In this document: positions 1 through 64,000 of the stretch, piece after piece
Layout of the letters: each line of letters begins with the position of its first letter
Numbering within the stretch: position 1 is the first letter of the stretch
NCBI GenBank assembly: GCA_965225805.1
Contig: OZ245327.1
Span: 1,604,603 to 1,668,602, forward strand
From: Longimicrobiales bacterium
GTDB lineage: Bacteria; Gemmatimonadota; Gemmatimonadetes; Longimicrobiales; Gaopeijiaceae
DNA: 64,000 nucleotides
Direction: 5' to 3'
The notes under the pieces: generated by a model
Told to the model about the DNA's origin: nothing
The model's database searches: none
What the model saw: only the letters and a program-made list of their open reading frames with translations
Program-made: the position numbers and the translations under genes

Positions 1-607
1 CGTCGAAGCCGCCGGCGTAGCCCGCCGCGGCCAGCTCCTCCTGCACCAGGTCGGGCCGAATGCAGAGCATCTCCGAGCTCTCGGCGATGTCGGCGTGGCC
101 GCCCACGCGGTCGGTGAGGTCCGGCGCCACCTCGCGCACCGCGCTCTCCCACAACGACACGAACTCCAGCAGATCGGTATAGGCGTGGACGTCGCAATCG
201 GGAGCAACCGCGGCGCGGAGTTCGTCCAGCATCAAGGCGAGGGGCGCGAAGTTGCCGCCGTGGGACGGCACGAGGTAGACCGTACGGAAGCCGTGGCGCG
301 CGAGACTGACCACATAGTCCATGCAGATGGCCTTGAGCGTCTCCCCTCTGAGCGAAACGGTGCCCGGAAAGCCCATGTGGTGCTCCGAGCAACCCACCCG
401 AATCGTGGGACCCACGAGAGTGCGCCCCAGGCGGTGGGCCACCTCGAGCGCCAACCGGTCGCCGCGCGCCGCATCCACGAGGAGCGGCAGGTGCCTGCCG
501 TGCTGTTCAATCGCGCCCACGGCCACCACGACCGACGTAAACCCGTCGGCCAGCGCCCTCTCCACCTCGGGCCAGGTCATTTCTTCGAGGAGCAGGTTGT
601 GAAGCAT
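1..607 (-). CDS. creatininase / creatinine amidohydrolase (MftE-like) family protein; C-terminus runs off the window
   Basis: Own minus-strand translation from ATG (607..605): MLHNLLLEEMTWPEVERALADGFTSVVVAVGAIEQHGRHLPLLVDAARGD...VPSHGGN. The GxxEQHGxHLPL metal-site motif is typical of the family. It is not in the ORF track because it is open at the window edge. The 95..637 + ORF is its shadow. Confidence 0.65.
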   Translation of the reverse strand, partial: MLHNLLLEEMTWPEVERALADGFTSVVVAVGAIEQHGRHLPLLVDAARGDRLALEVAHRLGRTLVGPTIRVGCSEHHMGFPGTVSLRGETLKAICMDYVVSLARHGFRTVYLVPSHGGNFAPLALMLDELRAAVAPDCDVHAYTDLLEFVSLWESAVREVAPDLTDRVGGHADIAESSEMLCIRPDLVQEELAAAGYAGGFD

Positions 608-747
608 GGCCCCAACGTATGCGGAGATGGGGAATAGCTCCAGATCAAGCGGAAGAAAGGGACGTCCGGCCGGCCGCCCCGGATCTCTCCAGGACGGCCG
701 GCCATGTTGTCAGCCGCGGCGCACGAGTCGCCGCGACGAGGTGAAGA

Positions 748-2133
748 TCAGTTCGCCTGAGGCCGAATCGTCACCCGGATGACGTCCGTGATGGCCGGGT
801 AGTAGAACCCGTCGGCGGCCATCATGACATCGACCTCGTGCACGGTGCCTCCTTCCTCGTCGGCTCCGGTGTCCGGCTCCGCCTGGCGGGGCGCCTGGTT
901 GGGACCGGCCCCGGGAGCCTCGTTCATCTCGGTGCCCGCATCCCACAGCTGGACTTCGTCGGTGATGTCGCCGCTGATGGGCGCGCCGGCGGCGTCGAAC
1001 AGCCCGACACCCCTCTCATCCGGCGCGAAGAACAGGTCGTTCGACTGCACCAGCATGGTGGCGAAGGAGAGGTAGTCGCCCGGGTTGGCGTCGAAGGTGA
1101 AGGAATAGCTCTGCCCCGGGAATGCGGGGGCGGGATCCGACCCTCCCGCGGGTGTGGCAAAGGCACCCGACGTGACTCCGTCAACGGTCGCCAGCTCGTC
1201 CGCGAGCGCGGTCGGGACCCCGTCCTCGGCCAGCGCCTCCATGCCCTTGCTCGCGGCCTCGCCGTCATCGAAGAGGACGCCTGCTCCGGTGTGGACCGCG
1301 AAGACCCCGGGAGCGATGGGGGTGGTCAGGCCGGTGCGGCCAGCCAGCGCCTCGCCGAGTTCTCCGGCGGTGCCGTCTTCGGCGAGCCCCTCGAGGCCCT
1401 CCCCGCGGTCGGCTTCGCCTTCGGTGAAGATCGGATTCTCCGCGCTGTGCACCACCCACACCCCGGGCGCCAGCGGCACATCCGGAAGCGACATCATGTC
1501 GGAGGTCATCAGCGTGGTCGCCGTGCTGACGTTCTCGATGCGGAGGTGGAACATGCCGGCGCCTTTCGACTCCAGCGTGACGCGGATGACGTCGCTGACC
1601 TCGGGCAGGTTGCCGAACGCGTCGGTCACCAGGCGCACCTCGCGCTCGGGATCGGCTTCTCCGGTGTCGGGCCCGGCCTGGCTCGGTGCCTGGTCTGTGC
1701 CGGCGCCCGGTTCCTGGTTGATCTCGGTCCCGGCGTCCCAGAGCATGATCTGGTCGGTGACGTCACCGCTCACCGGCGCGCCATCGCCGTCATGGAGTGC
1801 GATCCCGCGGCCGTCGGGTGCGAAATAGTAGTCGTTCGAGTGCACGAACATGGTTGCAAAGGAAAGGTACATCCCGGGAGCGGCCGCGAAGTCGAACTCA
1901 TACGTGGCGCCCGCATGCAGCGGACCGGGCTCATCCGCTCCCGTCGGAACGGCGAATACACCGGAACCGAGGAAGTCGTAGGCAGCGGAGACGTTCTCGA
2001 TGGTGACCTCGAAAGTGGTCGCCGCAGGCGCCGGTGGCTCGACCGGCGGCGCGATCACTTCCTCATCGTCGCATGCTCCCAACATCACGGCTCCAGCGAG
2101 TGCATTGATCGCGAGTCGTCTGGAATATTTCAT
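748..2133 (-). CDS. spondin-domain lipoprotein (three tandem spondin_N-like repeats)
   Basis: 461-aa ORF with a lipoprotein signal (AVMLGAC). Three internal repeats carry TFEVTIENVS / GVWVVHS...GLEGLAEDG / LSFATM(F/L)V(H/Q)SND(Y/L)FFAP blocks, as in bacterial spondin-like proteins. Confidence 0.7.
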   Translation of the reverse strand: MKYSRRLAINALAGAVMLGACDDEEVIAPPVEPPAPAATTFEVTIENVSAAYDFLGSGVFAVPTGADEPGPLHAGATYEFDFAAAPGMYLSFATMFVHSNDYYFAPDGRGIALHDGDGAPVSGDVTDQIMLWDAGTEINQEPGAGTDQAPSQAGPDTGEADPEREVRLVTDAFGNLPEVSDVIRVTLESKGAGMFHLRIENVSTATTLMTSDMMSLPDVPLAPGVWVVHSAENPIFTEGEADRGEGLEGLAEDGTAGELGEALAGRTGLTTPIAPGVFAVHTGAGVLFDDGEAASKGMEALAEDGVPTALADELATVDGVTSGAFATPAGGSDPAPAFPGQSYSFTFDANPGDYLSFATMLVQSNDLFFAPDERGVGLFDAAGAPISGDITDEVQLWDAGTEMNEAPGAGPNQAPRQAEPDTGADEEGGTVHEVDVMMAADGFYYPAITDVIRVTIRPQAN

Positions 2134-2479
2134 AATTCTGGCTCCCCTTGTTTTCGGAGTGGTTGCTCACGACTGCTGGGGAGCGTCGATGTCCTGGTTC
2201 AGACACGGTCTGGCAATCCGATCCGAAGACCACCGGCGCTCCGCATCAGTCCGACACACGTCGATGGCAAGGAGCTTGCACGAATGATGCCGCAGAGGCT
2301 CGCCCCGGATGATTCGGCGGGATGAGCGAAGACTTCGTGGCGGCTCCTTACTTGGCCGACGTGACCGGGCCGGCGTATACTGCCTGACTTCAGCGCAACA
2401 TCAGGAGGAACCAGGATGTCTGACGAAGCCGATCCCGCGCCGCGACCTTGCCGCGCCCGCATCGGGGAGGGGGATTGAG

Positions 2480-3400
2480 ATGCTGCGCCAAGCCCTGCTC
2501 TGGGCATCGCGGAACGCGTGGCTCGAGGGCCAGATGCGGCGCCGCTCCTTTGCTCGCCGGGCGGTTTCCCGCTTCATGCCGGGCGAGACCGCCGAGGCGG
2601 CTCTGGAGGCCACCCGCAAGCTGCGCGAGCACGAGATCTCGACGGTGTTCACCAAGCTCGGCGAGGCCCTCGACGATCGGCACGAGATCGAGAAGGTCAT
2701 GCAGCACTACACGGGGCTGCTGGAGCGCATCGCGGCGGAGCGGCTGAACACCCAGATCTCGATCAAGCTCACCCAGCTCGGGCAGGATCTCGGGCAGGAC
2801 TTCGCACAGGCCAATCTCAAGCGCCTCGCGGAGTCGGCTGCGGCGAACGGCAACGTCGTCTGGGTGGACATGGAGGCGTCGCCGTACGTCGACGAGACCC
2901 TCGACATCTTCACCACCACGCTTGCCGAACACCCCAACCTCGGTCTGTGCGTGCAGGCGTACCTGTACCGCACGACGGCCGACGTGGAGCGGCTGCTCGC
3001 CCTGGGCGCCCGGCTGCGGCTGGTGAAGGGAGCCTACCAGGAGCCGGCGGAGATCGCCTATCCGCGCAAGGCCGATGTGGACGAGAACTTTCTGGCGCTG
3101 ACCCGGCTCATGCTCGAGAACGCCGACCCCTCCGCGCCTCAGGGGATCGCAACCCATGACATCGTTCTCCTGGCGCGCATTCTGGAGGAGGCGCGCGCCA
3201 GCGGCGTACCCTCGGGCGCATTCGAAGTGCAGATGCTCTATGGCATCCGAACGCGCGAGCAGTTGGCGCTGAGGCGCCGCGGCATCCCCGTGCGGGTTCT
3301 CATCAGCTACGGGCCGCATTGGTACGCGTGGTACATGCGGCGGCTGGCGGAGCGGCCCGCCAACCTGGGGTTCGTCGTCCGCAGTGTCTTCACGCGCTAG
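2480..3400 (+). CDS. proline dehydrogenase family protein
   Basis: In frame with track ORF 2309..3400. ATG 2480 gives MLRQALLWASRNAWLEGQMRR...FMPGETAEAALE...RLVKGAYQEP...MLYGIR, the typical stand-alone PRODH layout. Confidence 0.75.
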   Translation: MLRQALLWASRNAWLEGQMRRRSFARRAVSRFMPGETAEAALEATRKLREHEISTVFTKLGEALDDRHEIEKVMQHYTGLLERIAAERLNTQISIKLTQLGQDLGQDFAQANLKRLAESAAANGNVVWVDMEASPYVDETLDIFTTTLAEHPNLGLCVQAYLYRTTADVERLLALGARLRLVKGAYQEPAEIAYPRKADVDENFLALTRLMLENADPSAPQGIATHDIVLLARILEEARASGVPSGAFEVQMLYGIRTREQLALRRRGIPVRVLISYGPHWYAWYMRRLAERPANLGFVVRSVFTR

Positions 3401-5003
3401 AACCCGCCTCGCCGACGGGCTGCGGGCGAACCTGCTCTCGGCGGGCATCCCGGCGCGGGACGACGATGTCGATCGGGTTGTCGCGGAAGGCTATCTGGAC
3501 CGCGCGCCGGCGTTTCGCGAAGCCCTCGCGACCTTGGGGGAGGACGACATTCCGGACCCTCTGTCTGGGTGGTCGATTCCCGGGCCGGGGGTGGTCGAGG
3601 ACGGCGGTTCGACGGGACCACCCTGTGGCGCGGTGGATCCGGTGGACGTGGCTGAGGGACGGGTTGACTGGCCATCGACCATCGCCGGACTGGCCCCCTT
3701 GGTGCGCGCCCGCGCGATCTCGCCCGTCGAGCTGACCGAGCAGGCGCTCGCCCGTATCGAGGAGGACGATGACCGGGCGAACGCCTTCCAGCTGGTCCTG
3801 GCGGAGAGAGCGCGGGCGGCGGCCCGGCGAGCAGAAGACGAGTTGGCCAACGGCGCGTGGCGAGGGCCGCTGCACGGGATTCCGGTCGCGGTCAAGGATC
3901 TCGTGGCCATGAAGGACACGGTGACCACCGCCGGGTCGAAGGTCTTCGCCGGGCGGGTCACCGGCCACGACGCGACCGCGGTGGAGCGCCTGCGGGAAGC
4001 GGGCGCCGTCATCGTGGGGAAGACCCGCCTGTCGGAGTTCGCGTACTGGCCGGGGTCGACCAACCCCCACTACGGCCCCACCCCCAACCCCCGCGACCCC
4101 ACCCGCGACGCGGGTGGGTCCAGCAGCGGGTCGGCGGCGGCGGTGGCTCGCGGCATGGTGTACGGCGCCCTCGGGTCGGACACCGGGGGCTCGATCCGCA
4201 TCCCGGCGGCGCTCTGCGGGGTGGTCGGCCTCAAGCCCACCTTCGGGCGCGCGAGCCTCTTCGGTTGCACCCCGCTGGCCTGGTCGCTCGACCACCTGGG
4301 TCCTCTCGCGCGCAGCGTCGAAGACGCGGCGCTGCTGCTCGCCGCGATCGCCGGACCCGACCCGCGCGACGGCCGCACCCGGGCGAGCCGGCCGTTCGTG
4401 GCGGCCGGCGCGCGCGGTGGGCGGGACGGAGGTGTGCGCGGTCTGCGGGTCGGCGTGCCCCGTGAGCTGCACTCGCACACTCCTCCAGGGGCCGCGGCCT
4501 CTCGCTCGTGGGCGCGCGCAAACCAGGCGCTGGAGGAAGCGGGCGCGACTTTGGTGGAGGTCGACCTCGACGACATCCACCTGCTGCGCCAGGTGGCCGT
4601 TGTGACATTGGGGGTCGAAGCCGCGGCCTTTCATGCGCCCCTGCTGCGGGCCCGCTACGACGACTACGGCCAGTTCTGCCTGGGCCGTTTGCTCGGGGCC
4701 TTCACCTTCAACGCCGGGGACTTCCTCGGGGCACAGCGACTGAGGCACCGGATACGCGAGCGCTGGAACGCCATCCTGCAGAGCGTCGACCTGCTGAGCT
4801 TGCCGTGCCAGCCCGGCGTGGCTCCACCATTGGACATGCCTGCCTCGACGGACCTTACGAATCCCTTCAACGCGCTCGGCTGGCCTGCGATCAGCGTTCC
4901 CTGGGGCAACGGGGAGGGCGGCCTCCCGCTCGCAGTGCAGCTCGTCGCGAAGCCGTGGGATGAAGTCACGCTGTTGCGTGCAGCGCGGGTGCTCGACGGG
5001 TGA
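3384..5003 (+). CDS. amidase-signature family amidase
   Basis: GGSSSGSAAAVA amidase-signature motif and an upstream KD..A.K.T.TTAGS block. GTG 3384 overlaps the upstream stop, so the exact start is uncertain. Confidence 0.8.
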   Translation: MSSRARTRLADGLRANLLSAGIPARDDDVDRVVAEGYLDRAPAFREALATLGEDDIPDPLSGWSIPGPGVVEDGGSTGPPCGAVDPVDVAEGRVDWPSTIAGLAPLVRARAISPVELTEQALARIEEDDDRANAFQLVLAERARAAARRAEDELANGAWRGPLHGIPVAVKDLVAMKDTVTTAGSKVFAGRVTGHDATAVERLREAGAVIVGKTRLSEFAYWPGSTNPHYGPTPNPRDPTRDAGGSSSGSAAAVARGMVYGALGSDTGGSIRIPAALCGVVGLKPTFGRASLFGCTPLAWSLDHLGPLARSVEDAALLLAAIAGPDPRDGRTRASRPFVAAGARGGRDGGVRGLRVGVPRELHSHTPPGAAASRSWARANQALEEAGATLVEVDLDDIHLLRQVAVVTLGVEAAAFHAPLLRARYDDYGQFCLGRLLGAFTFNAGDFLGAQRLRHRIRERWNAILQSVDLLSLPCQPGVAPPLDMPASTDLTNPFNALGWPAISVPWGNGEGGLPLAVQLVAKPWDEVTLLRAARVLDG

Positions 5004-5419
5004 GGCGCGGCTGGAGGATTGCCCTGCTGGCGATCCTTGGCTGCAGCGAAGGCGGCCCTTCCGAGCCGCCGGACACACCGCAGGCACCCGGACTGCTTGA
5101 GCCTGCCGTTCCGCCTGCGGGATACGAAGGTCCGACGACGATGTTCGGCTTTCGGTACGGCTTCAAGGGGCAACTGACCCGGTCGGGGATCGGCGTGGGC
5201 CATCTTCCTCCAGAGGCCGGGGAGATGGACCGGGTTCCCTGGCTATGGATCGGCTGCTTCATCCGGGGAAATGCCGAAGCCCGCTATGTGAGGATCCACT
5301 CGGTCGCAGGGTCCGCTCTACCCTGTGGCTTCTCTTGGCACAGGGACCACCTGGATGGCGTGGTAGAGTCGCCACGCACGCCCCTGTGGGAGGCGCTCAT
5401 CGTCGTGATCGTACCCTGA
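5000..5419 (+). CDS. hypothetical lipoprotein
   Basis: GTGA start/stop overlap with the amidase gene. N-terminal LLAILGC lipobox. No recognisable family. Confidence 0.4.
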   Translation: MRRGWRIALLAILGCSEGGPSEPPDTPQAPGLLEPAVPPAGYEGPTTMFGFRYGFKGQLTRSGIGVGHLPPEAGEMDRVPWLWIGCFIRGNAEARYVRIHSVAGSALPCGFSWHRDHLDGVVESPRTPLWEALIVVIVP

Positions 5420-5514
5420 GGGCGCGAGCCGGGGCCTAAGCTGCTTCTCCTCGCCGTGCGTGTGGTAGACGCGCGTGCCGCCGGCGAGCACGGTGCAGGT
5501 GATCTGGCCTGGGC

Positions 5515-6546
5515 CTAAGCCAAGTCACGGTCCGGCCGGCTCCGGAGCACACGAGCCACCTCGTCGGGCGTTGCCGTCGCCGCCCCCCGTCGCGTCACCA
5601 CGACTGAAGCGGCCGCATTGGCCAGCACGGCCGCGCCCAGGATGTCCGAACCGGCCGCCAGGGCAAGCAGCAGCGCGCTCGCCACCGTGTCGCCGGCGCC
5701 GGTCACATCCGCCACCTCCCCCTGGCGAACCGGCGGGACGTCCCGCCATGCCCCGTCGCCCTCGAAGACGCGCATCCCCCGGCTTCCGCGAGTGAGCACC
5801 AGCGCAGGCGCACCCAGGCGGGTCAGGAGTTCTCTCCCGGCCGCTGTCACGTCGGCATCGTTGCGCAGAATGCGGCCCAGGACCGCTCCCGCCTCCTCTT
5901 CGTTCGGGGTTGCTACCGTAACGCCTCGGAACTCGGTCAGCTGATAGCGCGAATCCGCGCAGGAGGGGATTCCCCGCATGCGCGCCGCCTGGATGAGACA
6001 GGAACGCACCGGCGGCGCCAGGGTCGAGTACCCGTAGTCGGAAAGCAGCACCGCGTCCACTTCTCCAAACAGGGTGCGGGCGTGCCGGGTGAGTCGCTGG
6101 ATCCGGCTCGCGCCGTATTCCTCCCCTTGGTCGATCCGCAACACCTGCTGTTTGGCCGCGTTCGCGGCCCCCGCGAGAATGCGGGTCTTCATGACGGTGG
6201 GCCGCTCCGGGTCGCGCAGAATCCCGCGAGTGTCGACGCCCGCGGCCCCGAGCAGTTCGACCACCTCGTCCCCTTCCCGGTCTTGCCCCACCAGTCCGAG
6301 CGGCACCGGCTCGCCGCCCAGCGCGCGCACGTTGCGGGTGGCGTTGCCCGCGCCCCCCAGGTTCGTGTTGCCGCTTTCGTGCCGCAGGATGACCACGGGA
6401 GCCTCGCGCGAGAGGCGGGTGGGTCGGCCGATCAGGTAGCGGTCGAGCAGGAAATCGCCCGCCACCAGGATGCGCCGGCCCGCGATCGCATCGAGGGTCG
6501 CCAGGGCTCGGGCGCGCGCGTCGTTCAACGATTTGTCGGGGGGCAT
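5515..6546 (-). CDS. PfkB-family sugar kinase, RfaE/HldE domain-I-like (D-glycero-beta-D-manno-heptose-7-phosphate kinase)
   Basis: 343 aa with NLGGAGN and C-terminal DVTGAGDTV motifs of ribokinase/PfkB kinases. Lies directly upstream of a GmhB-like gene. Confidence 0.7.
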   Translation of the reverse strand: MPPDKSLNDARARALATLDAIAGRRILVAGDFLLDRYLIGRPTRLSREAPVVILRHESGNTNLGGAGNATRNVRALGGEPVPLGLVGQDREGDEVVELLGAAGVDTRGILRDPERPTVMKTRILAGAANAAKQQVLRIDQGEEYGASRIQRLTRHARTLFGEVDAVLLSDYGYSTLAPPVRSCLIQAARMRGIPSCADSRYQLTEFRGVTVATPNEEEAGAVLGRILRNDADVTAAGRELLTRLGAPALVLTRGSRGMRVFEGDGAWRDVPPVRQGEVADVTGAGDTVASALLLALAAGSDILGAAVLANAAASVVVTRRGAATATPDEVARVLRSRPDRDLA

Positions 6547-6553
6547 GGCGTCC

Positions 6554-7150
6554 TCACCGGGGATCCCGCGGCAGCGCGGTCACGATCGCCTGCGCGGCGG
6601 CGAGGAGGTCATCGCAGATCAGGTCGGGCTCGACGCGCCAGCGGTGCCGCTGGTACTCGATCTGGCCGCGTCCGTATCCGGTACGCAACAGAATCCCTCG
6701 CGCCCCCGCGGCGTGCCCCGTTTCCACATCCGTGATCATGTCCCCGGCCATCCAGGAAGAGGCGAGGTCCACCCCGTGCTCGCCCGCGGCCCGCTTGAGC
6801 ATCCCGGGAAGGGGCTTGCGACAATCGCACACGGCCGGCCGGCCCTCGGGGGGCAGGTGCGGGCAGTAGTAGACCGCCTCGACAAGCGCACCTTCGCGCG
6901 CCAGGCGGTCGACCAGCCGGCGGTGCACCTCGTTCAACACCTCCTCCGTAAAGTACCCGCGCGCAATCCCCGACTGGTTCGTCGCCACGAACACCCGGTA
7001 GCCCGCCTGGTTGAGCAGCCCAATCGCCTCGCCCGAGAAGTCGTGCAGGCGGAAGCGGTCGGGATGGTTGATGTAGCCCACCTCTCTCGCGACCGTGCCG
7101 TACAGGTCGAGGAAGACGGCTCCCGGAAGGGAGGTGCGGGCGGCGGACAT
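6554..7150 (-). CDS. gmhB: D,D-heptose 1,7-bisphosphate phosphatase-like HAD-IIIA protein
   Basis: VFLDLYGTV (motif I), VATNQSGI (motif II), CPH...CDCRKPLPGM (Zn loop + Lys), AGDMITDVETG (motif IV). Start taken at MSAARTS (7150), in frame with track ORF 6554..7201. Confidence 0.7.
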   Translation of the reverse strand: MSAARTSLPGAVFLDLYGTVAREVGYINHPDRFRLHDFSGEAIGLLNQAGYRVFVATNQSGIARGYFTEEVLNEVHRRLVDRLAREGALVEAVYYCPHLPPEGRPAVCDCRKPLPGMLKRAAGEHGVDLASSWMAGDMITDVETGHAAGARGILLRTGYGRGQIEYQRHRWRVEPDLICDDLLAAAQAIVTALPRDPR

Positions 7151-7407
7151 GATGCGACAGTATATCGCTCTCGCGACCAAGTGGGCAGTCCCGCCGCGCA
7201 CGCGTCGCGTCCCTCGGGCAAGACGAGCCGCGGCTCACGGATTGGCCGGGCCCCTGGGCGCGGGCAGCGTCTGTCGGGCCAATGCGCGAGACTGGAACAA
7301 CGCGCCGCTCGCTTCTACATTCCTGCCTCTCACCGGGTGTGCGCGGGGCAGGAGACGAGGGCAGGGACGCATCGGGTCCCGCGGACGCGGGGCCACAGCT
7401 CGGTAAC

Positions 7408-7480
7408 GGGGCCATAGCTCAGTCGGGAGAGCGCCTGCTTTGCAAGCAGGAGGTCGCCGGTTCGATTCCGGCTGGCTCCA
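7408..7480 (+). tRNA. tRNA-Ala(TGC): tRNA-Ala (anticodon TGC)
   Basis: Hand-folded cloverleaf of 73 nt: acceptor GGGGCCA/TGGCTCC with the G3:U70 alanine identity pair, D arm GCTC/GAGC, anticodon stem CCTGC/GCAGG with loop TTTGCAA, T arm GCCGG-TTCGATT-CCGGC, discriminator A. No encoded CCA. Confidence 0.93.
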
Positions 7481-7561
7481 TTGAACTTACGCGGTTGGGA
7501 CGCGGAGTGCCCGCCAATTAATTTCCGTTATTTGGGCCAGGAGCAGGTCCTCCGGCGGTCC

Positions 7562-7769
7562 TCAAGGGCCTTCCTGAGCTTGTCCTCGTCCGCGCTGGTA
7601 GCACTCGAGCACCGTCCGGGCCGTCTTCCATCCGCCCAGCTGGCAGAGCACCTTGAGCGGCTGGTTCATGAGGTCCGAGGCGAACTTCCGCCTGAGGGAG
7701 TGCCAACTGCGGCCACGCTTGGGCTCCAGCCCGGCGCGTGCCACGGGCTTCAACGTCAACGTCGGACCA
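7562..7769 (-). pseudogene. tyrosine integrase, C-terminal fragment only
   Basis: ...GLEPKRGRSWHSLRRKFASDLMNQPLKVLCQLGGWKTARTVLECYQR aligns with the last ~70 aa of the full integrase at 18480..19640. The upstream part is replaced by junction element A. Confidence 0.8.
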
Positions 7770-7935
7770 GCGGACTGCTGGTGGCGCGAATTACGGCAAG
7801 GAATCACGTAAGTTCAATTGGGACTGCACGATCTGCCATTCTTGCCGTTGGACCATGTCTGATTCCGTCGTGTCACAACTGCCGGAAAGACGGAGTCGAT
7901 TGGCGGGAATCCCGACCAATTCGGAGAGCGGGAAT
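7770..7935 (-). repeat. junction element copy A (about 150 nt, 4 copies in the window)
   Basis: The reverse complement reads GATTCCCGCCAATCG...CCAACGGCAAGAATGGCAGATCGTGCAGTCCCAATTGAACTTACGTGATTCCTTGCCGTAATTCGCGCCACCAGCAGTCCGC. It aligns with copies at 30090.., 42321.. and 46241.. Confidence 0.85.
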
Positions 7936-7989
7936 GCGTCGCACGGAATGGGATGGCCGCGGACGAAGTTCTGGGCGAGGAAGGAAGAG

Positions 7990-8340
7990 AGACAAGTCGA
8001 ACCGGGCGATCTCCCGCCCTTCCACGTGCGGTCTTGTCGGCCCAACCTCCCCCACCCGCCCCGCAGACAGCACCGCGGCTTGTTCGAGCACAGCGCGCGT
8101 CGCCTTGTGCTGCGTGTCGGGCGGGCAGCCGTGCTTCGTTGGGATCCGCTTGACCAAGCGGCGCAGGTTTGGCGCGGACGTTGTCGCGAAGCGTCCAGTC
8201 GATCCTGACGTTGTTTCGCAGGTCTGGACCGGCAGATCCGGATTGTCGCGCTCGATCGCGGCCATCGTGCAATCCACGGTCTGGCCGATGGTCGGCTGTC
8301 TTGCCTGGGCCTTCAGGCGCGCCCAGCAGGCGGCTCATGA
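7990..8340 (-). pseudogene. type I restriction enzyme HsdR, C-terminal remnant (frameshifted)
   Basis: Two minus frames together read ...[11 protein letters not shown] / [37 protein letters not shown]. This resembles the conserved HsdR C-terminal block (iDWt.re.vrA.lr..vkr.L.kyGYPPd....At..vleQae.l). No upstream helicase part is present. Confidence 0.4.
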
Positions 8341-8527
8341 ACGACTGGGCCGCGTATCTGGCGGGCTAGCTGCTAGACTCTCGAACCGGCGACGCCGCGA
8401 GCGGCACGCGTCCGCTCGCATGTCGGATCGTGTTGAAATTGGCGCACGGTAACCTGCGCAGCTAGGTTTTCGAGCCCAACGGGCGGAGTCGGGGTGCGGA
8501 ATCAGCAGGGAGAGCGACGGAACAATT

Positions 8528-9145
8528 ATGGGCCACGATTGCAGGGCATCATGGACGGCGCTATTCGGAAGCATCCCCGTCCTGGTCGGCTTGATCGCCG
8601 GATCAGAGCCCCTGAGTGCGCAGGATGTGGGAGAACGCGTCCGCGTGACGATTGGGGATGGAGTGGCCAGTACCGGCCAGTTCCAGGGCATAGCGGAAGA
8701 GAGTATCGACCTACTCCTAAGCGATGGCCCGACCGGCTCCATCCGCTCTTTCGCCCGCTCGGAGATCGTTCTGCTCGAACGGAGCCTCGGGACCACGCGG
8801 CAGTGGAAACGGGGGCTGCTTTGGGGCGGCGCAGGCGGCTTCGCCGCGGGACTCGTGAAGGGTCTGGTGTCGGGCTACGATACTTGCCCCCCCGCGACGT
8901 TGTGTTTTTCGCCTGAACAATACGAACATCATGAAGGCCTCTATGCGGCCCTGGTGTACGGGATAGGATTCGGTGCCGTGGGCGCGCTCTGGGGCGGTGG
9001 GATTGGGGCGCTGATCCGACGTGAGGAATGGGAAACCATCCCGCACGCGACTCCCAATGGCTTCGCGCTTAGCCCCGTCCTCGATGTCCGGCCAGGGCGG
9101 GACGAAGGCTCAACGACGTACTTGGGAATACGCGTCCAGTTCTAA
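8528..9145 (+). CDS. hypothetical secreted/membrane protein with glycine-zipper segments
   Basis: 205-aa ORF with an N-terminal hydrophobic signal-like segment and GFGAVGALWGGGIGAL glycine-rich helices. No family recognised. Confidence 0.45.
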   Translation: MGHDCRASWTALFGSIPVLVGLIAGSEPLSAQDVGERVRVTIGDGVASTGQFQGIAEESIDLLLSDGPTGSIRSFARSEIVLLERSLGTTRQWKRGLLWGGAGGFAAGLVKGLVSGYDTCPPATLCFSPEQYEHHEGLYAALVYGIGFGAVGALWGGGIGALIRREEWETIPHATPNGFALSPVLDVRPGRDEGSTTYLGIRVQF

Positions 9146-9328
9146 GGACCGCCGCAAGCGCCTTTCCCGCGCATCGGCTGGATGCCGATAATGGGAGGTG
9201 TCGAGTGTCGGCGAGCGTCGAGACCCGAAGGCCGACCCGGTCTTTTGAGGCGCCGGCTCTTGACCCGTTAGCTGTTAGCAGTCATGAGCAGCTTACCCTT
9301 TGAGGCCACGCTTCGCGGGTCCCCGGCG

Positions 9329-9355
9329 GGGGCTGGCGGGGGGCGGTGCCCCCTC
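9329..9355. repeat. orphan copy of the oriT-type hairpin
   Basis: GGGGCTGGCGGGGGGCGGTGCCCCCTC is nearly identical to the hairpin upstream of both intact mobC genes (13457..13483 and 46177..46203), but there is no mob gene next to it. Confidence 0.6.
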
Positions 9356-9621
9356 CTCGGCACGCGCACTGGCAAGCCGACGCAAGCTCACCTCTTCGCC
9401 CGATGATCGGCGGATGACCGGGCCTCGAACCGGCCAATCAGGTCTATCAGCTGGAGTGATCTCTCTTCGTATCTCATCTTTGAAATGCCGAGCGGTCTCG
9501 GATCGCAGCGGTCGGGTCTCCTCTGCGGATTGATGGTTCCTCCCGTAGAGTAACCCTTCAAGACCTAACCAGGGCAAAGCTGGTGGCGCGTAACCCGACA
9601 CCCGACAGTGGATGCTGCCCG

Positions 9622-10290
9622 CTACCGCAGCGGAGGCCCGCGGCCCGCGGCGAAGCGGTAGCCGACGCCGTGCGCGTTGAAGATGTAGACCGGGTCGGCC
9701 GCGTCGTCGCCGAGCTTCTTGCGGAGCTTCTTGAGGGCGGTGCGCACGCGGTCGGTGTCGCCGGAGCCCCGGCGCCCCCACACCTGCCGGAGTAGCGCCT
9801 CCGTGGTCACGACCCGTCCCCCGCCTGCCGACAGGACGCGCAGCAGCTCGAACTCGGTGGCCGAGAGCTGGACCTCTCGGCCGGCCACGGTGACGCGGCG
9901 CTGGCCGAAGTCGACGGCGAGTTCCCCGCACGCGAACGTCTCGGGCCGGGCGTGGGCGCGTAGCGCCGCCTGGACCCGCGCCAGCAGTTCGGTATGGGAG
10001 AACGGCTTGACGATGTAGTCGGCCGCGCCGCTCGCGAGCGCCTTGGCGATCGTCTCGTCCCGGCCGTAGCCGGAGATGAAGATGACCGGAAGGTCGGCGA
10101 GCGCGGGGATCCGCCCCATCAACTCGATCCCGTCCGTTCCGGGGAGGATGAGGTCGAGCAGCACGAGGCGGGGCTTCTCGGCGCGGATGATGCGGGCGAC
10201 CTCGTCGGGCTCGCCCGTCGCGACCGGGGCGTAGCCCGCGTCGGAGAGGATGTCGCGCACGTAGCGGAGCGTGTGCGGATCGTCGTCCAC
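9622..10290 (-). CDS. OmpR/PhoB-type response regulator (REC + winged helix); N-terminal strand missing from any ATG-initiated ORF
   Basis: ...LVLLDLILPGTDG...DYIVKPF... plus LSATEFELLRVL...VWG...GVGYRF. The RILVVDDD beta-1 strand lies upstream of the first Met and has no start codon in front of it. Confidence 0.7.
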   Translation of the reverse strand: MDDDPHTLRYVRDILSDAGYAPVATGEPDEVARIIRAEKPRLVLLDLILPGTDGIELMGRIPALADLPVIFISGYGRDETIAKALASGAADYIVKPFSHTELLARVQAALRAHARPETFACGELAVDFGQRRVTVAGREVQLSATEFELLRVLSAGGGRVVTTEALLRQVWGRRGSGDTDRVRTALKKLRKKLGDDAADPVYIFNAHGVGYRFAAGRGPPLR

Positions 10291-10334
10291 GACGAGGATG
10301 CGACCCTTGTCCCCCTGCCTCCCGGCCCGGCCGG

Positions 10335-10969
10335 ACGGCGCGCTCGGCGGGGCCGCCTCGGGTGCGGCCGCCCCGGAGGAACTCCGCGCGCTGCCGCTCC
10401 AGCTCCTCGAGCGGCTCCAGGTCCTGCATGGTGACGACGACCGACACGACCCGTCCGGCCGGCGAACGGATCGGCGTGACGTTCAAGAGCGTCCGGACGC
10501 TCCGCCCGTCGGCCACCGAGAGCTCGACCTCCTCGGCCCGCAGGGTCTCCGCGCTCCCGAGCTGCCGGGAGAGGGGAAGTGCCTCGAGCGAGACCTCCCG
10601 TCCGTCCTCGTGCCGGCACGTGATCACTTCGAGCAGTTGCTCCGGCGGGCGGCCCGGGGTGCGGAGGTGCTCGACGATGCGCCGCGCCTCGCGGTTGAAC
10701 GAGACCGGATGGCCGGTTGCGGCGTCGAACACCGCCACGCCGACCGGCGAGGTCTCGATGAGTGCCGCCAGGTCGGTCCGCGCCCGCTCGACCTCGCGGT
10801 GCGTGCGCGCGTTGGCGATCCGGCACTCCCCTTCCCGCGGCGGCTCCCATCCCCCGCCGGTCGCGCCTCGCGACACCCGTTCAACGGCTTCCCCCGGAAC
10901 GCTCGCGGGGGTTCTCCGCCGCCGCATTGGCGGCGGCGTCCCGGACAGGAGGGACACGTGGGACAACAT
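10335..10969 (-). pseudogene. PAS-domain sensor kinase remnant (kinase core deleted)
   Basis: SPVGVAVFDAATGHPVSFNREARRIV...RTLLNVTPIRSPAGRVVSVVVTMQDLEPLEELERQRAEFL stops at the point where the HisKA H-box should begin. About 60 nt later the response regulator continues in another frame. Confidence 0.6.
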
Positions 10970-10984
10970 CGGACAGGAGAGACA
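10942..10984 (-). repeat. direct 15-mer repeat TGTC(T/C)CTCCTGTCCG x2, 28-nt spacing
   Basis: Plus-strand CGGACAGGAGGGACA (10942..10956) and CGGACAGGAGAGACA (10970..10984). The same pair with the same spacing occurs at 36930..36972 in the second element copy. Confidence 0.55.
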
Positions 10985-11001
10985 CTTAGGCGATCTCCTA
11001 G

Positions 11002-12708
11002 CCCGGATTTCTCACACGAGCCGGTTGGCGGTGGTTAGGCGGGCGACTCGACGAGCCGTCGCGAGTGGCGGGGCCATTATGAGGCGAAATATCGGGCCGT
11101 CATAGTCGGATGCGGGGCGGAGAGGCGCCCGGGGAGGGGTGTGCGCGGCGTTGGCGGATCCCGGCGGGGCGAGCGGGCAGACCGGTCCCTCCGCCGCGGG
11201 GAAGCGGCGGGAGTCACGGTCCGGGGGTGGCGGTTTCTATCCGGGTAATCGGGCGTGGACGCGGGCGAAGGCGGAGGCGGAGGGATGCGCGGAGTCCATG
11301 GCGACCTTGACCCTGCGCGCCGAGACCATCACGCGCGCTCCGATTTTGAGGAGCTTCAGGCGCAGCGTGCCGGCGGTGGCGCGGGCCAGGCCGGTGCCGC
11401 AGAGCGCGCGGCGCAGCGCGGCCATGAGGATGGAGGCGAAGGCGGAGAAGAGGAGACGGAGCTGGTTGGCGGGGAAGCGGGTGGCGGAGGTCCGGTCGGC
11501 GAACAGATCGAGCTGCTGCTCCTTGATGGCGTTCTCGGCGTTGCCCCGGGGGCAGTACACGCGTTCGTAGACGGTCCGGGGGGAGACGGTCTCCGGGAGC
11601 GAGGTGACGACGAAGCGGGGGTTGGGCTTGCCGGGCAGATGCTCGGCCTTGGCGATGACGCGGCGCGAGCGGGACCAGCTCCTCCGGGTGGAGTGGGCGA
11701 ACTCCTCGTAGATGCGGACCGGGCGGCGGCGGCCCCGCGACTCGACCCGGGCGGCGAGGAGTTCCGGCGCGATTCTCCGGGCGAGCCGGGCGTTGCGGGC
11801 GACGCCGATGACGTAGTCCACGCCGTTGTCCTCGCACCAGGCCAGCAGTTCCTCGCGGGCGTAGGCGGAGTCGGCCCGCACCAGGATGCCGAGCCCGGGC
11901 CACCGGCGGCGCAGCCGGGCGACGATGCGGGCGAGCGCTTCGGTCGCGCCCGAAGCGGCGCCGGAGTTGCCCGGCCGGAGCACGGCGCACAGCGGGTGCT
12001 TGCCGCAGAAGATGTAGAGCGGCAGGAGGCAGTGGTGGCCGTAGTAGCCGTGGAAGGAGCGGCCCTCCTGGCGGCCGTGCACCTTGTCGTCCGTCGCGTC
12101 GATGTCGAGCACGAGCCGCGACGGCGGCAACCGTCCCGGCCAGGACTCGATGAACAGTTCGGTGAGCAGCGCCTGGAGCGCCTCGGGGTCATGGGCGATC
12201 CTGTGATACCGCTCCGACCTCCCGTCCCCGGGTGCGTGCTCGAGGCGGTTCAGCGTGCTCTTGCCCGCCAGCGCCGCGCAGCCCTTGCGCCCTCCCTCGA
12301 GCTTGCCGGACAACAGGGCCAGCAGGGGATCGTGCCGCAGGAAGTCGTGGTCGTTGAGGTCTTCGTATCCCAGGGCGATGCCGGTGATGCGCTGCGCGAC
12401 CAGCGTGCGCACCGAGTGCTCCGTCAGACGCGGATCGCGCCGGTCCGTGAAGCAGGCGGCCACCCGGTCGAACAGCCCGATCGAGCGGTCGGTCCCCCGC
12501 AGCAACAGGGCTCCCCCGTTCGAGGTGATCGAGCCGCCGTCGAACGCGGCCATCACCTTCCTGCCCCCGCACCCTTGAAATCCGAACGAAACGGGTCTAC
12601 ACTGTGTCGGCATCGGTCCTCCGGTTTGGTCACTGTCAAGTTATTGACCCACATAAACTTAACAGTCCCCGGAGGCCGGTGCCACCTTATTGCTTTGAGA
12701 AATTCAGG
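11002..12708 (-). mobile_element. IS1380-family insertion sequence with 4-bp CTAG target duplication
   Basis: Imperfect terminal inverted repeats CCCGGATTTCTCAC... (11002) and the reverse complement of ...GAGAAATTCAGG (12708) = CCTGAATTTCTCAA. Flanked by CTAG at 10998..11001 and 12709..12712. The paralogous empty site at about 36905..36935 reads straight through (GGCGATTTCCCAGGAGTTGAC). Confidence 0.85.
11237..12613 (-). CDS. IS1380-family DDE transposase
   Basis: 458 aa with FDGGSITSNGGALLL, HGYYGHHCLLPLYIF, RADSAYA, CPRGNAENAIKEQQLDLFADRTS blocks typical of IS1380 transposases. Confidence 0.85.
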   Translation of the reverse strand: MPTQCRPVSFGFQGCGGRKVMAAFDGGSITSNGGALLLRGTDRSIGLFDRVAACFTDRRDPRLTEHSVRTLVAQRITGIALGYEDLNDHDFLRHDPLLALLSGKLEGGRKGCAALAGKSTLNRLEHAPGDGRSERYHRIAHDPEALQALLTELFIESWPGRLPPSRLVLDIDATDDKVHGRQEGRSFHGYYGHHCLLPLYIFCGKHPLCAVLRPGNSGAASGATEALARIVARLRRRWPGLGILVRADSAYAREELLAWCEDNGVDYVIGVARNARLARRIAPELLAARVESRGRRRPVRIYEEFAHSTRRSWSRSRRVIAKAEHLPGKPNPRFVVTSLPETVSPRTVYERVYCPRGNAENAIKEQQLDLFADRTSATRFPANQLRLLFSAFASILMAALRRALCGTGLARATAGTLRLKLLKIGARVMVSARRVKVAMDSAHPSASAFARVHARLPG

Positions 12709-12776
12709 CTAGGAGTTGACTTCCTCGAATACGCCTCTTCACCGTTGAGGTCCTTGATACGGCTGGAATCGCAGTC

Positions 12777-13276
12777 ATGCAAACCCTGGAGGAGCAATTC
12801 AACACACGGGTAAGCGCGTTTCTGAGCCGGTCGGGCATGGGTCCGACGACGCTCGGCATGAAGGCGGTGGGCGACCCGAGCCTGCTGCGCCAGATCGAGC
12901 GGGGCCGCTCGCCGTCGCTGAGGACGGCGGACTGGGTTCTGGCGTACATCGCAGGCTTCGACCAGGACCCGGGCAGGGCGCAGGCTCCTCCCGGCCGAAC
13001 CCAAAGGTCGCGGCCCGGGGCGCGGGCGAAGAGAACGCGGAAGAGCGGAGCGGAGACCGGGACCGCGCGGGGAACGAGACCGCCGACCCGCTTCCTGCGG
13101 GTATCGGAGGTGCAGGCGCGGACGGGCCTGTCGCGGAGCACGATCTACCGGTGGTCGGCCGAGAGTCGCTTCCCCCCCCGATCCGGCTGAGCGGGCGCGT
13201 GGTGCGCTGGGTCGAGGCCGCGGTGGAGGACTGGATCCGCGAGCGGATCGCGGAGCGCCGGTGTGCAGGCGCATAG
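12777..13276 (+). pseudogene. alpA: AlpA-like (phage/island regulatory, excisionase-type HTH) gene with a 1-nt frameshift in a C8 run
   Basis: MQTLEEQFNTR...RFLRVSEVQARTGLSRSTIYRWSAESRFPP, then a premature stop. The paralog at 36345..36845 continues ...RFPPPIRLSERVLRWVEAEVEEWI. Copy 1 has TCCCCCCCCG (13171..13180) where copy 2 has CCCCCCGCC, so it is one base short. Confidence 0.8.
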
Positions 13277-13420
13277 GCGGCAGCGTGTGCGAAGGTAAGC
13301 CCGGCCCGAGATCTCGGGCCGCGTGAGCACGCGGAGAAGACCGGTCCGCCGTGTCGAGTCCGGGCACCCGCAGCGGCGGCGCACGGGCTTGTCGGACGCT
13401 GCTAAGGCCCGGGAGCCAGC

Positions 13421-13510
13421 CTACCCTCCGTGGCCACACTCCGTGTGTCTCCCGGAGGGGCTGGCGGGGGGCTGTGCCCCCTCTGACCCCCAACACCGGA
13501 ACGGTGCGCC
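13421..13510 (+). promoter_or_regulatory. oriT-like region (inverted repeat upstream of mobC)
   Basis: CCGTGGCCACACTCCGTGTGTCTCCCGGAGGGGCTGGCGGGGGGCTGTGCCCCCTCTGACCCCC. The GGGGGGC/GCCCCC hairpin is conserved at 46150..46240 on the other strand. Position immediately 5' of mobC-relaxase is typical for oriT. Confidence 0.5.
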
Positions 13511-13849
13511 GTGAGCGCCGGACGCGCCGTTTGGGTGAAGGTCCGCGCCAGTGACGCGGAGCGTGCCGAGTGGCACGCCAAGGCGCGCTCCGCCGGCTTG
13601 ACGCTGTCGGATCTGGTGCGCCGGTCGCTCGGCCGGGCGCGCACCTGGACCGTGCCGCACGCGGAGGTCGAGCGCGAGCGCACCCGGGAGGCGGCGCGCA
13701 TCGGAAACAACCTCAACCAGATCGCCAGGTGGGCCAATACCCACAAGGGGGCGGCCGAGGCCGTCGAGGTCATCGCCCGCCTTGTCGCCATCGAGCGGGC
13801 GCTCACGGCGCTGGCTCGCTTCGAGAGCCCGGACCGCGATGCACATTAA
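13511..13849 (+). CDS. mobC: MobC-family mobilization relaxosome accessory protein
   Basis: 112 aa: VWVKVRASDAERAEWHAKARSAGLTLSDLVRR...IGNNLNQIARWAN (ribbon-helix-helix plus the NNLNQIAR motif). Stop overlaps the relaxase start. Confidence 0.8.
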   Translation: MSAGRAVWVKVRASDAERAEWHAKARSAGLTLSDLVRRSLGRARTWTVPHAEVERERTREAARIGNNLNQIARWANTHKGAAEAVEVIARLVAIERALTALARFESPDRDAH

Positions 13850-15404
13850 GTTCCTGGCCCGTGGAACCGGCTCGGCGCGGGACGCGACCGGCTACCTCCT
13901 CGGGGAGCGGGACGCGACCGGGAAGCCGCGCGAGGGCGTCGAGGTGCTGCGGGGGAACCCGGAAATGGTGGCCGCGGTGGCCGACTCGCTCGACTTCGAG
14001 CACAGGTACACCTCCGGCGTGATCGCCTGGGCACCGGACGACCAACCCACCGACGAGCAGATCGAGGCGGTCCTGGACGCCTTCGAGGAGACGGCTTGGG
14101 CCGGGCTGGAGCGCGACCGCTACGCATGGACGGCGGTGCTCCACCGGGAGGAAGACGGCGGCGCGCACGTCCATGTCCTCGCGGCGCGATGCGACCTGGA
14201 GACCGGGCGGAGCCTCAACATCGCCCCTCCGGGTTGGCGGAAAACGTTCGATCCACTCCGGGACGCCTTCAACCACGAGCACGGTTGGAGCCGTCCGGAC
14301 GACTCGGCGCGGGCCAGGGTGGAGCAACCCGGCCACCGCGCCTACATCGAGGCGGCGCGGCTGCGGGCCGGGCTTCGGCTCGAATCCTCCCCCCGCGACC
14401 TGATCCGGGACTACTTGCTCCAGCGTGTCGAGCACGGAACGGTGCGGAATCGCCACGAAGTCGTCGCCGCCCTGCGGGAGGCGGGCCTCGAAGTGCCGCG
14501 CCAAGGCAAGGACTACATCACGGTGCTGGACCCCGACAGCGGGGACCGGTGGCGGCTGAAAGGAGAACTGTACGCATTTGATTTCGAGCGCGAACGATTT
14601 GACCGACCGGCTGCGGAGACGGCTGGAGACCGAACGCAGGGAGATCGAGGAGTTGACCGCGAGCGAGCTCGAAAGGCTCGGCGAGAACTCGCGGCGCGTT
14701 GCGAGGAACGCGCTCAGTACCATCGAGCGCGATACGGAGGAGGCGACCGGGCGGGTGCGCGAGTTGCTGCTCAAGGCGTGGCTCCGGCCGCTGATCGTCG
14801 GCCTGAGCCTCTGGCTCGGTTTCTTCGGCGGAAGCTGGGCGACGATGCAGTGGTTGTCGAGGAACATCCAAGCCCGGATCGAGACCGCGGCCGGGCTGGG
14901 CCGGGACATCGAGGACGCCCGGAGGACGCTGGCCCAGCTGGAGGAGGACACCTGGGGGCTCGTGTTCCACGAGATCAAGGGCGAGAGGTTCGTGGTGGTG
15001 CCGGACGGGGTGCTGGCCCGTCCGCCCTGGTGGGTGGACGACCGTCCGGCGTTGAAGCTGTCGAACGAGTGAAGGAGGTTTATGACCGCGTTAGAGGAGC
15101 AGTTGACGAGGGCCTTGCGGAGGTTGTCCGCGCAGTGCGAGACGGAACAGCGGCGGCAATCCGGGCAGGTCGAAGCCTTGCGGCGGCGCGTCGAGCGGCA
15201 AAGCGGGGAGAACGAAGCCTTGCGGCAGCGCGTCGAGCGGCTGAGCGCGGAGAACGAAGTCTTGCAGCGGCAAATCGAGCGGCTCGACGTGCAAGTGACA
15301 CGCTTGGCCGAGTATTACGGGACATCCGCCGTCGCGAGACCGCACGGCCTCCGTATCTGATGCGCCGCCCGGGACCGAATCGCGATCAGGGTCCGAGCCG
15401 TTGA
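13839..15404 (+). CDS. MobA/VirD2-type relaxase; only about the first 250 codons look selected in this frame
   Basis: MHIKFLARGTGSARDATGYLLGE...YTSGVIAW...GGAHVHVLAARCDLETG (catalytic Tyr region and HxH metal motif). The frame stays open to 15404. From about 14580 third-position G+C collapses in this frame while the +1 frame becomes codon-like. Confidence 0.7.
   Translation: MHIKFLARGTGSARDATGYLLGERDATGKPREGVEVLRGNPEMVAAVADSLDFEHRYTSGVIAWAPDDQPTDEQIEAVLDAFEETAWAGLERDRYAWTAVLHREEDGGAHVHVLAARCDLETGRSLNIAPPGWRKTFDPLRDAFNHEHGWSRPDDSARARVEQPGHRAYIEAARLRAGLRLESSPRDLIRDYLLQRVEHGTVRNRHEVVAALREAGLEVPRQGKDYITVLDPDSGDRWRLKGELYAFDFERERFDRPAAETAGDRTQGDRGVDRERARKARRELAARCEERAQYHRARYGGGDRAGARVAAQGVAPAADRRPEPLARFLRRKLGDDAVVVEEHPSPDRDRGRAGPGHRGRPEDAGPAGGGHLGARVPRDQGREVRGGAGRGAGPSALVGGRPSGVEAVERVKEVYDRVRGAVDEGLAEVVRAVRDGTAAAIRAGRSLAAARRAAKRGERSLAAARRAAERGERSLAAANRAARRASDTLGRVLRDIRRRETARPPYLMRRPGPNRDQGPSR
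14578..15072 (+). CDS. hypothetical coiled-coil / single-TM protein (ORF-B), nested in the +1 frame of the relaxase ORF
   Basis: TTG start 11 nt after AAAGGAG. Roughly nine of ten codons end in G/C by eye. Hydrophobic segment LRPLIVGLSLWLGFFGGSW. The paralog at 44588..45082 differs mostly by synonymous or conservative changes in this frame. Confidence 0.6.
   Translation: MISSANDLTDRLRRRLETERREIEELTASELERLGENSRRVARNALSTIERDTEEATGRVRELLLKAWLRPLIVGLSLWLGFFGGSWATMQWLSRNIQARIETAAGLGRDIEDARRTLAQLEEDTWGLVFHEIKGERFVVVPDGVLARPPWWVDDRPALKLSNE
15082..15360 (+). CDS. hypothetical coiled-coil protein (ORF-C), also inside the relaxase ORF in the +1 frame
   Basis: AGGAGG then ATG 15082. Heptad-repeat sequence EALRRRVERQSGENEALRQRVERLSAENEVLQRQIERL. 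High third-position G+C. Paralog at 44321..44578. Confidence 0.55.
   Translation: MTALEEQLTRALRRLSAQCETEQRRQSGQVEALRRRVERQSGENEALRQRVERLSAENEVLQRQIERLDVQVTRLAEYYGTSAVARPHGLRI
15172..15288 (+). repeat. 42-bp tandem repeat (about 2.8 units) inside ORF-C
   Basis: GAAGCCTTGCGGCGGCGCGTCGAGCGGCAAAGCGGGGAGAAC / GAAGCCTTGCGGCAGCGCGTCGAGCGGCTGAGCGCGGAGAAC / GAAGTCTTGCAGCGGCAAATCGAGCGGCTCGAC. Confidence 0.85.
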
Positions 15405-15620
15405 TGGTTTCCGGCCGTCACGGCCGCAAGCTCCCGCGCGCCACGGCTGCCACGATGATCGTGACGCAAACCGAAAGACGGCCAAGGATATACGGAACCG
15501 GCGGTGTGTCCGGATTGGAGGCGATTTCGTGTCCGCCTACCAACCGATGTCGGACGGACACCGGCGCTCTGGCCCCGGCGATGCGATTCCGGGAGCGGCA
15601 ACGCCGCTTGGTGAACGACG
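15405..15620 (+). repeat. non-coding module M2 (copy 1 of 3)
   Basis: GTCACGGCCGCAAGCTCCCGCGCGCCACGGC...GCAAACCGAAAGACGGCCAAGGATATACGGAACCGGCGGTGTGTCCGG...GATTTCGTGTCCGCC aligns with 20402..20600 and 60729..60900. Confidence 0.7.
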
Positions 15621-15857
15621 ACCGTGGCAGGTCGTTCGGCAGGTCCCGGCCCAGGCTCGTGGGGGACGGCTCCGAAGGGGGATCGGAGGTCGTGGCGTGC
15701 CACGTCATCTGGAGCACCGGGCTGTTACGTTAGAATCCGCAGTTGAAGGCATTGGGACATGGGGCTCGTCCACTGCGTCCCTAGGCGAATCAAGAACCAA
15801 GCCAGCGACGCCAGTACCAGCGCGGCGCCCGCAAGGCCCAGATCGGAGGGCCCAAAG

Positions 15858-16070
15858 ATGAATCGACAACACGTTACTTCGAGCAACATCTCTGCTGTCG
15901 GATACGACGCATCGGACGGGACGCTGGAGGTGGAATTCCACGATGGGAGCATCTATCAATACTCTGCTGTTCCAGCCTCGGTCTATCGGGGCCTGCTCGA
16001 CGCGCCATCGAAGGGTTCATACTTCCACGCCCACATCCGAACTACCTACCCGTATCGCCGACTGAGATAG
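15858..16070 (+). CDS. KTSC domain-containing small protein
   Basis: MNRQHVTSSNISAVGYDASDGTLEVEFHDGSIYQYSAVPASVYRGLLDAPSKGSYFHAHIRTTYPYRRL matches the KTSC pattern (S.i..vgYd....L.V.F..G..Y.Y..VP..v...l..A.S.G.yf...Ir..y.y). Lies 8 nt upstream of the OLD gene. Confidence 0.7.
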   Translation: MNRQHVTSSNISAVGYDASDGTLEVEFHDGSIYQYSAVPASVYRGLLDAPSKGSYFHAHIRTTYPYRRLR

Positions 16071-16078
16071 GCCTTGCC

Positions 16079-18052
16079 ATGAACATCCGGGAAATACGGG
16101 TCAAGAACTTCCGCTCCTTGCGCGATGCCACGCTATCGTGCGACCGCCTCACGGCGATCGTTGGCCGAAACGGCACAGGGAAGTCGTCGTTTCTTCGGGC
16201 CCTGGAGCTATTCTATGACCAATCCGCGATGGCAACTCCTGACGACTTCTACAACGGCGACATCGATCAGGACATTTCCATTACCGTAACGTTCTCGGAC
16301 CTTACGCCCGACGCGCTTCGTCTATTCTCTTCGTACGTGGACAAAGGTATGCTCTCCGTCACGCGAGTGTTCTCCGGCGAGCAGGGGAGGAACAACGGGA
16401 GGTATCACGGTACCCGTCTGCGAAATGAGGAGTTTGATCCCGTCCGAAACGCTGGGGGGTTGCGAGCGGTTACGACCGCGTACAGGAAGCTCCACGCGGA
16501 CCAGCCAGAGAAATACGGATCACTACCGCCGGTCACGAGGGGAGCCGATGCCCTGGCCGCGCTCGAAGATTGGGAGAATCGGCATCCGCAGGCGTGCAGC
16601 CCGGCCCTCGACGAGGGTCAGTTCTTTGGTTTCAAAGGTGTTGGGAAGGGATACCTGGGGAAGCACACCACGTTCATACGCATTCCGGCCGTCCGTGATG
16701 CGCTGTCCGATGCCACGGAGGCACGAGGCTCGTCCATGACACAGCTCATGGACAAGGTCGTGCGCGGAACCCTCGCGTCACGAGCCGACGTGATGAGCTT
16801 CGAAGCAGAGGTAAAGGCTCGGTACGTAACGCTATTCGATTCCTCGAACCTGGAGGAGCTACGGGGCTTGGAGTCGCAGCTGGCTGCGACGCTGGGTCAG
16901 TATGCCCCCAATGCGGGGATCACTCTGGACTGGTCACAGCTCGATGGGCCGCAGATTCCGATGCCGCAGGCGCAGGTGAAGCTGTCGGAGGACGGGTATG
17001 AGTCGGCGGTGGGCCGAGCCGGACATGGCCTTCAAAGAGCCTTCATTCTTACGGCGCTGCAGCATCTTGTGGCGACGCAAGTTGCTGATCCGAGCGAGAA
17101 AGCCAGTGGAGAATCGGGGGAGGCCACGTCCGATGCAGGCAGCGACGATCTTCCCAGTCTCGTCCTCGCCATCGAAGAACCCGAGCTGTACCAACACCCC
17201 AGCCGTCAGCGCCACATGGCGTCGGTGTTGTACGATTTGGCCATGGGTTCCATCCCAGGTGTCGCAAAACGGACTCAAGTCCTCTACACGACGCACGCGC
17301 CCCTCTTCGTAGGGCTCGACCGGGTCGATCAGATAAGGCTCCTCAGAAAGCGGAGTCACCAACCGACGCAACCGCCGGTCACGATGGTTCACGCCACAAG
17401 CCTGACACAGGTCGCGGAGGAACTCTGGAGCATTTCGGATCGGAAGGGAGTCAAGTACACGGCCGAGACGCTCCGACCCCGTATGCAAGTCCTTCTGACG
17501 CCGTGGATGAACGAAGGGTTCTTCGCGGATGTTGTCGTGCTAGTAGAAGGAGAAGGCGATCGCTCGGCGCTACTCGCCGTCGGAGAGCTGGAGGGCCACG
17601 ACATGGAATCGATGGGGATCTGCGTCGTACCGTGTGGCGGCAAGCGGAGCCTGGATCGACCGACCGTCGTGTTCCGAGAGTTGGGTATTCCCACCTACGT
17701 GATCTGGGACAACGACAACGGTAGTCGCAATGCGAGGCCTGAAGACAACAGGCACCTGCTGCGGCTTGTCGAAGCCGAGGAGCAGGATTGGCCTGCGGGC
17801 GTCTGGGACACGCACGCCGCCTTGGACGGAAATCTCGAACGCGTGCTGAAGCGAGAGATATCGGAGGGGGTCTTTGAAGACCTACTCAGTGACCGACGGG
17901 ATGAGTTCGGGATGAAGAAAAACCGGGCGCGGAAGAACCCGTTCATCCTGCGCTCAATCATCAGGGACGCGAACGCCAAGGGGCTAGGGAGTCGCACGCT
18001 GAGCGACATCGTGAACGCGATCGTCCAGATCCATCCCATGCACGGAGATTGA
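16079..18052 (+). CDS. OLD-family ATP-dependent endonuclease (ABC ATPase + TOPRIM)
   Basis: IREIRVKNFRSLRD...IVGRNGTGKSSFLRALE (Walker A), LVLAIEEPELYQHP (Walker B/D-loop), VVLVEGEGDRSAL and VIWDNDNG (TOPRIM Glu and DxD). Confidence 0.85.
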   Translation: MNIREIRVKNFRSLRDATLSCDRLTAIVGRNGTGKSSFLRALELFYDQSAMATPDDFYNGDIDQDISITVTFSDLTPDALRLFSSYVDKGMLSVTRVFSGEQGRNNGRYHGTRLRNEEFDPVRNAGGLRAVTTAYRKLHADQPEKYGSLPPVTRGADALAALEDWENRHPQACSPALDEGQFFGFKGVGKGYLGKHTTFIRIPAVRDALSDATEARGSSMTQLMDKVVRGTLASRADVMSFEAEVKARYVTLFDSSNLEELRGLESQLAATLGQYAPNAGITLDWSQLDGPQIPMPQAQVKLSEDGYESAVGRAGHGLQRAFILTALQHLVATQVADPSEKASGESGEATSDAGSDDLPSLVLAIEEPELYQHPSRQRHMASVLYDLAMGSIPGVAKRTQVLYTTHAPLFVGLDRVDQIRLLRKRSHQPTQPPVTMVHATSLTQVAEELWSISDRKGVKYTAETLRPRMQVLLTPWMNEGFFADVVVLVEGEGDRSALLAVGELEGHDMESMGICVVPCGGKRSLDRPTVVFRELGIPTYVIWDNDNGSRNARPEDNRHLLRLVEAEEQDWPAGVWDTHAALDGNLERVLKREISEGVFEDLLSDRRDEFGMKKNRARKNPFILRSIIRDANAKGLGSRTLSDIVNAIVQIHPMHGD

Positions 18053-18176
18053 GGGCGAGGGCTCGGCCGGTAGCTGTGACAGCTGAGGTTCCGAACCGTT
18101 CCCTTCGAGCCGGGCAGGGCCTGCCGAACCACCTTCCACTGGTCAAACACGCCCTGCCGAGCGAAGTTTCAGGCGC

Positions 18177-18192
18177 GCAGATCGTGCAGTCC
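18177..18192 (+). promoter_or_regulatory. conserved 16-mer GCAGATCGTGCAGTCC upstream of an integrase start (function unknown)
   Basis: The same 16-mer lies about 18-20 nt upstream of every integrase ATG of this family and inside all four junction elements. Confidence 0.4.
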
Positions 18193-18209
18193 ATCACGAG
18201 AGGAATCGA

Positions 18210-18385
18210 ATGATGGCACGCACGAAGCGGGACCGGCGCAGCTACAGCGCCGGCGAGTGGGGCCGGAACCGGGTCAGGGTGTTTCCCGATCCGAAGACCG
18301 GCATTTTTCAGATCGAGTGGCGAGAGAACGGGCGCAGGCTCACCCGGTCGCTCAAACACCGCGACTGGGCTCGCGCGAAGCGGCA
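18210..18385 (+). pseudogene. tyrosine integrase, N-terminal fragment (about 58 codons)
   Basis: MMARTKRDRRSYSAGEWGRNRVRVFPDPKTGIFQIEWRENGRRLTRSLKHRDWARAKR, after which homology stops. Confidence 0.8.
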
Positions 18386-18479
18386 TACCTCATCGGATTC
18401 ACATCTTACTGTGACCGTTGAGCTTACGCGATTCGGAGGGGTCGTTCCCGCTGTTTGATTCCCGCCGAATCGACCGGGA

Positions 18480-19640
18480 TCAGGTGCGGAGCCTCGGGCG
18501 GCTTTCCAGAGCCTTCCTGAGTTGTCCCGTGTCGGCCTGCTGGTAGCAGCGCAAAACCGTCTGGGCCTCCTTCCAGCCACCCAGCTCGCACAGCACCTTC
18601 AGCGGAAGGTCCATGAGGTCGGACGCGAATTTCCGCCTCAGCGAGTGCCAGCCGCGCCCGCGCTTGCGTCCCAGCCCCGCAAGGTCTTCGGCCCTGTTCC
18701 ACCAGTAGCGGACCGGCGACTTGCCCATGCACTTCGAGGCATCCCTGGATGCGGGCAACACCGGCGCGTCTCCGTTTCCGGGATTCCTGCGTTGCGCCTC
18801 TTCCAAGGCGGCGAGCGCCTCGGCGGTCACGGGCGTGCGGTGCTCGTATCCGCTCTTCTCGTGCTCGGCGCGCCACAGGATCGTCCTGTCCTCGAAGTCG
18901 ATGTCAGTCCACCTGAGGTGGCGGATGGCACCGATCCGGTGACCGGTCTCGTGAGCGAGCACGAGCGCGACGTGGAACCGCCAGTCCACCCGGCGCGACA
19001 CTCGTAGCATCGCGTCGTATTCCTCGTCGGAAAGGACGATCCGCGTCGGGTTCTTCTCCTTGGGCAGCTTGAGCCCTCGCAGCGGATTCGAGTCGAGCAG
19101 CAGACGGCCCTGCTCGTCCCTCGATTTGGAAGCCCAGTTGAGGACCGCGATCAGGAACTTCAGGTCGTTCTCGATCGTCCGATTCAACACCGGCTGGCGG
19201 CTCGGTCCGAGCCTGCCCGCGCGGCGTTCCCGGATGAACCGGTCCCAGTCCCGCTGCGAAAGCGTCTCGGGTCTTCGGTTTGGCCCGAGGAAGTCGAGGA
19301 ACATCCGCAACTGCATTCTGTCCCGCTGCTGAGTCTTCTCGGTCTTGGTTGGCGTCACCTCCTCGCCGTAGATTTCAAAAAGCGTTCCCAGAGTGAGCGG
19401 CTCCGGTTCGGCTTCCGCCTTGCCGTTCAGGTCCGGGCTTGCGAACCCGGCGGCGAACTCGTCCGCCTGCCGTTTGGCTCGGGTCCAGTCACGGTGACCC
19501 AAGGACCTCGTGAGCCTGCGCCCGTTCTCCCGCCACTCGATCTGGTACAAGCCGGTTTTCCGGTCGGGGAACACCCGGACCCGGTTCCGGCCCCATTCGC
19601 CAGCGCCGTAAGAGCGCCGACTTCGTTTCGTGCGTGCCAT
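18480..19640 (-). CDS. int: tyrosine recombinase / integrase (the only apparently intact copy of the family)
   Basis: MARTKRSRRSYGAGEWGRNRVRV...HVALVLAHETGHRIGAIRHLRW...GRGWHSLRRKFASDL...LGGWKEAQTVLRCYQ (R...HxxR...Y-type catalytic blocks). ATG at 19640 is preceded by GAGGAA and the 16-mer. Confidence 0.85.
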   Translation of the reverse strand: MARTKRSRRSYGAGEWGRNRVRVFPDRKTGLYQIEWRENGRRLTRSLGHRDWTRAKRQADEFAAGFASPDLNGKAEAEPEPLTLGTLFEIYGEEVTPTKTEKTQQRDRMQLRMFLDFLGPNRRPETLSQRDWDRFIRERRAGRLGPSRQPVLNRTIENDLKFLIAVLNWASKSRDEQGRLLLDSNPLRGLKLPKEKNPTRIVLSDEEYDAMLRVSRRVDWRFHVALVLAHETGHRIGAIRHLRWTDIDFEDRTILWRAEHEKSGYEHRTPVTAEALAALEEAQRRNPGNGDAPVLPASRDASKCMGKSPVRYWWNRAEDLAGLGRKRGRGWHSLRRKFASDLMDLPLKVLCELGGWKEAQTVLRCYQQADTGQLRKALESRPRLRT

Positions 19641-19671
19641 CTTTCGATTCCTCCGATTGATGGACTGCACG

Positions 19672-19687
19672 ATCTGCGCAACGGAAT
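19672..19687 (-). promoter_or_regulatory. conserved 16-mer GCAGATCGTGCAGTCC upstream of the integrase
   Basis: Plus strand reads GGACTGCACGATCTGC, 32 nt from ATG 19640. Confidence 0.4.
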
Positions 19688-20057
19688 CTCGCTGGACTCA
19701 GGCTGCTTGACCAGTGCGGCAACCGCGCCGTTCGCTTCTTGAGCCGCGCCCGAGCACTTCGCCGGGTTCTCTGGAAAGCGATGCAGGAGCGGCTGCCGGA
19801 AGCCGCTCAGCATCCACCGCTCTCCACCCTGCCGCCCGCGAATCCGGTCGTGCGGTCCACCGCAGATCGCCCGGATCTTGACCGCCGCTCGGCCGGGGCC
19901 GGTGGCGTACCGCGCGTGCACATCGACATCGGGGTGCATGTGCACGGAATCGTCGTGTCCATGTGCGCGGGCAGGAGCTACGTATGTCGCTGCCCACGTT
20001 GTGGTTACACCACGGCCGCACACACGGCGGTGCCGTTCCAGAGGGTGCGGCCGTGGC

Positions 20058-20175
20058 GGGAGCGACCCCGCCCTTCGGGTGCCTGGTACGGCACGGCGAC
20101 GGTCGGGATGTGCACGGCCATCCCAACCTCGCCTGGGGTCGCTCCCGGTCCATCAATCCCATGCGGGAAGGCCAA
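20058..20175 (+). repeat. structured repeat M1, copy 1
   Basis: GGGAGCGACCCC (20058) ... GGGGTCGCTCCC (20135) closes about 65 nt that contain the hairpins GGGATG-N8-CATCCC and GTGCC-N6-GGCAC. Followed by TCCATCAATCCCATGCGGGAAGGC. Confidence 0.8.
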
Positions 20176-20308
20176 ACGGCGAGCCGGAACGGGCGCGTCC
20201 CGGCCTTGGTCGGCGATGCCGGACAGCCCGACGGCCAAGTGGTCGGGCAACGGGTCCTCCAGCGCCTCGAAGCGACTCTCGACACCCTTCCGGGACGGAC
20301 TGTTGGCT

Positions 20309-20600
20309 GGGAGCGACCCCGCAGCGGAGGGGCGGATGGGGATGTACATCGCCATCCTGCCCGATGCCCATCGAGGCATGCCTCGATGGGGGGTCGCTCC
20401 CAGCCACGGCCCCGATGGCCGGATCGGCATCGCCGCTCCGGCGGCCGTGGCACAACCGCAAGCGCGCCAGCGACATACGGAACCGGCGGCGTGTACATCG
20501 CAGACGCGATTTCGTGTCCGGCGACCCCCGAAGCACCATGTACACTCGTGGATCGGCATCGGTACGGGCGCCCGGCGGTCAAAACGGGTCCCCCCGACAG
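20309..20600 (+). repeat. structured repeat M1 copy 2 (20309..20401) followed by module M2 copy 2
   Basis: GGGAGCGACCCC...GGGGTCGCTCCC with inner hairpin ATGCC-N6-GGCAT. The downstream sequence aligns with 15405..15620 and 60729..60900. Confidence 0.8.
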
Positions 20601-21401
20601 ACGGCTCGAATGCCACCACGGGGAGGACGTTGGAGGTAGAGACGCCATCGGGCTACGCCTTCGCCTCGGCGACAACCCTGTGGCGGACTCGGCCGCCGAT
20701 ACGCGGGCGGTGACGATGGGCGGTGCGGCGCACGGCCACGGGGAGAATTATAACCCAGTGTAGGACAGCGGTTTATGGATATAGTCGCTTGCTCGTGATC
20801 ACCCCGGCGATCACCCTTTGAGCACGGGATACCGGCATCCAATGGGCCGACGGAACTTCGCCGATTCGGTTCGGTTGTCCTGTGGTGTCTCGCGTCATGC
20901 CGTACGGTCTCCTGCGGGTTCGAGCGCTGAGCGCGTCTGGACCCATCCCGTTAGCGACGAGTGTCACTCACTTCCTATCGTCCAGCTCAGCAGCACCAGA
21001 AACAGCGACACGATAGCCCCCACAAGGGTGAACAACCATCTCTAGCCCGCGCTACGTGGCCCTTTGGGGGGTCGAAAGGGTGCGATCACCAGCCTCAGCG
21101 CCGATGTCGGATTCCGCGCAGCCGCCGATCACTACTGCGGCTCGGGCAAGGGCAGCGACGGCGATCATGTGACTTACACGGCCTGCGGACTTGGGGAATC
21201 CCATGGACCGGCGCCCAGACCGGACGCGCTCACCGTCGCCACCGCCGCGGCGCTGCTCGCCCAGCTCACCGCAGCCCCCACCATCGCGTTGCCGTTCTGG
21301 TCACGCACCTCGGCCGTGACGCCATACCGCAACAGACGGTCACGGTCAGCCAGAAGACCGGCGCAACCGGAGGCTGCGGACTGATACGCGAGAGATCATG
21401 C

Positions 21402-24400
21402 TCACCTTCTCGGCAGTCCCCGGATGACCTGGACTTGCGTACCCGACGCCATGGCCGCCGCAGATGTTGCGTCTCCGACAAACCAGTCACGCGCGATTGT
21501 TCGTACCTGGCCCGATGCACGATCAATGATCAACGCCGCCCGCCCGCCGGTGTCGCGGTCCAGGGTCGTCGAGCCCTCGGGGCCCATCAGCGTGATGCGG
21601 TCCAGGGCCTCGGACCATTCGGGCTCGAAGGGGATCGCGAACAGGAAACTGCCGCCCCCGTGGTCGAGTGCGTCCGGCGTGAAGCTGAACGAGAACAGGC
21701 GGCGCCCCTCCGCATCGAGGCCCTCGAGCCGGTAGGGACCGGGGGCCTCGGGGAGTTTCAGCCGCGCGTCATGTGCGAATGCGGGCTCCAGGCGCAGGCC
21801 CCCTTCGTGGACGCCGCCCCACAGCAGCAGGGTTTCCTGCATGGCCGCGCGCTGGGCGAAGCGGGCCTGGGCCGACGCAAGATCCAACCGATAGTCGAGA
21901 GCCTTGTTGAAGTTGGCGTCGCTGATCCAAGGCTGACGGAATCTCCAGTTGGGACATTCATCGGCCTGCATCACGTCAGAGTGTTTCTCAGGGCTAAGCA
22001 ACCGACCGAATCCCGTGTCGTCGCCGGCTATGAACCTGTGTCCCCAAGCTCCGATGGAACCATCCGGGTAGGGGAAATAGGCTGGATGATCCTCCGGGCC
22101 GTCGCAGCGGGCGTGCCAAAGACTCAGGTTGTGGCCGAGTTCGTGGGCAACGACGCGATAGAGTCCGCTGGGCTTGTCCCATATCCCTGAAATGGCGGTG
22201 TATCCGTACAGGTGGGCCCAGCCATGGGGCCCCCAGCCCGAGCCGTGGGGATAGAGGAAAACCCCATGGTAATATTCATTTGTCCCGCTGGCTTCCAGAT
22301 GCCTCAGCATATCAATCTCGCCAAGGAGCTGCAGATCACCGTTCACCATCGTGTCGGCGTACGTGAAATAGGGCTCCCGGAGCCTCACGTTCAGACCGCC
22401 AATCGGCAGCATCCCTCGGACACGACCCATCGTCCCGTAGGAGTCGGTACCGGCCATTTCACGCGTGACGTCCTCAACCACCGGATTGGTCTCCTGGTTG
22501 GCCTCCGTACTGTATAGCACGGGAACGATGGTCAGATTTAGGGGCGGGAGTTCCCGCACGTCAAGGGCGAGATGGCCCGACGCCGGAAAGCGGGTACGGC
22601 TTCCCGACTTCAAGGGCAGGACCCCGTCGGGATCCAACTCCACGACCATCTCGAGGCCGGGTTGCAGGACGTGTCCCGGAATCCTCGCGTTGAAGGAATG
22701 GCCGAGGCGGCCTTCCTCCACATCGAGGGGAATGCCCAGCGCGGGCGGCTCCAGGGAGGCGCTGTATACCTCCTGGCCACGGACCAAGAAGGTGGCTTGG
22801 CCCTCATGTCCGACGATGTAGCGTTGGTCGGCGGTTGCGAACACGCGGAGCAGCGCCTCACGGCCCGCGATGAGCGGAACGCCGCCGCTCAGGTCCTGGC
22901 TGGCCTGGGTCAGGTGGGCGGCCGGAACCGACAGGGCAACGGTCTCGGGGTTGGCCAGCACCAGAAGATCACCGGCCACGATCTCCCATCCCGAGCATTT
23001 CGGTCCCTCGGTATTCGATCCAGGGGCCTCGCACACGGTCGGCACCGGGCCGAAGGCAACCGAAACCCCCGTGCCGGAACCATCGAACGTCAGCGTGGCC
23101 TCCGTGCCCACCGTGGCGCCGGCCGCAAACGATGCGCCGGGGGACGATAGCGTACCTCCCCGCACGGAGAGGGGGATCGTCATCGCGAACGGGGTGCCCT
23201 CGGCCACGCTGAACCCCAGTGTCGCTGGGCCCGGCGACGTTGCGTCACCGTCCGTTCGGGTCACCTCCGCCGTCAGCGTAAACGGAGAGCCAGGGTTGTG
23301 CGCCAAATGGAGTTCTTTCAGGCTGGCAAGACCGGAGAACACCCCTTCGGGCAACGCGGTCAAGTCGTTCAAGCCCAGATTCAGCCATTTCAGGCTGGCG
23401 AGGCCGGAGAACACCCCTTCGGGCAAGGCGGTCAAGTCGTTGGCGCCCAAATCCAGCATACGCAGGCGGGACAGGTCGGCGAAGATGCCAACAGGCAACT
23501 CTGTGAGTCCGTTAGTGTCCAAACCGAGAGACGACAGCTTTGAGAGGCCGGAGAACACCCCCGCAGGCAACTCCGTGAGTCGATTCACAAATAACGGCAG
23601 GTCCTCCAGGTTTGAGAGGTCGGAAAACACTCCTTCGGGCAACGCGGTGAGTTCGTTGAGGCTCAACTGCAGCGATCGTAAGCGGGATAGGCCGGAGAAC
23701 ACCCCTTCGGGCAAGGCGGTCAAGTCGTTCCCGCCCAGATTCAGCCATTCCAGTGCGGCGAAGCCCAGGAAATCGCCTTCGCGTAAGACGGTGATGGGGT
23801 CATCCTCCCGTGCGCACCCCTGCCACTCCACCTTCGGAAAGCACAGGTCCAACCCGTGGATCGACGCCAAATGCCGGTCCTCGACCTCTGCGCAGTCGCC
23901 GAGGCCTGCCTGCTGGACGATCTCGTCTCCGACCTGCGGCGTCCGGTCGCACACGCCTTCCTCGATCGTCACCGCTGCGCTGGCAACGACGCCAAGCCCA
24001 TATCCAGCATCACTCCCAGGCGTGTCCAGGGTCAGCGTGAACACCTCGCGCACCGGCTCTATGTCGTCATCGTCATTGATGGCGATCTCGATCACCGCAG
24101 CACTTGCCCCTGCCGCGATCTCGACCGCGCCCCCGCCGCCGTCCGTGTAGTCGGACCCGTCCGCGTCCGAGGTCGCCGGGTCGCCATCTACCCCGAGCGT
24201 GTAGCGCACGCTGATCGCCGAATCCGGCACCGGGTCGACCGTCAGTGCCAGCGTGACCACACCGCCCTCTGGGGCCGACTCTGCACCGCTGTCCAGTGTC
24301 ACCATGGAACCCACCGACACCGTCACGGTCGCGGTGCCCGACACCGAGCCGGCCGTCGCCGTGATCGTCGCCGTCCCGTTTGCTGCGGCAGTTACCAGCC

Positions 24401-24725
24401 CGGAGTTACTCACCGTGGCCACCGCGGCGCTGCCGCTCGCCCAAGTTACGGAGGCGCTGGCCATCGCCTGGCCGTGTTGGTCGCGCACCTCGGCCCGGAG
24501 CTGTACGGTCTCCCCCAGGGCCGTGAGTTCTGCGGTCGCGGGGGTCACCATAACCGTCGTAGGCCGGGGGGGATCGGGAGGAGGCGCCGGCGGCTCCGTG
24601 GAGCCGTCCCCGCAGGCCGCTGCCCAAGCGACTGTTGCCATCGCTGATGTCAAGACGATGAAGAGCCGCTTACGGCTATTCCTGCCTCTCGCCAGGAAGG
24701 TGCTCACGAAGCGAGGCCGTTTCAA
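21402..24725 (-). CDS. large lipoprotein: Big_2 Ig-like + Calx-beta-like + LRR array + C-terminal metzincin-like zinc protease domain
   Basis: 1107 aa. TTG start after AAAGGAGGA. Lipobox WAAAC. VTPATAELTALGETVQLRAEVRDQHG (Big_2). LRR units L..L.L..N.LTALPEGVFSGL. HELGHNLSLWH (HExxHxxxxxH). Confidence 0.8.
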   Translation of the reverse strand: MKRPRFVSTFLARGRNSRKRLFIVLTSAMATVAWAAACGDGSTEPPAPPPDPPRPTTVMVTPATAELTALGETVQLRAEVRDQHGQAMASASVTWASGSAAVATVSNSGLVTAAANGTATITATAGSVSGTATVTVSVGSMVTLDSGAESAPEGGVVTLALTVDPVPDSAISVRYTLGVDGDPATSDADGSDYTDGGGGAVEIAAGASAAVIEIAINDDDDIEPVREVFTLTLDTPGSDAGYGLGVVASAAVTIEEGVCDRTPQVGDEIVQQAGLGDCAEVEDRHLASIHGLDLCFPKVEWQGCAREDDPITVLREGDFLGFAALEWLNLGGNDLTALPEGVFSGLSRLRSLQLSLNELTALPEGVFSDLSNLEDLPLFVNRLTELPAGVFSGLSKLSSLGLDTNGLTELPVGIFADLSRLRMLDLGANDLTALPEGVFSGLASLKWLNLGLNDLTALPEGVFSGLASLKELHLAHNPGSPFTLTAEVTRTDGDATSPGPATLGFSVAEGTPFAMTIPLSVRGGTLSSPGASFAAGATVGTEATLTFDGSGTGVSVAFGPVPTVCEAPGSNTEGPKCSGWEIVAGDLLVLANPETVALSVPAAHLTQASQDLSGGVPLIAGREALLRVFATADQRYIVGHEGQATFLVRGQEVYSASLEPPALGIPLDVEEGRLGHSFNARIPGHVLQPGLEMVVELDPDGVLPLKSGSRTRFPASGHLALDVRELPPLNLTIVPVLYSTEANQETNPVVEDVTREMAGTDSYGTMGRVRGMLPIGGLNVRLREPYFTYADTMVNGDLQLLGEIDMLRHLEASGTNEYYHGVFLYPHGSGWGPHGWAHLYGYTAISGIWDKPSGLYRVVAHELGHNLSLWHARCDGPEDHPAYFPYPDGSIGAWGHRFIAGDDTGFGRLLSPEKHSDVMQADECPNWRFRQPWISDANFNKALDYRLDLASAQARFAQRAAMQETLLLWGGVHEGGLRLEPAFAHDARLKLPEAPGPYRLEGLDAEGRRLFSFSFTPDALDHGGGSFLFAIPFEPEWSEALDRITLMGPEGSTTLDRDTGGRAALIIDRASGQVRTIARDWFVGDATSAAAMASGTQVQVIRGLPRR

Positions 24726-24956
24726 CGTCTCCTCCTTTCAACGATTGCCGGAAGCGGGCAAACGAACGCCGAGGGTCGACCGCCGGTCCCGCGATGCCTA
24801 GGCTCATCAATGCTCGGCCAAAGGTAGGGCATCTGGCTCGCACTTGATACAATACAGACAAGATTTAATAATACATACAGTTGGGCGCCCAAGCTGCGAG
24901 CATAGATTGCTTGGACAGGACGGGTGGACAAGACGTGAGTGTACTTATTGCTATCG

Positions 24957-25832
24957 CTATTTTGTATGTATCTTTCTTCCGAAGCGGAGGTGGCATCCGA
25001 CATCTGCTTGCACGGCCTTGCCGGAGCCCTGTGGGGTTTTGAGGGGAGGCATTGGGACCGCTGCTTCACGGAGGGCAGAAACGCCGCCGCCAACGAAGCT
25101 CTTTGGAAGCCGGACGCGAATAGCTTCCCTACCGGGCTGGCGCCAGGACGGCCACCTGCCTGACCCATTGCGAGTGAGCTGGTCCGGGCAGCGCACCTCC
25201 GCCGCGTTCTGGGCCTTTGGCAGCGGCGCCTTGAGGTGCTTCTGGATGTGGCCGGGCTTCGGCAGCGCCGCCCGGATCGCCTCGCCCGCTGGGTTGTCGA
25301 CCCGGTAGCCCTGCGCGATCGCCCACTTCATCACCGTCCCGATCCGCTCCCGCACCCGCTTGGCCGTCGTGTGCTTCGCGCTCCAGATCGGCATCAGCAC
25401 GCCCATGACGTCGGCCGACGTGATCCGGTCCACCCGCTTCCCCCCGATCCTCGGATGCACGTACATGCGAAGCGTCGACGCCCACTGGGCCGCGTGCTTG
25501 GCGCTCCACGAGGTACGATGCATGGCGAAGACCTTCGCCGCCGCTCGCTCGAACGTCGGCACCGAGCGGCGGCGTGTCGCCCTCGGGTCGCCTCCCGCTC
25601 TGGCCACCTTGCGGTTGGCCAGCGCGGCGTCCCGCGCCTCGGCCAGCGTCACGAGGCGGACGGGACCGAGCCCCAGTTCCCGGCGCTTGCCGTGGATGAA
25701 CAGCCGCTGGATCCACTGCTTGTAGCCGGACGGCTTGACGCGGAGCACGAGGCCGTGCTCGTCCCAGTAGAGCCCCGGCTCGTGGACGCTTCGCACGAAG
25801 GCGGCGGTGAGTTTCCTGCCGTGTTTGCCCAT
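24957..25832 (-). pseudogene. P4-type (DUF4102 arm-binding) tyrosine integrase, N-terminal half only
   Basis: KLTAAFVRSVHEPGLYWDEHGLVLRVKPSGYKQWIQRLFIHGKRRELGLGP...AEARDAALANRKVARAGGDP...KHAAQWASTLRMYVHP. Family-like sequence stops near 25200. No catalytic domain follows. Confidence 0.65.
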
Positions 25833-26561
25833 CTGGTCACCCTTTCGCGATCACCCCATTGATCACCCTTTCGGTACTGGAACACACCGAACGTCCTGGA
25901 ACGGCAGTATAACATAAGTCACGGTACGGCAACATGTTCACCCATCTTATCGGACTTCCTGAAACCCCGCTGGATCATGCAGTGGCGGAGCGGCGCTCAG
26001 GCATCACGCCGCACCGGCGCGGGGGGAAGGGGGCGGCGCCCCCAAGCGCGACCTCCACGGGAGCGCGACGCGCGGGGGGTTCGAAGGGGGGGCGGGAGCC
26101 ATCCCCTCGCCAGCCCCGTTGTATGACAACGGGTAGGCTGGCTGAGCCACCTAACAGTGGCTCAGCCAGCCCTGCGGACGACCTCGAAGCCGCTCACGGA
26201 GCGCCGCTCGAAGACCGGGGATCGGAGACGGTTCGGCACCTCGCCGATGCCGCGCGGCGAATCGGTGCGAGGCATATCCGACCGAGTCCCGCGTGTTCGA
26301 CCTCGCTCTGGTCAGGAGCCGCTACCGGCAGTTCTATGGACCCCGGTCGGGCAAGGTCGTGCTGCGAATTTGACGGATAGGGTCGGCGGGTCCCACCTCG
26401 CAGACAGGGGGGACGCGCACCGTGGTCGAAAGAAGCCGAGGTGCTGTCGCCGGGGGGGCGGGGTGAGGTTGGGGGCCGACGAAACCGCCCTTGGACAGGG
26501 TGGGAGATCGCCCGGTTGGACTTGTCTCACGTCCTTCCACACCCGCAACTTCGTCCGCACC

Positions 26562-26747
26562 AGATCACGAGTGCCACGCGGAACCGCCAGTCCATCGACA
26601 GCGACGCCTGGAGCAGTGCGTCGTACTCCGCCTGGGTGAGAATCACGCGCGTGAGGTTCTTCTCCTTCGGCACCTTGAGGCCTCTCAGGGGGTTGGATTC
26701 GAGGAGGAGTCTTCCCTCCTCGTCCCTCCGACTTCGCGGCCAAGTAC
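26562..26747 (-). pseudogene. internal fragment of the island integrase family
   Basis: Own translation SRRDEEGRLLLESNPLRGLKVPKEKNLTRVILTQAEYDALLQASLSMDWRFRVALVI aligns with residues about 170-235 of 18480..19640. Confidence 0.7.
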
Positions 26748-26783
26748 AGTAGCGCCCGCTGGCGCCGAGGGTGGACAGCCTGG

Positions 26784-29282
26784 TCAGCGGCTTTGCCGAA
26801 TCCCGGCGGTCAACGTTCTAGGCAATCCCGGCCTTGCTCCCGCTGGCCTCCGCGCAGCGACATAGCGGGCGTCGGCCAGGTTTCGTACTCCCACATACAA
26901 ACTGCGACTATTGGACATCCTGTACTCGCCGGTCAGGTTCAGCACGACGAAGCGGTCGATTCGCTCGTTGCCGGGGATCGGACCCTGCCCCGCCCGCGCG
27001 CGGGCCGCCGCCGATCCCCAGAGGTCGAAGCCCACCGACCAGCGGTCACCCTCCACCGCGATGCTCGCAGCATATTGATGCTCGGGAAGGTAGGGGAGTT
27101 TGTCGTTCCGGGAAACCTCGCCCCACGCGCCGAATTCGCTCTCGAAGTCTGTGCGGAATTCGGCACGCGTGAAAGTGTAGGATGCGCCTACGGGTGTGCG
27201 CAGTGAAGGCACCTCAAGGTGGGGATCAAACTCGACGGAGAGCTCGAGGCCGACGATGCCGACCTGCCCGCCGTTGAAGAGATCGCCCGCGCCACTCTCC
27301 CCTGTGGCGAGTGTGCCGCGGCCCAGGATGTTCTCGTAGTCGGTGTAGAAACCGGTTGCCTGCGCGGTCATCGAGGGCTTCCGCACTTGGGCTCCGAGCT
27401 CGTAGTTGATGCTGCGCTCCGCCTCCGTTCGCTCATCAGCCCCTGGGCCGCCGGCGCCAAACCCTCGATGGATCCCCCCGTACAGGTGCGTCGAGGGAGT
27501 CGCCTCGACCGAGACTCCCACTCCGGGAATCCAGGCGGCGATCGTGTTGTCCCTGACCCGGGTGGGAGCCGAGCGGCCCGGGTCGTCCTTTGCGTAGTCC
27601 GTGCGCCGGAAGTCGACGTCCTCGTACCGAATACCGGGCACGACGAGCCACCTTCCAATCTCGATCTGGTCCTGGAGGTGAAATGCCACCGCGCTCGCCT
27701 CTCCCACCCGGTTCGTCTGAGAGCCCGGCGCCCCTTCGGAAGTCAGCACCATCCGCTGCGCGGTCATGCGATACCCGTCCTCCCACTGGAACCGATCCTC
27801 TTCGTCCGTGTGAACGCGCACTCCCAACTCGACGTCGTGACTCATCGCCCCCGTCTCCAGATGAAGACCCGCAATGAACTGGAGACCCTGAGAGAGGTAC
27901 TCCCGGTTGTTCGCCCTGACGGCCAGCGCGTCCGGGCCGGAGTCGGCTCCCCGCAAGATATCGAAAGCCGCGCGATGATTGCCGGCATCTCTGAGCACAC
28001 TGGAGATCGAGGTCCCCAGCACGCTCTGAAGCTTGTACCAGTTGCGGGCGAAGCTGTTGCGATACAGCGTCGTGGTGAAGTCCAGGTGCCTTCCGAGCCT
28101 CAGAAAGTGGCGGATCTGAATCTGGGAGTGCTCGGCGTCCATGATATCGGGTTCGGAGGCGACATAGCGCTGGAGGGCATCCCGACGGAAGTCGTCGTCC
28201 AGGAGTCCGAGGTAGGTCTCGTTCGACACTTCGTCGGTGTATCCCACCTTGATCTCCACCTGCTGGTAGACCGTAGCGGCCTGGCGAGAGTTGAGTCGCA
28301 CCTTCGCCACGTAATCGCCTACCCTGAATCCCGTGTTGCCACCCTGGGGCAGTCGCTTGTACCCATCCGTTCCTATCTGGTAGGTCTCGACCATCCAGCC
28401 GACGTGCTCGCTGGATCCTCCGGCTCGGCCGATCCCCTTGAAAGTCGAACCGCTTCCACCGGCCACGTCCAGAGACCAGCCGAACTCGTCGGGAATCCCG
28501 GTGGAAATGAAGTTGATCGCCCCGCCGATCGTGCTGGGACCGTATCGGATCTGGCTGGAGCCCTTGCGCACCTCGATCGCCTGCATCCGGCCTACCACGG
28601 GGAAGTAGTACGCGGCGGGCGCGGAGTACGGAGCGGGCGCGATGAGGACACCGTCCTCCATAAGGGTGATCTTGGCGCTTCGCTCAGCACCCGTGCCGCG
28701 GATACCTATGTTGGGTCGAAGTCCGTACCCCTCCTCTTCGCTCACATTGACCCCGGGGACCTTGCGGAGAAAATCGTGCACGTCGTCGAAGGCGAGGTTC
28801 ATGGCACTCATGGCCGAACGGCTCAAGTAATGCGCCGCTCCCGGGACGTGGGGATCCGCTCCCACCATCCGCATGCGTGTTTGAAGCACCAGGATCGGGT
28901 TGAGGGCGATCGGCTCGGCCGTGAGCGCGACCACCAGCTCGATGCGATCGCCCGGCTCGATCCGCACTTCCTCCGTGTGACGCCTGTATCCGATCCGTTG
29001 GAACTGGATCGAGACAGTGCCGGCAGGGACATTTATCAGCCCGTAGTGACCGTGTTGGTCCGTCAGGGTCTTGATCCTCGTTCCGGCGATTTCCACGGTG
29101 ACTCCCGCTAGCGGTGCACCGTGCTCGGCGGTCTTGACCTCTCCCGCCACGAAACCCCTGGCCAGTGAATCGGGCTCCTGACCCCCGAGTCCGAAGGGGA
29201 CGGCACCCGCAGCGAGGACAGAAGGGAGAAGCGCGCGTCCCAGCTTGACCGACTTGGCAAGCGCCGACAGGTACATTGACAT
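26784..29282 (-). CDS. TonB-dependent outer-membrane receptor with N-terminal carboxypeptidase-regulatory-like domain
   Basis: 832 aa with a signal peptide. GEVKTAEHGAPLAGVTVEIAGT...TDQHGHYGLINVPAG (CarbopepD_reg-like), then plug and beta-barrel, ending in an aromatic-rich barrel. Confidence 0.8.
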   Translation of the reverse strand: MSMYLSALAKSVKLGRALLPSVLAAGAVPFGLGGQEPDSLARGFVAGEVKTAEHGAPLAGVTVEIAGTRIKTLTDQHGHYGLINVPAGTVSIQFQRIGYRRHTEEVRIEPGDRIELVVALTAEPIALNPILVLQTRMRMVGADPHVPGAAHYLSRSAMSAMNLAFDDVHDFLRKVPGVNVSEEEGYGLRPNIGIRGTGAERSAKITLMEDGVLIAPAPYSAPAAYYFPVVGRMQAIEVRKGSSQIRYGPSTIGGAINFISTGIPDEFGWSLDVAGGSGSTFKGIGRAGGSSEHVGWMVETYQIGTDGYKRLPQGGNTGFRVGDYVAKVRLNSRQAATVYQQVEIKVGYTDEVSNETYLGLLDDDFRRDALQRYVASEPDIMDAEHSQIQIRHFLRLGRHLDFTTTLYRNSFARNWYKLQSVLGTSISSVLRDAGNHRAAFDILRGADSGPDALAVRANNREYLSQGLQFIAGLHLETGAMSHDVELGVRVHTDEEDRFQWEDGYRMTAQRMVLTSEGAPGSQTNRVGEASAVAFHLQDQIEIGRWLVVPGIRYEDVDFRRTDYAKDDPGRSAPTRVRDNTIAAWIPGVGVSVEATPSTHLYGGIHRGFGAGGPGADERTEAERSINYELGAQVRKPSMTAQATGFYTDYENILGRGTLATGESGAGDLFNGGQVGIVGLELSVEFDPHLEVPSLRTPVGASYTFTRAEFRTDFESEFGAWGEVSRNDKLPYLPEHQYAASIAVEGDRWSVGFDLWGSAAARARAGQGPIPGNERIDRFVVLNLTGEYRMSNSRSLYVGVRNLADARYVAARRPAGARPGLPRTLTAGIRQSR

Positions 29283-29915
29283 GTCGATGTCCTCTTTTGG
29301 GAAACGCGATGGCGGTGCAGCGGAAGAAGGACCTCAATCTACCTGGCCCGGCAAGCCCGGCAAGGCTGCTAACAGTGCTCACCGGGGCGTCGCGAGCAGC
29401 TCCTCGGCGCCGCGGTCGCGTTCCGCCCTGCCTCTACCCCTCGGGAACGCGAGATCGTCGATCCTGGGCGATCCCGCAGCCCGAAGGTTACCCGAAAACG
29501 CCCCGGAACCCGCAGAAACGGCCTCTGAGCCGCGTCTGGAAGAACGCTGGGTTTGTAACACGCGCAACGCCCTGCTGGTTTGGACCTGCCCCGCTTTCAC
29601 GGACGGTTGGTTCTTGGGGTAGATGTTGTCTGATGCGGTTTGCCTCTCCCTGGCGGAGAGGGGCGGCGGGATCGGACCCTCGTTCGGATGGCGGGTCTCC
29701 CGGCGTCCGAACGAGGGTGGGCAAGCGAAGCGAGGCAGGCCGGCACGCGAGTCGGCGCCGCGAGATCACGGATCCGTGGCTGGCCGGGATGCTGGCACGA
29801 AGCCCATCGCGCAGGTGCGGGAACGTGGTGAGGACGATCCGACGCATCATCGCCGCGGAGGCGTAGGGCGTGCTTCGCCTGCAACCGCCGCAGCTTCGGC
29901 TGGCGGCGGTTCCCC

Positions 29916-29954
29916 CCGTCTTCCCACCGGGAGCCAGTCCCGGTGGGAAGACGG
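29916..29954. other. perfect 17-bp-stem hairpin, preceded by a second imperfect hairpin at 29883..29912
   Basis: CCGTCTTCCCACCGGGA-GCCAG-TCCCGGTGGGAAGACGG. No T-tract on either strand, so a terminator role is unproven. Confidence 0.3.
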
Positions 29955-30089
29955 AGGTTATGTTCCTACTGGGCCTGGTCGACAACACCGGGTCTCAAGA
30001 GGCATCCTCGAAAGCTTGAGAAACCACCGGAATCCACCCCCAAAACGCCTCGGGCCGTCCAACGAAATAGGACCGCCTCCGTGTGGGCC

Positions 30090-30205
30090 GATTCCCGCCA
30101 ATCGAACCCGGTTTTCCTGCCATCGCGGCCCGACGTAGTCAGATACTGGTCAACGGCAAGAAACGCAGATCGTGCAGTCCTGTATGACGTTAGAAGATTT
30201 CCTGC
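30090..30205 (+). repeat. junction element copy B (5' part; interrupted by the group II intron, 3' part at 32266..32293)
   Basis: GATTCCCGCCAATCG...CAACGGCAAGAAACGCAGATCGTGCAGTCCTGTATGACGTTAGAAGATTTCCTGC, then the intron, then CGCGATTTAGGTCACCTGTGATCCGCCG. Collinear with uninterrupted copy C. Confidence 0.85.
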
Positions 30206-32265
30206 GTGCGCCGTGGAAAGGCGCGCCTTCCTTGCGGGTGCAAATCCCGCCCGGCAACTGTCGCTCCAGCCGGTAGCAACCGGAGCGGCTCATGGAGGTA
30301 ACGACATGGGTTGAAGCACTTCGGTACGGGCCGCGCACGATACGCGACACCCTACACGGGCACGAAGCTGGAAACGGCGGAGACGGCCAAGGGAGGAGCT
30401 AAGTCGGAAGGCGGTTCAGCGACCACGCGGGCCGAAACGCGAGTGAACGCCGAGCAGGCCTCGAAACATCAAACGCGGGAGCCGACCCTCCGCAAGAAAG
30501 GGGAAGGCCGCCGACTGGCCGGGAAAAGAAGAGCGACGGGACAACCGGCTGGTTTCCGCCGGGGTAGTGGCGTCGGCACGTGTGGAAGATGGAGAGTGTG
30601 GCAACACGGGAAGCCCCGTCGGTGCCGTGGCACGCGGCAACCGGAACCCCGCGAGGGGCAGGCCGGGCCGGCAGGGTGGCGGATGGGCCCGTAGTACCGG
30701 GGACGCGGGGTAATGCCCGCCGAGGGAAGGGGCCCTGAGTTGGGAGCGGTACGGAAAGGAGGCAGGGACATGGCCACTGGCGCGAGCCTAACAGGGTCGG
30801 TGAGCGTTCGGAAACTCCAGACCGTGCTACATGCGAAAGCGAAGGAAGAACCCGGACAGCGCTTTCACGCCCTTGTCGACAAGGTATGGCGGGAGGACTT
30901 CCTGCTGGCGGCATGGGGGATGGTGCGGCGCAACGGCGGAGCGGCTGGAGTGGATGGTGAGACGGTCGCGGACATCGGGGCGCACGGAGTGGAGCGCTGG
31001 GTCGGGGAACTGTCGCGGGACCTGAGGGAGGGCACCTACAAGCCGAGTCCGGTGCGGCAGGTGCTCATTCCGAAGAAGCAGCCGGGGAAGTTCCGTCCCT
31101 GGGCATCCCCTGCCTGAGGGACCGGGTTGCGCAGACGTCGGCAATGCTGGTGCTGTCGCCGATCTTCGAGGCGGACCTGGAGCCGGAGCAGTACGGATAC
31201 CGGCCGGGACGAAGCGCCAAGGACGCGGTCAGGCGGATCCACCGCCTGCTGCACACGGGCCGCAACGAGGTAGTCGATGCGGACCTCTCGAACTATTTCG
31301 GCGAGATACCGCACACCGAGTTGATGAAGAGCATCGCACGGCGCGTGAGCGACGGGCGGATGCTTGGACTCATCAAGGCGTGGCTGGAGATGCCGGTGGT
31401 CGAGGAGGACGGTGAAGGCGGCACGCGCCGCACGAACCGGGCGCGGAAGGAGAGAAAGGGGACTCCGCAAGGGGCTCCGATCTCGCCGCTGTTGAGCAAC
31501 ATCTACATGCGGCGGTTCATCCTTGGCTGGAAGGCGCTGGGTCATGCCCGGCGCTTCGGTGCGGAGATCGTGAACTATGCGGATGACTTCTGCGTGCTCG
31601 GAAGGGCCCCGGCGGCGGAGATGCTGGCGGCGGTCAACCGGCTCATGGAACGACTGAAGCTACCGGTCAACGCCCGGAAAACCCGATGCCTCCGATGCCC
31701 CGAGGAGCCTCTCGAGTTCCTTGGATATCGCATCGGCTGGAACTATCGTCGGACGGATGCGAGCCGGTACATCGGTACCCGGCCGAGCAAGGCGAGCGTT
31801 CAAAGCATACGCCGCAGGATCCGCGCGCAAACGGCCCCACGGTACGAGGGCTGTCCAGCAGAGGAGGTTGTAGGGCGCCTCAATCGGATGGTATCCGGAT
31901 GGGCAAACTACTTCACACTCGGCCAGGTCAGTCCGGCCTACGCGGCTGTGGATACGTACGCGGCCCAGCGGTTGCGACAGTGGTTCTGCCGGAAGCACAA
32001 GGTGAAATCAGGAAAATACGTGCGATTTTCCCACTGGTGGCTGTGGGAGGAATGCGGCCTCACGCGCCTTGCGCTGACGACACGACACCTTCCGTGGGCG
32101 AAGGCATGATCCCGACTGAGAGCCGGATGCGGGAAACCCGCACGTCCGGTTCGATGAGCAGGGGGTGGAAACGGACCTATGGGAGCCGGACTTGGCACCG
32201 CGCGAAAGCAAGCGGATCAAATACACACCGGACCCTAAGGGCACCGCGCCACCCCCTGACTCCAC
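30206..32265 (+). mobile_element. group II intron (about 2.06 kb)
   Basis: 5' GTGCG at 30206. Domain V GAGCCGGATGCGGGAAACCCGCACGTCCGGTTC at 32117..32149. Ends ...TCCAC. Boundaries are fixed by comparison with the intron-less paralogous site at 42431..42445. Carries an RT/maturase ORF. Confidence 0.8.
30770..32109 (+). pseudogene. group II intron reverse transcriptase/maturase, frameshifted near 31097
   Basis: MATGASL...GVDGETV...KKQPGKFRP then a stop. One extra C would restore ...[29 protein letters not shown], which joins ORF 31144..32109 (NYADDFCVL = YADD motif; maturase X domain). Confidence 0.8.
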
Positions 32266-32329
32266 CGCGATTTAGGTCACCTGTGATCCGCCGAAGCGGC
32301 AGGCGGACGAAGCCGCCGCAGGACTCGCG

Positions 32330-33289
32330 ATGTACGAGCCCAACGGCAAGGCCGAAGCCGAGCACGAGCCGCTCACCTTGGAAAGGCTTTTTGACATCTA
32401 CGGTGAAGAGGTGACGCCCAACAAGGCGTATACGTCCCGCATGCACGACCGGGCGGCGACGGCGACGTTCCTCGACTTCCTCGGACGGGACCGAAGACCC
32501 GAGACGCTGTCGCGGAGGGACTGGGACCGGTTCATACGGGCGCGGCGCGCGGGAAGAGTCGGTCCGAGCGGCCAGCCCGTGTCCGACCAGACCATCCACG
32601 GAGACCTCACGTTCCTGATGGCGGTGCTCAACTGGGCCGCGAGGTCGAGAGACGAGCACGGCCGCCTGCTCCTCGACAGAAACCCGCTCAAGGGTCTCAG
32701 GAAGCCCGTCGAGAAGAACCCGGTTCGCGTAGTCGTTACGGACAAGGAATACCGGGCGCTTCTGAAGGTGTCCCGCCGGGTCGGCTGGCGGTTCCACGTC
32801 GCGCTCGTGCTCGCGCACGAGACCGGGCACCGAATCGGGGCTATCAGGAACCTCAGGTGGGCCGATATAGACCTCGACCGCGAAACCATCCGGTGGCGCA
32901 GCGAGCACGAGAAGACCGGATACGAGCACCGGACGCCGTTGTCCGCAAAGGCACTCGCCGTTCTCAAGCAGGCGTGGAAGAGGAGCCCCGGGATCGGGGA
33001 CGCGCCGGTGCTGCCCTCGGCGACCCGTCCCCTGAAAAGTGTGAGCCCGTCGCAGCCGCGCGTCTGGTGGTGCAAAGCCGAGCAACTCGCGGGGATTGAG
33101 CGGAAGCGCCGCAGGGGTTGGCACTCGCTGAGGCGCAAGTTCGCCAGCGACTTGATGGATCAGCCGCTGAAAGTGCTCTGCGAACTCGGCGGCTGGAAGA
33201 ACGCCAAGACGGTGCTCAACTGCTACCAGAGGCCGGACGAGGGACAGCTTCGGAAGGCTCTGGAAGCCCGCCGCGGGGCGCGAGACTAA
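32330..33289 (+). pseudogene. island integrase lacking about the first 65 codons (homology starts about 32294)
   Basis: ...KRQADEAAAGLAMYEPNGKAEAEHEPLTLERLFDIYGEEV...HETGHRIGAIRNLRW...GWHSLRRKFASDL. The N-terminal MARTKR...RDW block is replaced by junction element B plus the intron. Confidence 0.7.
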
Positions 33290-33449
33290 GAGTCTCGTTT
33301 GGCGGGAATCAAACAGCGGGAATTCGATCCCAAAATCCCGTAAGTTCAAGTTATCACGAGAGATCCCAGCCTCGGGATCAACGTCGGACCATCTAAGCGG
33401 ATGCGGGATTGTCGCGCGTCGGGATAGTCTTCGTGTCTTGGGTGAGCCG

Positions 33450-34739
33450 TCAGTACAGTTCGTACACCTCCACGCGCTCGACGCCAAGATCGTCGGTGGA
33501 TATGACGGTCAGCCTCCCGTCGCTGATGTGCTGGATGCGAAGGCTGGCAGGGCCCGTGACCTGGCCCAGGAAGCTGCCGTCGGCGCCGAAGACATCTCGC
33601 GCGACCGTCTCGGCGCCTCGAATCGCGAAGCGCCGCGCCCAGATCTCGCCGCTGTCGGCGATAAGCAGCGAGTTCCAGGCGGGGAGCCGATCGGGCATGG
33701 GCATCTCTTCGTAGCGGCGCAGGGCGGCCTCCACCTGGGCGTCGTCCATAGGCTCGCGGTCGCCGGTGGAGCCGCGCACCCAGGCTTCGAGGTGCGCGTC
33801 GGTGGGGACGGACGGCTCTTCGGCGAGGCGCACGATGCGCTCAAGGGTGCCAAAGGGGTCGTAGAGGGAGAATTCGTAGGACCGGCCCGTGGTCACGGCC
33901 ATGCGCCCTTCCGGGGAGGCGGTGGCGGCGGGGGCGGGCGAGAAGGGCACCCGCATGATCTGGATCGACATGTTGGTGCCGCTACCCTGGACGGAAGTCT
34001 GGGTGGCCTGACCGGGAACTGTCGCGACGGTGTCGATCAGGGCGCCCGCCAGGTCGTGCCGGACCAGATACTCGGGTCTGCTTCCGAGAGGGTCCGATAT
34101 CGATTCGAGGGCGTCTTCCAAGCTCGAGACGCCCTCCAGCGAGGGGAGGTTCAGGGATTGCACGCGGCTGAGGAAGGCGCCCGGCCCTGCCAGCCGGATC
34201 GGGCGGATCATGGGCCGCTCGCCTGGGCCCTTGAAGCCCGCCGTTGCCAGCAGTTCGCCGTCCGTGTCGAAGCGGGTGATGCGGTTGAGCCGCGTGTCTA
34301 CCGCAACGATGGCACCGTCCGCCGTGGGCCAGGCTCCGGCGAGCGCCCGGAACTCGCCCGGTCCCTCTCCCTCTCCCCCGATGGTTTGGAGGTGGGCGCC
34401 GTCGGCATCGAAGATACGGATCTCGCCGATCTGCCCGTCGGCGACGATCAAGTTGCCCGCGCCGTCGACCGCGACCGAGGCGATGCGCCCGAAGAGCACC
34501 GCGACGGGGCCGTCGATGGCACCGATGGAGAGGACCGGTTCCGGGACGATGGTGGCGTGGACGGCGTCGCCGGGCGGATTGGTGACGATTGCGACGCCCG
34601 CTGAGTCGGTGAACTGGGCTGGGGTGGGCAGGGGTTCCCCGTTGTCGCCGCAGGCGGCAAGGGGCGCCAGCGCACCGCATAGCCACGCGCCGGTCGTGTG
34701 GAAGGGCCGCCGGAGCCGCGGCAATCGCTCTCTTCTCAT
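33450..34739 (-). CDS. 6-bladed beta-propeller-like lipoprotein
   Basis: Start taken at MRRERLPRL...LAPLAAC (lipobox). Repeated VAVDGAGNLIVADGQIGEIRIFDADG / AIVAVDTRLNRITRFDTDG type blades. Track ORF 33450..35132 is over-extended. Confidence 0.55.
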   Translation of the reverse strand: MRRERLPRLRRPFHTTGAWLCGALAPLAACGDNGEPLPTPAQFTDSAGVAIVTNPPGDAVHATIVPEPVLSIGAIDGPVAVLFGRIASVAVDGAGNLIVADGQIGEIRIFDADGAHLQTIGGEGEGPGEFRALAGAWPTADGAIVAVDTRLNRITRFDTDGELLATAGFKGPGERPMIRPIRLAGPGAFLSRVQSLNLPSLEGVSSLEDALESISDPLGSRPEYLVRHDLAGALIDTVATVPGQATQTSVQGSGTNMSIQIMRVPFSPAPAATASPEGRMAVTTGRSYEFSLYDPFGTLERIVRLAEEPSVPTDAHLEAWVRGSTGDREPMDDAQVEAALRRYEEMPMPDRLPAWNSLLIADSGEIWARRFAIRGAETVARDVFGADGSFLGQVTGPASLRIQHISDGRLTVISTDDLGVERVEVYELY

Positions 34740-34821
34740 CCTGTGGTTCGTTTGCATTTGCCCTCTGTGGACGGGTGGGATGATCGTCGCACTCCTCTTG
34801 GGACGCGGGGACGGCCGTCGC

Positions 34822-34930
34822 GTTTGCCTTCCCGCAAGGGATCCTTGGTTCGAGAGCGACGCCTGGGGGGTGAAAGAACACCTGGCCCCGAGCCCGTGCC
34901 GGGCCCTCGAACTGGGGGACTCCCCACCAT
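34822..34930 (-). repeat. structured repeat M1, degenerate copy 3
   Basis: The reverse complement GGGGAGTCCCCCAGTTCGAGGGCCCGGCACGGGCTCGGGGCCAGG...GGCGTCGCTCTCGAACCAAGGATCCCTTGCGGGAAGGC aligns with 53883..53998. Confidence 0.6.
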
Positions 34931-35815
34931 TTGTCAACGCTTCTGGAAGCGGGGCTGTAACCCCGCGTCCAAGGAGGAGATGAGGCGGCATGACTCTCTG
35001 CAGGTTGAGCACGTCCGGGTCATTAGCATGGCGCAAGCGAGCGCGAGCAGATGGCCACGGCCGCGCCGGAGGCACCCACCGCACGGGGAGCCGGTCCGTG
35101 TGAACGTTTTCCGGCTTCCACCGGGACGTCACAGTGACGAAAATTTTCGTAGAGCATGATAGCCGACGATTCGCCGGATGTCAACGAGGGTCTTCGTAGG
35201 AGGCGCTCAGGTCCCGCGATGGTCGGTTTTTTGACTACCATGATATGCGACGGCGGCGGCGGGGCGGATGTCGTCGGCCCGACCCCAACCGGGCTTATAT
35301 GAAGGCCGCCCAACGGGCTGGCCCTCAGTTTGACTCGTCTTTTTACCCCGGAGTATCCTGGCTAGTTCGTCATCTTCGATGGAGCACGGCCTTCCCGGCC
35401 TGACGCGGCAGGGCGCGATCGCGGAGCGGAACCCCGAACTGGTTGATCCAGCGGATCACATCTCCGCAGGTCGTCTCAGAAAGATGGATGGCGCGAGCCG
35501 TCTCGTAGACGGACAGTCCGCCGCATGAGAGAAGGCGAGGGAGGTCCGAGGGATGGATGCAAGCAAAGACGCCCCACAGGTGCCCGCGCTCGGAGGCGGA
35601 AGGATCGGCCGAACGGAAGATCCGCTCTAGCGCGAGGCCGTCAGGGCGACCGGCGACGCCGGCGAGGTGAGTGCCTGCAAGCCCGGCAAAGAACTTGTAG
35701 GATTCGCCCGCCCGCGCGGTTGGCGGGGCCTTGGCGCGGGGTTGTCGAACCACGCCAGCGGAAGGGGCACCTGGGGGAGGCGCCGCTCGGGGTCGTAGGC
35801 GAGCCGACGCAAGGG

Positions 35816-36245
35816 CCGGGGCGGACCCTCCGGACTTGGCGGCGATCCACTCGGCCATCTCCGCCAGCCCCGCGCCTCCGTGGCGGAAGATGCGTTCCGC
35901 CCGCTTCGAGCCGTCGCCGCCGACTACGCAGACGTGATGCGCTTCCGACGCCCAGTCCACGCCGGCGAACCAAGCCTTGGGTTCTACCATGCTTCCTCCC
36001 GTGTGAAGGTGTCACTTGACAGCGAAGGCTCTGCCGCGATGCCCGCCAATCCCTGTACTGGCGCTCGATGGCGCAAACTCCCCACTGGGCATCCATCGCG
36101 GCTTCCGGGCCGGGGTACAACTCCCCCGTAGGTGCTCGGTGGCACAGGTATGCTGTGGTTACTCCCGGCCCGGTAGCCTGCCGCTGTTGTTAGAATCTTT
36201 CGATCTAACGCGAAGCATTTGCAAAGGGTACAGGGTATGCTGGCT
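35816..36245 (-). mobile_element. IS110-family fragment: left non-coding end plus the first 58 transposase codons
   Basis: Base-for-base match to 51843..52271 wherever I compared them, including MVEPKAWFAGVDWASEAHHVCVV...AAKSGGSAP. Identity ends after CCCCGG at 35816. The rest of ORF 35370..35990 is unrelated (HTH-like tail). Confidence 0.8.
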
Positions 36246-36344
36246 TGTCTCTCTTAGCGGCGTCCGACAAGCCCGTCCGCGGCATCTTCGGGTGCCCGGA
36301 CTCGACGCGGCGGACCGGCCTTCTCCGCGTGCTCACGCGGCCGC

Positions 36345-36845
36345 CTATTCGCCTGCACACCGGCGCTCCGCGATCCGCCTGCGGATCCACTCCTCGACCT
36401 CGGCCTCGACCCAGCGCAACACGCGCTCGCTCAGTCGGATCGGCGGGGGGAAGCGACCCTCGGCCACCCAGTCGTAGATCGTGCTCCGTCCCAGGCTCGT
36501 CCGGGCCTGCACCTCCGATACCCGCAGGAAGCGGGTCGGCGGTCTCGTTCTCCGCGCGTTCCCGGTCTCCGCTCTGCTCTTCCGCGTTCTCCTCGCCCGC
36601 GCCCCGGGCCTCGACCTCCGGGTTCGGCCGGGAGGAGCCTGCGCGCCGCCCGGGTCCAGGTCGTAGCCTGCGATGTACGCCAGAACCCGGTCCGCCGTCC
36701 TGAGCGACGGCGAGCGGCCCCGCTCGATCTGGCGCAGCAGGTTCGGGCCGGCCGCCGCCTTCGTGCCGAGCGTCGTCGGACCCATGCCCGGCCAGCTCGG
36801 GAACGCGCTTAGCCGTGTGTTGAATTGCTCTTCCAGCGTTGCCAT
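36345..36845 (-). CDS. alpA: AlpA-like regulatory/excisionase-type HTH protein (intact copy)
   Basis: MATLEEQFNTRLS...RFLRVSEVQARTSLGRSTIYDWVAEGRFPPPIRLSERVLRWVEAEVEEWIRRRI. Confidence 0.7.
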   Translation of the reverse strand: MATLEEQFNTRLSAFPSWPGMGPTTLGTKAAAGPNLLRQIERGRSPSLRTADRVLAYIAGYDLDPGGAQAPPGRTRRSRPGARARRTRKSRAETGNARRTRPPTRFLRVSEVQARTSLGRSTIYDWVAEGRFPPPIRLSERVLRWVEAEVEEWIRRRIAERRCAGE

Positions 36846-37588
36846 TGTGACTGCCGCTCCAGCCGCATCAGGCCCCGTAACGGTGAAAGGGCCCTTCCCG
36901 CGATGTCAACTCCTGGGAAATCGCCCGAGTGTCTCTCCTGTCCGATGTTGTCTCACGTGTCCCTCCTGTCCGGGACGCCGCCGCCAATGCGGTGGCGGAG
37001 CGCCCCCGCGGGGAAGGGGCGGGCGAGGACGGTGTGGCGGGTTGCGAGGCCCGGCCCAGGGAGCCGGGCCCGGGTGGGGTCGAGGAGGGAAACGAGCTGG
37101 GCGGCGTGGCGGAGCTCGAAATGCCCAGGGAAACCGGACACCGTCCTAACGGTGCCGGGCGGGTGGCTCCGGTGAGGACGGTGCGAGCGGGCGCCTCGCC
37201 GGGGTCCGGCGCGGAGGGGGATCCCGTGAAAAGCTGCCCGCCAGGGGCTGGCCGACCTGTTACTGGCCGGGAGTCAGCATACCTTCGTGGCCACAAAGAG
37301 GCAGCCTGCGGGGAAGGCCGTTCAGCAGGTGTCGCGAGGCACGGTCCGCCGAGCCTGCTTCTCCAGCGCCACGCCGGGCTTCATGGCGGCTTGGAGACCG
37401 CCGTACTCGTCAACGATGCCCCTCGACAGGTCATCCGCAGGTTTGCGGCCCCGTCATGGCGGCCTCGTTGGCTAAGCACAAGTATGGCATATACATAATA
37501 GGACTACGGTCATAGTCATGGCCTGCACCTGAGAGGTTAGAATCGTTGGTGGAGACGAGGTGGGCGGCAATCCAGCAGCGACGAACTC

Positions 37589-40500
37589 ATGGAACGTTTG
37601 GCTTGGGGTACACCTGTCGGGCGCGGCCTCCTCGTGGCGGCGTCGCTGTCGGCGACTCTTTGGGCGTACGCCTGCGGCGACGGGGCCACGGAACCCCCGG
37701 CCCCGCCCCCCGACCCTCCGCGGCCGACGACCGTGGCGGTTACGCCCGCGACCGCCCAGCTCGGCGCCTTGGGCGCCACCGTGCAGCTCTCGGCCGAAGT
37801 GCGCGACCAGAACGGACAGGCGATGGCGGGTGCTGCGGTGACCTGGGCGAGCGACGCCACCGCCGTGGCCACGGTCGGTGGATCCGGGTTGGTGACGGCG
37901 GCGGGCAACGGGCCGGCGACGATCACGGCGACGGCGGGCTCGGCATCGGGCATCGCGACGGTGACGGTGGCCCAGGAGGTAAGCGCGGTTGCGGTCTCTC
38001 CGGCGGCCGACACGCTGGTGACGGGCGACACGCTACGCTTGGCGGCCGAAGCGGCCGACGCGAACGGCCATGCAGTGCCGGAGGCGGAGTTCTCGTGGGC
38101 ATCCAGCGACACGCTGGTCGCCGTGGTGGACGACGCGGGTCTCCTGACCGGGGTCGGCGCGGGCGAGGTGGAGATCACGGCCACCGCGGCGGGAGTCACG
38201 GGCCGCGCGGCACTCGCGGTGGTGGCTCCGGCACCGACAACCGTAGCGGTTACCCCCGACACGCTGGCGTTGACGGCCATCGGACAGACCGCGCAGCTCA
38301 CCGCCGAGGTGCGCGACCAGGCCGGGCGTGCGATGGGTGGCGTTCCGGTGTCCTGGTCGAGCGCCGACACGACCGTCGCAGCGGTGGACTCGGCCGGGTC
38401 GGTCACGGCGGCGGGCAGCGGCACGACGACGGTCACAGCGACGGCGGACTCAGCATCGGGCGAAGCCGTGGCGGCGGTGATGCAGTCGGCGGGTTCGGTC
38501 GTCGTGTCGCCGCCTGCGGACACGGTCGCGCCGGGCGACACGCTCCGGCTTGTCGCCGAAGCGTTCGACGAGAACGGGCACCGGGTCGAGGGAGCGAAGT
38601 TCACCTGGTCGTCGAGCAATGCCTCGGTGGCTACCGTGGATGCGACGGGATTGGTCACGGGCGTCGCGGAGGGGACGGCCATGATCACGGCCACGACGGG
38701 AGACGCCTCGGGGACATCCGCGATCACCGTCGAGAACCCGGACCGTGCGGCGCTGGTGGCGCTCTACGAGGCCACCGACGGGCCGAACTGGGTCAACAAC
38801 GAGAACTGGCTGACCGACGCCCCGCTGGGGGACTGGCACGGGGTGGAAACCGATACTTCCGGGCGAGTTATCCGGCTGGTTCTCGCCGGTCGCTGGGACA
38901 ACGATGCCGGCGAGTATGTGCGCTATGGCCTGAAGGGTTTGCTACCGACGGAACTCGCGGATCTTGCTAACCTGAAGGAGCTGCACCTTCAATTCAACGG
39001 TCTGACCGGTCCGATTCCTTCCGAACTCGGCGGCCTCGCCAAGCTGGAGCGATTAGACCTCGGCGGAAACAACCTTTCCGGCCCGATCCCGCCCGAACTT
39101 GGCGGCCTCGCCAAGCTGGAGCGATTAGGCCTCGGCGGAAACAACCTCACCGGCCCGATCCCGCCCGAACTTGGCGGCCTCGCCAAGCTGGAGCGATTAG
39201 GCCTCGGCGGAAACAACCTCACCGGCCCGATCCCGCCCGAACTCGGCGACCTCGCCAACCTGACCTGGCTGAACCTCAGACTGAACGATCTTCTTTCCGG
39301 CCCGATCCCGTCCGAACTCGGCGACCTCGCCAAGCTGACCCAGCTGTACCTCGGCTGGAACAACCTCACCGGCCCGATCCCACCCGAGATCGGCAACCTC
39401 ACTGGGCTGCGGGTTCTGAATCTCGCTTTCAATGACCTGACCGGCACCATCCCCGAGAGCTTACTCAAGCTCGATGGGCTTGAATACTTCAGGTTTGGTG
39501 AGAACGCCGGTCTCTGCGCGCCGGGCACCTCTGCCTTCTTCTCATGGCTGGAAAGGATGGAGCATCGCGCCGACGGTCCCTACTGCAACGCGTCCGACGC
39601 GGATGTGCTCGAAACCCTCTACCAGACGTCCGGCGGACCGAACTGGGCGAACTCCGACGGCTGGCTCGGGACTCCGGCTCTGGAGGAATGGTACGGAGTG
39701 ACCGCCGACTCCCTCGGTCGTGTCGTGACGCTCGACCTCACCGACAACGGGCTGACAGGTCGCCTGCGGGCCGATCTGGGCAAGCTGGCCCAGATGCGCC
39801 GTCTGCGTATCGGAGACAACGGGCTGTCCGGTCGCCTGCCGTTGTCTCTCACCCGCCTGTCGCTTGTCGAACTCCACTACACCGACACCGAGCTGTGCGC
39901 GCCATCCGACGCCTCCTTTCAGACGTGGTTGGCCGGAATACCGTCGCATGAGGGCACCGGCGAGGAGTGTGCCCCGCTAACGGACCGGGAGATCCTTGAG
40001 ATCTTCTACTTTGCGACCGGCGGACCGAATTGGACCAATAACGACAACTGGCTCAGCGATGCACCGCTCCGAGAGTGGTCCGGCGTCTCGACGGACAGCG
40101 ATGGACGGGTTAGGTACTTAGACCTGTTCGAGAACGGCTTGACCGGCGCCCTGCCGCCGGAACTCGGTGGTCTTACACGCCTGGAAGTTCTATCGTTCTT
40201 GCAGAATTGGGAGTTGTCTGGCCGGATTCCCCCTGAGCTCGGAAATCTTGCACGACTTGAGCAACTACTCCTTTCGTTTACGGCTTTGACGGGGCCCATT
40301 CCTCCGGAACTTGGCCGGCTCTCCAAGCTGACGCGGTTTTACGTTTGGCGCACCGGCCTATCCGGCCCCATCCCGCCCGAACTCGGAAATCTGGCCAATC
40401 TGACCAGTATTGCGCTCGGCGAAAACGAATTGACCGGCCCGATCCCTCGGGAACTCGGCAACCTCACCAAGCTGGAAGAACTCCTTTTGGTCAGGAATGC

Positions 40501-42271
40501 GCTGACCGGTTCCGTTCCACCCGAACTCGGCAAGCTCTCCAGTCTGGAACAGCTCTGGCTCGATCAGAACGACTTGACGGGCTCGATTCCTTCAGAACTG
40601 GGACAGCTAACCAGGCTCCGGGAACTCGGAGTCACGAACAACGCAACGATGTCGGGCGTTCTTCCGCCAAGCCTGACCGCTCTTCGGGAACTCGACGAGT
40701 TTACGGCTGCAGGCACGGGCCTGTGCGCGCCTTCGAACCCCGCGTTCGAGGCTTGGCTGGCAGGGATCCGGAAGCGGCGCATCGCCAGTTGCAACGCCGG
40801 AGATGCCGCCGCCGCGTACCTGGTCCAAGCAGTGCAGTCGCGCGATTTTCCTGTCCCACTGGTTGCCGGCGAGCGGGCGCTGCTGCGCGTGTTTCCAACA
40901 GCCCAGCGCGCGACAAGCGCCGGCATTCCGGCGGTCCGGGCCCGGTTTTACCTTGACGGCCGGGAGGTGCACGTGGAGAACATCCCGGCAGCAACCACGC
41001 CCATCCCGACGGACGTCTACGAGGGCGATCTCTCGAAATCCGCCAACGCCGAGATTCCCGGTCATATCGTACAGCCAGGACTCGAGATGGTCATCGAGGT
41101 CGACCCTGACGGGACGCTGGACTCGGCGCTGGGGGTGGCGAAGCGGATTCCGGGCACGGGCCGTGCGACCGTTGAAGTGCAGGCAATGCCCACACTCGAT
41201 CTGACGCTGGTCCCGTTCTTGTGGGCCGCCAACCCGGACTCCTCGATTCTGCACCTCGCCAGCGGCATGGCGGCGGATCCGGAGAACCACGAGATGCTCA
41301 GGGATACCCGGACGCTGCTGCCGGTTGGCGTCTTGGACGTGGAGGCGCACGAGCCCGTCCTGACGGACCACAACAAGGGCGTGAGCCTGGGCACATTGGA
41401 AGCCATCCGCCTGATGGAAGGCGGCAGCGGCCACTACATGGCCTTCGTGTCGCCAAGGAGAGATCTGGGATTGGCTGGCTATGCGCGCGGCAATCGGCTA
41501 AGCGCATCAATGCCTTTTCCTGCAACCATAGCTCACGAGCTCGGGCACAACATGAGTCTCAACCATGCTCCATGTGGCGGTGCCGCAGGACTCGATAGCG
41601 GTTATCCCTATTCCGACGGATCGAGCGGAAGCTGGGGGTATGATCATGAAGGCGGCTGGGTGTTGGTGCATCCATCGCGGCCAGATCTTATGTCGTATTG
41701 TGGGCCGGAGTGGGTCAGCGACTATCATTTCACGAACGCGCTTCGTTATCGGTTGGTGGACGAGGTGCCTCGGGCGGCTGTGGCAGCTGCGAACGTCACC
41801 CGCGGGCTCCTGCTGTGGGGCGGAATTGACGCTGACACGGTGCCATACCTGGAACCGGCGTTCGTCGTTGACGCGCGCCCGGCCCTGCCGTCCTCTGCCG
41901 GCGCGTACACCGTGACCGGCCGGACCGGCGGCGGGACCGAACTCTTCTCGCTCAGCTTCGCCATGCCCGAGACGGCCGATGGCGACGGGAGTTCATCCTT
42001 CGCCTTCGTGCTTCCGGTGCGGGCCGGGTGGGAAGGCAGCCTGGCCAGCATCACCCTCACGGGCCCCTCGGGGTACGCCACACTGGATGGAGAGAGCAAC
42101 CTTGGGATGGCGATCCTGCGCAATCCGCGAACGCGGCAGGTGCGGGGGATACTGCGGGACTTGCCGGCTCCGATCCAGGCCGCCATGGACGCGGCCGGGC
42201 GCGCCGGCCGGGCGGGGCTGGAGGTGCTGTTCAGCCGCGGGATACCGGGAGCGGAGGGGTGGCGGCGATGA
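37589..42271 (+). CDS. giant lipoprotein: 4-5 Big_2 domains + two LRR arrays + C-terminal metzincin-like domain (paralog of 21402..24725)
   Basis: 1560 aa. Lipobox WAYAC. The N-terminus EPPAPPPDPPRPTTV is shared with the paralog. Plant-type LRR units LTGPIPPELG.L..L..L.L..N. HELGHNMSLNH. Confidence 0.8.
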   Translation: MERLAWGTPVGRGLLVAASLSATLWAYACGDGATEPPAPPPDPPRPTTVAVTPATAQLGALGATVQLSAEVRDQNGQAMAGAAVTWASDATAVATVGGSGLVTAAGNGPATITATAGSASGIATVTVAQEVSAVAVSPAADTLVTGDTLRLAAEAADANGHAVPEAEFSWASSDTLVAVVDDAGLLTGVGAGEVEITATAAGVTGRAALAVVAPAPTTVAVTPDTLALTAIGQTAQLTAEVRDQAGRAMGGVPVSWSSADTTVAAVDSAGSVTAAGSGTTTVTATADSASGEAVAAVMQSAGSVVVSPPADTVAPGDTLRLVAEAFDENGHRVEGAKFTWSSSNASVATVDATGLVTGVAEGTAMITATTGDASGTSAITVENPDRAALVALYEATDGPNWVNNENWLTDAPLGDWHGVETDTSGRVIRLVLAGRWDNDAGEYVRYGLKGLLPTELADLANLKELHLQFNGLTGPIPSELGGLAKLERLDLGGNNLSGPIPPELGGLAKLERLGLGGNNLTGPIPPELGGLAKLERLGLGGNNLTGPIPPELGDLANLTWLNLRLNDLLSGPIPSELGDLAKLTQLYLGWNNLTGPIPPEIGNLTGLRVLNLAFNDLTGTIPESLLKLDGLEYFRFGENAGLCAPGTSAFFSWLERMEHRADGPYCNASDADVLETLYQTSGGPNWANSDGWLGTPALEEWYGVTADSLGRVVTLDLTDNGLTGRLRADLGKLAQMRRLRIGDNGLSGRLPLSLTRLSLVELHYTDTELCAPSDASFQTWLAGIPSHEGTGEECAPLTDREILEIFYFATGGPNWTNNDNWLSDAPLREWSGVSTDSDGRVRYLDLFENGLTGALPPELGGLTRLEVLSFLQNWELSGRIPPELGNLARLEQLLLSFTALTGPIPPELGRLSKLTRFYVWRTGLSGPIPPELGNLANLTSIALGENELTGPIPRELGNLTKLEELLLVRNALTGSVPPELGKLSSLEQLWLDQNDLTGSIPSELGQLTRLRELGVTNNATMSGVLPPSLTALRELDEFTAAGTGLCAPSNPAFEAWLAGIRKRRIASCNAGDAAAAYLVQAVQSRDFPVPLVAGERALLRVFPTAQRATSAGIPAVRARFYLDGREVHVENIPAATTPIPTDVYEGDLSKSANAEIPGHIVQPGLEMVIEVDPDGTLDSALGVAKRIPGTGRATVEVQAMPTLDLTLVPFLWAANPDSSILHLASGMAADPENHEMLRDTRTLLPVGVLDVEAHEPVLTDHNKGVSLGTLEAIRLMEGGSGHYMAFVSPRRDLGLAGYARGNRLSASMPFPATIAHELGHNMSLNHAPCGGAAGLDSGYPYSDGSSGSWGYDHEGGWVLVHPSRPDLMSYCGPEWVSDYHFTNALRYRLVDEVPRAAVAAANVTRGLLLWGGIDADTVPYLEPAFVVDARPALPSSAGAYTVTGRTGGGTELFSLSFAMPETADGDGSSSFAFVLPVRAGWEGSLASITLTGPSGYATLDGESNLGMAILRNPRTRQVRGILRDLPAPIQAAMDAAGRAGRAGLEVLFSRGIPGAEGWRR
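39030..39245 (+). repeat. three near-identical 72-bp tandem repeats (24-aa LRR units)
   Basis: GGCGGCCTCGCCAAGCTGGAGCGATTAG(A/G)CCTCGGCGGAAACAACCT(TT/CA)CCGGCCCGATCCCGCCCGAACTT x3. Units 2 and 3 are identical. Confidence 0.9.
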
Positions 42272-42320
42272 CGAAACGTTCCGGCAAGGGATTCGCCGCA
42301 GGGGGGAGCGAGGTGACATG

Positions 42321-42464
42321 GATTCCCGCCAATCGGTTCCGTCTTTCCCGCTGTCGCGACATGATCGAGTCAGTGACGGCCCAACGGCAAGAAACGCAGA
42401 TCGTGCAGTTCTGTATGACTTTAGACGATTTCCTGCCGGGATTTACGCCACCAGTAATCCGCCG
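42321..42464 (+). repeat. junction element copy C (uninterrupted reference copy)
   Basis: GATTCCCGCCAATCGGTTCCGTCTTTCCCGC...CCAACGGCAAGAAACGCAGATCGTGCAGTTCTGTATGACTTTAGACGATTTCCTGCCGGGATTTACGCCACCAGTAATCCGCCG. Confidence 0.85.
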
Positions 42465-42671
42465 TCCCAAGGTGAGCGGCTCGGGCTCGGCTTCCGCCTT
42501 GCCAGCGGGCTCGTGGACCGCGAAGCCAGCGGCAACCTCATCCGCCTGCCTCTTGGCCCTCACCCAGTCGCGGTGCTTCAGCGACCGGGTGAGCCTGCGC
42601 CCGTTCTCGCGCCACTCAATCTGGTACAGGCCGGTTTTCGGGTCGGGGAACACCCTCACCCGGTTCCGGCC

Positions 42672-44089
42672 CCTGTACCCTTGTCGTCGGGGTGTGTACC
42701 AAGTTCGTTCGTAGCGATGGCGACCGGTCCGGGAGTAACCAAAAGGCCCCTGTGCCTGCGAGCACCTCGAATGGAGCAGTGCCCCGGCCGGGAGCCGCGG
42801 TGGATGCCCAGTGGGGAGTATGCGCCTTCGAGCGCCAGTACAGGGACCGGCTGGCATCGCGGCACCGTCCGTCCGCTCGATTCCATCCCGTTCATCTTCG
42901 CGAGGAGAGCTTATGGCAAGAGATTCCGCCTGCTTCGCCGGAGTCGACTGGGCCACGGAGACGCATCACGTCTGCGTGGTCGGCGATGACGGATCGAAGC
43001 AGGAAGAGCGTACCTTCCGGCACAGCGGGAAGGAGCTGGCCAGGATGGCCGATTGGATCGCCGCCAGGTGCGGTGGCGATGCCTCCGGGATCCCCATCGC
43101 CATCGAGGTCCCGCACGGACCGGTGGTCGAGAGCCTGATGGACCGGGGTTTCGCGGTCTACTCGATCAACCCGAAGCAGCTCGATCGCTTCCGCGACCGC
43201 TTCTCCCCGGCCGGTGCCAAGGACGACAGCCGCGATGCGCGCGTGCTCGCCGACGCGCTTCGCACCGACAGCCACTGCTTCCGACGCATCGATCCCCTCG
43301 CCCCGGTCGTCATCGAACTGCGGGAGTGGTCGCGCATCGCCGAAGAGCTGACCCGGGAGCGCACACGCCTCTCCAACCGCGTGCGTGACCAGCTCTGGCG
43401 CTACTACCCGCAGATCCTCGAGGCCACCGAGAATGTGGCCCAGCCCTGGGTCCTCGAGCTCTGGGCACGGGCACCCACGCCGGCCAAGGCCCGCCGGATC
43501 CAGCGCCGCACCCTGGAGGCCCTTCTCAAACGGCACAGGATCCGCCGGATCACGGCCTACGAGTTGCTCGATCTCCTGCGTGTGCCGGCGATTGCCGTCG
43601 CACCGGGAACCACCGAGGCCGCCGTAGCCCACATCAGGAGCGCCACCGAGCGCCTCGGCCTGGTGCACCGGCAACTCGCCGAGGCCAAGCGCGAAATCGG
43701 CCGCCTCCTCGGGTCTCTGTCCACCCCCGAAGAGACCACCTCTGAAGAGCAGAGCCCGGCGAGCAGCGCGACGCGACGATCCTCTCCTCCCTGCCCGGAG
43801 TCGGTCAGACCGTCCTCGCCGCGCTGCTCGCCGAGGCACCGCAACTGGTGGCCAAACGCGACTACCTGGCCCTGCGGTGCCTGTGCGGAGTCGCGCCGGT
43901 GACCAGACGATCCGGCAAGTCAATGATCGTCGTCCGTCGGCTTGCCGCGCACCCGCGCCTCCGTGACGCGGTTTACCACTGGGCTCGTGTCGCCGTCCAA
44001 CATGACGCCACGAGCAAGAAGAAGTACGCCGTCCTTCGCGCACGCGGTCACACTCACGGCCGCGCCCTGCGCTCCGTCGCTGACCGGCT
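42672..44089 (+). mobile_element. IS110-family element (copy a, about 1.42 kb) inserted in the integrase gene
   Basis: Removing 42672..44089 restores CACCCGGTTCCGGCC|CCATTCGCC, the reverse complement of the intact GGCGAATGGGGCCGGAACCGGGTG seen in other integrase copies. Boundaries can slide by 2 nt (CC). Confidence 0.8.
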
Positions 44090-44108
44090 CCATTCGCCGG
44101 CGCCGTAG
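42913..44108 (+). pseudogene. IS110-family transposase (DEDD N-terminal + C-terminal domain), frameshifted near 43750
   Basis: MARDSACFAGVDWATETHHVCVV...INPKQLDRFRDRFSPAGAKDDSRDARVLADAL... then an out-of-frame tail. The +1 frame (43848..44108) restores RDYLALRCLCGVAPVTRRSGKS...DAVYHWARVAV, as in copy b. Confidence 0.75.
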
Positions 44109-44159
44109 CTCCGGCGGCTTCGTTTCGTGCGTGCCATCGTTCGATTCCTCTCGATTGAT

Positions 44160-44175
44160 GGACTGCACGATCTGC
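44160..44175 (-). promoter_or_regulatory. conserved 16-mer GCAGATCGTGCAGTCC upstream of the integrase start
   Basis: Plus strand reads GGACTGCACGATCTGC, 23 nt from ATG 44137. Confidence 0.4.
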
Positions 44176-44276
44176 GCGCCCGAAAGCTCGCACTTGGGAA
44201 GCTGCTTCGCCAGACGGGCGGTTGACGGCGCGCCGGACGCTGCGGCGTTCGGGTGGCAGGGGACTTGACGCCATCG

Positions 44277-45821
44277 TCAACGGCTCGGACCCTGATCGCC
44301 ATCCGGTCCCGGGGAGCGGATCAGATACGGAGGCCGCGCGGTCTCGCGGCGGCGGATGTCCCGTAATACTCGGCCAAGCGTGTCACTTGCCCGTCGAGCC
44401 GCTCGATTTGCCGCTGCAAGGCTTCGTTCTCCTCGCTTTGCCGCTCGACGCGCCCTCGCAAGGCTTCGACATGCTGCCGTAAGACGTCGACCTGCCCGGA
44501 GTGCCGCCGCTGTTCCGTCTCGTACTGCGCGGACAACCTCTTCAAGGCCTCCGTCAACTGCCGTTCCAACTCGCTCATACAGCTCCCTCACTCGTTCGAC
44601 AGCTTCACGGCAGGCCGATCGCGCCAGGTCCAGCCCGTATTGTCCAGCGTCCCCGCTGGCAGCACCACGACCCGCTCCCCGTCGATCTCCAGCAGCGCGA
44701 CCCCCCAGGTGTCCACCTCCATCTGCGCGAGCGTCCGCCGGGCTTCGTTGATGTCGTAGTCCAGTTCCGCGACCCTCTCGATCCGGGCCTGGATGCTCCG
44801 CGACACCCACCGCATCGTCGCCCAGCCTCCGCCGAAGATGCCGAGCCAAAGACTCAGGCCGACGACGAAGGGCCGGAGCCACGCCTTCAGCAGCAACTCG
44901 CGCATCCGCCCAGTCGCCTCCTCCGTATCGCGCTCGATGGTACTGAGCGCGCTCCTCGCGACGCGCCGCGAGTTCTCGGCGAGCCGCGCGAGCTCGCTCG
45001 CGGTCAACTCCTCGATTTCCCTGCGTTCGGTCTCCAGCCGCCGCCGCAGCCGTTCGGTCAAATCGTTCGCGCTCGAAGTCAACTCCGTACAGTGCTCCTT
45101 TCAGCCGCCACCGGTCCCCCGTCTCCGGGTCCAGCGCGGTGATGTAGTTCATGCCTTGGCGCGGCACTTCGAGGCCCGCCTCCCGCAGGGCGGCGACGAC
45201 ATCGTGACGATTCCGCGCCGCGCCTTGCTCGACACGCTGGAGCAGGTAGTCCCGGATCAGTTCGCGGGGGGAGGATTCGAGCCGGAGCCCGGCCCGCAGC
45301 CGCGCCGCCTCGACATAGGCACGGTGTCCGGGCTGCTGCACCCTGGCCCGCTCTGGGTCGTCGGGCCGGCTCCAGCCGTGCTCGTGGTTGAAGGCGTCGC
45401 GGAGCGGATCGAACGTCCGGCGCCAGCCGGGAGGGGCGATGTTGAGGCTCCGCCCGGTCTCCAGGTCGCACCGAGCGGCGAGGACATGCACGTGAGCGCC
45501 TCCGCCGCGCTCGCGGTGGAGCACGGCCGTCCAGGCGTAGCGGTCGGGCTCCAGTCCCGCCCACGCGGTTTCCTCGAAGGCGTCCAGGACCGCCTCGATC
45601 GGCTCGTCGGTGGGGTGGTCGTCCGGGGCCCAGGCGATCACGCCGGACGTGTACCTGTGCTCGAAGTCGAGCGAGTCGGCGACGGCGGCCACCATGTCCG
45701 GGTTCCCCCGCAGCACCTCGACGCCCTCGCGCGGCTTCCCGGCCGCGTCCCGCTCCCCGAGGAGGTAGTCGGCCGCGTCCCGCGCCGCGCCGGTCCCGCG
45801 GGCCAGGAACTTAATGTGCAT
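44277..45821 (-). CDS. MobA/VirD2-type relaxase, copy 2 (same nested-ORF layout)
   Basis: MHIKFLARGTGAARDAADYLLGE...GGAHVHVLAARCDLETG. The first half is strongly conserved with copy 1. The second half is poorly conserved in this frame. Confidence 0.7.
   Translation of the reverse strand: MHIKFLARGTGAARDAADYLLGERDAAGKPREGVEVLRGNPDMVAAVADSLDFEHRYTSGVIAWAPDDHPTDEPIEAVLDAFEETAWAGLEPDRYAWTAVLHRERGGGAHVHVLAARCDLETGRSLNIAPPGWRRTFDPLRDAFNHEHGWSRPDDPERARVQQPGHRAYVEAARLRAGLRLESSPRELIRDYLLQRVEQGAARNRHDVVAALREAGLEVPRQGMNYITALDPETGDRWRLKGALYGVDFERERFDRTAAAAAGDRTQGNRGVDRERARAARRELAARREERAQYHRARYGGGDWADARVAAEGVAPALRRRPESLARHLRRRLGDDAVGVAEHPGPDREGRGTGLRHQRSPADARADGGGHLGGRAAGDRRGAGRGAASGDAGQYGLDLARSACREAVERVRELYERVGTAVDGGLEEVVRAVRDGTAAALRAGRRLTAACRSLARARRAAKRGERSLAAANRAARRASDTLGRVLRDIRRRETARPPYLIRSPGPDGDQGPSR
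44321..44578 (-). CDS. ORF-C paralog (coiled-coil)
   Basis: MSELERQLTEALKRLSAQYETEQRRHSGQVDVLRQHVEALRGRVERQSEENEALQRQIERLDGQVTRLAEYYGTS. Confidence 0.55.
   Translation of the reverse strand: MSELERQLTEALKRLSAQYETEQRRHSGQVDVLRQHVEALRGRVERQSEENEALQRQIERLDGQVTRLAEYYGTSAAARPRGLRI
44588..45082 (-). CDS. ORF-B paralog (coiled-coil + TM)
   Basis: MTSSANDLTERLRRRLETERREIEELTASELARL...LRPFVVGLSLWLGIFGGGW... The TTG start and the upstream in-frame TGA are conserved with copy 1. Confidence 0.6.
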   Translation of the reverse strand: MTSSANDLTERLRRRLETERREIEELTASELARLAENSRRVARSALSTIERDTEEATGRMRELLLKAWLRPFVVGLSLWLGIFGGGWATMRWVSRSIQARIERVAELDYDINEARRTLAQMEVDTWGVALLEIDGERVVVLPAGTLDNTGWTWRDRPAVKLSNE

Positions 45822-46149
45822 CGTGGTCCGGTCTCTCGAAGCGAGCCAGCGCCGCGAGCGAGCGCTCGATGGCGATCAGGTGGCCGATCACCTCGACGGC
45901 CTCGACCGCCCCCTTGCGGGTATTCGCCCACCGAGCGATCTGGTTGAGGTTGTTGCCGACGCGCGCCAACTCCCGCGTGCGCTCGCGCTCCACGTCCGCG
46001 TGCGGCACGGTCCAGGTGCGCGCCCGGTCGAGCGACCGGCGCACCAGATCCGACAGCGTCAAGCCTGCGGAGCGCGCCTTGGCGTGCCATTCGGCACGCT
46101 CCGCGTCGCTGGCGCGGACCTTCACCCAAACGGCGCGACCGGCGCTCAT
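45811..46149 (-). CDS. mobC: MobC-family relaxosome protein, copy 2
   Basis: MSAGRAVWVKVRASDAERAEWHAKARSAGLTLSDLVRRSLDRARTWTVPHADVERERTRELARVGNNLNQIARWAN. Confidence 0.8.
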   Translation of the reverse strand: MSAGRAVWVKVRASDAERAEWHAKARSAGLTLSDLVRRSLDRARTWTVPHADVERERTRELARVGNNLNQIARWANTRKGAVEAVEVIGHLIAIERSLAALARFERPDHDAH

Positions 46150-46240
46150 GGCGCGCCGTTTCCGTCTTGGGGGTCAGAGGGGGCACGGCCCCCCGCCAGC
46201 CCCTCCGGGAGACACACGAAGTGTGGCCACGGGGGGTAGG
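46150..46240 (-). promoter_or_regulatory. oriT-like region, copy 2
   Basis: The reverse complement carries GTGGCCACACTTCGTGTGTCTCCCGGAGGGGCTGGCGGGGGGCCGTGCCCCCTCTGACCCCC. Confidence 0.5.
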
Positions 46241-46381
46241 CGGAACTCCAAGGCCGCGAATCACGGCAGGAAATCACGTAAGTCTAATCAGGACTGCACG
46301 ATCTGCGTTTCTTTCCGTTGGATCGCGACGGGTTCCACCCTGCGTCAATGGCGGGGAAATCGCCATCGAGTGGCGGGAATT
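46241..46381 (-). repeat. junction element copy D
   Basis: The reverse complement reads AATTCCCGCCAC...CCAACGGAAAGAAACGCAGATCGTGCAGTCCTGATTAGACTTACGTGATTTCCTGCCGTGATTCGCGGCCTTGGAGTTCCG and abuts the oriT region. Confidence 0.8.
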
Positions 46382-46641
46382 TGCAGGTATCGCCGACCGA
46401 GCTTCCGGCACAACGCGACCACAGGCAATCAGAGGGCAGGTATCCCGAACTGCCCGCCATCCAAAGGGAGGAACCTACGATCTGTCGCGCTTCACGCTGT
46501 AGTCCCGCCGGTCGAGGCACTGGCCCCGGCCTCCCGCGACGCCGGCCCCGACCCGAACTTGCCCAGCTTGCTCCCTCCGCCCCAGACTCTGCGTACCGAT
46601 TCTGTTGACGCTCCCGGCCCACACACACACGAAAGACCCCC

Positions 46642-49600
46642 ATGCTCTCCAACGACGACATCAGATTCGGGAATACGAGAGGGCGTCCCGTGCGTTTCTT
46701 CCGCGTCCAAGTTAGCTGGGACGGCGGACAGACCTTTGTGCCGGCGTTGGTCATGAGGGGGGATGTCGGGGACGGGCAAGATAGGAACAAGCGCCCCTTC
46801 ACGGTGGCCTGGGCGGCGACGAGCGAGCTTGAGCGTCGTGTGGTGGCTGCCCTCGGGCGCGTGGAGCATGGGTACTCAGCCAAGGACACCAAGAACGCAC
46901 TGAGGGGGCTCCTGAGGCACATTCCGCGCGATTACGTTCCAACCGATTCGCGGGTTCCCGAAGATCTGGAAAAACGAATTGCCGAGTCACCCTGGCGGCT
47001 GGAAAACCGGTACGGTCCCTTGAAGGCGTGGGAGCAAGAGGCCGACTCAGCTGCGCTACGGCGGGCCGTGATGACGGACAGGGCCGACGTGCCGGGCAAA
47101 GACCGTCTCCTCAGCCTAGTGCGATCAAGGTATCCGGGTTGGCTCGGGTTTAGCGACCCACGTTTCGACGGGGGGCTGTACGACGAGGTTCAATACAAAC
47201 TGGAGACCGTTGCGAAGGCTAAGGAACTCCTCTCCAAGCAAGCGCTCAGGAGCCTGATCGACGCTGGCGACCATGGAGAGATGATCGAGCGGCTCAAGGT
47301 CATCGGACGGGACACCAATCTCCTCTTCCGGCCCTACAGCCCCGGCGGGGATCTGGACTTGCTCTATCACGCAGGCCTGGAGCACCGCGTTTTCTGCGAG
47401 GCATTTCTGAGTCTCCTGCACGGCGACGACGATGCCCCCCACCGCCTCGATCGGTACTCCGATCAGGTCAGGTCCATGGGTTTACCTCCGAACGTTAACC
47501 GATGGGCCATGCCCACCTACTTCCTCTTCTTCCTCTATCCGAACGAAGAGGTCCTCATCAAGCCCGGAACGGTTCGCACGCTCTTGGACCTGGGAGGGTG
47601 GGGTGGAAAGCTCGGGGTTGAGCCGTCGGGAGAGGAGTACGTCCGGGTCCGCACTGCCTACTCTGACCTACGGGAAGCGCTTGAAAAGCATGAGCCGCGA
47701 CACATGATTGATGTCCAGGGCTTCGCTTGGGTCGCGGTGCAGGAAGCGAAAGAGAGGGCCAAAGCGGCCAAGCGGGCGCGCGAGACGGGAGACGAGCAGG
47801 ATCCCCGCATCGACCGGGCGATGGAGGAGTTCGAGCGGGAAGCCGATGCCCACGACCTGATCAGGCAGCAGAAGCTACTTGAACAAGCTCAGGTTCGTTT
47901 CCGCGAGATCTTCGGAACCGTTTCGAAGATCAAGTCGCTCTCCCCGGATGGTTTCTTCGATCTCTTCAATGAACTCGACGCACGCAACAGCCGATCGACT
48001 GGGCTCTTCCGCCTCGGACTTAGCTTTCCGAAGAATCGGAACACCCAGGCTTACCGTGACTTGGAGGACGATCTCCCAACCTTCCGAAGAGCACTCGTGG
48101 AGCTTCTTTATGGTGCCGGGTCCGAGGCCGAGAGTCTCGACCGCATGTGGGAGATCGGACGCGTGCGTGGACGCGTGCGAAACTACATCACGGAATCACT
48201 CATAATGCCCAGCGCCCTACTCTTCCTCCAGGATCCAACCAAATGGTCTTCCGTCATGAAGATGGAGGTCAAGGAGAAGAAGGTGGCGCTAGCGGGTATC
48301 GCTCCCGTGTTGGCCGACGATGCGTCGCTCGGCGAGCGCTTCGTCGCCTTGGAGCGCGCCCTGATCCAGCTGCCCCCCAAGTACGGTAGGAATCACTGGA
48401 CTCCGATGACCATTTCGGCGTTCTACTTCAACCAGGACGTCGAGCGCCACTTCGATGGTCCGCCTCGTCCGAAGCCCCGCCCTAGCCCTCGGTCTCTCAC
48501 GTCCCTGATCCAATCCCTCGAAGACTGCGGACTCCGTTTCTCGCGCGAAACCGTCGCCAACTATGTCCTCGCGTTACAAACCAAGCAGTTCGCGATCTTG
48601 ACGGGCGTTTCCGGTACCGGAAAGACCTCGCTCGCAATCGAGGTCGCGAGATACTTCGGGTTACGGGCCGAAGATCCTGACGCGCTATCATCGAAGAACG
48701 CGGCGGACAGCGGCGATGGCCACTATACGGTCGTCCCCGTGCGGCCCGATTGGGTCGACAACCGTGGCTTGCTCGGGTACTACAATCCGCTGACGAACGA
48801 CTATTCGCCGACTCCCGTCCTCCGCCTTCTCCTCAGGGCGCGCGCGGAAAGGAAGCGTGCCCAGGAAGAGGAACGGAAGCCTTCGCCGTTCTTCGTCGTC
48901 CTCGACGAGATGAATCTCGCCCGTGTGGAACACTACTTCTCGGACTTTCTCTCGGCGATGGAGTCGGGAGAAGCGGTGCCGCTTCACCACGACCCCTCCG
49001 TCGAGCGCCGTGAGATGCAAGCGAGCGGTTCCAGCCGCAGTGACGCCGATGCGTCTGTGCCCATCCCCATGACGCTCAAGGTCCCGGACAACGTCTTCTT
49101 CACCGGCACGGTCAACGTGGACGAGACCACATACATGTTCAGCCCCAAAGTGCTCGACCGGGCCTTTACCTGCGAACTGAACGAGGTGGACCTGCGAAGC
49201 TACGAGAGCGGCCGCGGCGACGATGGTCCGAACGAGCTGACGTTGGACGCGCTCCGCCCGCTTGGCCGCTCCCATCGGGGAGAGCCGTCCGAGGTCCAGG
49301 GGAAGCGGTCTCAAAGCGGGTGGAAACCCAATCGGCACGACTGGCTGGAGTTCTGCAAGCTCTCGGGTGGCCGGTTCCGCGACCGGCTCTTGGAACTCCA
49401 CGGAGTCCTCGAAGGGGAGCATCGCCACTTCGGGTACCGCGTTGCAAACGAAATCGCACGCTTCGTACTCCTCGCACACGCGCAGTCAAGCAACAAAGAT
49501 ATCGCGGTCGAGGCCGCCTTCGATCTGGCAGTCTTGCAAAAGGTGCTGCCGAAGTTCCACGGAACGCAGCAGGAGTTGGAGCCGCTCCTCCGGCGGCTCC

Positions 49601-49896
49601 TCGGTTTCGCTGTGGCAGGTGGGGTCGTGGCCGGTGCCTCGGGGGATGAGCCAAGACTCGACGAGTGGCTGGTGAAGAAGGGCCGTCTGCGGGCCAGGGC
49701 CGCGAGAGTTGAGATCCCCGAAGCAGAGAGCGAGGGAACGACGGACCTGGAATCGCCCGAATCGGTGGGCGACGCTCCTGAGCGTAAGACTGAGGACTCC
49801 GCGGTGCGTGCTCCCGTCCTGCCCCGAACCGGGGCGAAGATCTGGAGGATGTTGCGTCGACTCGAACAGCGGGGCTTCACGTCCTTCGTCGAGTGA
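46642..49896 (+). CDS. McrB-like AAA+ (AAA_5) NTPase with an N-terminal extension of about 640 aa
   Basis: FAILTGVSGTGKTSLA (Walker A), FFVVLDEMNLARVEHYFSDFLS (Walker B and the McrB-type MNLA block), FFTGTVNVDETTYMFSPKVLDRAF. The N-terminal 640 aa are unassigned. Confidence 0.8.
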   Translation: MLSNDDIRFGNTRGRPVRFFRVQVSWDGGQTFVPALVMRGDVGDGQDRNKRPFTVAWAATSELERRVVAALGRVEHGYSAKDTKNALRGLLRHIPRDYVPTDSRVPEDLEKRIAESPWRLENRYGPLKAWEQEADSAALRRAVMTDRADVPGKDRLLSLVRSRYPGWLGFSDPRFDGGLYDEVQYKLETVAKAKELLSKQALRSLIDAGDHGEMIERLKVIGRDTNLLFRPYSPGGDLDLLYHAGLEHRVFCEAFLSLLHGDDDAPHRLDRYSDQVRSMGLPPNVNRWAMPTYFLFFLYPNEEVLIKPGTVRTLLDLGGWGGKLGVEPSGEEYVRVRTAYSDLREALEKHEPRHMIDVQGFAWVAVQEAKERAKAAKRARETGDEQDPRIDRAMEEFEREADAHDLIRQQKLLEQAQVRFREIFGTVSKIKSLSPDGFFDLFNELDARNSRSTGLFRLGLSFPKNRNTQAYRDLEDDLPTFRRALVELLYGAGSEAESLDRMWEIGRVRGRVRNYITESLIMPSALLFLQDPTKWSSVMKMEVKEKKVALAGIAPVLADDASLGERFVALERALIQLPPKYGRNHWTPMTISAFYFNQDVERHFDGPPRPKPRPSPRSLTSLIQSLEDCGLRFSRETVANYVLALQTKQFAILTGVSGTGKTSLAIEVARYFGLRAEDPDALSSKNAADSGDGHYTVVPVRPDWVDNRGLLGYYNPLTNDYSPTPVLRLLLRARAERKRAQEEERKPSPFFVVLDEMNLARVEHYFSDFLSAMESGEAVPLHHDPSVERREMQASGSSRSDADASVPIPMTLKVPDNVFFTGTVNVDETTYMFSPKVLDRAFTCELNEVDLRSYESGRGDDGPNELTLDALRPLGRSHRGEPSEVQGKRSQSGWKPNRHDWLEFCKLSGGRFRDRLLELHGVLEGEHRHFGYRVANEIARFVLLAHAQSSNKDIAVEAAFDLAVLQKVLPKFHGTQQELEPLLRRLLGFAVAGGVVAGASGDEPRLDEWLVKKGRLRARAARVEIPEAESEGTTDLESPESVGDAPERKTEDSAVRAPVLPRTGAKIWRMLRRLEQRGFTSFVE

Positions 49897-51650
49897 TCGC
49901 CCACGCCTACTCCACCGGCAACATCGCCGTCCGCCGGTGGGATGCCGGTCCGGACGGACCAGAACATGCTGGCCCCGTTCCCCAGCGGTTGCAGACCGAA
50001 TGGAAGTGGGTCGTCGAGGCACCGGAGAAAGCGCTGGACGACATGGCGCACGCGTTGCCAAGAACTGCGTTCACCCGACCCGCGAACAGAGTGCTCATCC
50101 TGGACTTGGTCAACTCGGTAGGCATCCTCGACCTTCCGCACATCGGGCAGGTGGAGCTCGTAACGGGGAAGTTCCACGAGGACGACTTCGAGGCGATGCT
50201 TCGAGACATCACCGAATGGTCGGCCGCTCTGCCTTTCTCAGCCGATCAGCCCGCTTCGTTCCGCTACGCCAACAGTAGGGTACTCCGTGACGAGATCCTC
50301 TACCATACCTTCGTCTATCTTCGCCACGTCCTCTCCGACCGCGCTCCCCGATCGTCCCGTTTGATGCCTGCGCTAAAGAGGATTCACATGGAGCCCCACC
50401 GAATCTGGCTCACGGATCGCCACGAGGTGCGGATCGAGACCGCCTCCCGGGTCGACTCGCGTACCCTCATAGACCTGATTGCGCGGGGCGGACGACCGGT
50501 TTCCGAGGCGTCCCTGTCGCCGAAGGGAAGAGCGCTGGCCGAGCGGTTGGGCATGCGACTCCCCGAAGTGGTCACGGAACGGAGGATCAGGGCCACGACC
50601 GATACCCAGGAGAACCGGTTCGTGAAAGCCTTTGTCCACCAAGCCACCGGGATCATCGCGCGGATCCGGTCGGCGACCGAGGCTCGCCGCCCGACATCGT
50701 TCAGCACGCGCGTGCTGCGAGACTGCGAGCGAATGACGGAGTCGTTGACCCCGGTCGTTCGGCATCCGATGTGGAAGGAGGTGGGACGGATGACCAGAAT
50801 CCCGTTCTCTTCCACCGTCCTGCAACGCCATCGCGGATACCGGCGGGTCCTCAGGCATTGGGCGAGAATCAGGCTGGCCCCGCGAATCCCGCTGAACCGG
50901 GACGAGATGCGCGACATGCTGGAACTCAAGAACATCGCGCTCCTTTACGAACTGTGGACGTTCCATCGCCTCGCGTCCTGCATCAATCAGTTGGTAGGAC
51001 CCCCCAAACAAACCGGTCGGATGATCGGCGATGACTTCCAAGTGGATCTCGCAAGGGGAGAAGCGTTCGAGTGGGCTTCTGGAATCCGGTTGGCGTACAA
51101 CCCCACGTTTTCTCGCCGGGCCGCTCATGTCCCGAATCGATCCTATTCCGTAGAACTGCGACCCGACGCTGCCCTCTGGATTCCGAGTGGAGTGAACCGC
51201 GGAATCCATCTCTTCGATGCCAAGTTTCGGCTTCGCTCCCTCTCCGAAGCCGGGGCGACGGAATCCTCGGGCGGTGCCACAACCGAGAAAACCGACGAGA
51301 GGAGAGGCAACTTCAAGCGAGCCGACATCTACAAGATGCACACCTACAGGGATGCGATTCAGGGCGCCCGCTCCGTGTGGATTCTCTATCCGGGCAGCGA
51401 GTTCCGTTTCTTCACCGCCTCCGGTAGAGGCCGAGTCACGTCCCCAGGAGGGTTGCCGGACGCGCTACTGGGGGTGGGAGCGATCCCGCTGGTGCCGAGT
51501 CGCGAAAACGGGGCGGCGAGCGTTCGGTCGGGCGTAAGCGGGCCGCTGGAAGCAACGCTTCGGCGACTGTTGGCGTCAGGGAAAGACCGAGGCTCTCCCG
51601 AGTGGCACTCGTCTTCTACGACGCACTCGAAGGTGCCGACATCGGTGTAG
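49893..51650 (+). CDS. McrC-like / DUF2357-type PD-(D/E)xK nuclease partner
   Basis: GTGA overlap with the upstream gene. IHLFDAKFRL...ADIYKMHTYRDAI...VWILYPG resembles the McrC nuclease core (D...DAK...Y.m..Y). Confidence 0.7.
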   Translation: MIAHAYSTGNIAVRRWDAGPDGPEHAGPVPQRLQTEWKWVVEAPEKALDDMAHALPRTAFTRPANRVLILDLVNSVGILDLPHIGQVELVTGKFHEDDFEAMLRDITEWSAALPFSADQPASFRYANSRVLRDEILYHTFVYLRHVLSDRAPRSSRLMPALKRIHMEPHRIWLTDRHEVRIETASRVDSRTLIDLIARGGRPVSEASLSPKGRALAERLGMRLPEVVTERRIRATTDTQENRFVKAFVHQATGIIARIRSATEARRPTSFSTRVLRDCERMTESLTPVVRHPMWKEVGRMTRIPFSSTVLQRHRGYRRVLRHWARIRLAPRIPLNRDEMRDMLELKNIALLYELWTFHRLASCINQLVGPPKQTGRMIGDDFQVDLARGEAFEWASGIRLAYNPTFSRRAAHVPNRSYSVELRPDAALWIPSGVNRGIHLFDAKFRLRSLSEAGATESSGGATTEKTDERRGNFKRADIYKMHTYRDAIQGARSVWILYPGSEFRFFTASGRGRVTSPGGLPDALLGVGAIPLVPSRENGAASVRSGVSGPLEATLRRLLASGKDRGSPEWHSSSTTHSKVPTSV

Positions 51651-51842
51651 CCGTCATGAAGGCCGTGGAGGCGTCTCTGCCACCCGCGCGCGCGCCGCAT
51701 TGAGATGCAGCGCCGCTTCGAGGCGCTGGAGCAGCGGGACGCCGACCGGCCGCCCCGGGGCGGCCGGAGCCCAATCGCGCCCAAGAGCGCGTCCCGTCCC
51801 GATTGCCCCACGGGGGCTGGCTCATGACCCTTACCGGTCAGG

Positions 51843-52097
51843 AGCCAGCATACCCTGTACCCTTTGCAAATGCTTCGCGTTAGATCGAAAGATTCTAACA
51901 ACAGCGGCAGGCTACCAGGCCGGGAGTAACCACAGCATACCTGTGCCACCGAGCACCTACGGGGGAGTTGTACCCCGGCCCGGAAGCCGCGATGGATGCC
52001 CAGTGGGGAGTTTGCGCCATCGAGCGCCAGTACAGGGATTGGCGGGCATCGCGGCAGAGCCTTCGCTGTCAAGTGACACCTTCACACGGGAGGAAGC
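51843..52097 (+). ncRNA. candidate IS110 bridge-RNA locus (left non-coding end)
   Basis: 255-nt non-coding leader, matching the decayed copy at 35991..36245 wherever compared. In IS110-group elements this end is known to encode the guide (bridge) RNA. No fold was computed here. Confidence 0.3.
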
Positions 52098-53348
52098 ATG
52101 GTAGAACCCAAGGCTTGGTTCGCCGGCGTGGACTGGGCGTCGGAAGCGCATCACGTCTGCGTAGTCGGCGGCGACGGCTCGAAGCGGGCGGAACGCATCT
52201 TCCGCCACGGAGGCGCGGGGCTGGCGGAGATGGCCGAGTGGATCGCCGCCAAGTCCGGAGGGTCCGCCCCGGACATTCCGGTGGCGATCGAAGTCCCGCA
52301 CGGGCCGGTCGTCGAGAGCCTCATGGACCGGGGGTTCGCGGTCTACGCGATAAACCCGAAGCAGCTCGACCGGTTCCGCGACCGCTTCTCGCCGGCCGGC
52401 GCCAAGGACGACAGCCTCGATGCCCGCGTCCTCGCCGACGCGCTGAGGACCGATCTTCGCCACTTCCGGAGGATCGACCCGGTCGACCCGACCGTCATCG
52501 AACTCAGGGCATGGTCGCGGATCGCCGAGGAGCTCACCCGGGACCGCGTTCGCCTGTCGAACCGCGTGCGAGAGCAGCTGTGGCGCTACTACCCGCAGAT
52601 CCTCGAAGCGGTCGGAAGCGTGGTCGAGCCCTGGTTCCTCGACCTCTGGGCCAAGGTTCCGACGCCCGCGAAGGCCCGGCGGGTCCAGCGCCGGACCCTC
52701 GAGAGCCTGCTCAAGCGCCACAGGATCCGGCGGATCACGGCCGACCAACTCGTCGAGATCCTCCGCGCCCCGGCCATCGCCGTCGCACCCGGTACCACCG
52801 AGGCCGCGGTGGCCCACATCCGGAGCGCTTCCGAACGCCTCCGCCTCATACAGCGCCAACTCGCCGACGCCAAGCGGAAGATCGCCCGCCTGATCGACGT
52901 CTTGGCCGGCAGCGAGGACTCCGGCTCCGGCCAACCCGGCGGGCAGCGCGACGTGACGGTCCTCTCCTCCCTGTCCGGAGTCGGCCAGACCGTCCTCGCC
53001 ACGCTGCTCGCCGAGGCCCCCCAAGCGCTGGCGCGCCGGGACTACAAGGCGCTGCGGTGCATGTGCGGCGTAGCGCCGGTCACACGGCGATCCGGCAAGT
53101 ACAAGCTCGTCGTGCGCCGCATGGCCGCCCACGCCCGCCTTCGCGACGCAGTGTACCACTGGGCACGGGTCGCGGTCCAGCTCGATCCCGTCAGCAAGGC
53201 CAAGTACGCCGCCCTTCGCGGGCGCGGCCACGGCCATGCGCGCGCCTTGCGTTCCGTCGCGGACCGCCTGCTCGCAGTCGCCTGCGCCATGCTCAGAACC
53301 CAGACCTGCTACCGGCCTCCACAGCCAGCGGAGGATCATGCGGCCTGA
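52098..53348 (+). CDS. IS110-family transposase
   Basis: 416 aa: FAGVDWASEAHHVCVV (DEDD N-terminus), INPKQLDRFRDRFSPAGAKDD, LSSLSGVGQTVLATLLAE, CGVAPVTRRSGK. Confidence 0.85.
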   Translation: MVEPKAWFAGVDWASEAHHVCVVGGDGSKRAERIFRHGGAGLAEMAEWIAAKSGGSAPDIPVAIEVPHGPVVESLMDRGFAVYAINPKQLDRFRDRFSPAGAKDDSLDARVLADALRTDLRHFRRIDPVDPTVIELRAWSRIAEELTRDRVRLSNRVREQLWRYYPQILEAVGSVVEPWFLDLWAKVPTPAKARRVQRRTLESLLKRHRIRRITADQLVEILRAPAIAVAPGTTEAAVAHIRSASERLRLIQRQLADAKRKIARLIDVLAGSEDSGSGQPGGQRDVTVLSSLSGVGQTVLATLLAEAPQALARRDYKALRCMCGVAPVTRRSGKYKLVVRRMAAHARLRDAVYHWARVAVQLDPVSKAKYAALRGRGHGHARALRSVADRLLAVACAMLRTQTCYRPPQPAEDHAA

Positions 53349-53432
53349 TCTCCCCCCTGGACGCGGGGTTACAGGCCCGCTTCAGGAACCGTTGACTAAT
53401 GGTGGGGAGTCCCACAACGGCAACGGCGCGTC

Positions 53433-53700
53433 ATGAGCGCTGGACGCGCCGTGTGGGTGAAGGTCCGCGTGAGCGACGCGGAGCGTGTGCCGAGTGGCAC
53501 GCCAAGGCGCGCTCGGTGGGCTTGACGCTGTCGGATCTGGTCGTCGGCGGCCACAAGGCGGCTGCCGAGGCGGTCGAGCTCGTCGCCCACCTGGTCGTCA
53601 TCGGGAGAGCGCGCTCCGGGCTCGCCGACCAGCCGGGGCTGATGCAACGCGCCGACACATGGCGGACGGTTCGCCTCGCGGGAGTCCTCTACCAATGATT
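53433..53700 (+). pseudogene. mobC remnant (2-nt insertion plus internal deletion of about 30 codons)
   Basis: MSAGRAVWVKVRVSDAERV then a frameshift (GAGCGTGTGCCGAG versus GAGCGTGCCGAG in copy 1). The next frame reads AEWHAKARSVGLTLSDLVV-GGHKAAAEAVELVAHLVVI. Confidence 0.75.
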
Positions 53701-53882
53701 TGCGCACCTCTGGCGCCGTGGGTCATGGCCGTATACGCCCGCGAAATCGACAAGGGGTGCCGATGCGCACCCCGGCGCCCAAGACGTGCGCACCGGCGGG
53801 GCGACGGAAGCTGCTGTGCGCAAAGGTCTTGCGCCTCGCTGTCCAGGGCGGCCGGGGCCGCAGGGCTCACTCGGACGGGGCT

Positions 53883-53998
53883 GGGAGCGACCCCCCAGTC
53901 CGAGGGCCTGGTACGGGTTCGGGGCCGGGCGCGTTTGCGCACCCCTGCCCCCGTCCCCTGGGGTCGCTCCCGATCCATCAATCCCTGTGGGAAGGCTA
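53883..53998 (+). repeat. structured repeat M1, copy 4 (about 270 nt upstream of dcm)
   Basis: GGGAGCGACCCC (53883)...CCTGGTACGG...GGGGTCGCTCCC (53960) GATCCATCAATCCCTGTGGGAAGGC. Confidence 0.8.
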
Positions 53999-54268
53999 TC
54001 GGGCAACCGCGGAAGACAGCGTTCTTCGGACTTCGCGGTGTTTGCGGGGGCGGCCGCCATTGGGGCTCCAGCCTTGCTCGGCTCGAAACCCGAAGAATCA
54101 ACCGAAGGCCGTTCGCAGCCGAGTCCGGTGACGGCAACATTCGAGCTTGACCCAAGTCCCGTCTCCAGTTCCCTTTGGATCGATAGGCTTCCGCGATCTT
54201 CCACACACTAGCGCTGTAGCCGCGTCGTCCATGAATCCACCCACGATCCCCACACGAACGGCGAAGCC

Positions 54269-55342
54269 GTGCCATACCAGCGAGTGAAGGTATTCGACTT
54301 CTTCTCTGGTTGCGGCGGGGCCAGCCGTGGTTTCCAGGACGCCGGAATGGACATCGTGTTCGCTCTCGATTGGGACGCGGACGCCGAGCGGACCTTCCAA
54401 CGGAATTTCCCGTCATCCGCCTTTGAGTCCAAGGACATTCGGGAGGTGGAGGAGGACTCCGTCCACAAGCTTGTGGTCAAACACCGGCCGCATCCTGTTC
54501 TCTTCTGCGGATGTGCCCCTTGCCAGCCGTTCACCAAACAGAACACCATCCGTCCCGAACCCGAGGAGGATGAACGGGTGCCGTTGCTTCTCGATTTCCT
54601 GCGGTTCATCCGAAGGTGCGAGCCCGACATCGTGTTCGTCGAGAATGTCCCGGGTATCCAGAACGTATCTCCTGACTCCGAGCCGCTCGCCGGGTTTCTT
54701 CAGGGATTGAAGGACGCTGGATACCCCGGTCCGGCACGCGCTTCGGTACCCTTGAGGCGGTACGGAGTCCCCCAGAGCCGCCGCAGATTTCTCCTGCTCG
54801 CGAGTCGACACGGACCGATCGAACTCCCACCCGAGACCCACGGTCCGGGAACGCCCAACCCGGAATTCGCCACGGTGCGCGACTGGATCGGAGACCTTCC
54901 CAAGATCGACGCCGGCCAGAGCCACCCGGAGATTCCCAACCACCGGGCGGCCGGCCTGTCCTCGCTCAACGCGAAGCGCATCAGGGCAACCCCGGAGGGC
55001 GGTGGCAACAGGGATTGGTTGGAGGAGGATCTTCGGCTGGAGTGCCACAAGAAGGCCACCGGATACAGTGATGCCTACGGTCGTATGTCGTGGGACCGGC
55101 CCGCCTCCGGTCTCACGACACGATGCATCAGCTATTCGAACGGCCGATTCGGCCACCCCGACCAGGATCGTGCGATCAGCGTCCGGGAAGCCGCGTGCCT
55201 TCAGACATTCCCGATGGGTTTTCGCTTCTCCGGTAGCCTGAACTCGATGGCTCGGCAGATCGGCAACGCGGTGCCGGTGCGTTTGGCGACCATTGTTGGA
55301 GAGCACGTCGCCAGACATCTGGTCGCGGCAGGCGCGACCTGA
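54269..55342 (+). CDS. dcm: DNA (cytosine-5)-methyltransferase
   Basis: FDFFSGCGGASRGF (motif I), GCAPCQPFT (PC catalytic motif IV), ENVPG (VI), QSRRRFLLLAS (VIII), QIGNAVPV (X). The start is GTG 54269 or GTG 54284. Confidence 0.9.
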   Translation: MPYQRVKVFDFFSGCGGASRGFQDAGMDIVFALDWDADAERTFQRNFPSSAFESKDIREVEEDSVHKLVVKHRPHPVLFCGCAPCQPFTKQNTIRPEPEEDERVPLLLDFLRFIRRCEPDIVFVENVPGIQNVSPDSEPLAGFLQGLKDAGYPGPARASVPLRRYGVPQSRRRFLLLASRHGPIELPPETHGPGTPNPEFATVRDWIGDLPKIDAGQSHPEIPNHRAAGLSSLNAKRIRATPEGGGNRDWLEEDLRLECHKKATGYSDAYGRMSWDRPASGLTTRCISYSNGRFGHPDQDRAISVREAACLQTFPMGFRFSGSLNSMARQIGNAVPVRLATIVGEHVARHLVAAGAT

Positions 55343-58317
55343 TGGCGATGGACGTAAGCTTCAAGGCCCGGGCCAGGACGCTGGACATGCTGGGGAGACA
55401 GCAGATCGCCGGCATACCCACCGCCATCAGCGAGCTTTTCAAGAACGCGTACGACGCAGACGCCGAGCGGGTGGAGGTGGACTATTACCGCAGCAACAGA
55501 CTCTTTGTGCTGCGGGACGATGGTTTCGGGATGGAAGCGGAGGAATTCGTCGAGCGATGGCTCACCATCGCTACCGAGACCAGCGTCAAGCGGAAGCGCG
55601 CGGAAAGGCGGCTCCCTCGGTCGGAGAAGCGCACCAGGCCCGTACTGGGGGAGAAGGGAATCGGTCGCCTCGCCATCGCTACAATCGCTCCTCAGGTGCT
55701 GGTGCTCACCCGCGCCCTTCGCGACGGCGTCTTGTCCGATCTCACAGCCGCCTTCCTGAACTGGAGGCTCTTCGAGTGCCCCCGGCTCGACCTCCAGGAT
55801 ATCCGGATTCCGCTTCGCACGTTTCCAGGCGACAGTTTGCCCGACAGCGAGGACGTGGCAGACATGGTCGGCTATTTCCAGAGCCGGAACGCACACCTTC
55901 GGGAGCAAGTCGACCCGAGCGAATGGGACCTGATCGAGACCGACCTCGCGCGGTTCGCGGTCGATCCTCTGGACATGGCCGATTTTTTGGGTGAGCCGAC
56001 GCTTCTCGCCGGGGGTCACGGTACGCACTTCTACCTTCTCCCCGCGTCCTCCAACCTAGCCTATGACATCGCTGGGGATACAGATTCCGATGTCGCGCCG
56101 CCGATCCAGAGAGCACTGCTGGGATTCACCACCCCCTCAATGGCGGGCCGTGCCGAACCGGTCATCCGCACCGTCTTTCGGGACCACAGCACTGACGGAA
56201 TCTGCGAAGACCTCATCGGCGGACACGAGTTCTTCACTCCCTACGATTACGAGAACGCGGATCACCAGGTCTGGGGACGATTCGACGATTACGGCCAGTT
56301 CAAGGGCAACGTCTCCGTCTACGCAGAGACCGTGCACGACCATGTGATCAACTGGAGCGGAGGCAAGGGACGGAAAACGGCTTGCGGTCCCTTCCGCATC
56401 AGGTTCGCCGCAATCGAAGGCGCGGCCAGATATTCGACCCTTCCGCCCGCGGAACACGGTCGCATGCTTGAGAAGACCAGAAGAATCGGTGGCTTGTACA
56501 TCTATCGGGACGGCGTGCGCATTCAACCCTACGGAAACACGGACTACGACTGGCTGGAGATCGAGCTGCGCCGGACGAAGAGCGCGTCGTACTACTACTT
56601 CTCGTACCGGCAGATGTTCGGAATGGTCGAAATCGATTCCACCCACAACAGAGGTCTTCAAGAAAAAGCGGGTCGTGAAGGCTTTCGCGCCAACAAAGCC
56701 TACCGTGATCTGCGCGACATTCTGAAGAGTTTTCTCGTCCAGATCGCCGCCGACTTCTTCCGCGAGGAGGGAGTTCAAGGCGAGAGGTTTGCGAGTCGCA
56801 AGCGGGAGTTGGACGAGACCGAGCGACATCGGCGTGCGCGAGCCAGGCAGGTCACCGCCAAGCGCGGCAAGTTCAAGAAGGACTTGGCCGCGTTCTTCGA
56901 CCGAATGGAGATGGAGAAACCGCTTGAGAGAGTCATGGCACTGGGACTGGAGGCCGAGTCGCGTGTAAGGGAGGCCGGCCGCGATCCGGACCGCGCGAGG
57001 GCGGCCAGGCGGATCATCAAGATCGAACGCGATGCAAGGAGAGACCTCGGGGATCTGGAGGCCCGCTACCGGGTTTCCAAGCCGAGGATCGGCATGACCC
57101 GGGCCTTGCAGAAGGAGTGGAGAGACTATCGGGAGGCGTTCGAGGATCTCGTCGGCAGCGTGCGGGACATCCGCGACTCGATTGAGAGTGTCGTCACGAA
57201 GGAGGTGACCAAAGCGGGGGTTGACGTGAGTGCCAGAGAGCGCATGGAATCGGCTCTCACCGAGATCGGACAATCTGCGAGGCGCGACACGAAGGCGGGC
57301 CGGAGAGAAGTGGAAAAGGTGGCCGAGGAGATCTGGACCGGCACGCGAACGATAGCGAGCCAATGTGTGCGAGAGGTCGAGTCGACGATTCGCGCCGTGA
57401 TGGCCGACTTCGCTCGGCGTGATCTTCAGGGCATGGACGACCAGCGCCTGATCGCGGAACGTTCGGGCCTGGAGGCGCGGATCCGCGAGGCACTGGAGAA
57501 CGCCACCCTCACCCTCGACTCCTTGCGCTCGCAACTGGCGGCCATCGACTTGAAGGGCAAGTCCTCTCTCGTGGATCAGCTCGCGGCGGTGGAACAGAGC
57601 AACGTCACCCTAAAGGAACAAGCGGCGGCCGACCTCCAGCTCGCCCAGCTCGGCATGGCGATCGAGATCATCAGCCACGAATTCGGGGCCGCCATCCGAT
57701 CCGTCCGATCGGGGCTTCGTAGCCTCAGGAGATGGGCCGACGTGAACCAGGAACTGATGTCGCTGTACCAGGGCATCCGCGGCAGCTTCGACCATCTCGA
57801 CGGTTACCTGACTCTCTTCACGCCCCTCCAGAGAAGGCTTTACAGAAAGGCGGTGGACATTCGCGGCTGGGAGATCCACGAGTTCCTGGCCAACCTGTTC
57901 GGCCAGCGGCTGGCCAGACACAACGTCGAACTGACCAGGACCGAGGCGTTCGCCAGCGCCGCCGTTCGAAGCTATCCATCATCCTTCTACCCGGTGTTCG
58001 TCAATCTCGTGGACAATGCGATCTATTGGCTTTCCGGCCAGAACGAGCGCCTTGAACGACGAATCGAGCTTGATGCGTCGGGCAACAGGTTCCGCATCTC
58101 GGACTCGGGTCCCGGGATCCACACCCGGGATTGCGACGACATCTTCGACATCGGGTTCACTCGCAAGCCGGGAGGTCGCGGCATGGGGTTGCATATCGCG
58201 AGGGCAACGCTGCGCGAGATTGGCTATGACCTGAACCTTGAAGCGAGCGAGCCGGGCCATGGGACGACATTCCTGATCGCACCGATCGAGGACGAGGACG
58301 AAGAGACCGATGCCTAG
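55342..58317 (+). CDS. double GHKL protein: N-terminal MORC/Hsp90-like ATPase head + coiled coil + C-terminal histidine-kinase core (DHp + CA)
   Basis: The ATG overlaps the dcm TGA (TGATG). Head: ELFKNAYDA, DDGFGM, GEKGIGRLA. Tail: IEIISHEF (H-box, His codon 57676..57678), NLVDNAIYW (N), DSGPGI (G1), GGRGMGLHIA (G2). No TM or PAS/HAMP seen. Confidence 0.75.
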   Translation: MAMDVSFKARARTLDMLGRQQIAGIPTAISELFKNAYDADAERVEVDYYRSNRLFVLRDDGFGMEAEEFVERWLTIATETSVKRKRAERRLPRSEKRTRPVLGEKGIGRLAIATIAPQVLVLTRALRDGVLSDLTAAFLNWRLFECPRLDLQDIRIPLRTFPGDSLPDSEDVADMVGYFQSRNAHLREQVDPSEWDLIETDLARFAVDPLDMADFLGEPTLLAGGHGTHFYLLPASSNLAYDIAGDTDSDVAPPIQRALLGFTTPSMAGRAEPVIRTVFRDHSTDGICEDLIGGHEFFTPYDYENADHQVWGRFDDYGQFKGNVSVYAETVHDHVINWSGGKGRKTACGPFRIRFAAIEGAARYSTLPPAEHGRMLEKTRRIGGLYIYRDGVRIQPYGNTDYDWLEIELRRTKSASYYYFSYRQMFGMVEIDSTHNRGLQEKAGREGFRANKAYRDLRDILKSFLVQIAADFFREEGVQGERFASRKRELDETERHRRARARQVTAKRGKFKKDLAAFFDRMEMEKPLERVMALGLEAESRVREAGRDPDRARAARRIIKIERDARRDLGDLEARYRVSKPRIGMTRALQKEWRDYREAFEDLVGSVRDIRDSIESVVTKEVTKAGVDVSARERMESALTEIGQSARRDTKAGRREVEKVAEEIWTGTRTIASQCVREVESTIRAVMADFARRDLQGMDDQRLIAERSGLEARIREALENATLTLDSLRSQLAAIDLKGKSSLVDQLAAVEQSNVTLKEQAAADLQLAQLGMAIEIISHEFGAAIRSVRSGLRSLRRWADVNQELMSLYQGIRGSFDHLDGYLTLFTPLQRRLYRKAVDIRGWEIHEFLANLFGQRLARHNVELTRTEAFASAAVRSYPSSFYPVFVNLVDNAIYWLSGQNERLERRIELDASGNRFRISDSGPGIHTRDCDDIFDIGFTRKPGGRGMGLHIARATLREIGYDLNLEASEPGHGTTFLIAPIEDEDEETDA

Positions 58318-59905
58318 CAATGGCTTTACCGAGCACTGTCGAGAGATCGCCCGGCGATTCCTCCTGACAGCGATCGTCGTTGATGACGAACTCTCGGTTC
58401 CCGCGGACCCACCCGTCCACGGCGATCTGACGGCTCCAGAGCGGAGCGCACCGGTGCGACGCGGGCCAACATCGGTGAACCCCCAGCTCCATCCCCGCCG
58501 ACCGCTCAAAATCGACCCGATCACATGGTCTTTCGCCCGCCAAGGCATGGTTTGCGGCGTGATGTCACCCGAAGGAAGGCAAGACGACCTTGGCGCCCTC
58601 GCCAATGCCGTCGCTCGTGCGGACATCGTCATTCTGGACTGGCGGCTGAGCCGATCTAGCGGTGCGAACGCGTTGCCGTTGTTGAAGCGAATCCTGACAG
58701 AGGATCAGCCGAACCGGCTTCGCCTGATCGCTGTCTATACGGGAGAACCCGACCACGAGGCGATTCGCGAAAAGATCGCAGACGGTCTGAACAGCCTCGA
58801 TACCTCCGATCAGGCGGTATCGGCAGGAGATAGCCACCGTGGTCGGATCGACTTCCGGGCCTGTCGTATCGTCGTATACGGGAAACCCGGTTCTCTTGCC
58901 CCCGAGCGGAGGAGAGTCAGGGAAACAGCGTTGGCCGACCGGCTCATCGGCGATTTCGCGGAGATGGTCGAGGGGCTATTGCCCAGCTTGGTTCTGACGG
59001 CATTGGCTGCGGTCCGAGACAACGTGTACCGTGTACTGGAGCGCTTCGGGCGGGACTTGGATCCGGCCTTCCTGGTACACCGCGCCTGTCTCCCACAGCC
59101 TCCAGAATCGGAGCAGCACATCGTCGAACAGATCGCCAGCGAACTCCACGGGATCATGGACGATGTGGTAGGCAGGACGAGTCCGGCGGGAATCGAGGCG
59201 ATCGAGCGGTGGATCGGCGATCGCTTCGGGAATGACGATGTCGTGTTCGGTCCGAAACACAAGGCGGCCACGCCCATCGTCCTTAAGATGCTGAAGGATG
59301 GACTGAAGGAGCAACCCGGACCTCTAGGCCTCGGAAAGTACCACCTTCTCTCGCATGGGCTTTCGGGCGGCCTTGCCATGAGCCATGAGCTTGATCGCCG
59401 TCTCGCGTCGGCGATGGACTTGAGACAGGTGGTTGCGGACACTGAGCGGCAATTGTCGATGGGGACGGTTGTCCGCCAGACCGGAGACGAGGGTTCAGCG
59501 CTCCTGTGCGTCACACCGAGATGCGACAGCGTCCGATTGACCGGTAAGTCATCTTTCCTCTTTCTTCCTCTGTCAACTGCGAAGGAAAACACGCCGCAGG
59601 TCGTGGTCCCGACTGACGACCGCGGTTTCCGCCGCATGACCATAATCATGAATCCATCGCAGTGGCGTATTGAGGACTTCGAGCCCGAACCAGCCCGGCA
59701 GTGCGTCCTCGCACGCCGCAGTGGGCCGGATCAGCCTTTCACCTTCAAGGATGTCGCTGGCGCAGCATACCGTTGGGTGGGAGAGCTGAAGGCGGAAGTC
59801 GCGCAGTCCATTGCCCAAGGGATCGCGGAGAGAATGTCCCGGATGCCCCTAAACAGGTCGGAATGGCTCAGGCGGTCGGCGCGCGTTGGAGAGCGAGCAA
59901 GGTAA
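58310..59905 (+). CDS. REC (receiver) domain protein with an unassigned C-terminal region of about 340 aa
   Basis: 8-nt overlap with the upstream gene. LLTAIVVDDE (acidic pocket), ADIVILDWRL (phospho-acceptor Asp codon 58637..58639), LIAVYTGEP, IVVYGKPG (conserved Lys-Pro). I recognise no motif in residues about 190-531. Confidence 0.65.
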   Translation: MPSNGFTEHCREIARRFLLTAIVVDDELSVPADPPVHGDLTAPERSAPVRRGPTSVNPQLHPRRPLKIDPITWSFARQGMVCGVMSPEGRQDDLGALANAVARADIVILDWRLSRSSGANALPLLKRILTEDQPNRLRLIAVYTGEPDHEAIREKIADGLNSLDTSDQAVSAGDSHRGRIDFRACRIVVYGKPGSLAPERRRVRETALADRLIGDFAEMVEGLLPSLVLTALAAVRDNVYRVLERFGRDLDPAFLVHRACLPQPPESEQHIVEQIASELHGIMDDVVGRTSPAGIEAIERWIGDRFGNDDVVFGPKHKAATPIVLKMLKDGLKEQPGPLGLGKYHLLSHGLSGGLAMSHELDRRLASAMDLRQVVADTERQLSMGTVVRQTGDEGSALLCVTPRCDSVRLTGKSSFLFLPLSTAKENTPQVVVPTDDRGFRRMTIIMNPSQWRIEDFEPEPARQCVLARRSGPDQPFTFKDVAGAAYRWVGELKAEVAQSIAQGIAERMSRMPLNRSEWLRRSARVGERAR

Positions 59906-59923
59906 TTTGCTGGCAGGTGCCAC

Positions 59924-60367
59924 TCACACCTCCGATCCCTTGACGGCCTCCCCTTCCTCCGGTCGCAGGAACCCGGCAATCCGTCTGGCCACCACCGCGA
60001 CATCCGTCGTCTCGCACTCCCAGATCACCATTACCCGCCAGCCGAGGTCGTGCAGGGCGGTCTCGTTGCGCCGGTCGCGGATCACGTTCCCTTTGAACTT
60101 GTCCTCCCAGAACTGCACACGGGTCTTGGGGCTTGAGGCGTACTTGCAGCCGGGATGCCGATGCCAGAAACATCCATGCACCATGATGACGGCCCGATGG
60201 CGGGGGAGCACGATGTCCGGGGAACCTGGAAGACGCTTGCAGTGCAGGCGGAAGCGGAAGCCGAGTCTGTGAGCGATCCGGCGGACGATCATCTCCGGCA
60301 TGGTGTCGCGGCTGCGGATCCGGGACATCATCTCACTTCGTGTTAGGCTGTCGACGATGTCGGTCAT
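59924..60367 (-). CDS. vsr: very short patch repair endonuclease
   Basis: RSEMMSRIRSRDTMPEMIVRRIAHRLGFRFRLHCKRLPGSPDIVLPRHRAVIMVHGCFWHRH...FWEDKFKGNVIRDRRN...GWRVMVIWECE. Convergent with the REC gene, stops 18 nt apart. Confidence 0.9.
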   Translation of the reverse strand: MTDIVDSLTRSEMMSRIRSRDTMPEMIVRRIAHRLGFRFRLHCKRLPGSPDIVLPRHRAVIMVHGCFWHRHPGCKYASSPKTRVQFWEDKFKGNVIRDRRNETALHDLGWRVMVIWECETTDVAVVARRIAGFLRPEEGEAVKGSEV

Positions 60368-60608
60368 TGTTCGTGACGCCGGCAGACGGGTAATGTTCGC
60401 TCATGCGCGAGGAACGGGAAATTACTCAGACCGGCGTTCACCAGCCAACCGAGCCACCGCGTACGGGGTTGCGTTGGAGTCGTCTCCGCCCGTCGCTCAT
60501 GGTCTCCGCGCCTCGGCATGTGCACCTTGCTGGCATCCGGTGCTTACCTGCGCCGGCACAGCTGGCACACAGTCGGGTCGCGTGTGGGTAAGGGGGGCTC
60601 ACAAGCAA

Positions 60609-60900
60609 AACGGCCTTCCCGCACGGGATTGCTGGCCGGGAGCGACCCCCGAAGGAGGGTGGGATGGGAGTGCACATCCCAACCGTCGCGGTGCCGTATG
60701 AGGCATGCCGAACAGGTGGGTCGCTCCCGTCCACGGCCGCAAGCGCCCGCGCGTCACGGCCGCCCCGGCGGCTTCGGCACAAACGAAAGTACGCCAGCAA
60801 CTTGCGGCATCGGCGGTGTGTCCCGTCCGGACGCGGTTCTCGTGCACAACGACCCCGATGTCTGACGGACACCTCTGGATCGGCAACGGCACCCGCCCAT
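60609..60900. repeat. structured repeat M1 copy 5 (60609..60728) plus module M2 copy 3
   Basis: CGGCCTTCCCGCACGGGATTGCTGGCCGGGAGCGACCCC...GGGATG-N8-CATCCC...GTGCC-N6-GGCAT...GGGTCGCTCCC. In reverse complement it aligns with copies 1 and 4. The downstream part aligns with 15405.. and 20402.. Confidence 0.8.
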
Positions 60901-60906
60901 GGGCGG

Positions 60907-61895
60907 TCAAATCCCGCCCCCGGAGAAGCGGCTCGAAACCCATACCGAATAGCCGTGGATCATTCCTCCGGGGAGGCCCGATCGGAGCAGAGCCCTCATC
61001 TCAACGAGGCGGTGAAGGCAGCCGTTGAGACCGCCCAATTCCTTGACCGCCGCGTCGTCCATTCCCCGGATGGCATTCTCGACGCGCGCAATCTCGCGCC
61101 GGACGGCTGCGATGGTCTTGGGCTGCTGGTTGGGCTCTTGGGCGGTGGCGGCGCCGACCCAGTTTCCCAGGATCGTCCGTGCGCGTTCGAGTTCCCTCCG
61201 ACCGCCTGCGACCCTGGCGACCTCGACCGACAGGCTCTGCTCCCTCAGCGCTTCCCATAGCCCATGGTGCCGATCCCGCCACGAGCGGAGCGCGGTCGAG
61301 GTGTCGTAGCCGGGATCGGCGGGCACGAACACGGCGCGGCTGGAGTCCAGCGCCACGGGCATCCCGCGGGGAAGTACCGCCGCGCGCCCCCGGCGGCGCC
61401 CCGGTAGATCCGGACGGGCAGGAGCGAGCGACTGATGTCGAGTACCTCGAACGCGGCGACCTTCTCCGCCTCGGTGGGCAGCCAGGGCAGGCCGGTGTGC
61501 TCGATCACGTAGTCGAAGGAGAGCAGGCGGCGCATGGCCACCTCGGGCGAGGTGATCCTCCGGTGGCGCACACCTTCGGCACCCAGTGCGCGGTAGATGC
61601 CGCGCGCGCAGATCCGGCAGACCTTCAGGTCTCCGACCATCTCCTCGGCGGCCAGCCTTCGGTCCCTCAGGCCCTGCACGAACCGGAGCGCCGTGAAGCG
61701 GCTGACCCCGAGCCACGCAGAGAACTGCTTGCGGGTGAACACGCCTCCGTGCAGGCTCGCCAAGGCGATCCACTCGGCGCGGCGGCCCGTCAAGCCGAAC
61801 GGCTCCAGCGCCTTCTCGCGCCCCTGTAGATGGTCGATCACCAAGGCCGCCGTTGGTCGAGGGCTTTGCTGTACATGAGGGTTCCCAATTCCCAC
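60907..61895 (-). pseudogene. winged-helix (replication-relaxation-like?) protein, frameshifted in a C-run near 61368
   Basis: Frame 1 reads ...GVFTRKQFSAWLGVSRFTALRFVQGLRDRRLAAEE...LPVRIYRG...RYFP. Frame 2 continues RGMPVALDSSRAVFVPADPGYDTSTALRSWRDRHHGLWEAL... The family call is tentative. Confidence 0.4.
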
Positions 61896-62131
61896 GGGCG
61901 CACCCTGGTTCCGTGGTCGGGACCGAGAACCGTGGAGGTTGTCACTGCCGACAGAATCGGAAGAGGGCTTGCGGCGGCGTCAAGTCGCGTATGCGGGCCA
62001 TAGTCCCGAGCCGTCCGGTGCCGTCCCGGACGCGGACCTGCTTCCGGCAGCGCTCCTCCATCGCTTTCGAGAAGCCAACAGCGCGGGTATCGCACTGGTC
62101 AAGCCGCCTTCGTCCAGCGAGATTCCTTCGC

Positions 62132-62147
62132 GCAGATCGTGCAGTCC
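62132..62147 (+). promoter_or_regulatory. conserved 16-mer GCAGATCGTGCAGTCC upstream of the integrase start
   Basis: 18 nt upstream of ATG 62165. Context ...GAGATTCCTTCGCGCAGATCGTGCAGTCCATCAAGAGAGGAATCGAATGATG. Confidence 0.4.
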
Positions 62148-62164
62148 ATCAAGAGAGGAATCGA

Positions 62165-63331
62165 ATGATGGCACGCACGAAACGAAGTCGGCGCTCCTAC
62201 GGCGCTGGCGAATGGGGCCGGAACCGGGTCCGGGTGTTTCCGGATGCCAAGACCGGCATTTTCCAGATCGAGTGGCGAGAGAACGGGCGCAGGCTCACCC
62301 GGTCCCTCAAACACCGCGACTGGTCGCGCGCGAAGCGGCAAGCGGACGAGTTCGCCGCGGGCTTCGCGGGGCCGGGCCTGAACGGCGAGGCCGAAGCCGA
62401 GCCCGAGCCGCTCAAGCTGGGATCGCTTTTTGACATCTACGGCGAAGAGGTGACGCCCACGAAGGGGAGACGGACGCGCCAGCGCGACTTGGTCGCGACC
62501 AGGATGTTCCTCCGCTTCTTCGGACGGGACCGAAGACCCGAAACACTGTCGCAGCGCGACTGGGATCGGTTCATCCGGGAACGGCGCGCGGGCAGGGCCG
62601 GACGCTCGGGCAAGCCCGTAGGCAACCGGACGATCGAATGGGACCTGACGTTCCTGATGACGGTGCTCAACTGGGCCGCAAGGTCAAGGGACGAACACGG
62701 ACGGCTGCTCCTCGACTCCAACCCGCTCAAGGGCCTCAGAAAGCCCAAGGAGAAGAATCCCAACCGGGTCGTCCTCACCGAGGACGAATACTAGGCGCTG
62801 CTCGGGGTTTCCCGGCAGGTCGGCTGGCGGTTCCATGTCGCGCTCGTGCTCGCGCACGAGACCGGGCACCGGATCGGTGCCATCCGCGAGCTCCGTTGGG
62901 ATGACATCGACATCGAGGGCCGCGAGGTCCGGTGGCGCGCGGAGCACGAGAAGACCGGCTACGAACACGTCACGCCCCTGACCGCCGAGGGGGTCGCCGC
63001 CCTGGAGGAGGAACGAAGCAGGAGCGAAGGAACCAAGAATGGCCCGGTGCTGCCGTCGCCGAGGGATGCCACGCAGTGCATGAGCCGCGTTGCCGCCCAC
63101 AAGTGGTGGAAGAAGGCGGAGACCCTCGCGGGACTGGAGCCGAGGCGGGGACGGGGCTGGCACTCGCTCCGTCGCAAGTTCGCTTCCGATCTCATGGACC
63201 TGCCGCTCAAGGTGCTTTGCGAGCTTGGCGGCTGGAAGAAGGCCCAGACGGTGCTGCGCTGCTACCAGCAACCCGACGCGGTACAACTCAGGAAGGCTCT
63301 GGACAACCGCCGCCGCAACGGTCGGGCCTGA
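62165..63331 (+). pseudogene. island integrase with a single in-frame TAG (62792..62794)
   Basis: MMARTKRSRRSYGAGEWGRNRVRV...VVLTEDEY*ALLGVSRQVGWRFHVALVLAHETGHRIGAIRELRW...GWHSLRRKFASDL. Both ORFs (61853..62794 and 62846..63331) are in the same frame. Confidence 0.8.
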
Positions 63332-63814
63332 TCCGAATCGGCGGGAACCAATCGGCGAGAATCAGGCCCGCCAAGCCTGTAACTCCAAACTCTACAGTCA
63401 GATGCAGACTTCATAGCATTTGCGGGGTAGGCTGGCTCTCCGGCCTTAAGGGCGTCCGACAAGCCCGTCGCCGACGTGTCCGAGACCCGGCGGCGGCCGG
63501 CGCCGATGCGGTGGCGGCGCACCCCCGCAAACGCTCCGGGAAACCCGTTCAACGGGCCTCGCAAAGCGCGGCCGACGGCGGGATGGAGGCCCGCGACGCC
63601 GGGCCGTCCATGTACCTGCGAAGCCGGAGCGGCAACTGATCCCCACCAGCGCCCCTGTCGCGGGACACGGGCGTCAGTTACGCCGTGGATGGATCAACCT
63701 GAACTACGCGTCTCCTCCCGCGTTTCGCCTCGTTTGGTCGTGCTGCCCTTCACACGCTTCGGTGACCCGAAGGGAAACACTTTGCGGATTTGATCCGCAA
63801 TTGGTTTCAATCCG

Positions 63815-64000
63815 GCCCGGGGGGGGAGAAAGGCCCCCCACGCCACCCGCATGCCCGCCGGCGTCCGTTCCCGCGCCCGTTGATGGCTTGGCGCAGTACG
63901 GGGTTGTTCTGTCTCGCCAGCTCCAGGGCTTCCTCCAGAGACAGGACGCGGGGCTCCTGCGCCTCGAGCGGCGCTGCAGCGATCGATGCGGCGAGGATGC
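63815..64000 (-). pseudogene. TolC-like outer-membrane efflux protein, N-terminal fragment entering from the window edge
   Basis: Own translation ...ILAASIAAAPLEAQEPRVLSLEEALELARQNNPVLRQAI..., then it degenerates and stops near 63815. There is not enough room before the integrase for a full gene. Confidence 0.35.

Follow-up and report, generated by a model that had tools for sequence, protein, structure and literature searches.

Several kinds of structured non-coding elements have been described in mobile DNA. Integron attC sites conserve their structure over varying sequence. A sequence-conserved stem with R''/R' core sites (RYYYAAC...GTTRRRY) closes a variable, sometimes branched interior, and folding is strand-specific, with extrahelical bases giving the strand choice. 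The IS1111-attC group of insertion sequences targets these sites. REP, BIME and ERIC sequences are multi-copy, imperfect, non-coding palindromes. REPs are single hairpins of 20-40 nt that occur in hundreds of copies between core genes, are linked to the Y1 transposase RAYT, and are landing sites for other IS110-family members; a role in RNA, stabilising 3' ends or terminating transcription, has been proposed for them. BIMEs contain inverted pairs with a conserved linker. The sso and ssi sites of mobilizable elements (ssoA/ssoU; RSF1010 ssiA/ssiB) are highly folded, orientation-specific stretches of 100-300 nt of non-coding DNA, and ssiA and ssiB of the RSF1010 origin reportedly lie on opposite strands of a large inverted repeat. 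The lambda sib element is a cis-acting RNA structure, a single RNase III hairpin 3' of int and across attP, which couples integrase expression to the source of the transcript. Finally, the bridge RNA of IS110 elements comes from a structured non-coding region tied to a mobile-element recombinase.

Here we describe a repeated element, M1, from a 64,000-nt stretch of contig OZ245327.1 (positions 1,604,603-1,668,602 of the forward strand; assembly GCA_965225805.1), called the window below; the host genome has 4.52 Mb and 66.9% G+C. M1 is the 5' domain of a non-coding module of ~330 nt, and selection keeps it foldable as a single strand, on one particular strand. The unit is restricted to integrase-borne, mobilizable defence islands, in which it occurs in many copies. 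It is a structured non-coding element of mobile DNA that differs in defining features from each of the known kinds tested.

Methods

The host genome was searched with an nhmmer profile made from the five M1 copies of the window and with a covariance model, R1, which was built from ten copies and has 58 matches in the window and the integrase loci. Fold z-scores were calculated against dinucleotide shuffles. For the strand test, each copy was folded under Watson-Crick pairing alone, and the count took in single mismatches with a pair on either side. A set of 84 units was classified by neighbour relative to the folded strand.

Results

M1 copies in the window

A reading made from the sequence alone had claimed five copies of a stem-closed repeat, and all five were confirmed at their coordinates. 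In the orientation of that reading, the outer stem GGGAGCGACCCC...GGGGTCGCTCCC, or a one-base variant of it, encloses an interior of ~65-70 nt in four of the five copies, in agreement with the ~65 nt described; the stem of copy 5 has one mismatch relative to this sequence. The conserved tail that had been noticed, AATCCC-NTGC-GGGAAGGC, does follow the stem in the four non-degenerate copies. No copy lies in an open reading frame (ORF) that passes the codon-position G+C filter, which agrees with the non-coding location proposed for them.

Copy 1 (20046..20179) comprises the tail hairpin and the four-way junction, with stem arms at 20058-20069 and 20135-20146. Its folded strand is the (-) strand, toward the integrase gene, and it matches R1 with 150.8 bits and has a fold z-score of -5.0. 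Copy 2 (20278..20414; folded strand (+); R1 71.9 bits; z -8.7) is its inverted partner, and with their flanks the two form an imperfect palindrome of ~500 nt (19981-20479). The spacer between the inverted units (20180..20277, no strand) leaves ~105 nt between the folded-strand 5' ends, and its sequence is conserved with the genome loci at 702 kb and 2262 kb. Copy 4 (53870..54003; folded strand (-); R1 64.5 bits) belongs to subtype A, and copy 5 (60606..60741; folded strand (+)) scores 132 bits. Copy 3, first placed at 34822-34930 and delimited here as 34819..34931 (+), is degenerate, as had been said of it: the 5' arm of its stem has decayed, and it is detected by nhmmer (77.6 bits) and missed by R1. 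It adjoins an IS110 remnant and has a flank in common with 53322-53416. Fold z-scores range from -1.2 to -8.7 across the copies. In the 4.52-Mb genome, the nhmmer profile finds 13 places at E < 1e-8 and R1 finds 11.

M1 is the 5' domain of a ~330-nt unit

The length of ~120 nt first given for the repeat was too short, and the conserved unit is ~330 nt long. On the folded strand it consists, in order, of a small hairpin (UCCC-GCAN-GGGA), the four-way junction with its GGAGCGACC/GGUCGCUCC stem, the H hairpin, a GCAAC box and more hairpins. What had been called the tail is, on this strand, the 5' hairpin, which reads 5'-GCCUUCCC-GCAN-GGGAUUG- and leads to the stem. The 3' half is present in nearly all copies of both subtypes. 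It contains the H hairpin CCACGGCC...GGCCGUGG, followed by a GCAAC or GCAAG box and another hairpin, and continues with a GUGCACA...UGUGCAC hairpin with the loop CGACCCCGAUGUC and then GGAUCGGCA. An upstream repeat of the GUGCACA arm could alternatively pair with the same 3' arm.

The 3' half of unit 1 (19845..20045, (-)), which was aligned with 64 other units, contains the H hairpin CCACGGCC...GGCCGTGG, the GCAAC box and the GTGCACA...TGTGCAC hairpin. Those of the other units lie at 20415..20614 (+) for unit 2, beyond which homology breaks near 20760, at 53670..53869 (-) for unit 4, and at 60742..60941 (+) for unit 5, where it ends at the stop codon of an opposite-strand gene, gene X. M1 is directly upstream of 83 of 89 such 3' halves. 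The only clean 3' half devoid of M1 is in the window (15418..15565, (+); nhmmer 61 bits), where the H hairpin, box and hairpin directly follow a mob module. The unit is discrete, with sharp ends and very different flanks. Inspection of the flanks revealed neither terminal inverted repeats nor target duplications at the ends of units, and a non-exhaustive search found no clean pair of empty and filled sites.

One fold is kept over varying sequence

M1 is a four-way junction closed by a stem of 12-16 bp. Within the outer stem are a short hairpin, a hairpin of 5-7 bp and a long interrupted hairpin. This topology is shared by all copies, both in the host genome and in 80 integrase loci of other MAGs, with differing helix sequences and a mean column identity of 64%. 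Compensated variants occur even in the conserved stem (GGTAGC/GCTACC, GCTAGC/GCTAGC, GAGAGAC/GTCTCTC and GAGGGAC/GTCCCTC). There are two subtypes of M1, and many copies are decayed or truncated.

Covariation was quantified for 57 distinct copies from many genomes, on an alignment that was fitted to the R1 model and so favours the result: standard pairs fill 92.5% of cells (79.7% in shuffles and 34-53% in slid controls), both sides have changed in 27 of the 35 modelled pairs (15.7 in shuffles, 10-15 in slid controls), and the covariation score is 0.323 (0.114 in shuffles, ~0.04 in slid controls). Folds made for each sequence, free of any model, show the same compensatory pattern. In the closing stem, 96% of cells are paired and changes are compensated. 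The 27 double-changed pairs on 57 copies support the sequence-only reading in its main argument, that preserved pairing reflects a selected structure and not random repeats. The covariation that it pointed out in the second hairpin is real, yet makes up a small share of the total. In the 3' half, covariation is weaker than in M1 (77% of cells paired versus 72% in shuffles; score 0.224 versus 0.157), and the GUGCACA hairpin has double changes in six of its seven pairs.

One strand of M1 folds

The mismatches in the helices of the M1 core are strongly one-sided. On the reverse complement of the orientation first used, 20 G.U mismatches (13 distinct contexts) stand against 4 A.C, 21 G.A against 1 C.U, and 35 G.G (23 distinct contexts) against 1 C.C; in the original orientation, single mismatches are mainly A.C, C.U and C.C. 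The reverse-complement strand is also 3.9 kcal/mol more stable than its complement, with the difference in this direction in 43 of 56 copies (p = 1.5e-7). Mismatch bias and stability thus identify it as the selected strand, and the orientation of the first reading was wrong in this respect. On the model-fitted alignment, G.U versus A.C counts were 65 versus 61 and uninformative because the subtypes were forced onto one model, and per-sequence Watson-Crick folds were used instead. The 3' half has no such bias (26 G.U, 25 A.C), and its complement folds better.

Since the mismatches are one-sided, a single strand folds, and not a symmetric cruciform. The structure had been interpreted as RNA or cruciform DNA; of this pair, the cruciform is disfavoured, and a folded single strand, either RNA or ssDNA, fits the strand-biased mismatches better. 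A purely double-stranded protein site would not produce one-sided mismatches either. Mismatches that contain G are the least harmful in RNA as in ssDNA, so the bias is expected from both alike; they are also the most stable mismatches in DNA, and the bias therefore cannot separate RNA from ssDNA.

Islands, integrases and neighbouring genes

The window consists of related mobilizable islands stacked at a tRNA-Ala gene. The islands contain a relaxase (MobA/VirD2-like), MobC/NikA genes, alpA and many fragments of a 396-aa tyrosine integrase (int1), and carry defence cargo such as an OLD nuclease, a McrC-like nuclease, Vsr and HEC-07-like proteins. All copies of M1 were seen in island contexts and never between core genes. 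An int1 gene (396 aa; 18483..19670, (-); probable ATG at 19640; Pfam Phage_integrase 3.7e-16) is downstream of unit 1 and co-directional with it. An int1 paralogue (62156..63316, (+); tblastn 76%; one in-frame TAG) is downstream of unit 5 and gene X. There are 22 int1 matches in the host genome and up to 39 in its relatives. Across 19 genomes of the genus, the copy numbers of M1 and int1 co-vary, with the exceptions of genomes G006 (20 int1, no M1) and G018 (4 int1, no M1).

Among the 84 classified units, int1 comes directly next in the same direction in 20, with the 3' end of M1 168-371 nt from the start codon (modes near 230 and 316), and 0.9-1.5 kb further on in the same direction in 14. 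The unit ends 2-32 nt inside or next to the stop codon of an antisense gene X, which is divergent from int1, in 19 cases, and follows the P4-like integrase int2 in the same direction in 5; the remaining category, none of these neighbours, holds 35. An integrase is found within 3 kb of 73 of the 84 units, in a sample of which most loci were chosen through int1. In genome G087, which was sampled through M1 itself, int1 or gene X is present in 13 of 19 regions, and five "orphans" adjoin int2. A divergent partner exists for only ~10 of 72 copies, always at a spacing of 104-108 nt. Some loci (L043, L106 and L108) have two or three like-oriented units separated by one or two genes; inverted arrangements are just as frequent. 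Several units are preceded by a co-directional small outer-membrane-like gene that ends ~75 nt upstream, and its transcript would therefore carry the unit in the folding orientation.

Neither a sigma-70-like promoter nor an intrinsic terminator was found in 19600-21000, no T-run follows the tail hairpin, and there is no conserved promoter-like block upstream of the unit. The likely att core is found past the stop codon of the integrase gene, outside M1. An origin of transfer is not favoured, as a separate short inverted repeat adjoins mobC in other loci. A leader of alpA was rejected, since alpA and the distal copy are on opposite strands.

Gene X is the usual antisense neighbour of the unit. 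Its family consists of a 311-aa winged-helix protein with more than 709 homologues, none of them named. The window holds the only copy in the host genome, a frameshifted remnant (60922..61841, (-); tblastn 77-89% in two frames). Gene X belongs to no family in Pfam, NCBIfam, PHROGs or PADLOC, and neither a PDB sequence search nor tblastn against plasmids returned anything beyond the N-terminal wHTH. An AlphaFold2 model (pLDDT 76.8) gave Foldseek matches in PDB and BFVD to the N-terminal wHTH only.

In loci L013, L022 and L072, the M1 stem is interrupted at GGGTCGCT^ by an IS110-family element. The end of the element reads TGTCTCTTCCATTC. Upstream of its gene for a 333-aa DEDD-type transposase lie ~250 nt of non-coding DNA. 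The genome locus at 454 kb loses homology at the corresponding point of the partner arm; the gene past this break is an ordinary beta-propeller lipoprotein. Because the insertion sequence interrupts M1, the possibility that M1 is a part of IS110 or its bridge RNA was rejected.

Distribution

By R1 search, M1 is present in 16 of the 19 genomes of the genus, with 0-54 copies per genome, and in 3 of 82 Gemmatimonadota genera (151 sampled genomes), one of the three in another family. The hosts are Candidatus Palauibacter (Longimicrobiales, Gemmatimonadota), which includes sponge symbionts, and two other Gemmatimonadota genera; the sponge association is inferred from organism names such as Ca. P. 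irciniicola. Scores in other genera are as high as in the host genome, which suggests that the islands spread horizontally. No M1 was found in the plasmids of PLSDB. A metagenome scan with the stem pattern returned more than 120 places, of which only ~14 contigs carry true M1 according to R1 (40-152 bits). M1 thus has homologs outside its locus, within the genus, in two other genera and in a number of metagenome contigs. Rfam has no match to it.

A widespread superfamily with the stem GGAGCGACCC...GGGTCGCTCC was considered and rejected: the matches from soil and sediment reach 25-30 bits, have unrelated interiors and flanks, and cluster in length at the minimum that the pattern allowed. A known RNA family was likewise rejected. 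Rfam 15 at gathering thresholds reports only a tRNA and group II intron parts in the whole window, and a permissive scan of 19650-20960 gave only a sub-threshold match of S15-Halobacteria to the H hairpin (25.6 bits against a cut-off of 49). A host ncRNA gene serving as attachment site was rejected because genomes G006 and G008 have no copy of M1.

Discussion

We tentatively propose, as the leading reading though one short of probable, that the unit is a cis-acting structured RNA, a leader or insulator that buffers integrase expression. It would act inside transcripts that run along the folded strand, either toward the 396-aa integrase gene or out of the P4-like integrase or a cargo gene. Read-through transcripts would be stopped, stabilised or processed at the unit, and integrase expression, hence excision, may in this way be buffered from transcription of the cargo. 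Where gene X sits between the unit and the integrase, the transcript would also be antisense to gene X. A cis-acting RNA is consistent with an identical topology at 64% identity, strong covariation, mismatches on one strand and the lack of a conserved ORF, as well as with the fixed position and direction near int1, the co-directional genes upstream and the co-occurrence of M1 and int1. Against it are the missing promoter and terminator, the confinement of strand bias to M1 with an unbiased 3' half, and the distal copy of inverted pairs, which points away from the integrase and is antisense to alpA. Two further points count against it: 35 of 84 units are without the listed neighbours, and the integrase can do without M1, as G006 shows with its 20 int1 copies and no M1.

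It is possible, if on the unlikely side, that the unit works as folded ssDNA when the relaxase drives rolling-circle replication or conjugation of the island and a strand is displaced, either as an sso/ssi-like site that primes synthesis of the complementary strand or as an attC-like recombination site of the integrase. The islands encode a MobA/VirD2-like relaxase and MobC/NikA proteins, and strand-specific folding suits ssDNA equally well, as G.G, G.A and G.T are also the stablest mismatches in DNA. Neither promoter nor terminator was seen, and inverted pairs would supply one functional copy per strand, an arrangement like that of ssiA and ssiB in the RSF1010 origin. Units are located at borders of cargo and integrase, sometimes several in the same orientation with one or two genes between, and the closing stem is sequence-conserved like a protein-recognition site and is targeted by an IS110-family element. 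For priming, however, no primase or replication initiator was found, and gene X showed nothing beyond its wHTH. For recombination, the stem is perfectly paired and has none of the extrahelical bases on which the strand choice of attC depends, there is no GTTRRRY core, and 330 nt is large for such a site. Moreover, int1 has an arm-type N-terminus and falls below the integron-integrase and Xer cut-offs, and the likely att core is outside M1.

It is unlikely that the unit is a selfish or neutral palindromic repeat of the MITE or REP type that hitch-hikes with the islands, its complementarity being kept by hairpin-templated repair or template switching. Sharp ends between very different flanks do describe a discrete module, and both presence and absence occur (the M1-less module at 15418-15565, broken copies, G006). 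The two subtypes, the many decayed or truncated copies and the use of the stem as landing site by an IS110-family element would also be expected of such a repeat. Template switching, however, should treat the strands alike, yet the mismatches strongly favour one of them. From genus to genus, units keep their positions relative to int1 and gene X to within a few nucleotides, unit ends show no terminal inverted repeats or target duplications, RAYT is absent from the genome, and all contexts are islands, with none between core genes.

A free-standing small RNA gene made up of the tail hairpin and M1 (~135 nt), acting in trans, for example with the gene X protein or the integrase, is quite unlikely. 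In inverted pairs, its transcription would start from the spacer, whose conserved ~105 nt could hold divergent promoters. Only M1 shows the strand bias, the 3' half folding preferentially on the other strand, and this would fit convergent, back-to-back transcript ends; gene X, a conserved protein of DNA- or RNA-binding type, always adjoins the unit. On the other hand, there are no promoter or terminator motifs, the divergent partner is limited to ~10 of 72 copies, and M1 and the 3' half nearly always occur together (83 of 89).

A longer shot still is that the unit is the partner of the integrases in module exchange, either as a folded ssDNA recombination site (integron-like, with an integrase other than IntI) or as a structured RNA used by the integrase or the gene X protein in selecting or regulating its partners in recombination. 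If true, this would explain the units at cargo/backbone borders, the breakpoints and IS110 insertion at one point of the stem, and the spread of the integrase to 20-40 copies per genome with different defence cargo.

A coding nature of the copies, whether as genes for a short conserved peptide or as pieces of a protein gene in decay, is highly improbable and was rejected: the sequence-only reading had raised the peptide as a caveat from three differences at 9-nt spacing between two copies, and both strands are crossed by long ORFs, but any one frame is open in at most 37 of 71 units, single-base indels between copies are frequent, changes are compensatory across helices, the crossing ORFs fail the codon-position G+C filter and long open frames are expected at 67-72% G+C.

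If the cis-acting RNA or another functional reading holds, the unit is a nucleic-acid structure of large size with strong covariation and no counterpart in Rfam, tied to the control or exchange of integrase and cargo modules in mobile defence islands. Its host belongs to a symbiont lineage without cultured members, where the islands have expanded to dozens per genome. The unit links tyrosine-integrase islands with an uncharacterised 311-aa winged-helix family of more than 700 members and with IS110-family elements that land on its stem, and R1 marks the borders of island modules in Gemmatimonadota assemblies. Should it be no more than a selfish palindrome, the one-sidedness of the mismatches would still call for an explanation.

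Comparison with known systems

The unit fits none of the known kinds tested because it is without IntI, core sites, extrahelical bases, RAYT, a U-tract and an Rfam match. The likenesses to attC are several. Structure is conserved over varying sequence, M1 alone is of similar size (~90-100 nt), and a sequence-conserved stem closes a variable, sometimes branched interior with strand-specific folding. Like attC, M1 adjoins a tyrosine recombinase, lies between cargo genes and is a target of the IS110/IS1111 family. In contrast to attC, the GGGAGCGACCCC/GGGGTCGCTCCC stem lacks the R''/R' core sites in all copies and is fully paired, with no extrahelical bases. In addition, int1 is no IntI, matching only the generic Phage_integrase model (best NCBIfam score 46.8 bits against a cut-off of 220), and M1 is merely the head of a 330-nt unit whose copies are often in inverted pairs.

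With REP, BIME and ERIC sequences the unit shares the multi-copy, imperfect, non-coding palindrome, the inverted pairs with a conserved linker as in BIMEs, the role of landing site for the IS110 family and, for REPs, a possible action in RNA. Unlike the short REP hairpins, M1 is a four-way junction in a 330-nt unit, has 0-54 copies per genome (11 here) and is confined to mobile islands; RAYT (PF01797) has no match in the host genome, with positive controls. The sso and ssi sites resemble the unit in being highly folded, orientation-specific non-coding DNA of mobilizable elements, and differ in that no cognate primase or Rep protein was found for the unit.

IS110 bridge RNAs are also structured and tied to a mobile-element recombinase, and copies 3 and 4 are downstream of IS110 transposase genes. 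M1, however, is an IS110 insertion target and not part of the insertion sequence, most copies are far from IS110, and the associated recombinases are tyrosine integrases. With lambda sib, the unit would share the role proposed for it here, that of a cis-acting RNA structure beside an integrase gene that couples integrase expression to the source of the transcript. Whereas sib is a single hairpin 3' of int, the unit is a large multi-helix module, located mostly 5' of int1 and 3' of int2.

The integrase gene as a module

Among 80 loci compared, homology around int1, the tyrosine integrase gene of the mobilizable islands, usually ended 0-50 nt before the start codon (window 19679-19694 and equivalents) and 30-120 nt past the stop codon. 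Few kinds of module alternated upstream of the gene, namely the end of the mob module, a divergent mobC, the M1 unit (the non-coding unit whose 5' domain is M1) or gene X. Homology that ends so close to the codons, together with this small set of alternative upstream neighbors, argues that the integrase gene itself acts as a shuffled module. Two genomes of the genus, G006 with 20 int1 matches and G018 with four, had zero M1 units and serve as natural controls showing islands without the unit.

Gene X (window 60922-61841, minus strand; family member at L018:1753-2688) belongs to a 311-aa family with more than 709 homologues, all unnamed. In nearly all cases it converges on the M1 unit and diverges from int1. 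Its N-terminus carries a wHTH, and the fold beyond this domain had no match.

Short contigs carrying int1 were also found in Gammaproteobacteria bins (L015, L028 and L031, which are JAPPHB01 contigs, and L055), with very high coverage (750-2000x, per contig names). These could be multi-copy island DNA that was mis-binned, or islands that were transferred.

A second, P4-like integrase family (~406 aa; Arm-DNA-bind_3, Phage_int_M and Phage_integrase domains) was followed 47-1025 nt downstream by a co-directional M1 unit at loci L100, L101, L103, L110 and L111 of genome G087. The window contains a truncated member at 24957-25832.

Insertions of IS110-family elements

At three loci (L013:721-734, L022:215-228 and L072:4384-4397), the closing stem of M1 was interrupted by an IS110-family element at one fixed point, GGGTCGCT^. 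The element's end is TGTCTCTTCCATTC; it comprises ~250 nt of non-coding DNA and then a gene for a 333-aa transposase that begins MSNILRTVGIDISKD. A second, distinct IS110-family element of 1.4-1.7 kb occupied an identical position inside three int1 paralogues (window 42673-44084; genome 2263057-2264744 and 3287369-3289056). This position, equivalent to window 19594, lies in the 5' coding part of int1. The islands thus seem to hold a second target at which IS110 insertion is site-specific.

Pairing in the 3' half of the M1 unit

The 3' half contains two similar arms, GUGYACAU and GUGCACA, either of which is able to pair with a single 3' arm, UGUGCAC (approximate alignment columns 117-125, 143-149 and 168-174; around window 19905-19960). 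Copies differed in that the first arm alone was capable of this pairing in some and the second alone in others. The two arms may represent alternative pairing.

Other mobile DNA and island cargo

Copies of the window's group II intron occur at genome 699900-701483 and six other places, window 30710 included, with 99.4-99.9% identity, so the intron has been active recently. The island cargo adjoining the M1 pair includes a eukaryote-like repeat protein of 1107 aa with LRR and Ig-like domains (window 21402-24725, minus strand), containing 72-nt (24-aa) repeats. At other loci (L034:668-2350 and L077:577-2355; also L043 and L046), two M1 units enclose a cargo gene that was related to the PADLOC candidate defence protein HEC-07, with E-values down to 2e-106.

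What the first reader, a model, noticed from the sequence alone, without database searches (positions are those of the whole stretch)
54269..60367. dcm -> double-GHKL histidine kinase -> REC-effector <- vsr: a two-component phosphorelay in the slot where a Dcm/Vsr cassette normally holds a restriction enzyme
**Seen directly**
- Three co-directional genes have start/stop overlaps (TGATG at 55340..55344; 8-nt overlap at 58310..58317).
- A convergent vsr gene ends 18 nt after the last of them.
- dcm shows all the canonical C5-methyltransferase motifs, and vsr is unambiguous.
- Between them there is no recognisable endonuclease, helicase or McrBC-type gene.
- Instead there is a 991-aa protein with two Bergerat ATP-binding modules, the second preceded by a proper H-box.
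- It is followed by a 531-aa protein that opens with a complete receiver domain (acidic pocket DD, phospho-acceptor Asp, Thr, Lys-Pro).

**Established knowledge**
- dcm/vsr pairs classically flank or accompany restriction genes.
- MORC-like GHKL ATPases have been noted in restriction-modification contexts.
- A defensive two-component system (Detocs) exists.

**Inference**
- The cassette may be a methylation-coupled defence system. The GHKL head would sense DNA status or invasion.
- The kinase core would phosphorylate the REC protein, whose unknown C-terminal domain would be the effector.
- Dcm would provide self-marking, and Vsr would repair the 5mC deamination cost.
- I do not recognise this four-gene architecture as any named system.
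- It sits as cargo between a mobC remnant and an integrase, the same slot that holds an OLD nuclease in the sister element.
Basis: partly seen in the sequence, partly recalled or inferred. Interest (0 to 1): 0.9.

Follow-up and report, generated by a model that had tools for sequence, protein, structure and literature searches.

The report
Published methylase-linked two-component cassette
The four genes are real and form a tightly conserved unit, but this cytosine methylase, MORC-like histidine kinase, receiver protein and Vsr cassette was described in 2021 and has its own Pfam families, so it is a further, still untested, example of a known predicted system.

Summary

The architecture is not new. 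The kinase hits HATPase_c_3, HEF_HK (PF19191) and HATPase_c. The receiver protein hits Response_reg_2 (PF19192). Both families were defined by Bellieny-Rabelo et al. 2021 (PMC8011034) from exactly this gene pair. That paper reports 91.6% linkage, a C5-methylase upstream, and Vsr most often directly downstream.

My own survey of 79 genomic loci agrees:
- 63 of 73 assessable loci carry an intact dcm-kinase-receiver trio.
- 7 more have the kinase or receiver gene disrupted with dcm intact.
- None keeps an intact kinase and receiver without dcm.
- vsr is accessory (45 of 79 loci, in three positions).
- No other gene, and no recognisable nuclease, is consistently linked.

All catalytic residues of both ATPase modules, the H-box and the receiver are invariant.

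What I add: the receiver protein's uncharacterised C-terminal part models as a helical domain plus a beta-barrel. That barrel resembles MazF/PemK toxins in fold only. It has no sequence-profile support and lacks the MazF catalytic motifs.

Function remains untested. The most likely reading is a methylation-gated, phosphorelay-driven defence or addiction module carried on a mobile-element defence island.

The parts
54269..55342 (+). C5 cytosine DNA methyltransferase (dcm). Its stop overlaps the start of the kinase (TGATG).
   Evidence: Pfam DNA_methylase 2.5e-49 and TIGR00675 127 bits. Motifs FSGCGG, PC, ENV and GNAV are present. It is 39-83% identical across 70 syntenic loci, usually more conserved than the receiver protein.
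55342..56781 (+). Kinase residues 1-480: MORC/MutL-like GHKL ATPase head plus a conserved region taken to be the S5-type transducer.
   Evidence: HATPase_c_3 at residues 27-125. The best NCBIfam hit is the N-terminus of the BbrUII/HgiDII restriction enzyme family, at 82 bits against a 550-bit cut-off. The profile hits MutL and Hsp90 N-domains in the PDB. Invariant residues are E31, N35, D38, D59, G61, G63, G103-G108 and K378. The S5 assignment is inferred from motifs and was not modelled.
56782..57621 (+). Kinase residues 481-760: poorly conserved, Arg/Ala/Glu-rich helical linker, probably a coiled coil.
   Evidence: Mean identity is 0.44, against 0.60-0.74 elsewhere in the protein, and the Pro+Gly fraction is 0.06. 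There are weak hits to Dynamin-like helical and apolipoprotein entries.
57646..57846 (+). HEF_HK dimerisation/phosphotransfer (DHp) domain, with phospho-acceptor His779 at 57676..57678.
   Evidence: PF19191 4.1e-27, covering the full model length. H779 and E780 are invariant in 26 sequences.
57985..58278 (+). Catalytic ATP-binding domain of the histidine kinase (HATPase_c).
   Evidence: PF02518 3.2e-18. The profile hits ThkA (3a0r, 4e-12), ZraS and HK853. N888, D891, N892, G923, G945, G947 and G949 are invariant.
58358..58891 (+). Response_reg_2 receiver domain of the 531-aa protein, with phospho-acceptor Asp110 at 58637..58639.
   Evidence: PF19192 4e-33. D25, D26, D110, T144 and K192 are invariant in 36 sequences down to 25% identity.
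58895..59905 (+). Uncharacterised C-terminal module of the receiver protein (residues 196-531): a helical domain plus a beta-barrel with a MazF/PemK-like fold (about residues 380-510, 59447..59839). This is the candidate effector.
   Evidence: There are no Pfam or PDB sequence hits. The AF2 model has pLDDT 79.7 and pTM 0.72. The top Foldseek hits are MazF in the PDB (E 2e-3, probability 1.0, TM 0.5-0.62) and PemK/MazF in BFVD. hhalign against MazF gives probability 0.2%. Invariant residues are G385, C400, C405, D406, F416, W489 and W519.
59924..60367 (-). Vsr very-short-patch-repair endonuclease, convergent with the operon and 18 nt from the receiver gene's stop. It is an accessory member of the cassette.
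   Evidence: Pfam Vsr 4.2e-27 and TIGR00632 129.6 bits. It is present in 45 of 79 related loci, in three different positions.

Best explanation
This is a typical member of the published HEF_HK / Response_reg_2 'two-component-like' module, which travels with a type II C5 cytosine methyltransferase and often with Vsr.

**Shown**
- The three co-directional genes are a conserved, translationally coupled operon.
- The kinase carries a MORC/MutL-type GHKL head, a long helical linker and a complete histidine-kinase core.
- The partner protein carries a complete receiver domain.
- Every residue needed for ATP binding, His autophosphorylation and Asp phosphotransfer is invariant.
- No separate nuclease is linked.

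**Inferred mechanism**
1. Dcm marks host DNA.
2. The dimeric GHKL head engages DNA, as MutL, MORC and the GHKL-headed HgiDII/BbrUII restriction enzymes are thought to do.
3. The nucleotide-driven dimerisation state of the head is passed down the coiled coil to the DHp bundle.
4. Encounter with unmarked (foreign, or newly unprotected) DNA therefore switches His779 autophosphorylation.
5. The phosphate moves to Asp110 of the receiver protein.
6. This releases the receiver protein's C-terminal helical and MazF-fold module to act as the toxic or restrictive effector.
7. Vsr, where present, repairs the T:G mismatches caused by 5-methylcytosine deamination.

I put identity as a member of the published family at about 0.95. 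I put the defence/phosphorelay mechanism at about 0.45.
For: **Family identity**
- Pfam HATPase_c_3 + HEF_HK + HATPase_c on the kinase, and Response_reg_2 on the partner.
- PMC8011034 defines these families from this gene pair. It reports 91.6% linkage, a C5-methylase upstream and Vsr directly downstream.

**Unit of selection**
- 63 of 73 loci have an intact colinear trio across many phyla.
- 7 more have the kinase or receiver gene disrupted with dcm intact.
- 0 have an intact kinase and receiver without dcm.

**Catalytic competence**
- Motif residues are invariant in both GHKL modules, the H-box and the receiver.
- The C-terminal half of the kinase matches solved histidine kinases.

**No other effector candidate**
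- Flank clustering finds only type I R-M, Schlafen/AlbA_2, integrases and transposases as recurrent neighbours.

**Defence context in the window**
- An OLD nuclease, a PDC-M26A-like protein with a McrC-like partner, relaxases and integrases.

**Precedents**
- Detocs shows that a His-Asp relay can drive a defence effector (10.1101/2023.01.24.525353).
- GHKL-headed proteins occur in R-M operons together with Dcm and Vsr (PMC2292703).
Against: - No experiment on any member appears in the searched literature.
- The receiver protein has no hit in PADLOC-DB v2.0.0.
- No nuclease or other catalytic motif is recognisable in its C-terminal module.
- The MazF resemblance is fold-only (Foldseek E about 2e-3, hhalign probability 0.2%). 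MazF's conserved Arg/Thr positions have no conserved counterparts.
- No domain that reads cytosine methylation was found.
- The asymmetry 'kinase or receiver broken, dcm kept' is not statistically significant. Given the target sizes, seven random hits would miss dcm with P of about 0.2.
- According to PMC8011034, 34 of 222 family kinases lack the GHKL head. The head therefore cannot be the only sensor.
Confidence: 0.6

Rival explanations
1. Regulatory two-component system. The pair does not kill or restrict anything itself. It senses an intracellular cue such as nucleotide pools or DNA damage, and tunes the activity or expression of the linked methylase or of neighbouring restriction-modification systems. 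This is the suggestion made by the original authors.
For: - The discussion of PMC8011034 proposes signalling cascades that control R-M systems, with the GHKL head sensing NTPs.
- Most response regulators are regulators.
- Type I R-M genes are frequent neighbours: HsdM is present in 23 of 79 loci.
Against: - The receiver protein has no HTH or other DNA-binding output domain in Pfam.
- Neighbouring R-M systems vary and are absent from most loci. Only dcm is constant.
- The tight start/stop coupling with dcm suggests a stoichiometric complex rather than a regulator and its target.
Confidence: 0.17
2. Selfish addiction module. The methylase acts as antidote, and the kinase with the receiver protein's MazF-fold domain acts as a phosphorylation-gated toxin. 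Its main role is to stabilise the mobile element by post-segregational killing. Any phage defence would be a side effect.
For: - The cassette is cargo of an integrative mobilisable element.
- The C-terminal barrel has a MazF/PemK-like fold.
- In 7 loci the kinase or receiver gene is disrupted while dcm is kept. No locus keeps both without dcm. This pattern is classical for toxic restriction partners.
Against: - The fold similarity is weak and lacks MazF motifs.
- The disruption asymmetry is not significant.
- This reading overlaps the best explanation mechanistically. It differs only in the selective purpose.
Confidence: 0.17
3. Chance neighbourhood. An orphan Dcm/Vsr epigenetic-repair pair happens to lie next to an unrelated cytoplasmic two-component system.
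For: Dcm and Vsr do function together without a restriction enzyme in E. coli K-12 (established knowledge).
Against: - dcm, the kinase and the receiver gene are colinear in 70 of 73 assessable loci, from Acidobacteriota to Gammaproteobacteria and Chloroflexota, with overlapping stops and starts.
- PMC8011034 reports 91.6% linkage across 644 regions.
Confidence: 0.01

Closest known systems
HEF_HK (PF19191) / Response_reg_2 (PF19192) two-component-like module associated with type II C5-methylases (Bellieny-Rabelo, Pretorius & Moleleki 2021, PMC8011034)
   Same: - The kinase has the 'group 1' architecture: HATPase_c_3 + HEF_HK + HATPase_c.
- The receiver protein has an N-terminal Response_reg_2 domain and no other known domain.
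- The two genes are adjacent.
- A C5-methylase lies upstream and Vsr directly downstream.
- The proteins are soluble.
- The cassette sits in an R-M / defence neighbourhood.
   Different: Nothing in architecture.
- This copy comes from a high-GC, probably uncultivated lineage. Its closest relatives are Acidobacteriota, Gemmatimonadota and Longimicrobiales MAGs at 60-84% identity. The published set was mostly Proteobacteria.
- The paper did not analyse the receiver protein's C-terminal 330 residues.
Detocs defensive two-component system (DtcA/DtcB/DtcC; 10.1101/2023.01.24.525353)
   Same: - A cytoplasmic histidine kinase is paired with a receiver protein whose output is a non-DNA-binding effector domain.
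- The expected logic is sensor, then His, then Asp, then effector.
   Different: - There is no stand-alone buffer receiver (DtcB).
- There is no PNP / ATP-nucleosidase domain.
- The sensor is a MORC-like GHKL head, not TPR repeats.
- A methylase is obligatorily linked.
- The receiver protein has no PADLOC hit, and the kinase hits only REase_II models.
paraMORC / MORC GHKL ATPases of restriction-modification operons (Iyer, Abhiman & Aravind 2008, PMC2292703), and the GHKL-headed type II enzymes BbrUII/HgiDII (NCBIfam NF050001)
   Same: - An N-terminal GHKL ATPase head with intact motifs.
- Operon partnership with a cytosine methylase and Vsr.
- The best NCBIfam match of the head is the N-terminus of BbrUII/HgiDII.
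   Different: - In those families the head is fused to, or partnered with, a nuclease or helicase.
- Here it is fused through a coiled coil to a histidine-kinase core.
- The NF050001 score is 82 bits against a 550-bit cut-off, and the match covers only model positions 8-115 of 659.
MazF/PemK (CcdB/MazF-fold) toxins
   Same: The predicted fold of receiver-protein residues about 380-510 is a small beta-barrel followed by a C-terminal helix. It was recovered as the top hit in two independent structure libraries.
   Different: - There is no sequence-profile similarity (hhalign probability 0.2%).
- MazF's conserved G-x-E-Q-x-G-x-R-P and catalytic Thr positions are not conserved.
- The family instead has an invariant C-x4-C-D motif.
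- The domain is fused to a receiver and a helical domain rather than paired with an antitoxin.

Membership tests
HEF_HK / Response_reg_2 module (PMC8011034) | Kinase-like protein with a HEF_HK DHp domain, flanked by an N-terminal HATPase_c_3 and a C-terminal HATPase_c | tested here: met
   PF19191 94.9 bits (cut-off 24.1), PF13589 58.4 bits (cut-off 25), PF02518 66.6 bits (cut-off 26.4).
HEF_HK / Response_reg_2 module (PMC8011034) | Partner protein with an N-terminal Response_reg_2 domain and no other known domain | tested here: met
   PF19192 115.5 bits (cut-off 27) at residues 17-194. It is the only family hit consistently in all 36 homologues scanned.
HEF_HK / Response_reg_2 module (PMC8011034) | The two genes are adjacent, with a C5 DNA methylase upstream and Vsr commonly directly downstream | tested here: met
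   There is an 8-nt overlap between kinase and receiver genes. The dcm stop overlaps the kinase start. vsr lies 18 nt downstream and is convergent. The same order holds in 63 of 73 related loci.
HEF_HK / Response_reg_2 module (PMC8011034) | Soluble proteins with no transmembrane segments | tested here: met
   The maximum 19-residue Kyte-Doolittle hydropathy is 1.29 for the kinase and 1.59 for the receiver protein. There is no clear membrane helix. This was a simple scan, not a dedicated predictor.
Canonical two-component phosphorelay | H-box His followed by an acidic residue, plus N, G1 and G2 boxes in the catalytic domain | tested here: met
   H779, E780, N888, D891, N892, G923, G945, G947 and G949 are invariant in 26 sequences at 41-84% identity. 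PDB histidine-kinase hits reach 4e-12.
Canonical two-component phosphorelay | Receiver with an acidic pair, phospho-acceptor Asp, Thr/Ser and Lys | tested here: met
   D25, D26, D110, T144 and K192 are invariant in 36 sequences at 25-75% identity.
Canonical two-component phosphorelay | Actual His-to-Asp phosphotransfer | not testable with these tools
   This needs radiolabelled or Phos-tag biochemistry.
Detocs | Three genes: a sensor kinase, a stand-alone receiver (DtcB), and a receiver fused to a PNP (or other known) effector. All three are required by the published detection rule. | tested here: not met
   No third receiver gene lies in the operon. Pfam finds no PNP domain. The receiver protein has no PADLOC hit, and the kinase hits only REase_II models. 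I did not verify that PADLOC v2.0.0 contains Detocs models.
BbrUII/HgiDII restriction enzyme family (NF050001) | Full-length match above the curated cut-off | tested here: not met
   82.1 bits against a 550-bit cut-off. Only residues 12-124 match model positions 8-115 of 659.
MORC / paraMORC ATPases | GHKL domain with intact ATP-binding motifs, followed by an S5-fold transducer carrying a conserved Lys | tested here: inconclusive
   The GHKL part is met. The S5 part is inferred from strong conservation of residues 131-480 and invariant K378. It was neither modelled nor matched by any profile.
MazF/PemK toxins (for the receiver protein's C-terminal barrel) | Sequence-profile similarity and conserved catalytic Arg and Thr/Ser | tested here: not met
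The positions structurally expected to hold the catalytic residues are variable.
MazF/PemK toxins (for the receiver protein's C-terminal barrel) | CcdB/MazF-type barrel fold | tested here: inconclusive
   MazF entries are the top 11 PDB hits and most of the top 20 (probability 0.93-1.0, TM 0.47-0.62, E only 2e-3 to 5e-2, rmsd 6-7 A). PemK/MazF is the only probability-1.0 hit in BFVD.
C5 cytosine methyltransferase | Motifs I (FxGxG), IV (PC), VI (ENV) and X (GNxV), and a family HMM hit | tested here: met
   FSGCGG at 12, PC at 84, ENV at 125, GNAV at 332. PF00145 168.9 bits and TIGR00675 127.3 bits.
Vsr endonuclease | Family HMM hit above the curated cut-off | tested here: met
   TIGR00632 129.6 bits against a cut-off of 97.85. 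PF03852 94.2 bits against a cut-off of 27.

The most novel reading that the evidence does not exclude
The cassette would be a restriction-modification-like immune system with no restriction endonuclease.
- Self versus non-self would still be set by cytosine methylation.
- The decision would be transmitted by a His-Asp phosphorelay, from a MORC-type DNA clamp to a previously unrecognised, phosphorylation-gated effector.
- That effector would be the invariant C-x4-C-D helical and MazF-fold module of the receiver protein.
- It would act as a toxin or abortive-infection effector rather than by cutting the invader's DNA at the recognition site.

If true, this would be a new effector class. It would also be the first mechanistic link between methylation-based discrimination and two-component signalling.
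Probability: 0.25. Interest if true: 0.8.

Novelty: already known. Interest (0 to 1): 0.4.

Why it matters
As a discovery claim it does not stand. The architecture is in the literature and in Pfam.

As a biological problem it is still open, and it is large. A profile of the receiver protein's C-terminal module finds about 1,600 clusters at 50% identity in public data. The linked methylase is nearly obligatory. No member has been tested, and the receiver protein has no match in PADLOC-DB v2.0.0.

If the phosphorelay really couples methylation status to an effector, it would show three things:
- How MORC-type ATPases signal.
- A new way to build a restriction-like system.
- A second, independent use of two-component signalling in immunity, after Detocs.

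Tried and rejected
- **Sequence annotation of the C-terminal 330 residues.** Pfam at E up to 1 on 36 homologues, and single-sequence and profile searches of PDB sequences, found nothing beyond the receiver domain.
- **Full-length AF2 model.** It was too weak to use on its own (pLDDT 68.6). The domain-only model with a more diverse alignment was better.
- **PD-(D/E)xK, HNH or PLD motifs.** I looked for them by eye among the invariant residues of the receiver protein's C-terminal module. I saw no conserved D...(D/E)xK; E492/K494 vary to Q/N/R in divergent members. The kinase's 131-480 region shows only GHKL/S5-type invariants.
- **MazF homology at sequence level.** Rejected.
- **Other architectures containing the C-terminal module.** All 150 best of 1,597 hits are the same receiver + module protein or fragments of it.
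- **A universally linked extra gene, such as a hidden nuclease.** None exists; the commonest neighbour is type I HsdM, in 23 of 79 loci.
- **The upstream McrC-like pair as part of the system.** Rejected: neither protein occurs in any of the 79 related loci.
- **Viral carriage.** No relatives on IMG/VR contigs.
- **Plasmids.** Only a decayed copy in a Pseudomonas syringae plasmid and one Phocaeicola record.
- **Source organism.** Exact-match contig look-ups and cluster names returned nothing.
- **Promoter and terminator scans.** Uninformative.
Full report
**1. Observation**

The window holds four ORFs:
- 54269..55342 (+, 357 aa)
- 55342..58317 (+, 991 aa)
- 58310..59905 (+, 531 aa)
- 59924..60367 (-, 147 aa)

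TGATG lies at 55340..55344. The start of the third gene lies inside the last 8 nt of the second. The convergent vsr stop is 18 nt from the stop of the third gene. Residue 779 of the kinase is His, followed by Glu. Residue 110 of the receiver protein is Asp.

Pfam hits are far above their thresholds:
- DNA_methylase on the first protein.
- HATPase_c_3 (residues 27-125), HEF_HK (769-835) and HATPase_c (882-979) on the second.
- Response_reg_2 (17-194) on the third.
- Vsr on the fourth.

NCBIfam agrees for dcm and vsr. None of the four proteins has a membrane-helix-like segment.

**2. It is already described**

HEF_HK (PF19191) and Response_reg_2 (PF19192) are not generic families. A full-text search for them returns Bellieny-Rabelo, Pretorius and Moleleki 2021 (PMC8011034). 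That paper built both families from exactly this gene pair. It reports the following:
- 91.6% linkage between the two genes across 644 regions in 628 strains.
- A C5 cytosine methylase usually upstream.
- Vsr genes in 20 genera. The most prevalent arrangement places Vsr directly downstream of the receiver-like gene.
- A predominant kinase architecture of HATPase_c_3 + HEF_HK + HATPase_c (174 of 222 sequences).
- No transmembrane segments.
- A proposed descent of the kinase from the paraMORC ATPases of restriction-modification operons, which Iyer et al. described in 2008 (PMC2292703).

The paper contains no experiments. It says nothing about the receiver protein's C-terminal two thirds. I found no later experimental work on the pair. 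The receiver protein has no match in PADLOC-DB v2.0.0.

**3. Independent check of the synteny**

A scan of species-representative genomes with a profile of the receiver protein returned 79 loci at 26-75% identity. They span:
- Acidobacteriota
- Gemmatimonadota/Longimicrobiales
- Rhodothermales
- Opitutales
- Nitrospirota
- Latescibacterota
- Alpha- and Gammaproteobacteria
- Chloroflexota
- Cloacimonadota
- Spirochaetia

Nearly all are metagenome-assembled genomes.

tblastn with the four window proteins gave the following counts. Of the 73 loci with enough upstream DNA:
- 63 have an intact, colinear dcm-kinase-receiver trio.
- 7 have all three genes, but the kinase or receiver gene is frameshifted or split by an insertion of 1.2-1.9 kb, while the dcm ORF is intact.
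- 3 lack dcm. In all three the kinase is also deleted or truncated at its 5' end.
- None keeps an intact kinase and receiver without dcm.

This asymmetry is what one expects if the kinase and receiver are harmful without the methylase. With seven events it is not significant: by target size, the chance of missing dcm is about 0.2.

dcm is usually better conserved than the receiver protein (61-83% against 36-75% in most loci). vsr is accessory:
- Upstream on the same strand in 25 loci.
- Downstream and convergent in 15, as here.
- Downstream on the same strand in 5.
- Absent in 34.

I clustered all flanking ORFs. No further gene is universally linked. The commonest neighbours are type I R-M subunits (HsdM in 23 loci; two HsdR-type clusters in 13 and 7 loci), Schlafen/AlbA_2 proteins, integrases and transposases. 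The functional core is therefore three genes, and none of them is a recognisable nuclease.

**4. Anatomy of the kinase**

I aligned 26 homologues at 41-84% identity.
- **ATPase head.** Residues 1-480 are strongly conserved. All GHKL motifs are invariant (E31, N35, D38; D59-G61-G63; G103-E-K-G-I-G108). So is a Lys (K378), inside a block (GGLYIYRDGIRILPYG...) that resembles the MutL/MORC transducer region. That last assignment is my inference and was not modelled.
- **Linker.** Residues 481-760 are the least conserved. They are rich in Arg, Ala and Glu and poor in Pro and Gly, which fits a coiled coil.
- **Kinase core.** Residues 761-991 form a complete histidine-kinase core. H779-E780, N888/D891/N892, G923 and G945-x-G947-x-G949 are invariant.

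The alignment profile hits solved kinases for the C-terminal part (ThkA 4e-12, ZraS, HK853). It hits Hsp90 and MutL N-domains for the head. The head's best NCBIfam match is the N-terminus of the BbrUII/HgiDII restriction enzyme family. That match scores 82 bits against a 550-bit cut-off, so it shows relatedness of the head only.

**5. Anatomy of the receiver protein**

D25, D26, D110, T144 and K192 are invariant down to 25% identity.

Residues 196-531 have no Pfam or PDB sequence match. The full-length AlphaFold2 model was mediocre (pLDDT 68.6). A model of residues 196-531 built on a 74-sequence alignment was usable. It has pLDDT 79.7 and pTM 0.72, and the beta-rich part mostly scores 83-96. 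It shows a helical domain (about 205-370), a beta-barrel (about 380-495) and two terminal helices.

The evidence on the barrel's fold is as follows:
- Foldseek against the PDB places MazF toxins in the first eleven ranks and in most of the top twenty. Probability is 0.93-1.0 and target-normalised TM is 0.47-0.62. E-values are only 2e-3 to 5e-2, and rmsd is 6-7 A. The earlier full-length model gave the same family.
- The viral structure library independently returns a PemK/MazF toxin (probability 1.0, TM 0.62).
- The positions where MazF carries its catalytic Arg and Thr are variable here.
- The family's own invariant residues are G385, C400, C405, D406 (a C-x4-C-D motif), F416, W489 and W519, plus D251/A253 in the helical part.

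I therefore call it a MazF/CcdB-like fold of unknown activity, not a MazF family member.

A profile of this module, searched against 1.84 billion representative proteins, finds 1,597 clusters (892 at E <= 1e-30). All 150 best hits are the same receiver-plus-module protein or fragments of it. The module is not seen with another partner domain among those hits.

**6. Context in the window**

The window is a mosaic of integrative mobilisable elements.
- **First element.** It runs mobC-relaxase (13419..15404), OLD-family nuclease (16079..18052), integrase (18480..19670, minus strand).
- **Second element.** A second relaxase (44277..45821, minus strand) is 78% identical in protein. A 131-nt mobC fragment lies at 53411..53541, just before the cassette. 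A related integrase lies at about 62.1-63.3 kb. That integrase has an in-frame stop at 62792..62794.
- **Between the second relaxase and the cassette.** A 1084-aa protein matches the PADLOC candidate PDC-M26A (5e-46). It is followed by a DUF2357 + PDDEXK_7 (McrC-like) protein, and then by an IS110 transposase.

The McrC-like pair is a separate system, because neither of its proteins occurs in any of the 79 related loci. No relatives of the receiver protein were found on IMG/VR viral contigs. Plasmid records hold only one decayed copy and one distant copy.

**7. Mechanism**

What is shown:
- A conserved, translationally coupled three-gene operon.
- Two intact ATPase modules.
- An intact phosphorelay.
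- No separate nuclease.

What is inferred:
1. Dcm marks self DNA.
2. The dimeric GHKL head engages DNA.
3. The head's ATP-driven dimerisation state is relayed through the coiled coil to the DHp bundle.
4. Phosphotransfer to Asp110 gates the C-terminal module, which acts as the effector.
5. Vsr offsets the mutational cost of 5-methylcytosine.

Detocs gives experimental precedent for a defensive His-Asp relay. This cassette fails the Detocs definition, because it has no buffer receiver and no PNP effector.

The main rivals are:
- A purely regulatory role. This is the original authors' suggestion. It is weakened by the lack of any DNA-binding output domain and by the variability of neighbouring R-M genes.
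- An addiction-module role, which differs from my best explanation mainly in purpose.
- Chance juxtaposition, which the synteny excludes.

**8. Verdict**

The functional guess is reasonable but untested. The novelty claim is wrong, because this is a typical member of a published and catalogued kind.

What remains interesting is that a very widespread, methylase-locked phosphorelay has no demonstrated function and no identified effector chemistry. The MazF-like fold and the invariant C-x4-C-D motif are leads for that work.

Noticed in passing
window 46642..51650 (+): A separate two-gene candidate defence system lies just upstream. A 1084-aa protein matches PADLOC candidate PDC-M26A (4.8e-46) and gives a weak AAA hit. 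Its stop overlaps the start of a 585-aa DUF2357 + PDDEXK_7 (McrC-like nuclease) protein. Neither protein is found in any of the 79 loci related to the cassette.
   Followed up: partly
window 61853..63331 (+), stop at 62792..62794: The tyrosine integrase next to the cassette has an in-frame stop codon between its N-terminal part and its catalytic domain (...VVLTEDEY*ALLGVS...). It is either a pseudogene or a sequencing error. Related integrase copies lie at 18.4-19.7 kb and 32.3-33.3 kb.
   Followed up: partly
window 13419..19742 versus 44277..46241, 53411..53541 and 62067..63361: Two related integrative mobilisable elements are present. Their mobC-relaxase DNA is 87.6% identical, their relaxase proteins 78%, and their integrase DNA 79%. 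One carries an OLD-family nuclease (16079..18052; AAA_15 + OLD TOPRIM). A 131-nt mobC fragment is duplicated right after the IS110 copy, which suggests rearrangement by insertion.
   Followed up: partly
window 52098..53348 (+); also 42719..44104 and 35808..36245: An IS110-family transposase (DEDD_Tnp_IS110 + Transposase_20) separates the two defence modules. A 77.5%-identical relative lies at 42.7-44.1 kb. A 438-nt segment that is 99% identical (35808..36245 versus 52280..51843) points to a very recent duplication.
   Followed up: no
window 21402..24725 (-) and 37589..42271 (+): Two very large proteins (1107 and 1560 aa) combine bacterial Ig-like (Big_1/Big_2) domains with long leucine-rich-repeat arrays. 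One also has a weak Peptidase_M66 hit. They are eukaryote-like repeat proteins of the sort often reported in host-associated bacteria.
   Followed up: no
L007, L016, L023, L029, L062, L065, L078 (around 7000..11600 in most of these loci): In seven related loci the kinase or receiver gene is frameshifted or interrupted by an insertion of 1.2-1.9 kb, while the upstream dcm ORF stays intact. In L005, L058 and L060, dcm is missing and the kinase is also deleted or 5'-truncated. The pattern suggests that the kinase and receiver are costly without the methylase. The numbers are too small for significance.
   Followed up: partly
loci L011, L012, L022, L024, L027, L032, L040, L050, L076 and protein P0178: Several related loci come from metagenome bins with names such as APA_bin, COS4_bin, RHO3_bin and CAR3_bin, and one homologue (P0178) is from 'Candidatus Synechococcus spongiarum'. 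From memory these look like marine-sponge symbiont bins. The cassette may be enriched in sponge microbiomes, but I did not test this.
   Followed up: no
L080 (Pseudomonas syringae plasmid pPsy0479a, NZ_ON146836.1, 41745..42750): This is a decayed plasmid copy. RefSeq annotates an 82-aa 'ATP-binding protein' remnant and a truncated 'response regulator receiver domain' protein next to an IS5 transposase. It shows how NCBI names this family.
   Followed up: no

Follow-up and report, generated by a model that had tools for sequence, protein, structure and literature searches.

A soluble GHKL-headed histidine kinase encoded in a mobile cytosine methylase cassette of the HEF_HK/Response_reg_2 family

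The HEF_HK/Response_reg_2 family of 'two-component-like' proteins was described computationally by Bellieny-Rabelo, Pretorius & Moleleki in 2021, who also reported its link to restriction-modification (R-M) systems (PMC8011034). Its dominant architecture, group 1 (174 of 222 sequences), on which Pfam PF19191 was built, comprises a soluble kinase with the domain order HATPase_c_3, HEF_HK, HATPase_c; a Response_reg_2 gene lies adjacent, a C5-methylase gene upstream, and vsr beside the gene for the response regulator-like (RR-like) protein. Relays of this general kind can serve in immunity. For example, the kinase-to-receiver-effector relay of Detocs (DtcA/DtcB/DtcC; Rousset et al. 2023) was shown by experiment to be an anti-phage system. 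GHKL ATPases also occur in related settings: paraMORC GHKL proteins act in R-M systems (Iyer, Abhiman & Aravind 2008, PMC2292703), and a GHKL-nuclease Shedu protein requires its ATPase glutamate for defence.

Here, we analysed a window of 64,000 nucleotides from a Longimicrobiales bacterium (contig OZ245327.1), in which an intact, uninterrupted 991-aa reading frame at 55342..58317 (+) combines, in one soluble protein, an ATPase head of the MutL/MORC/Hsp90 type with a full histidine-kinase core. Judged by its sequence, this protein is a new member of HEF_HK group 1, with the same domain order, the same neighbours and no architectural difference in the kinase; the cassette scores far over all HEF_HK/Response_reg_2 family cut-offs in Pfam. 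An earlier sequence-only reading of this DNA knew of no characterised kinase built this way, which is true of experimental work, as we found none in the literature, but the architecture itself was already catalogued. That reading also viewed the ORF alone and missed the Response_reg_2 partner, the dcm gene upstream and the vsr gene downstream, which together define the system.

Domain organization of the kinase

The kinase consists of a paraMORC-like GHKL (Bergerat-fold) ATPase domain (55342..56121, residues 1-260), an alpha/beta middle region that is a candidate transducer domain (56122..56772, residues 261-477), a helical linker of about 265 aa (56773..57567, residues 478-742), the DHp (HEF_HK) helical hairpin (57568..57828, residues 743-829) and the CA (HATPase_c) kinase ATP-binding domain (57853..58314, residues 838-991), all on the forward strand. 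Pfam recognizes HATPase_c_3 at residues 27-125 (E 1e-15), HEF_HK (PF19191) at 769-835 (4.1e-27) and HATPase_c (PF02518) at 882-979 (3.2e-18). The sequence-only reading had proposed the same order of domains, and all the motifs it quoted are present in the order it gave; its extents needed revision, since the GHKL domain reaches to about residue 260 rather than 130, the middle region spans about 261-477 and the kinase core covers about 250 aa (743-991). Its assignment of a MutL/MORC/Hsp90-class head and a full kinase core agrees with Pfam, PDB and fold matches. As it had also observed, the kinase has no transmembrane segment (19-residue Kyte-Doolittle means peak at 1.29) and no match to PAS, HAMP or GAF domains. 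Both ATP sites keep all their catalytic motifs in 108 proteins, each the representative of a different 50%-identity cluster.

The head carries motif I (ELFKNAYDA, residues 31-39; E31/N35/D38), motif II (DDGFGM, 59-64; D59-G61-G63), motif III (GEKGIGRLA, 103-111; G103-G108) and motif IV (G227-T228), the last of which places the end of the GHKL domain at about residue 260. Motif I-IV residues, including the catalytic Glu31 and Asn35, are at least 90% conserved among the 108 representatives, mean column identity is 0.6-0.77, and AlphaFold pLDDT is mostly 80-90. In the PDB, the head matches GRP94/HtpG N-domains (4e-4) and MutL (6.5e-3). By sequence, the first ~115 residues are most closely related to the BbrUII/HgiDII type II restriction enzymes (NF050001; PDLC03419; NCBIfam 3.2e-23), which likewise have C5-methylases encoded adjacent to them. 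However, the match is confined to the GHKL N-terminus and scores 82 bits, where the family cut-off is 550, and in the HEF_HK protein the linker and kinase take the place of the nuclease part. Similarly, in the PADLOC defence library the kinase matches only via its first ~115-120 residues, which are common to two type II restriction-enzyme models. MORC and paraMORC proteins resemble the kinase in having an alpha/beta region after the N-terminal GHKL motifs I-IV, in their association with cytosine methylases and Vsr, and in their sporadic, laterally mobile distribution, but their C-terminal partner is a nuclease, TIR domain or helicase instead of a histidine kinase. Because GLYIYRDGVRI fits the MORC-specific S5 motif GhXhhpXXRhl only if one inserted residue is allowed, the head is paraMORC-like rather than MORC sensu stricto.

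The highest conservation in the whole kinase lies in the middle region, in the block G384-F448 (GLYIYRDGVRIQPYG ... EKAGREGF). This region includes GGLYIYRDGVRIQPYG at residues 383-398 and, as a candidate ATP-contacting basic residue, K442 or R445; AlphaFold confidence is low in the most conserved block, at residues 382-424. A sequence-level search of the middle region gave no match to any PDB chain. Fold alignments of head plus middle region (residues ~1-500) with the N+M part of HtpG (1y4u_A, 4.7e-6, 527 columns) and with phage topoisomerase II ATPase subunits (9.6e-5, 531 columns) suggest an S5-type transducer domain, so the S5 fold raised in the sequence-only reading finds a hint at the level of predicted structure and none at the level of sequence. 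For the linker, AlphaFold predicts six long helices (478-525, 527-546, 551-575, 587-624, 631-692 and 700-733) that are amphipathic, Arg/Glu-rich and poorly conserved, with a mean column identity of 0.24-0.38 versus that of the head. The coiled-coil appearance noted earlier is thus borne out in its all-helical, amphipathic character but not in heptad periodicity, as the hydrophobic period is 3.56-3.68 compared with 3.5 for a canonical heptad coiled coil.

The kinase core contains IISHEF (776-781), with the phospho-acceptor His779 in the motif H-E-F-G-A, and the DHp H-box aligns to that of ZraS; H779, E780 and F781 are at least 90% conserved among the 108 representatives. The CA domain has an N box (NLVDNAIYW, 888-896; N888/D891/N892), a G1 box (DSGPGI, 921-926; D921-G923-G925), an F box (F935) and a G2 box (GGRGMGLHIA, 944-953; G945-G947-G949). 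The core matches ZraS (PDB 9jfj) at 8.7e-9 by sequence and 5e-8 by fold, and histidine-kinase cores head the list of structural matches. Canonical HisKA-type kinases (ZraS, HK853, CpxA), the best structural matches of the HEF_HK kinase, share the DHp hairpin with its H-E dyad and the N, G1, F and G2 boxes. Unlike them, the HEF_HK kinase lacks a membrane anchor, PAS/HAMP/GAF domains and a Thr/Asn at position H+4, an absence also remarked for PF19191 in a 2026 preprint, and its input would be a second, catalytically intact GHKL ATPase.

The first GHKL module may plausibly serve as the input domain of the kinase, given its conserved catalytic residues, its position where a sensor would lie, and the alignment of the N-terminal half with Hsp90 N+M and topoisomerase II modules; the idea has been published as a speculation (PMC8011034). 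By analogy, the kinase may be likened to Hsp90/HtpG and MutL clamps, which combine a constitutive C-terminal dimer interface with ATP-gated N-terminal GHKL dimerization, although here the C-terminal dimerizer would be the kinase DHp. That the head would bind DNA, sense methylation and form a clamp is extrapolated from MutL, MORC and Hsp90.

The mobile cassette and its partner protein

The kinase gene is the second of three translationally coupled genes. The first is dcm (54269..55342, +), encoding a C-5 cytosine DNA methyltransferase (Pfam DNA_methylase 2.5e-49; NCBIfam dcm 9.7e-37), whose TGA stop overlaps the kinase ATG (TGATG). The third encodes the 531-aa Response_reg_2 partner (58310..59905, +; PF19192 4e-33), and its first 8 nt overlap the end of the kinase gene. 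Convergent with this operon is vsr (59924..60367, -; Pfam Vsr 4.2e-27; TIGR00632 6.8e-38), which encodes a very-short-patch repair endonuclease accessory to the cytosine methylase. Together with an IS110 transposase gene and a small ORF, these genes form an 8.7-kb block (51853..60566) that recurs at 98.4% identity, with different flanks, in another metagenome contig (blastn against the window). G+C content of the cassette is 0.62 versus 0.65-0.70 over most of the window, the surroundings contain IS110, integrases and a relaxase, and the PADLOC candidate system PDC-M26A adjoins it.

Among 80 related loci spanning Acidobacteriota, Gemmatimonadota, Verrucomicrobiota, Bacteroidota, Proteobacteria, Cyanobacteria, Chlorobi and others, 77 retain dcm-HK-RR with an orthologous dcm directly upstream of the kinase. 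The three proteins co-diverge as a unit (Spearman 0.86-0.87); of the three, the methylase is conserved best and is never replaced by another, and the RR-like protein evolves fastest. A vsr gene lies within 7 kb in 48 loci, and type I R-M genes are often found in the neighbourhood, but the related loci share no further conserved neighbour and no recognizable or classical restriction nuclease. It is well supported that the kinase is the sensor of a horizontally mobile three-gene cassette (dcm, HK and RR-like, usually with vsr) belonging to the HEF_HK/Response_reg_2 family.

In the partner, residues 1-200 form a receiver domain with invariant D25-D26, D110, T144 and K192, and the His, Asp, Thr and Lys residues of the phosphorelay are kept across clusters sharing less than 50% identity. 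The AlphaFold model continues with a conserved helical region (201-375) and a beta-rich domain with C-terminal helices (376-531), a putative effector. The best fold matches of this C-terminal part are MazF toxins (5co7_C, E 0.019, TM 0.60; 5hk0_B, TM 0.62), a weak signal (E 0.02-0.2); profile comparison gave no similarity to MazF/Kid/EndoA and no match to any PDB chain, and the partner matched no family of the PADLOC library. The RR-like gene is broken by an IS element in 3 of the 80 loci, as expected if it encodes a costly effector, although the counts are small (3 versus 1 in the kinase gene, which is twice as long).

Defence and its alternatives

Since the kinase is accompanied by a cytosine DNA methylase and by a response regulator of an unusual kind, a defence switch is the most likely function, and we give an even chance to the proposal that the cassette is a methylation-linked two-component defence module against foreign DNA. 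In its favour we count the conserved ATP sites and phosphorelay residues, the coupling, linkage and co-divergence of the genes, the mobile defence-island context, an RR-like protein without a DNA-binding output domain, and a head nearest to BbrUII/HgiDII-type GHKL N-termini. In such a module, the methylase would mark the host genome. The kinase would be a constitutive dimer through its DHp hairpin, and its GHKL-plus-middle module would bind ATP and transiently dimerize into an Hsp90- or MutL-like clamp, whose state would be set by a nucleic-acid cue, most simply DNA without the cassette's methylation. The long helical linker would carry the signal of clamp closure to the DHp, the CA domain would phosphorylate His779, and the phosphoryl group would move to Asp110 of the partner. 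As the DHp lacks the Thr/Asn phosphatase motif, the kinase may be mainly a one-way switch. Phosphorylation would then free the helical segment and beta-rich domain of the partner as an effector, whose toxin- or nuclease-type activity could cause growth arrest or attack the invader, with Vsr only mending T:G mismatches from 5-methylcytosine deamination.

In its general scheme, Detocs resembles the cassette: both lie in defence islands and encode a cytoplasmic kinase whose sensor is non-canonical, and Detocs passes phosphate to a receiver that carries an effector without DNA binding, as is predicted here. By sequence the cassette is not a member, with no Dtc matches in PADLOC. The Detocs sensor consists of TPR repeats rather than a GHKL ATPase, its stand-alone buffer receiver DtcB has no counterpart here, its effector is a PNP nucleosidase, which that of the RR-like partner is not, and only the HEF_HK cassette has an obligatory link to a DNA methylase.

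Regulation or repair, instead of self/non-self discrimination, could equally account for the close association with dcm. In the regulatory case, speculated upon in PMC8011034, the kinase would sense a cytoplasmic cue and the RR-like protein would control expression or activity of the methylase or R-M genes next to them. Conserved chemistry in kinase and receiver suits any two-component system, the surroundings are enriched in R-M genes (also PMC8011034) and the family's genes were found to be induced during plant infection (PMC8011034); nevertheless, we regard this function as unlikely, because 66 Response_reg_2 members scanned had no helix-turn-helix or other known DNA-binding output, the sole invariant neighbour is one orthologous dcm and not variable R-M systems, and movement of a self-contained cassette between phyla is unusual for a host-gene regulator. 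Similarly improbable is a methylation-independent abortive-infection switch, whose head would sense the nucleotide pool or a phage protein rather than DNA, with dcm as a hitch-hiking or addiction partner. It would leave unexplained why a single orthologous methylase lineage, the most conserved component, accompanies and co-diverges with the kinase, and the head is most closely related to enzymes that act on DNA (restriction enzymes, MutL, topoisomerase II ATPase modules), even if Detocs uses a non-DNA sensor of infection to trigger its receiver-fused effector and NTP sensing was proposed by the family paper (PMC8011034).

We consider it quite unlikely that the kinase is a MutL-like accessory of very-short-patch repair, with the head detecting T:G mismatches from 5-methylcytosine deamination and signalling to or recruiting repair. 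MutL N-terminal domains match the head, dcm and vsr flank the HK and RR genes, and a functional MutL-Vsr interaction is established, MutL stimulating Vsr in E. coli (cited in PMC2292703). Yet vsr is missing within 7 kb in 32 of the 80 loci where dcm-HK-RR is nearly universal, a phosphorelay to a non-DNA-binding protein is unprecedented in mismatch repair, and the mobile, defence-island setting suits conflict systems better. Finally, the unusual architecture alone might speak for two genes fused by an assembly or sequencing error, a chance we put at practically nil and reject, as the same fusion of head and kinase core occurs in every one of the 107 full-length proteins present among the 150 best-matching representatives, each drawn from its own 50%-identity cluster, in 120 close homologues, in at least 502 species genomes, and in an independent contig encoding a 100% identical protein; the head is a GHKL fold and the tail a kinase, as first read.

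Relative to the earlier description of the family (PMC8011034), the present analysis adds the strict co-divergence with one dcm lineage, the absence of a conserved nuclease neighbour, a fold-level account of the linker and the C-terminal region of the RR-like protein, and the IS-disrupted RR-like genes. If the cassette is a methylation-linked defence module, it would provide restriction- or abortive-infection-like immunity in which a phosphorelay occupies the usual place of the restriction endonuclease.

Domain layout, fold and spread of the kinase

The ORF at 55342..58317 (+) is intact and encodes a protein of 991 aa, in which a sequence-only reading had recognized a GHKL head and a second GHKL module belonging to a histidine-kinase core. 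All quoted motifs of both modules were found in the protein sequence in the order given, and the domain-level reading proved correct: Pfam assigns HATPase_c_3 to residues 27-125 (E 1e-15, 58.4 bits, above cut-off), the DHp family HEF_HK (PF19191) to residues 769-835 (E 4e-27, 94.9 bits vs a gathering cut-off of 24.1) and HATPase_c to residues 882-979 (E 3e-18, 66.6 bits, above cut-off). The layout proposed earlier stands, but its boundaries were adjusted from an AlphaFold model (mean pLDDT 70.8), which places the GHKL head at residues about 1-260, a middle region at 261-477, a helical linker at 478-742, the DHp domain at 743-829 and the CA domain at 838-991. As had been noticed, the kinase has no hydrophobic stretch that reaches transmembrane strength and no Pfam match to a PAS, HAMP or GAF sensor.

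Both sequence and fold searches align the C-terminal 230 residues with histidine-kinase cores among solved structures. The kinase shares with HisKA-type histidine kinases the His-acidic pair in DHp helix 1 (H779-E780, with His779 aligning on the ZraS H-box) and all boxes of the CA domain, namely N (N888/D891/N892), G1 (D921-G923-G925), F (F935) and G2 (G945-G947-G949). In contrast to those kinases, it lacks the Thr/Asn phosphatase motif at H+4, where the sequence reads H-E-F-G-A; the absence of this residue from PF19191 has been reported in a preprint (10.64898/2026.02.27.708494). In the head, GHKL motifs I-IV are intact. Among 108 cluster representatives, one per 50%-identity cluster, conservation is at least 90% at E31, N35, D38, D59-G61-G63, G103-G108 and G227-T228 of the head, over a long block of the middle region (residues 384-448, GLYIYRDG.R..PYG ... 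EKAGREGF), and at H779-E780-F781, N888/D891/N892, G923, F935 and G945/G947/G949 of the kinase core. Since the catalytic residues are conserved in these 108 sequences, both ATP sites look catalytically competent. Conservation is lowest in the helical region of the kinase, where mean column identity falls to 0.24-0.38.

The relationships of the head extend to several GHKL families. Family profile searches match residues 26-126 to the N-domains of GRP94/HtpG (4e-4) and to MutL (6.5e-3), and in NCBIfam the nearest match of the first ~115 residues is the N-terminal GHKL part of restriction enzymes of the BbrUII/HgiDII type (3.2e-23). The resemblance to the BbrUII/HgiDII family (NF050001) covers profile positions 8-115 of 659 and scores 82.1 bits vs a cut-off of 550 bits. 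Fold searches used the whole-protein model as query, and the viral library was more informative than the PDB. In the PDB, the N and M domains of HtpG align with the model over 527 columns (4.7e-6), at rank 49 of a list saturated by kinase cores; in the viral library, Hsp83 aligns at 7e-5, and phage topoisomerase II ATPase subunits and unnamed proteins align over about 480-580 columns. Because these alignments span the HtpG N and M domains and the topoisomerase II ATPase subunits, the N-terminal half of the predicted structure is, at fold level, a GHKL-plus-transducer-type module.

Behind the GHKL head, an alpha/beta region is predicted at residues 276-432 and an S5-fold domain is suggested as a candidate. 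A profile of residues 262-478, built from 34 diverse members, matched nothing in the PDB that would prove an S5 transducer domain by sequence, a profile of the full-length kinase matched MutL and Hsp90 with its GHKL part alone, and the most conserved block of the kinase is modelled with low confidence. Fitting the MORC-defining motif GhXhhpXXRhl to G384-LYIYRDGV-R393-I requires one extra residue before the Arg, so that, judged by this motif, the head is paraMORC-like and not MORC in the strict sense. The block at G384 also resembles the "YxYVNGR" strand of MutL. The linker that follows had been described as a coiled coil. It is modelled as six helices of 20-62 residues each, in agreement with the helical part of that description, but these helices, although strongly amphipathic, have periodicities that peak at 3.56-3.68 (3.44 for DHp helix 1), and the linker is not a canonical heptad coiled coil.

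A word-indexed search retrieved 4437 related proteins at E <= 1e-5; the best 120 of them share 63-100% identity with the kinase, and nearly all the full-length ones among these carry all three Pfam domains. Residues 1-480, searched without filters against 1.84 billion cluster representatives, matched 396 clusters at E <= 1e-30 and 2519 clusters at the looser E <= 1e-10. Of the top 150 representatives, 107 reach a length of 940 aa or more and every one of these has the kinase core by local hmmsearch, while the shorter proteins stop mid-protein and resemble contig-end fragments. The fused form is therefore the norm, with no split-gene form seen among the best 150 representatives, and the concern that the ORF was two genes joined by a sequencing error is not borne out, as head and core occur together in all 107 long proteins. 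A scan of one genome per species placed relatives in at least 502 genomes of many phyla, the closest (84%) in an Acidobacteriota MAG. Among database homologues that bear a source-given name, those from Gemmatimonadota are the closest. In RefSeq, such proteins are named just "ATP-binding protein" and "response regulator receiver domain".

The dcm-kinase-receiver cassette

The kinase is the middle gene of a tightly packed operon. Directly upstream lies dcm (54269..55342; DNA_methylase, 2.5e-49), whose end, TGATG, overlaps the kinase start, and downstream the gene for a 531-aa Response_reg_2 (PF19192) protein (58310..59905; 115.5 bits vs a cut-off of 27), here called the RR-like protein, starts in an 8-nt overlap with the kinase stop. 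A convergent vsr gene (59924..60367) follows. A promoter and terminator scan of the operon yielded no signal above shuffled background.

Neighbourhood statistics were drawn from 80 loci kept from the one-genome-per-species scan. The order dcm-kinase-RR is found in 77 of them, and clustering of all flanking ORFs in the 80 loci revealed no further conserved gene beside these three and vsr, and no conserved nuclease neighbour. Pairwise identities of Dcm, the kinase and the RR-like protein correlate tightly, with Spearman coefficients of 0.86-0.87. Conservation is highest in Dcm, which is never substituted by an unrelated methylase, and the RR-like protein diverges fastest. These data show obligatory co-inheritance of the kinase with one methylase lineage and are evidence that the three genes form a closed, co-evolving unit without a nuclease.

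Three other functions, each judged less likely, were weighed. The cassette might be a regulator of R-M or of Dcm itself; in favour, type I hsdM (20 of 80 loci) and an hsdR-like helicase gene (14 loci) are the next commonest neighbours after the cassette genes, but against it, no DNA-binding output was found on the RR-like protein. Alternatively, the kinase might aid VSP repair in the manner of MutL; against this, only 48 of the 80 loci have a vsr gene within 7 kb (32 upstream on the same strand, 16 downstream), whereas dcm-kinase-RR is nearly universal. The last, a methylation-independent abortive switch, does not account for the association with a single Dcm lineage. The reading that we prefer is a methylation-linked defence relay, whose output would lie in the RR-like protein.

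The receiver part of this protein is well preserved: the acidic pair D25-D26, the acceptor D110, T144 and K192 are invariant or nearly so across 73 orthologues of 25-75% identity. In its AlphaFold model (mean pLDDT 67.9; residues 380-510 at 70-90), the receiver occupies residues 1-200, a helical region residues 205-375, and a beta domain of nine strands followed by helices residues 386-493. The top PDB fold matches of the model are MazF toxins, 5co7_C (E 0.019, probability 1.0, TM 0.60) and 5hk0_B (TM 0.62), with 6kyt_J and 9ikd_C as further MazF matches, all at E >0.01 with the whole two-domain model as query. A MazF identity was unsupported by hhalign against MazF/Kid/EndoA (probability <1% with both a shallow and a deeper alignment), permissive Pfam scans of 66 members (E up to 10) gave no PemK_toxin match, and PDB profile searches with the protein retrieved no relative. 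Since these three kinds of search were negative, the MazF-like fold of the C-terminus is kept only as a weak structural lead. A PD-(D/E)xK reading of D406 ... E492-x-K494 is unlikely: the residues are conserved, but 86 residues and six strands separate them, the domain consists almost entirely of beta structure, and the fold search brought up no nuclease. Effector swapping of the kind seen in Detocs was also rejected, as the same C-terminal region is present in 80/80 loci.

Outside the receiver, the best-conserved segment is residues ~219-290 (window 58964..59179; EGLLPSLVLTALAAVR...LDPAFLxHRACLP), which is hydrophobic, with a 19-residue Kyte-Doolittle mean of 1.59, just below the usual transmembrane threshold, and is modelled at pLDDT <50. 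Cysteines are conserved in three regions of the protein (Cys82, Cys260, Cys400 and Cys405).

Transposase genes interrupt the RR-like gene in three related genomes (L016 9944..13432, L041 9953..12783 and L066 9947..12721), and by eye the inserted genes look like members of IS4-like, ISAs1-like and IS630-like families; a further genome has such an interruption in its kinase gene (L078 3944..8728), and no split dcm was seen among the 80 loci. Three interruptions in the RR-like gene vs one in the twice longer kinase gene are small numbers, and the disruptions of the RR-like gene are compatible with a costly effector.

Mobile surroundings of the cassette

An independent 145-kb metagenome contig, L001, encodes an identical kinase. 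The window and this contig share only an 8.7-kb block, at 98.4% identity (window 51853..60566, L001 6511..15225), which contains an IS110-family transposase gene (52098..53348), a small ORF, dcm, the kinase gene, the RR-like gene and vsr. Because such a nearly identical block lies within unrelated flanks, the comparison points to recent movement of the cassette and IS110 block as a unit. The G+C content of the cassette is about 0.62, vs 0.65-0.70 across most of the window.

The surroundings are a mobile defence-island setting. Upstream of the cassette, a pair of genes at window 46642..51650 (+) encodes a 1084-aa protein that matches the PADLOC candidate family PDC-M26A (E 4.8e-46) and has no Pfam match, and a DUF2357 + PDDEXK_7 nuclease protein (49893..51650 (+)), whose start is overlapped by 4 nt by the PDC-M26A-type gene; the two genes resemble another candidate defence system, distinct from the cassette. 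A MobA/VirD2-type relaxase, further full or partial IS110 copies and another integrase occur at 44277..45821 (-), 42713..44111, 35816..36235 and 18475..19692. In its right half, the window resembles either an integrative mobilisable element or a patchwork island. Downstream, a tyrosine integrase gene (62123..63331 (+)) shares 82% DNA identity with the integrase beside the cassette in L001 and has an in-frame stop after codon 223 (...LTEDEY*ALLG...), so that it is probably a pseudogene or reflects a sequencing error. Between vsr and this gene, an ORF at 61245..61895 (-) weakly resembles the AbiEi_4 antitoxin family, with an E of 3.5e-4 that falls short of the Pfam cut-off. A 1560-aa protein at 37589..42271 (+), with Big_2 and Big_1 Ig-like domains, many leucine-rich repeats and a Peptidase_M66-like segment, is unrelated to the kinase.

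Truncated relatives covering kinase residues ~345-979 were found in two E. coli prophage-type records, AJ304858.2 (2741..4534) and LN997803.1 (36556..38343), annotated as 'histidin kinase-like protein' within a 'remnant integrative element'; from these records, head-less versions of the kinase circulate in phage-associated DNA. PHROG 8137 matches kinase residues 386-980 at 2e-110.

Known relatives, proposed mechanism and meaning

The architecture has already been catalogued. [quoted passage not shown] Their "group 1" (HATPase_c_3 + HEF_HK + HATPase_c, 174/222 sequences) agrees with the present locus in all features: the three domains, the adjacent Response_reg_2, the upstream C5-methylase and a soluble kinase. 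No experiments on the family were found in that paper or elsewhere in the literature, so the kinase is a further member of an experimentally untouched family. The present analysis adds evidence for a three-gene unit, model-based fold-level support for a GHKL-plus-transducer sensor, and a first, weak structural lead to the effector.

Related systems provide partial precedents. In Detocs, a relay from kinase to receiver has been demonstrated in a bona fide anti-phage system; in contrast, PADLOC finds no DtcA, DtcB or DtcC profile match in the cassette, matching the kinase only to the REase_II N-terminus and the RR-like protein to nothing, and the third Detocs gene, a stand-alone buffer receiver, has no counterpart beside dcm-kinase-RR(-vsr) in the 80 loci. 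MADS, which is also associated with methylation, was dismissed as a relative, since the one histidine kinase in its paper is a flanking marker gene. ParaMORC proteins act in R-M contexts (Iyer et al. 2008, PMC2292703), and defence by a GHKL-nuclease Shedu protein depends on the glutamate of its ATPase. The unvalidated predictions of a machine-learning screen include a "HATPase + REC" system, which could be the HEF_HK family or a different one.

The best model, in which our belief and doubt are evenly balanced, is a methylation-linked phosphorelay defence module with the GHKL head as sensor and the C-terminus of the partner as effector. The DHp domain would make the kinase a constitutive dimer, and the head, with the conserved residues of its GHKL site, would dimerise under ATP control as Hsp90, MutL and MORC do, its cue being DNA that lacks the cassette's own methylation. 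The signal would then travel through the helical linker to autophosphorylation of the conserved His779 at the second conserved GHKL site, and on to the conserved receiver residue Asp110 of the partner, whose gene is coupled to that of the kinase in the operon; phosphorylation there would activate the C-terminal effector. A more specific proposal, which we consider rather doubtful, is that dcm-kinase-RR is a self-contained immune system without a restriction endonuclease, in which a MutL/MORC-type ATP-driven DNA clamp reads cytosine methylation and acts through a His-to-Asp phosphorelay on a receiver-fused toxin of an undescribed, possibly MazF-like family. On this proposal the kinase would be an epigenetic sensor, and two-component chemistry would for the first time be seen to transduce the methylation status of DNA.

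As the architecture is known and catalogued, the value of the finding lies in function and not in the discovery of a design. How nucleotide-dependent dimerisation is turned into a downstream signal in MORC/MutL-type modules is still debated for the eukaryotic MORCs, and the kinase, with an autophosphorylation output that is easy to measure, is a tractable model of MORC-type signalling. The C-terminal region of the RR-like protein, which has no recognisable relatives, is a new candidate effector to characterise. If the model holds, the family would link DNA modification with immunity in a third way, next to classical restriction and to systems of the BREX/DISARM type; an ATP-gated GHKL clamp would decide between self and non-self, and phosphotransfer would execute the decision.
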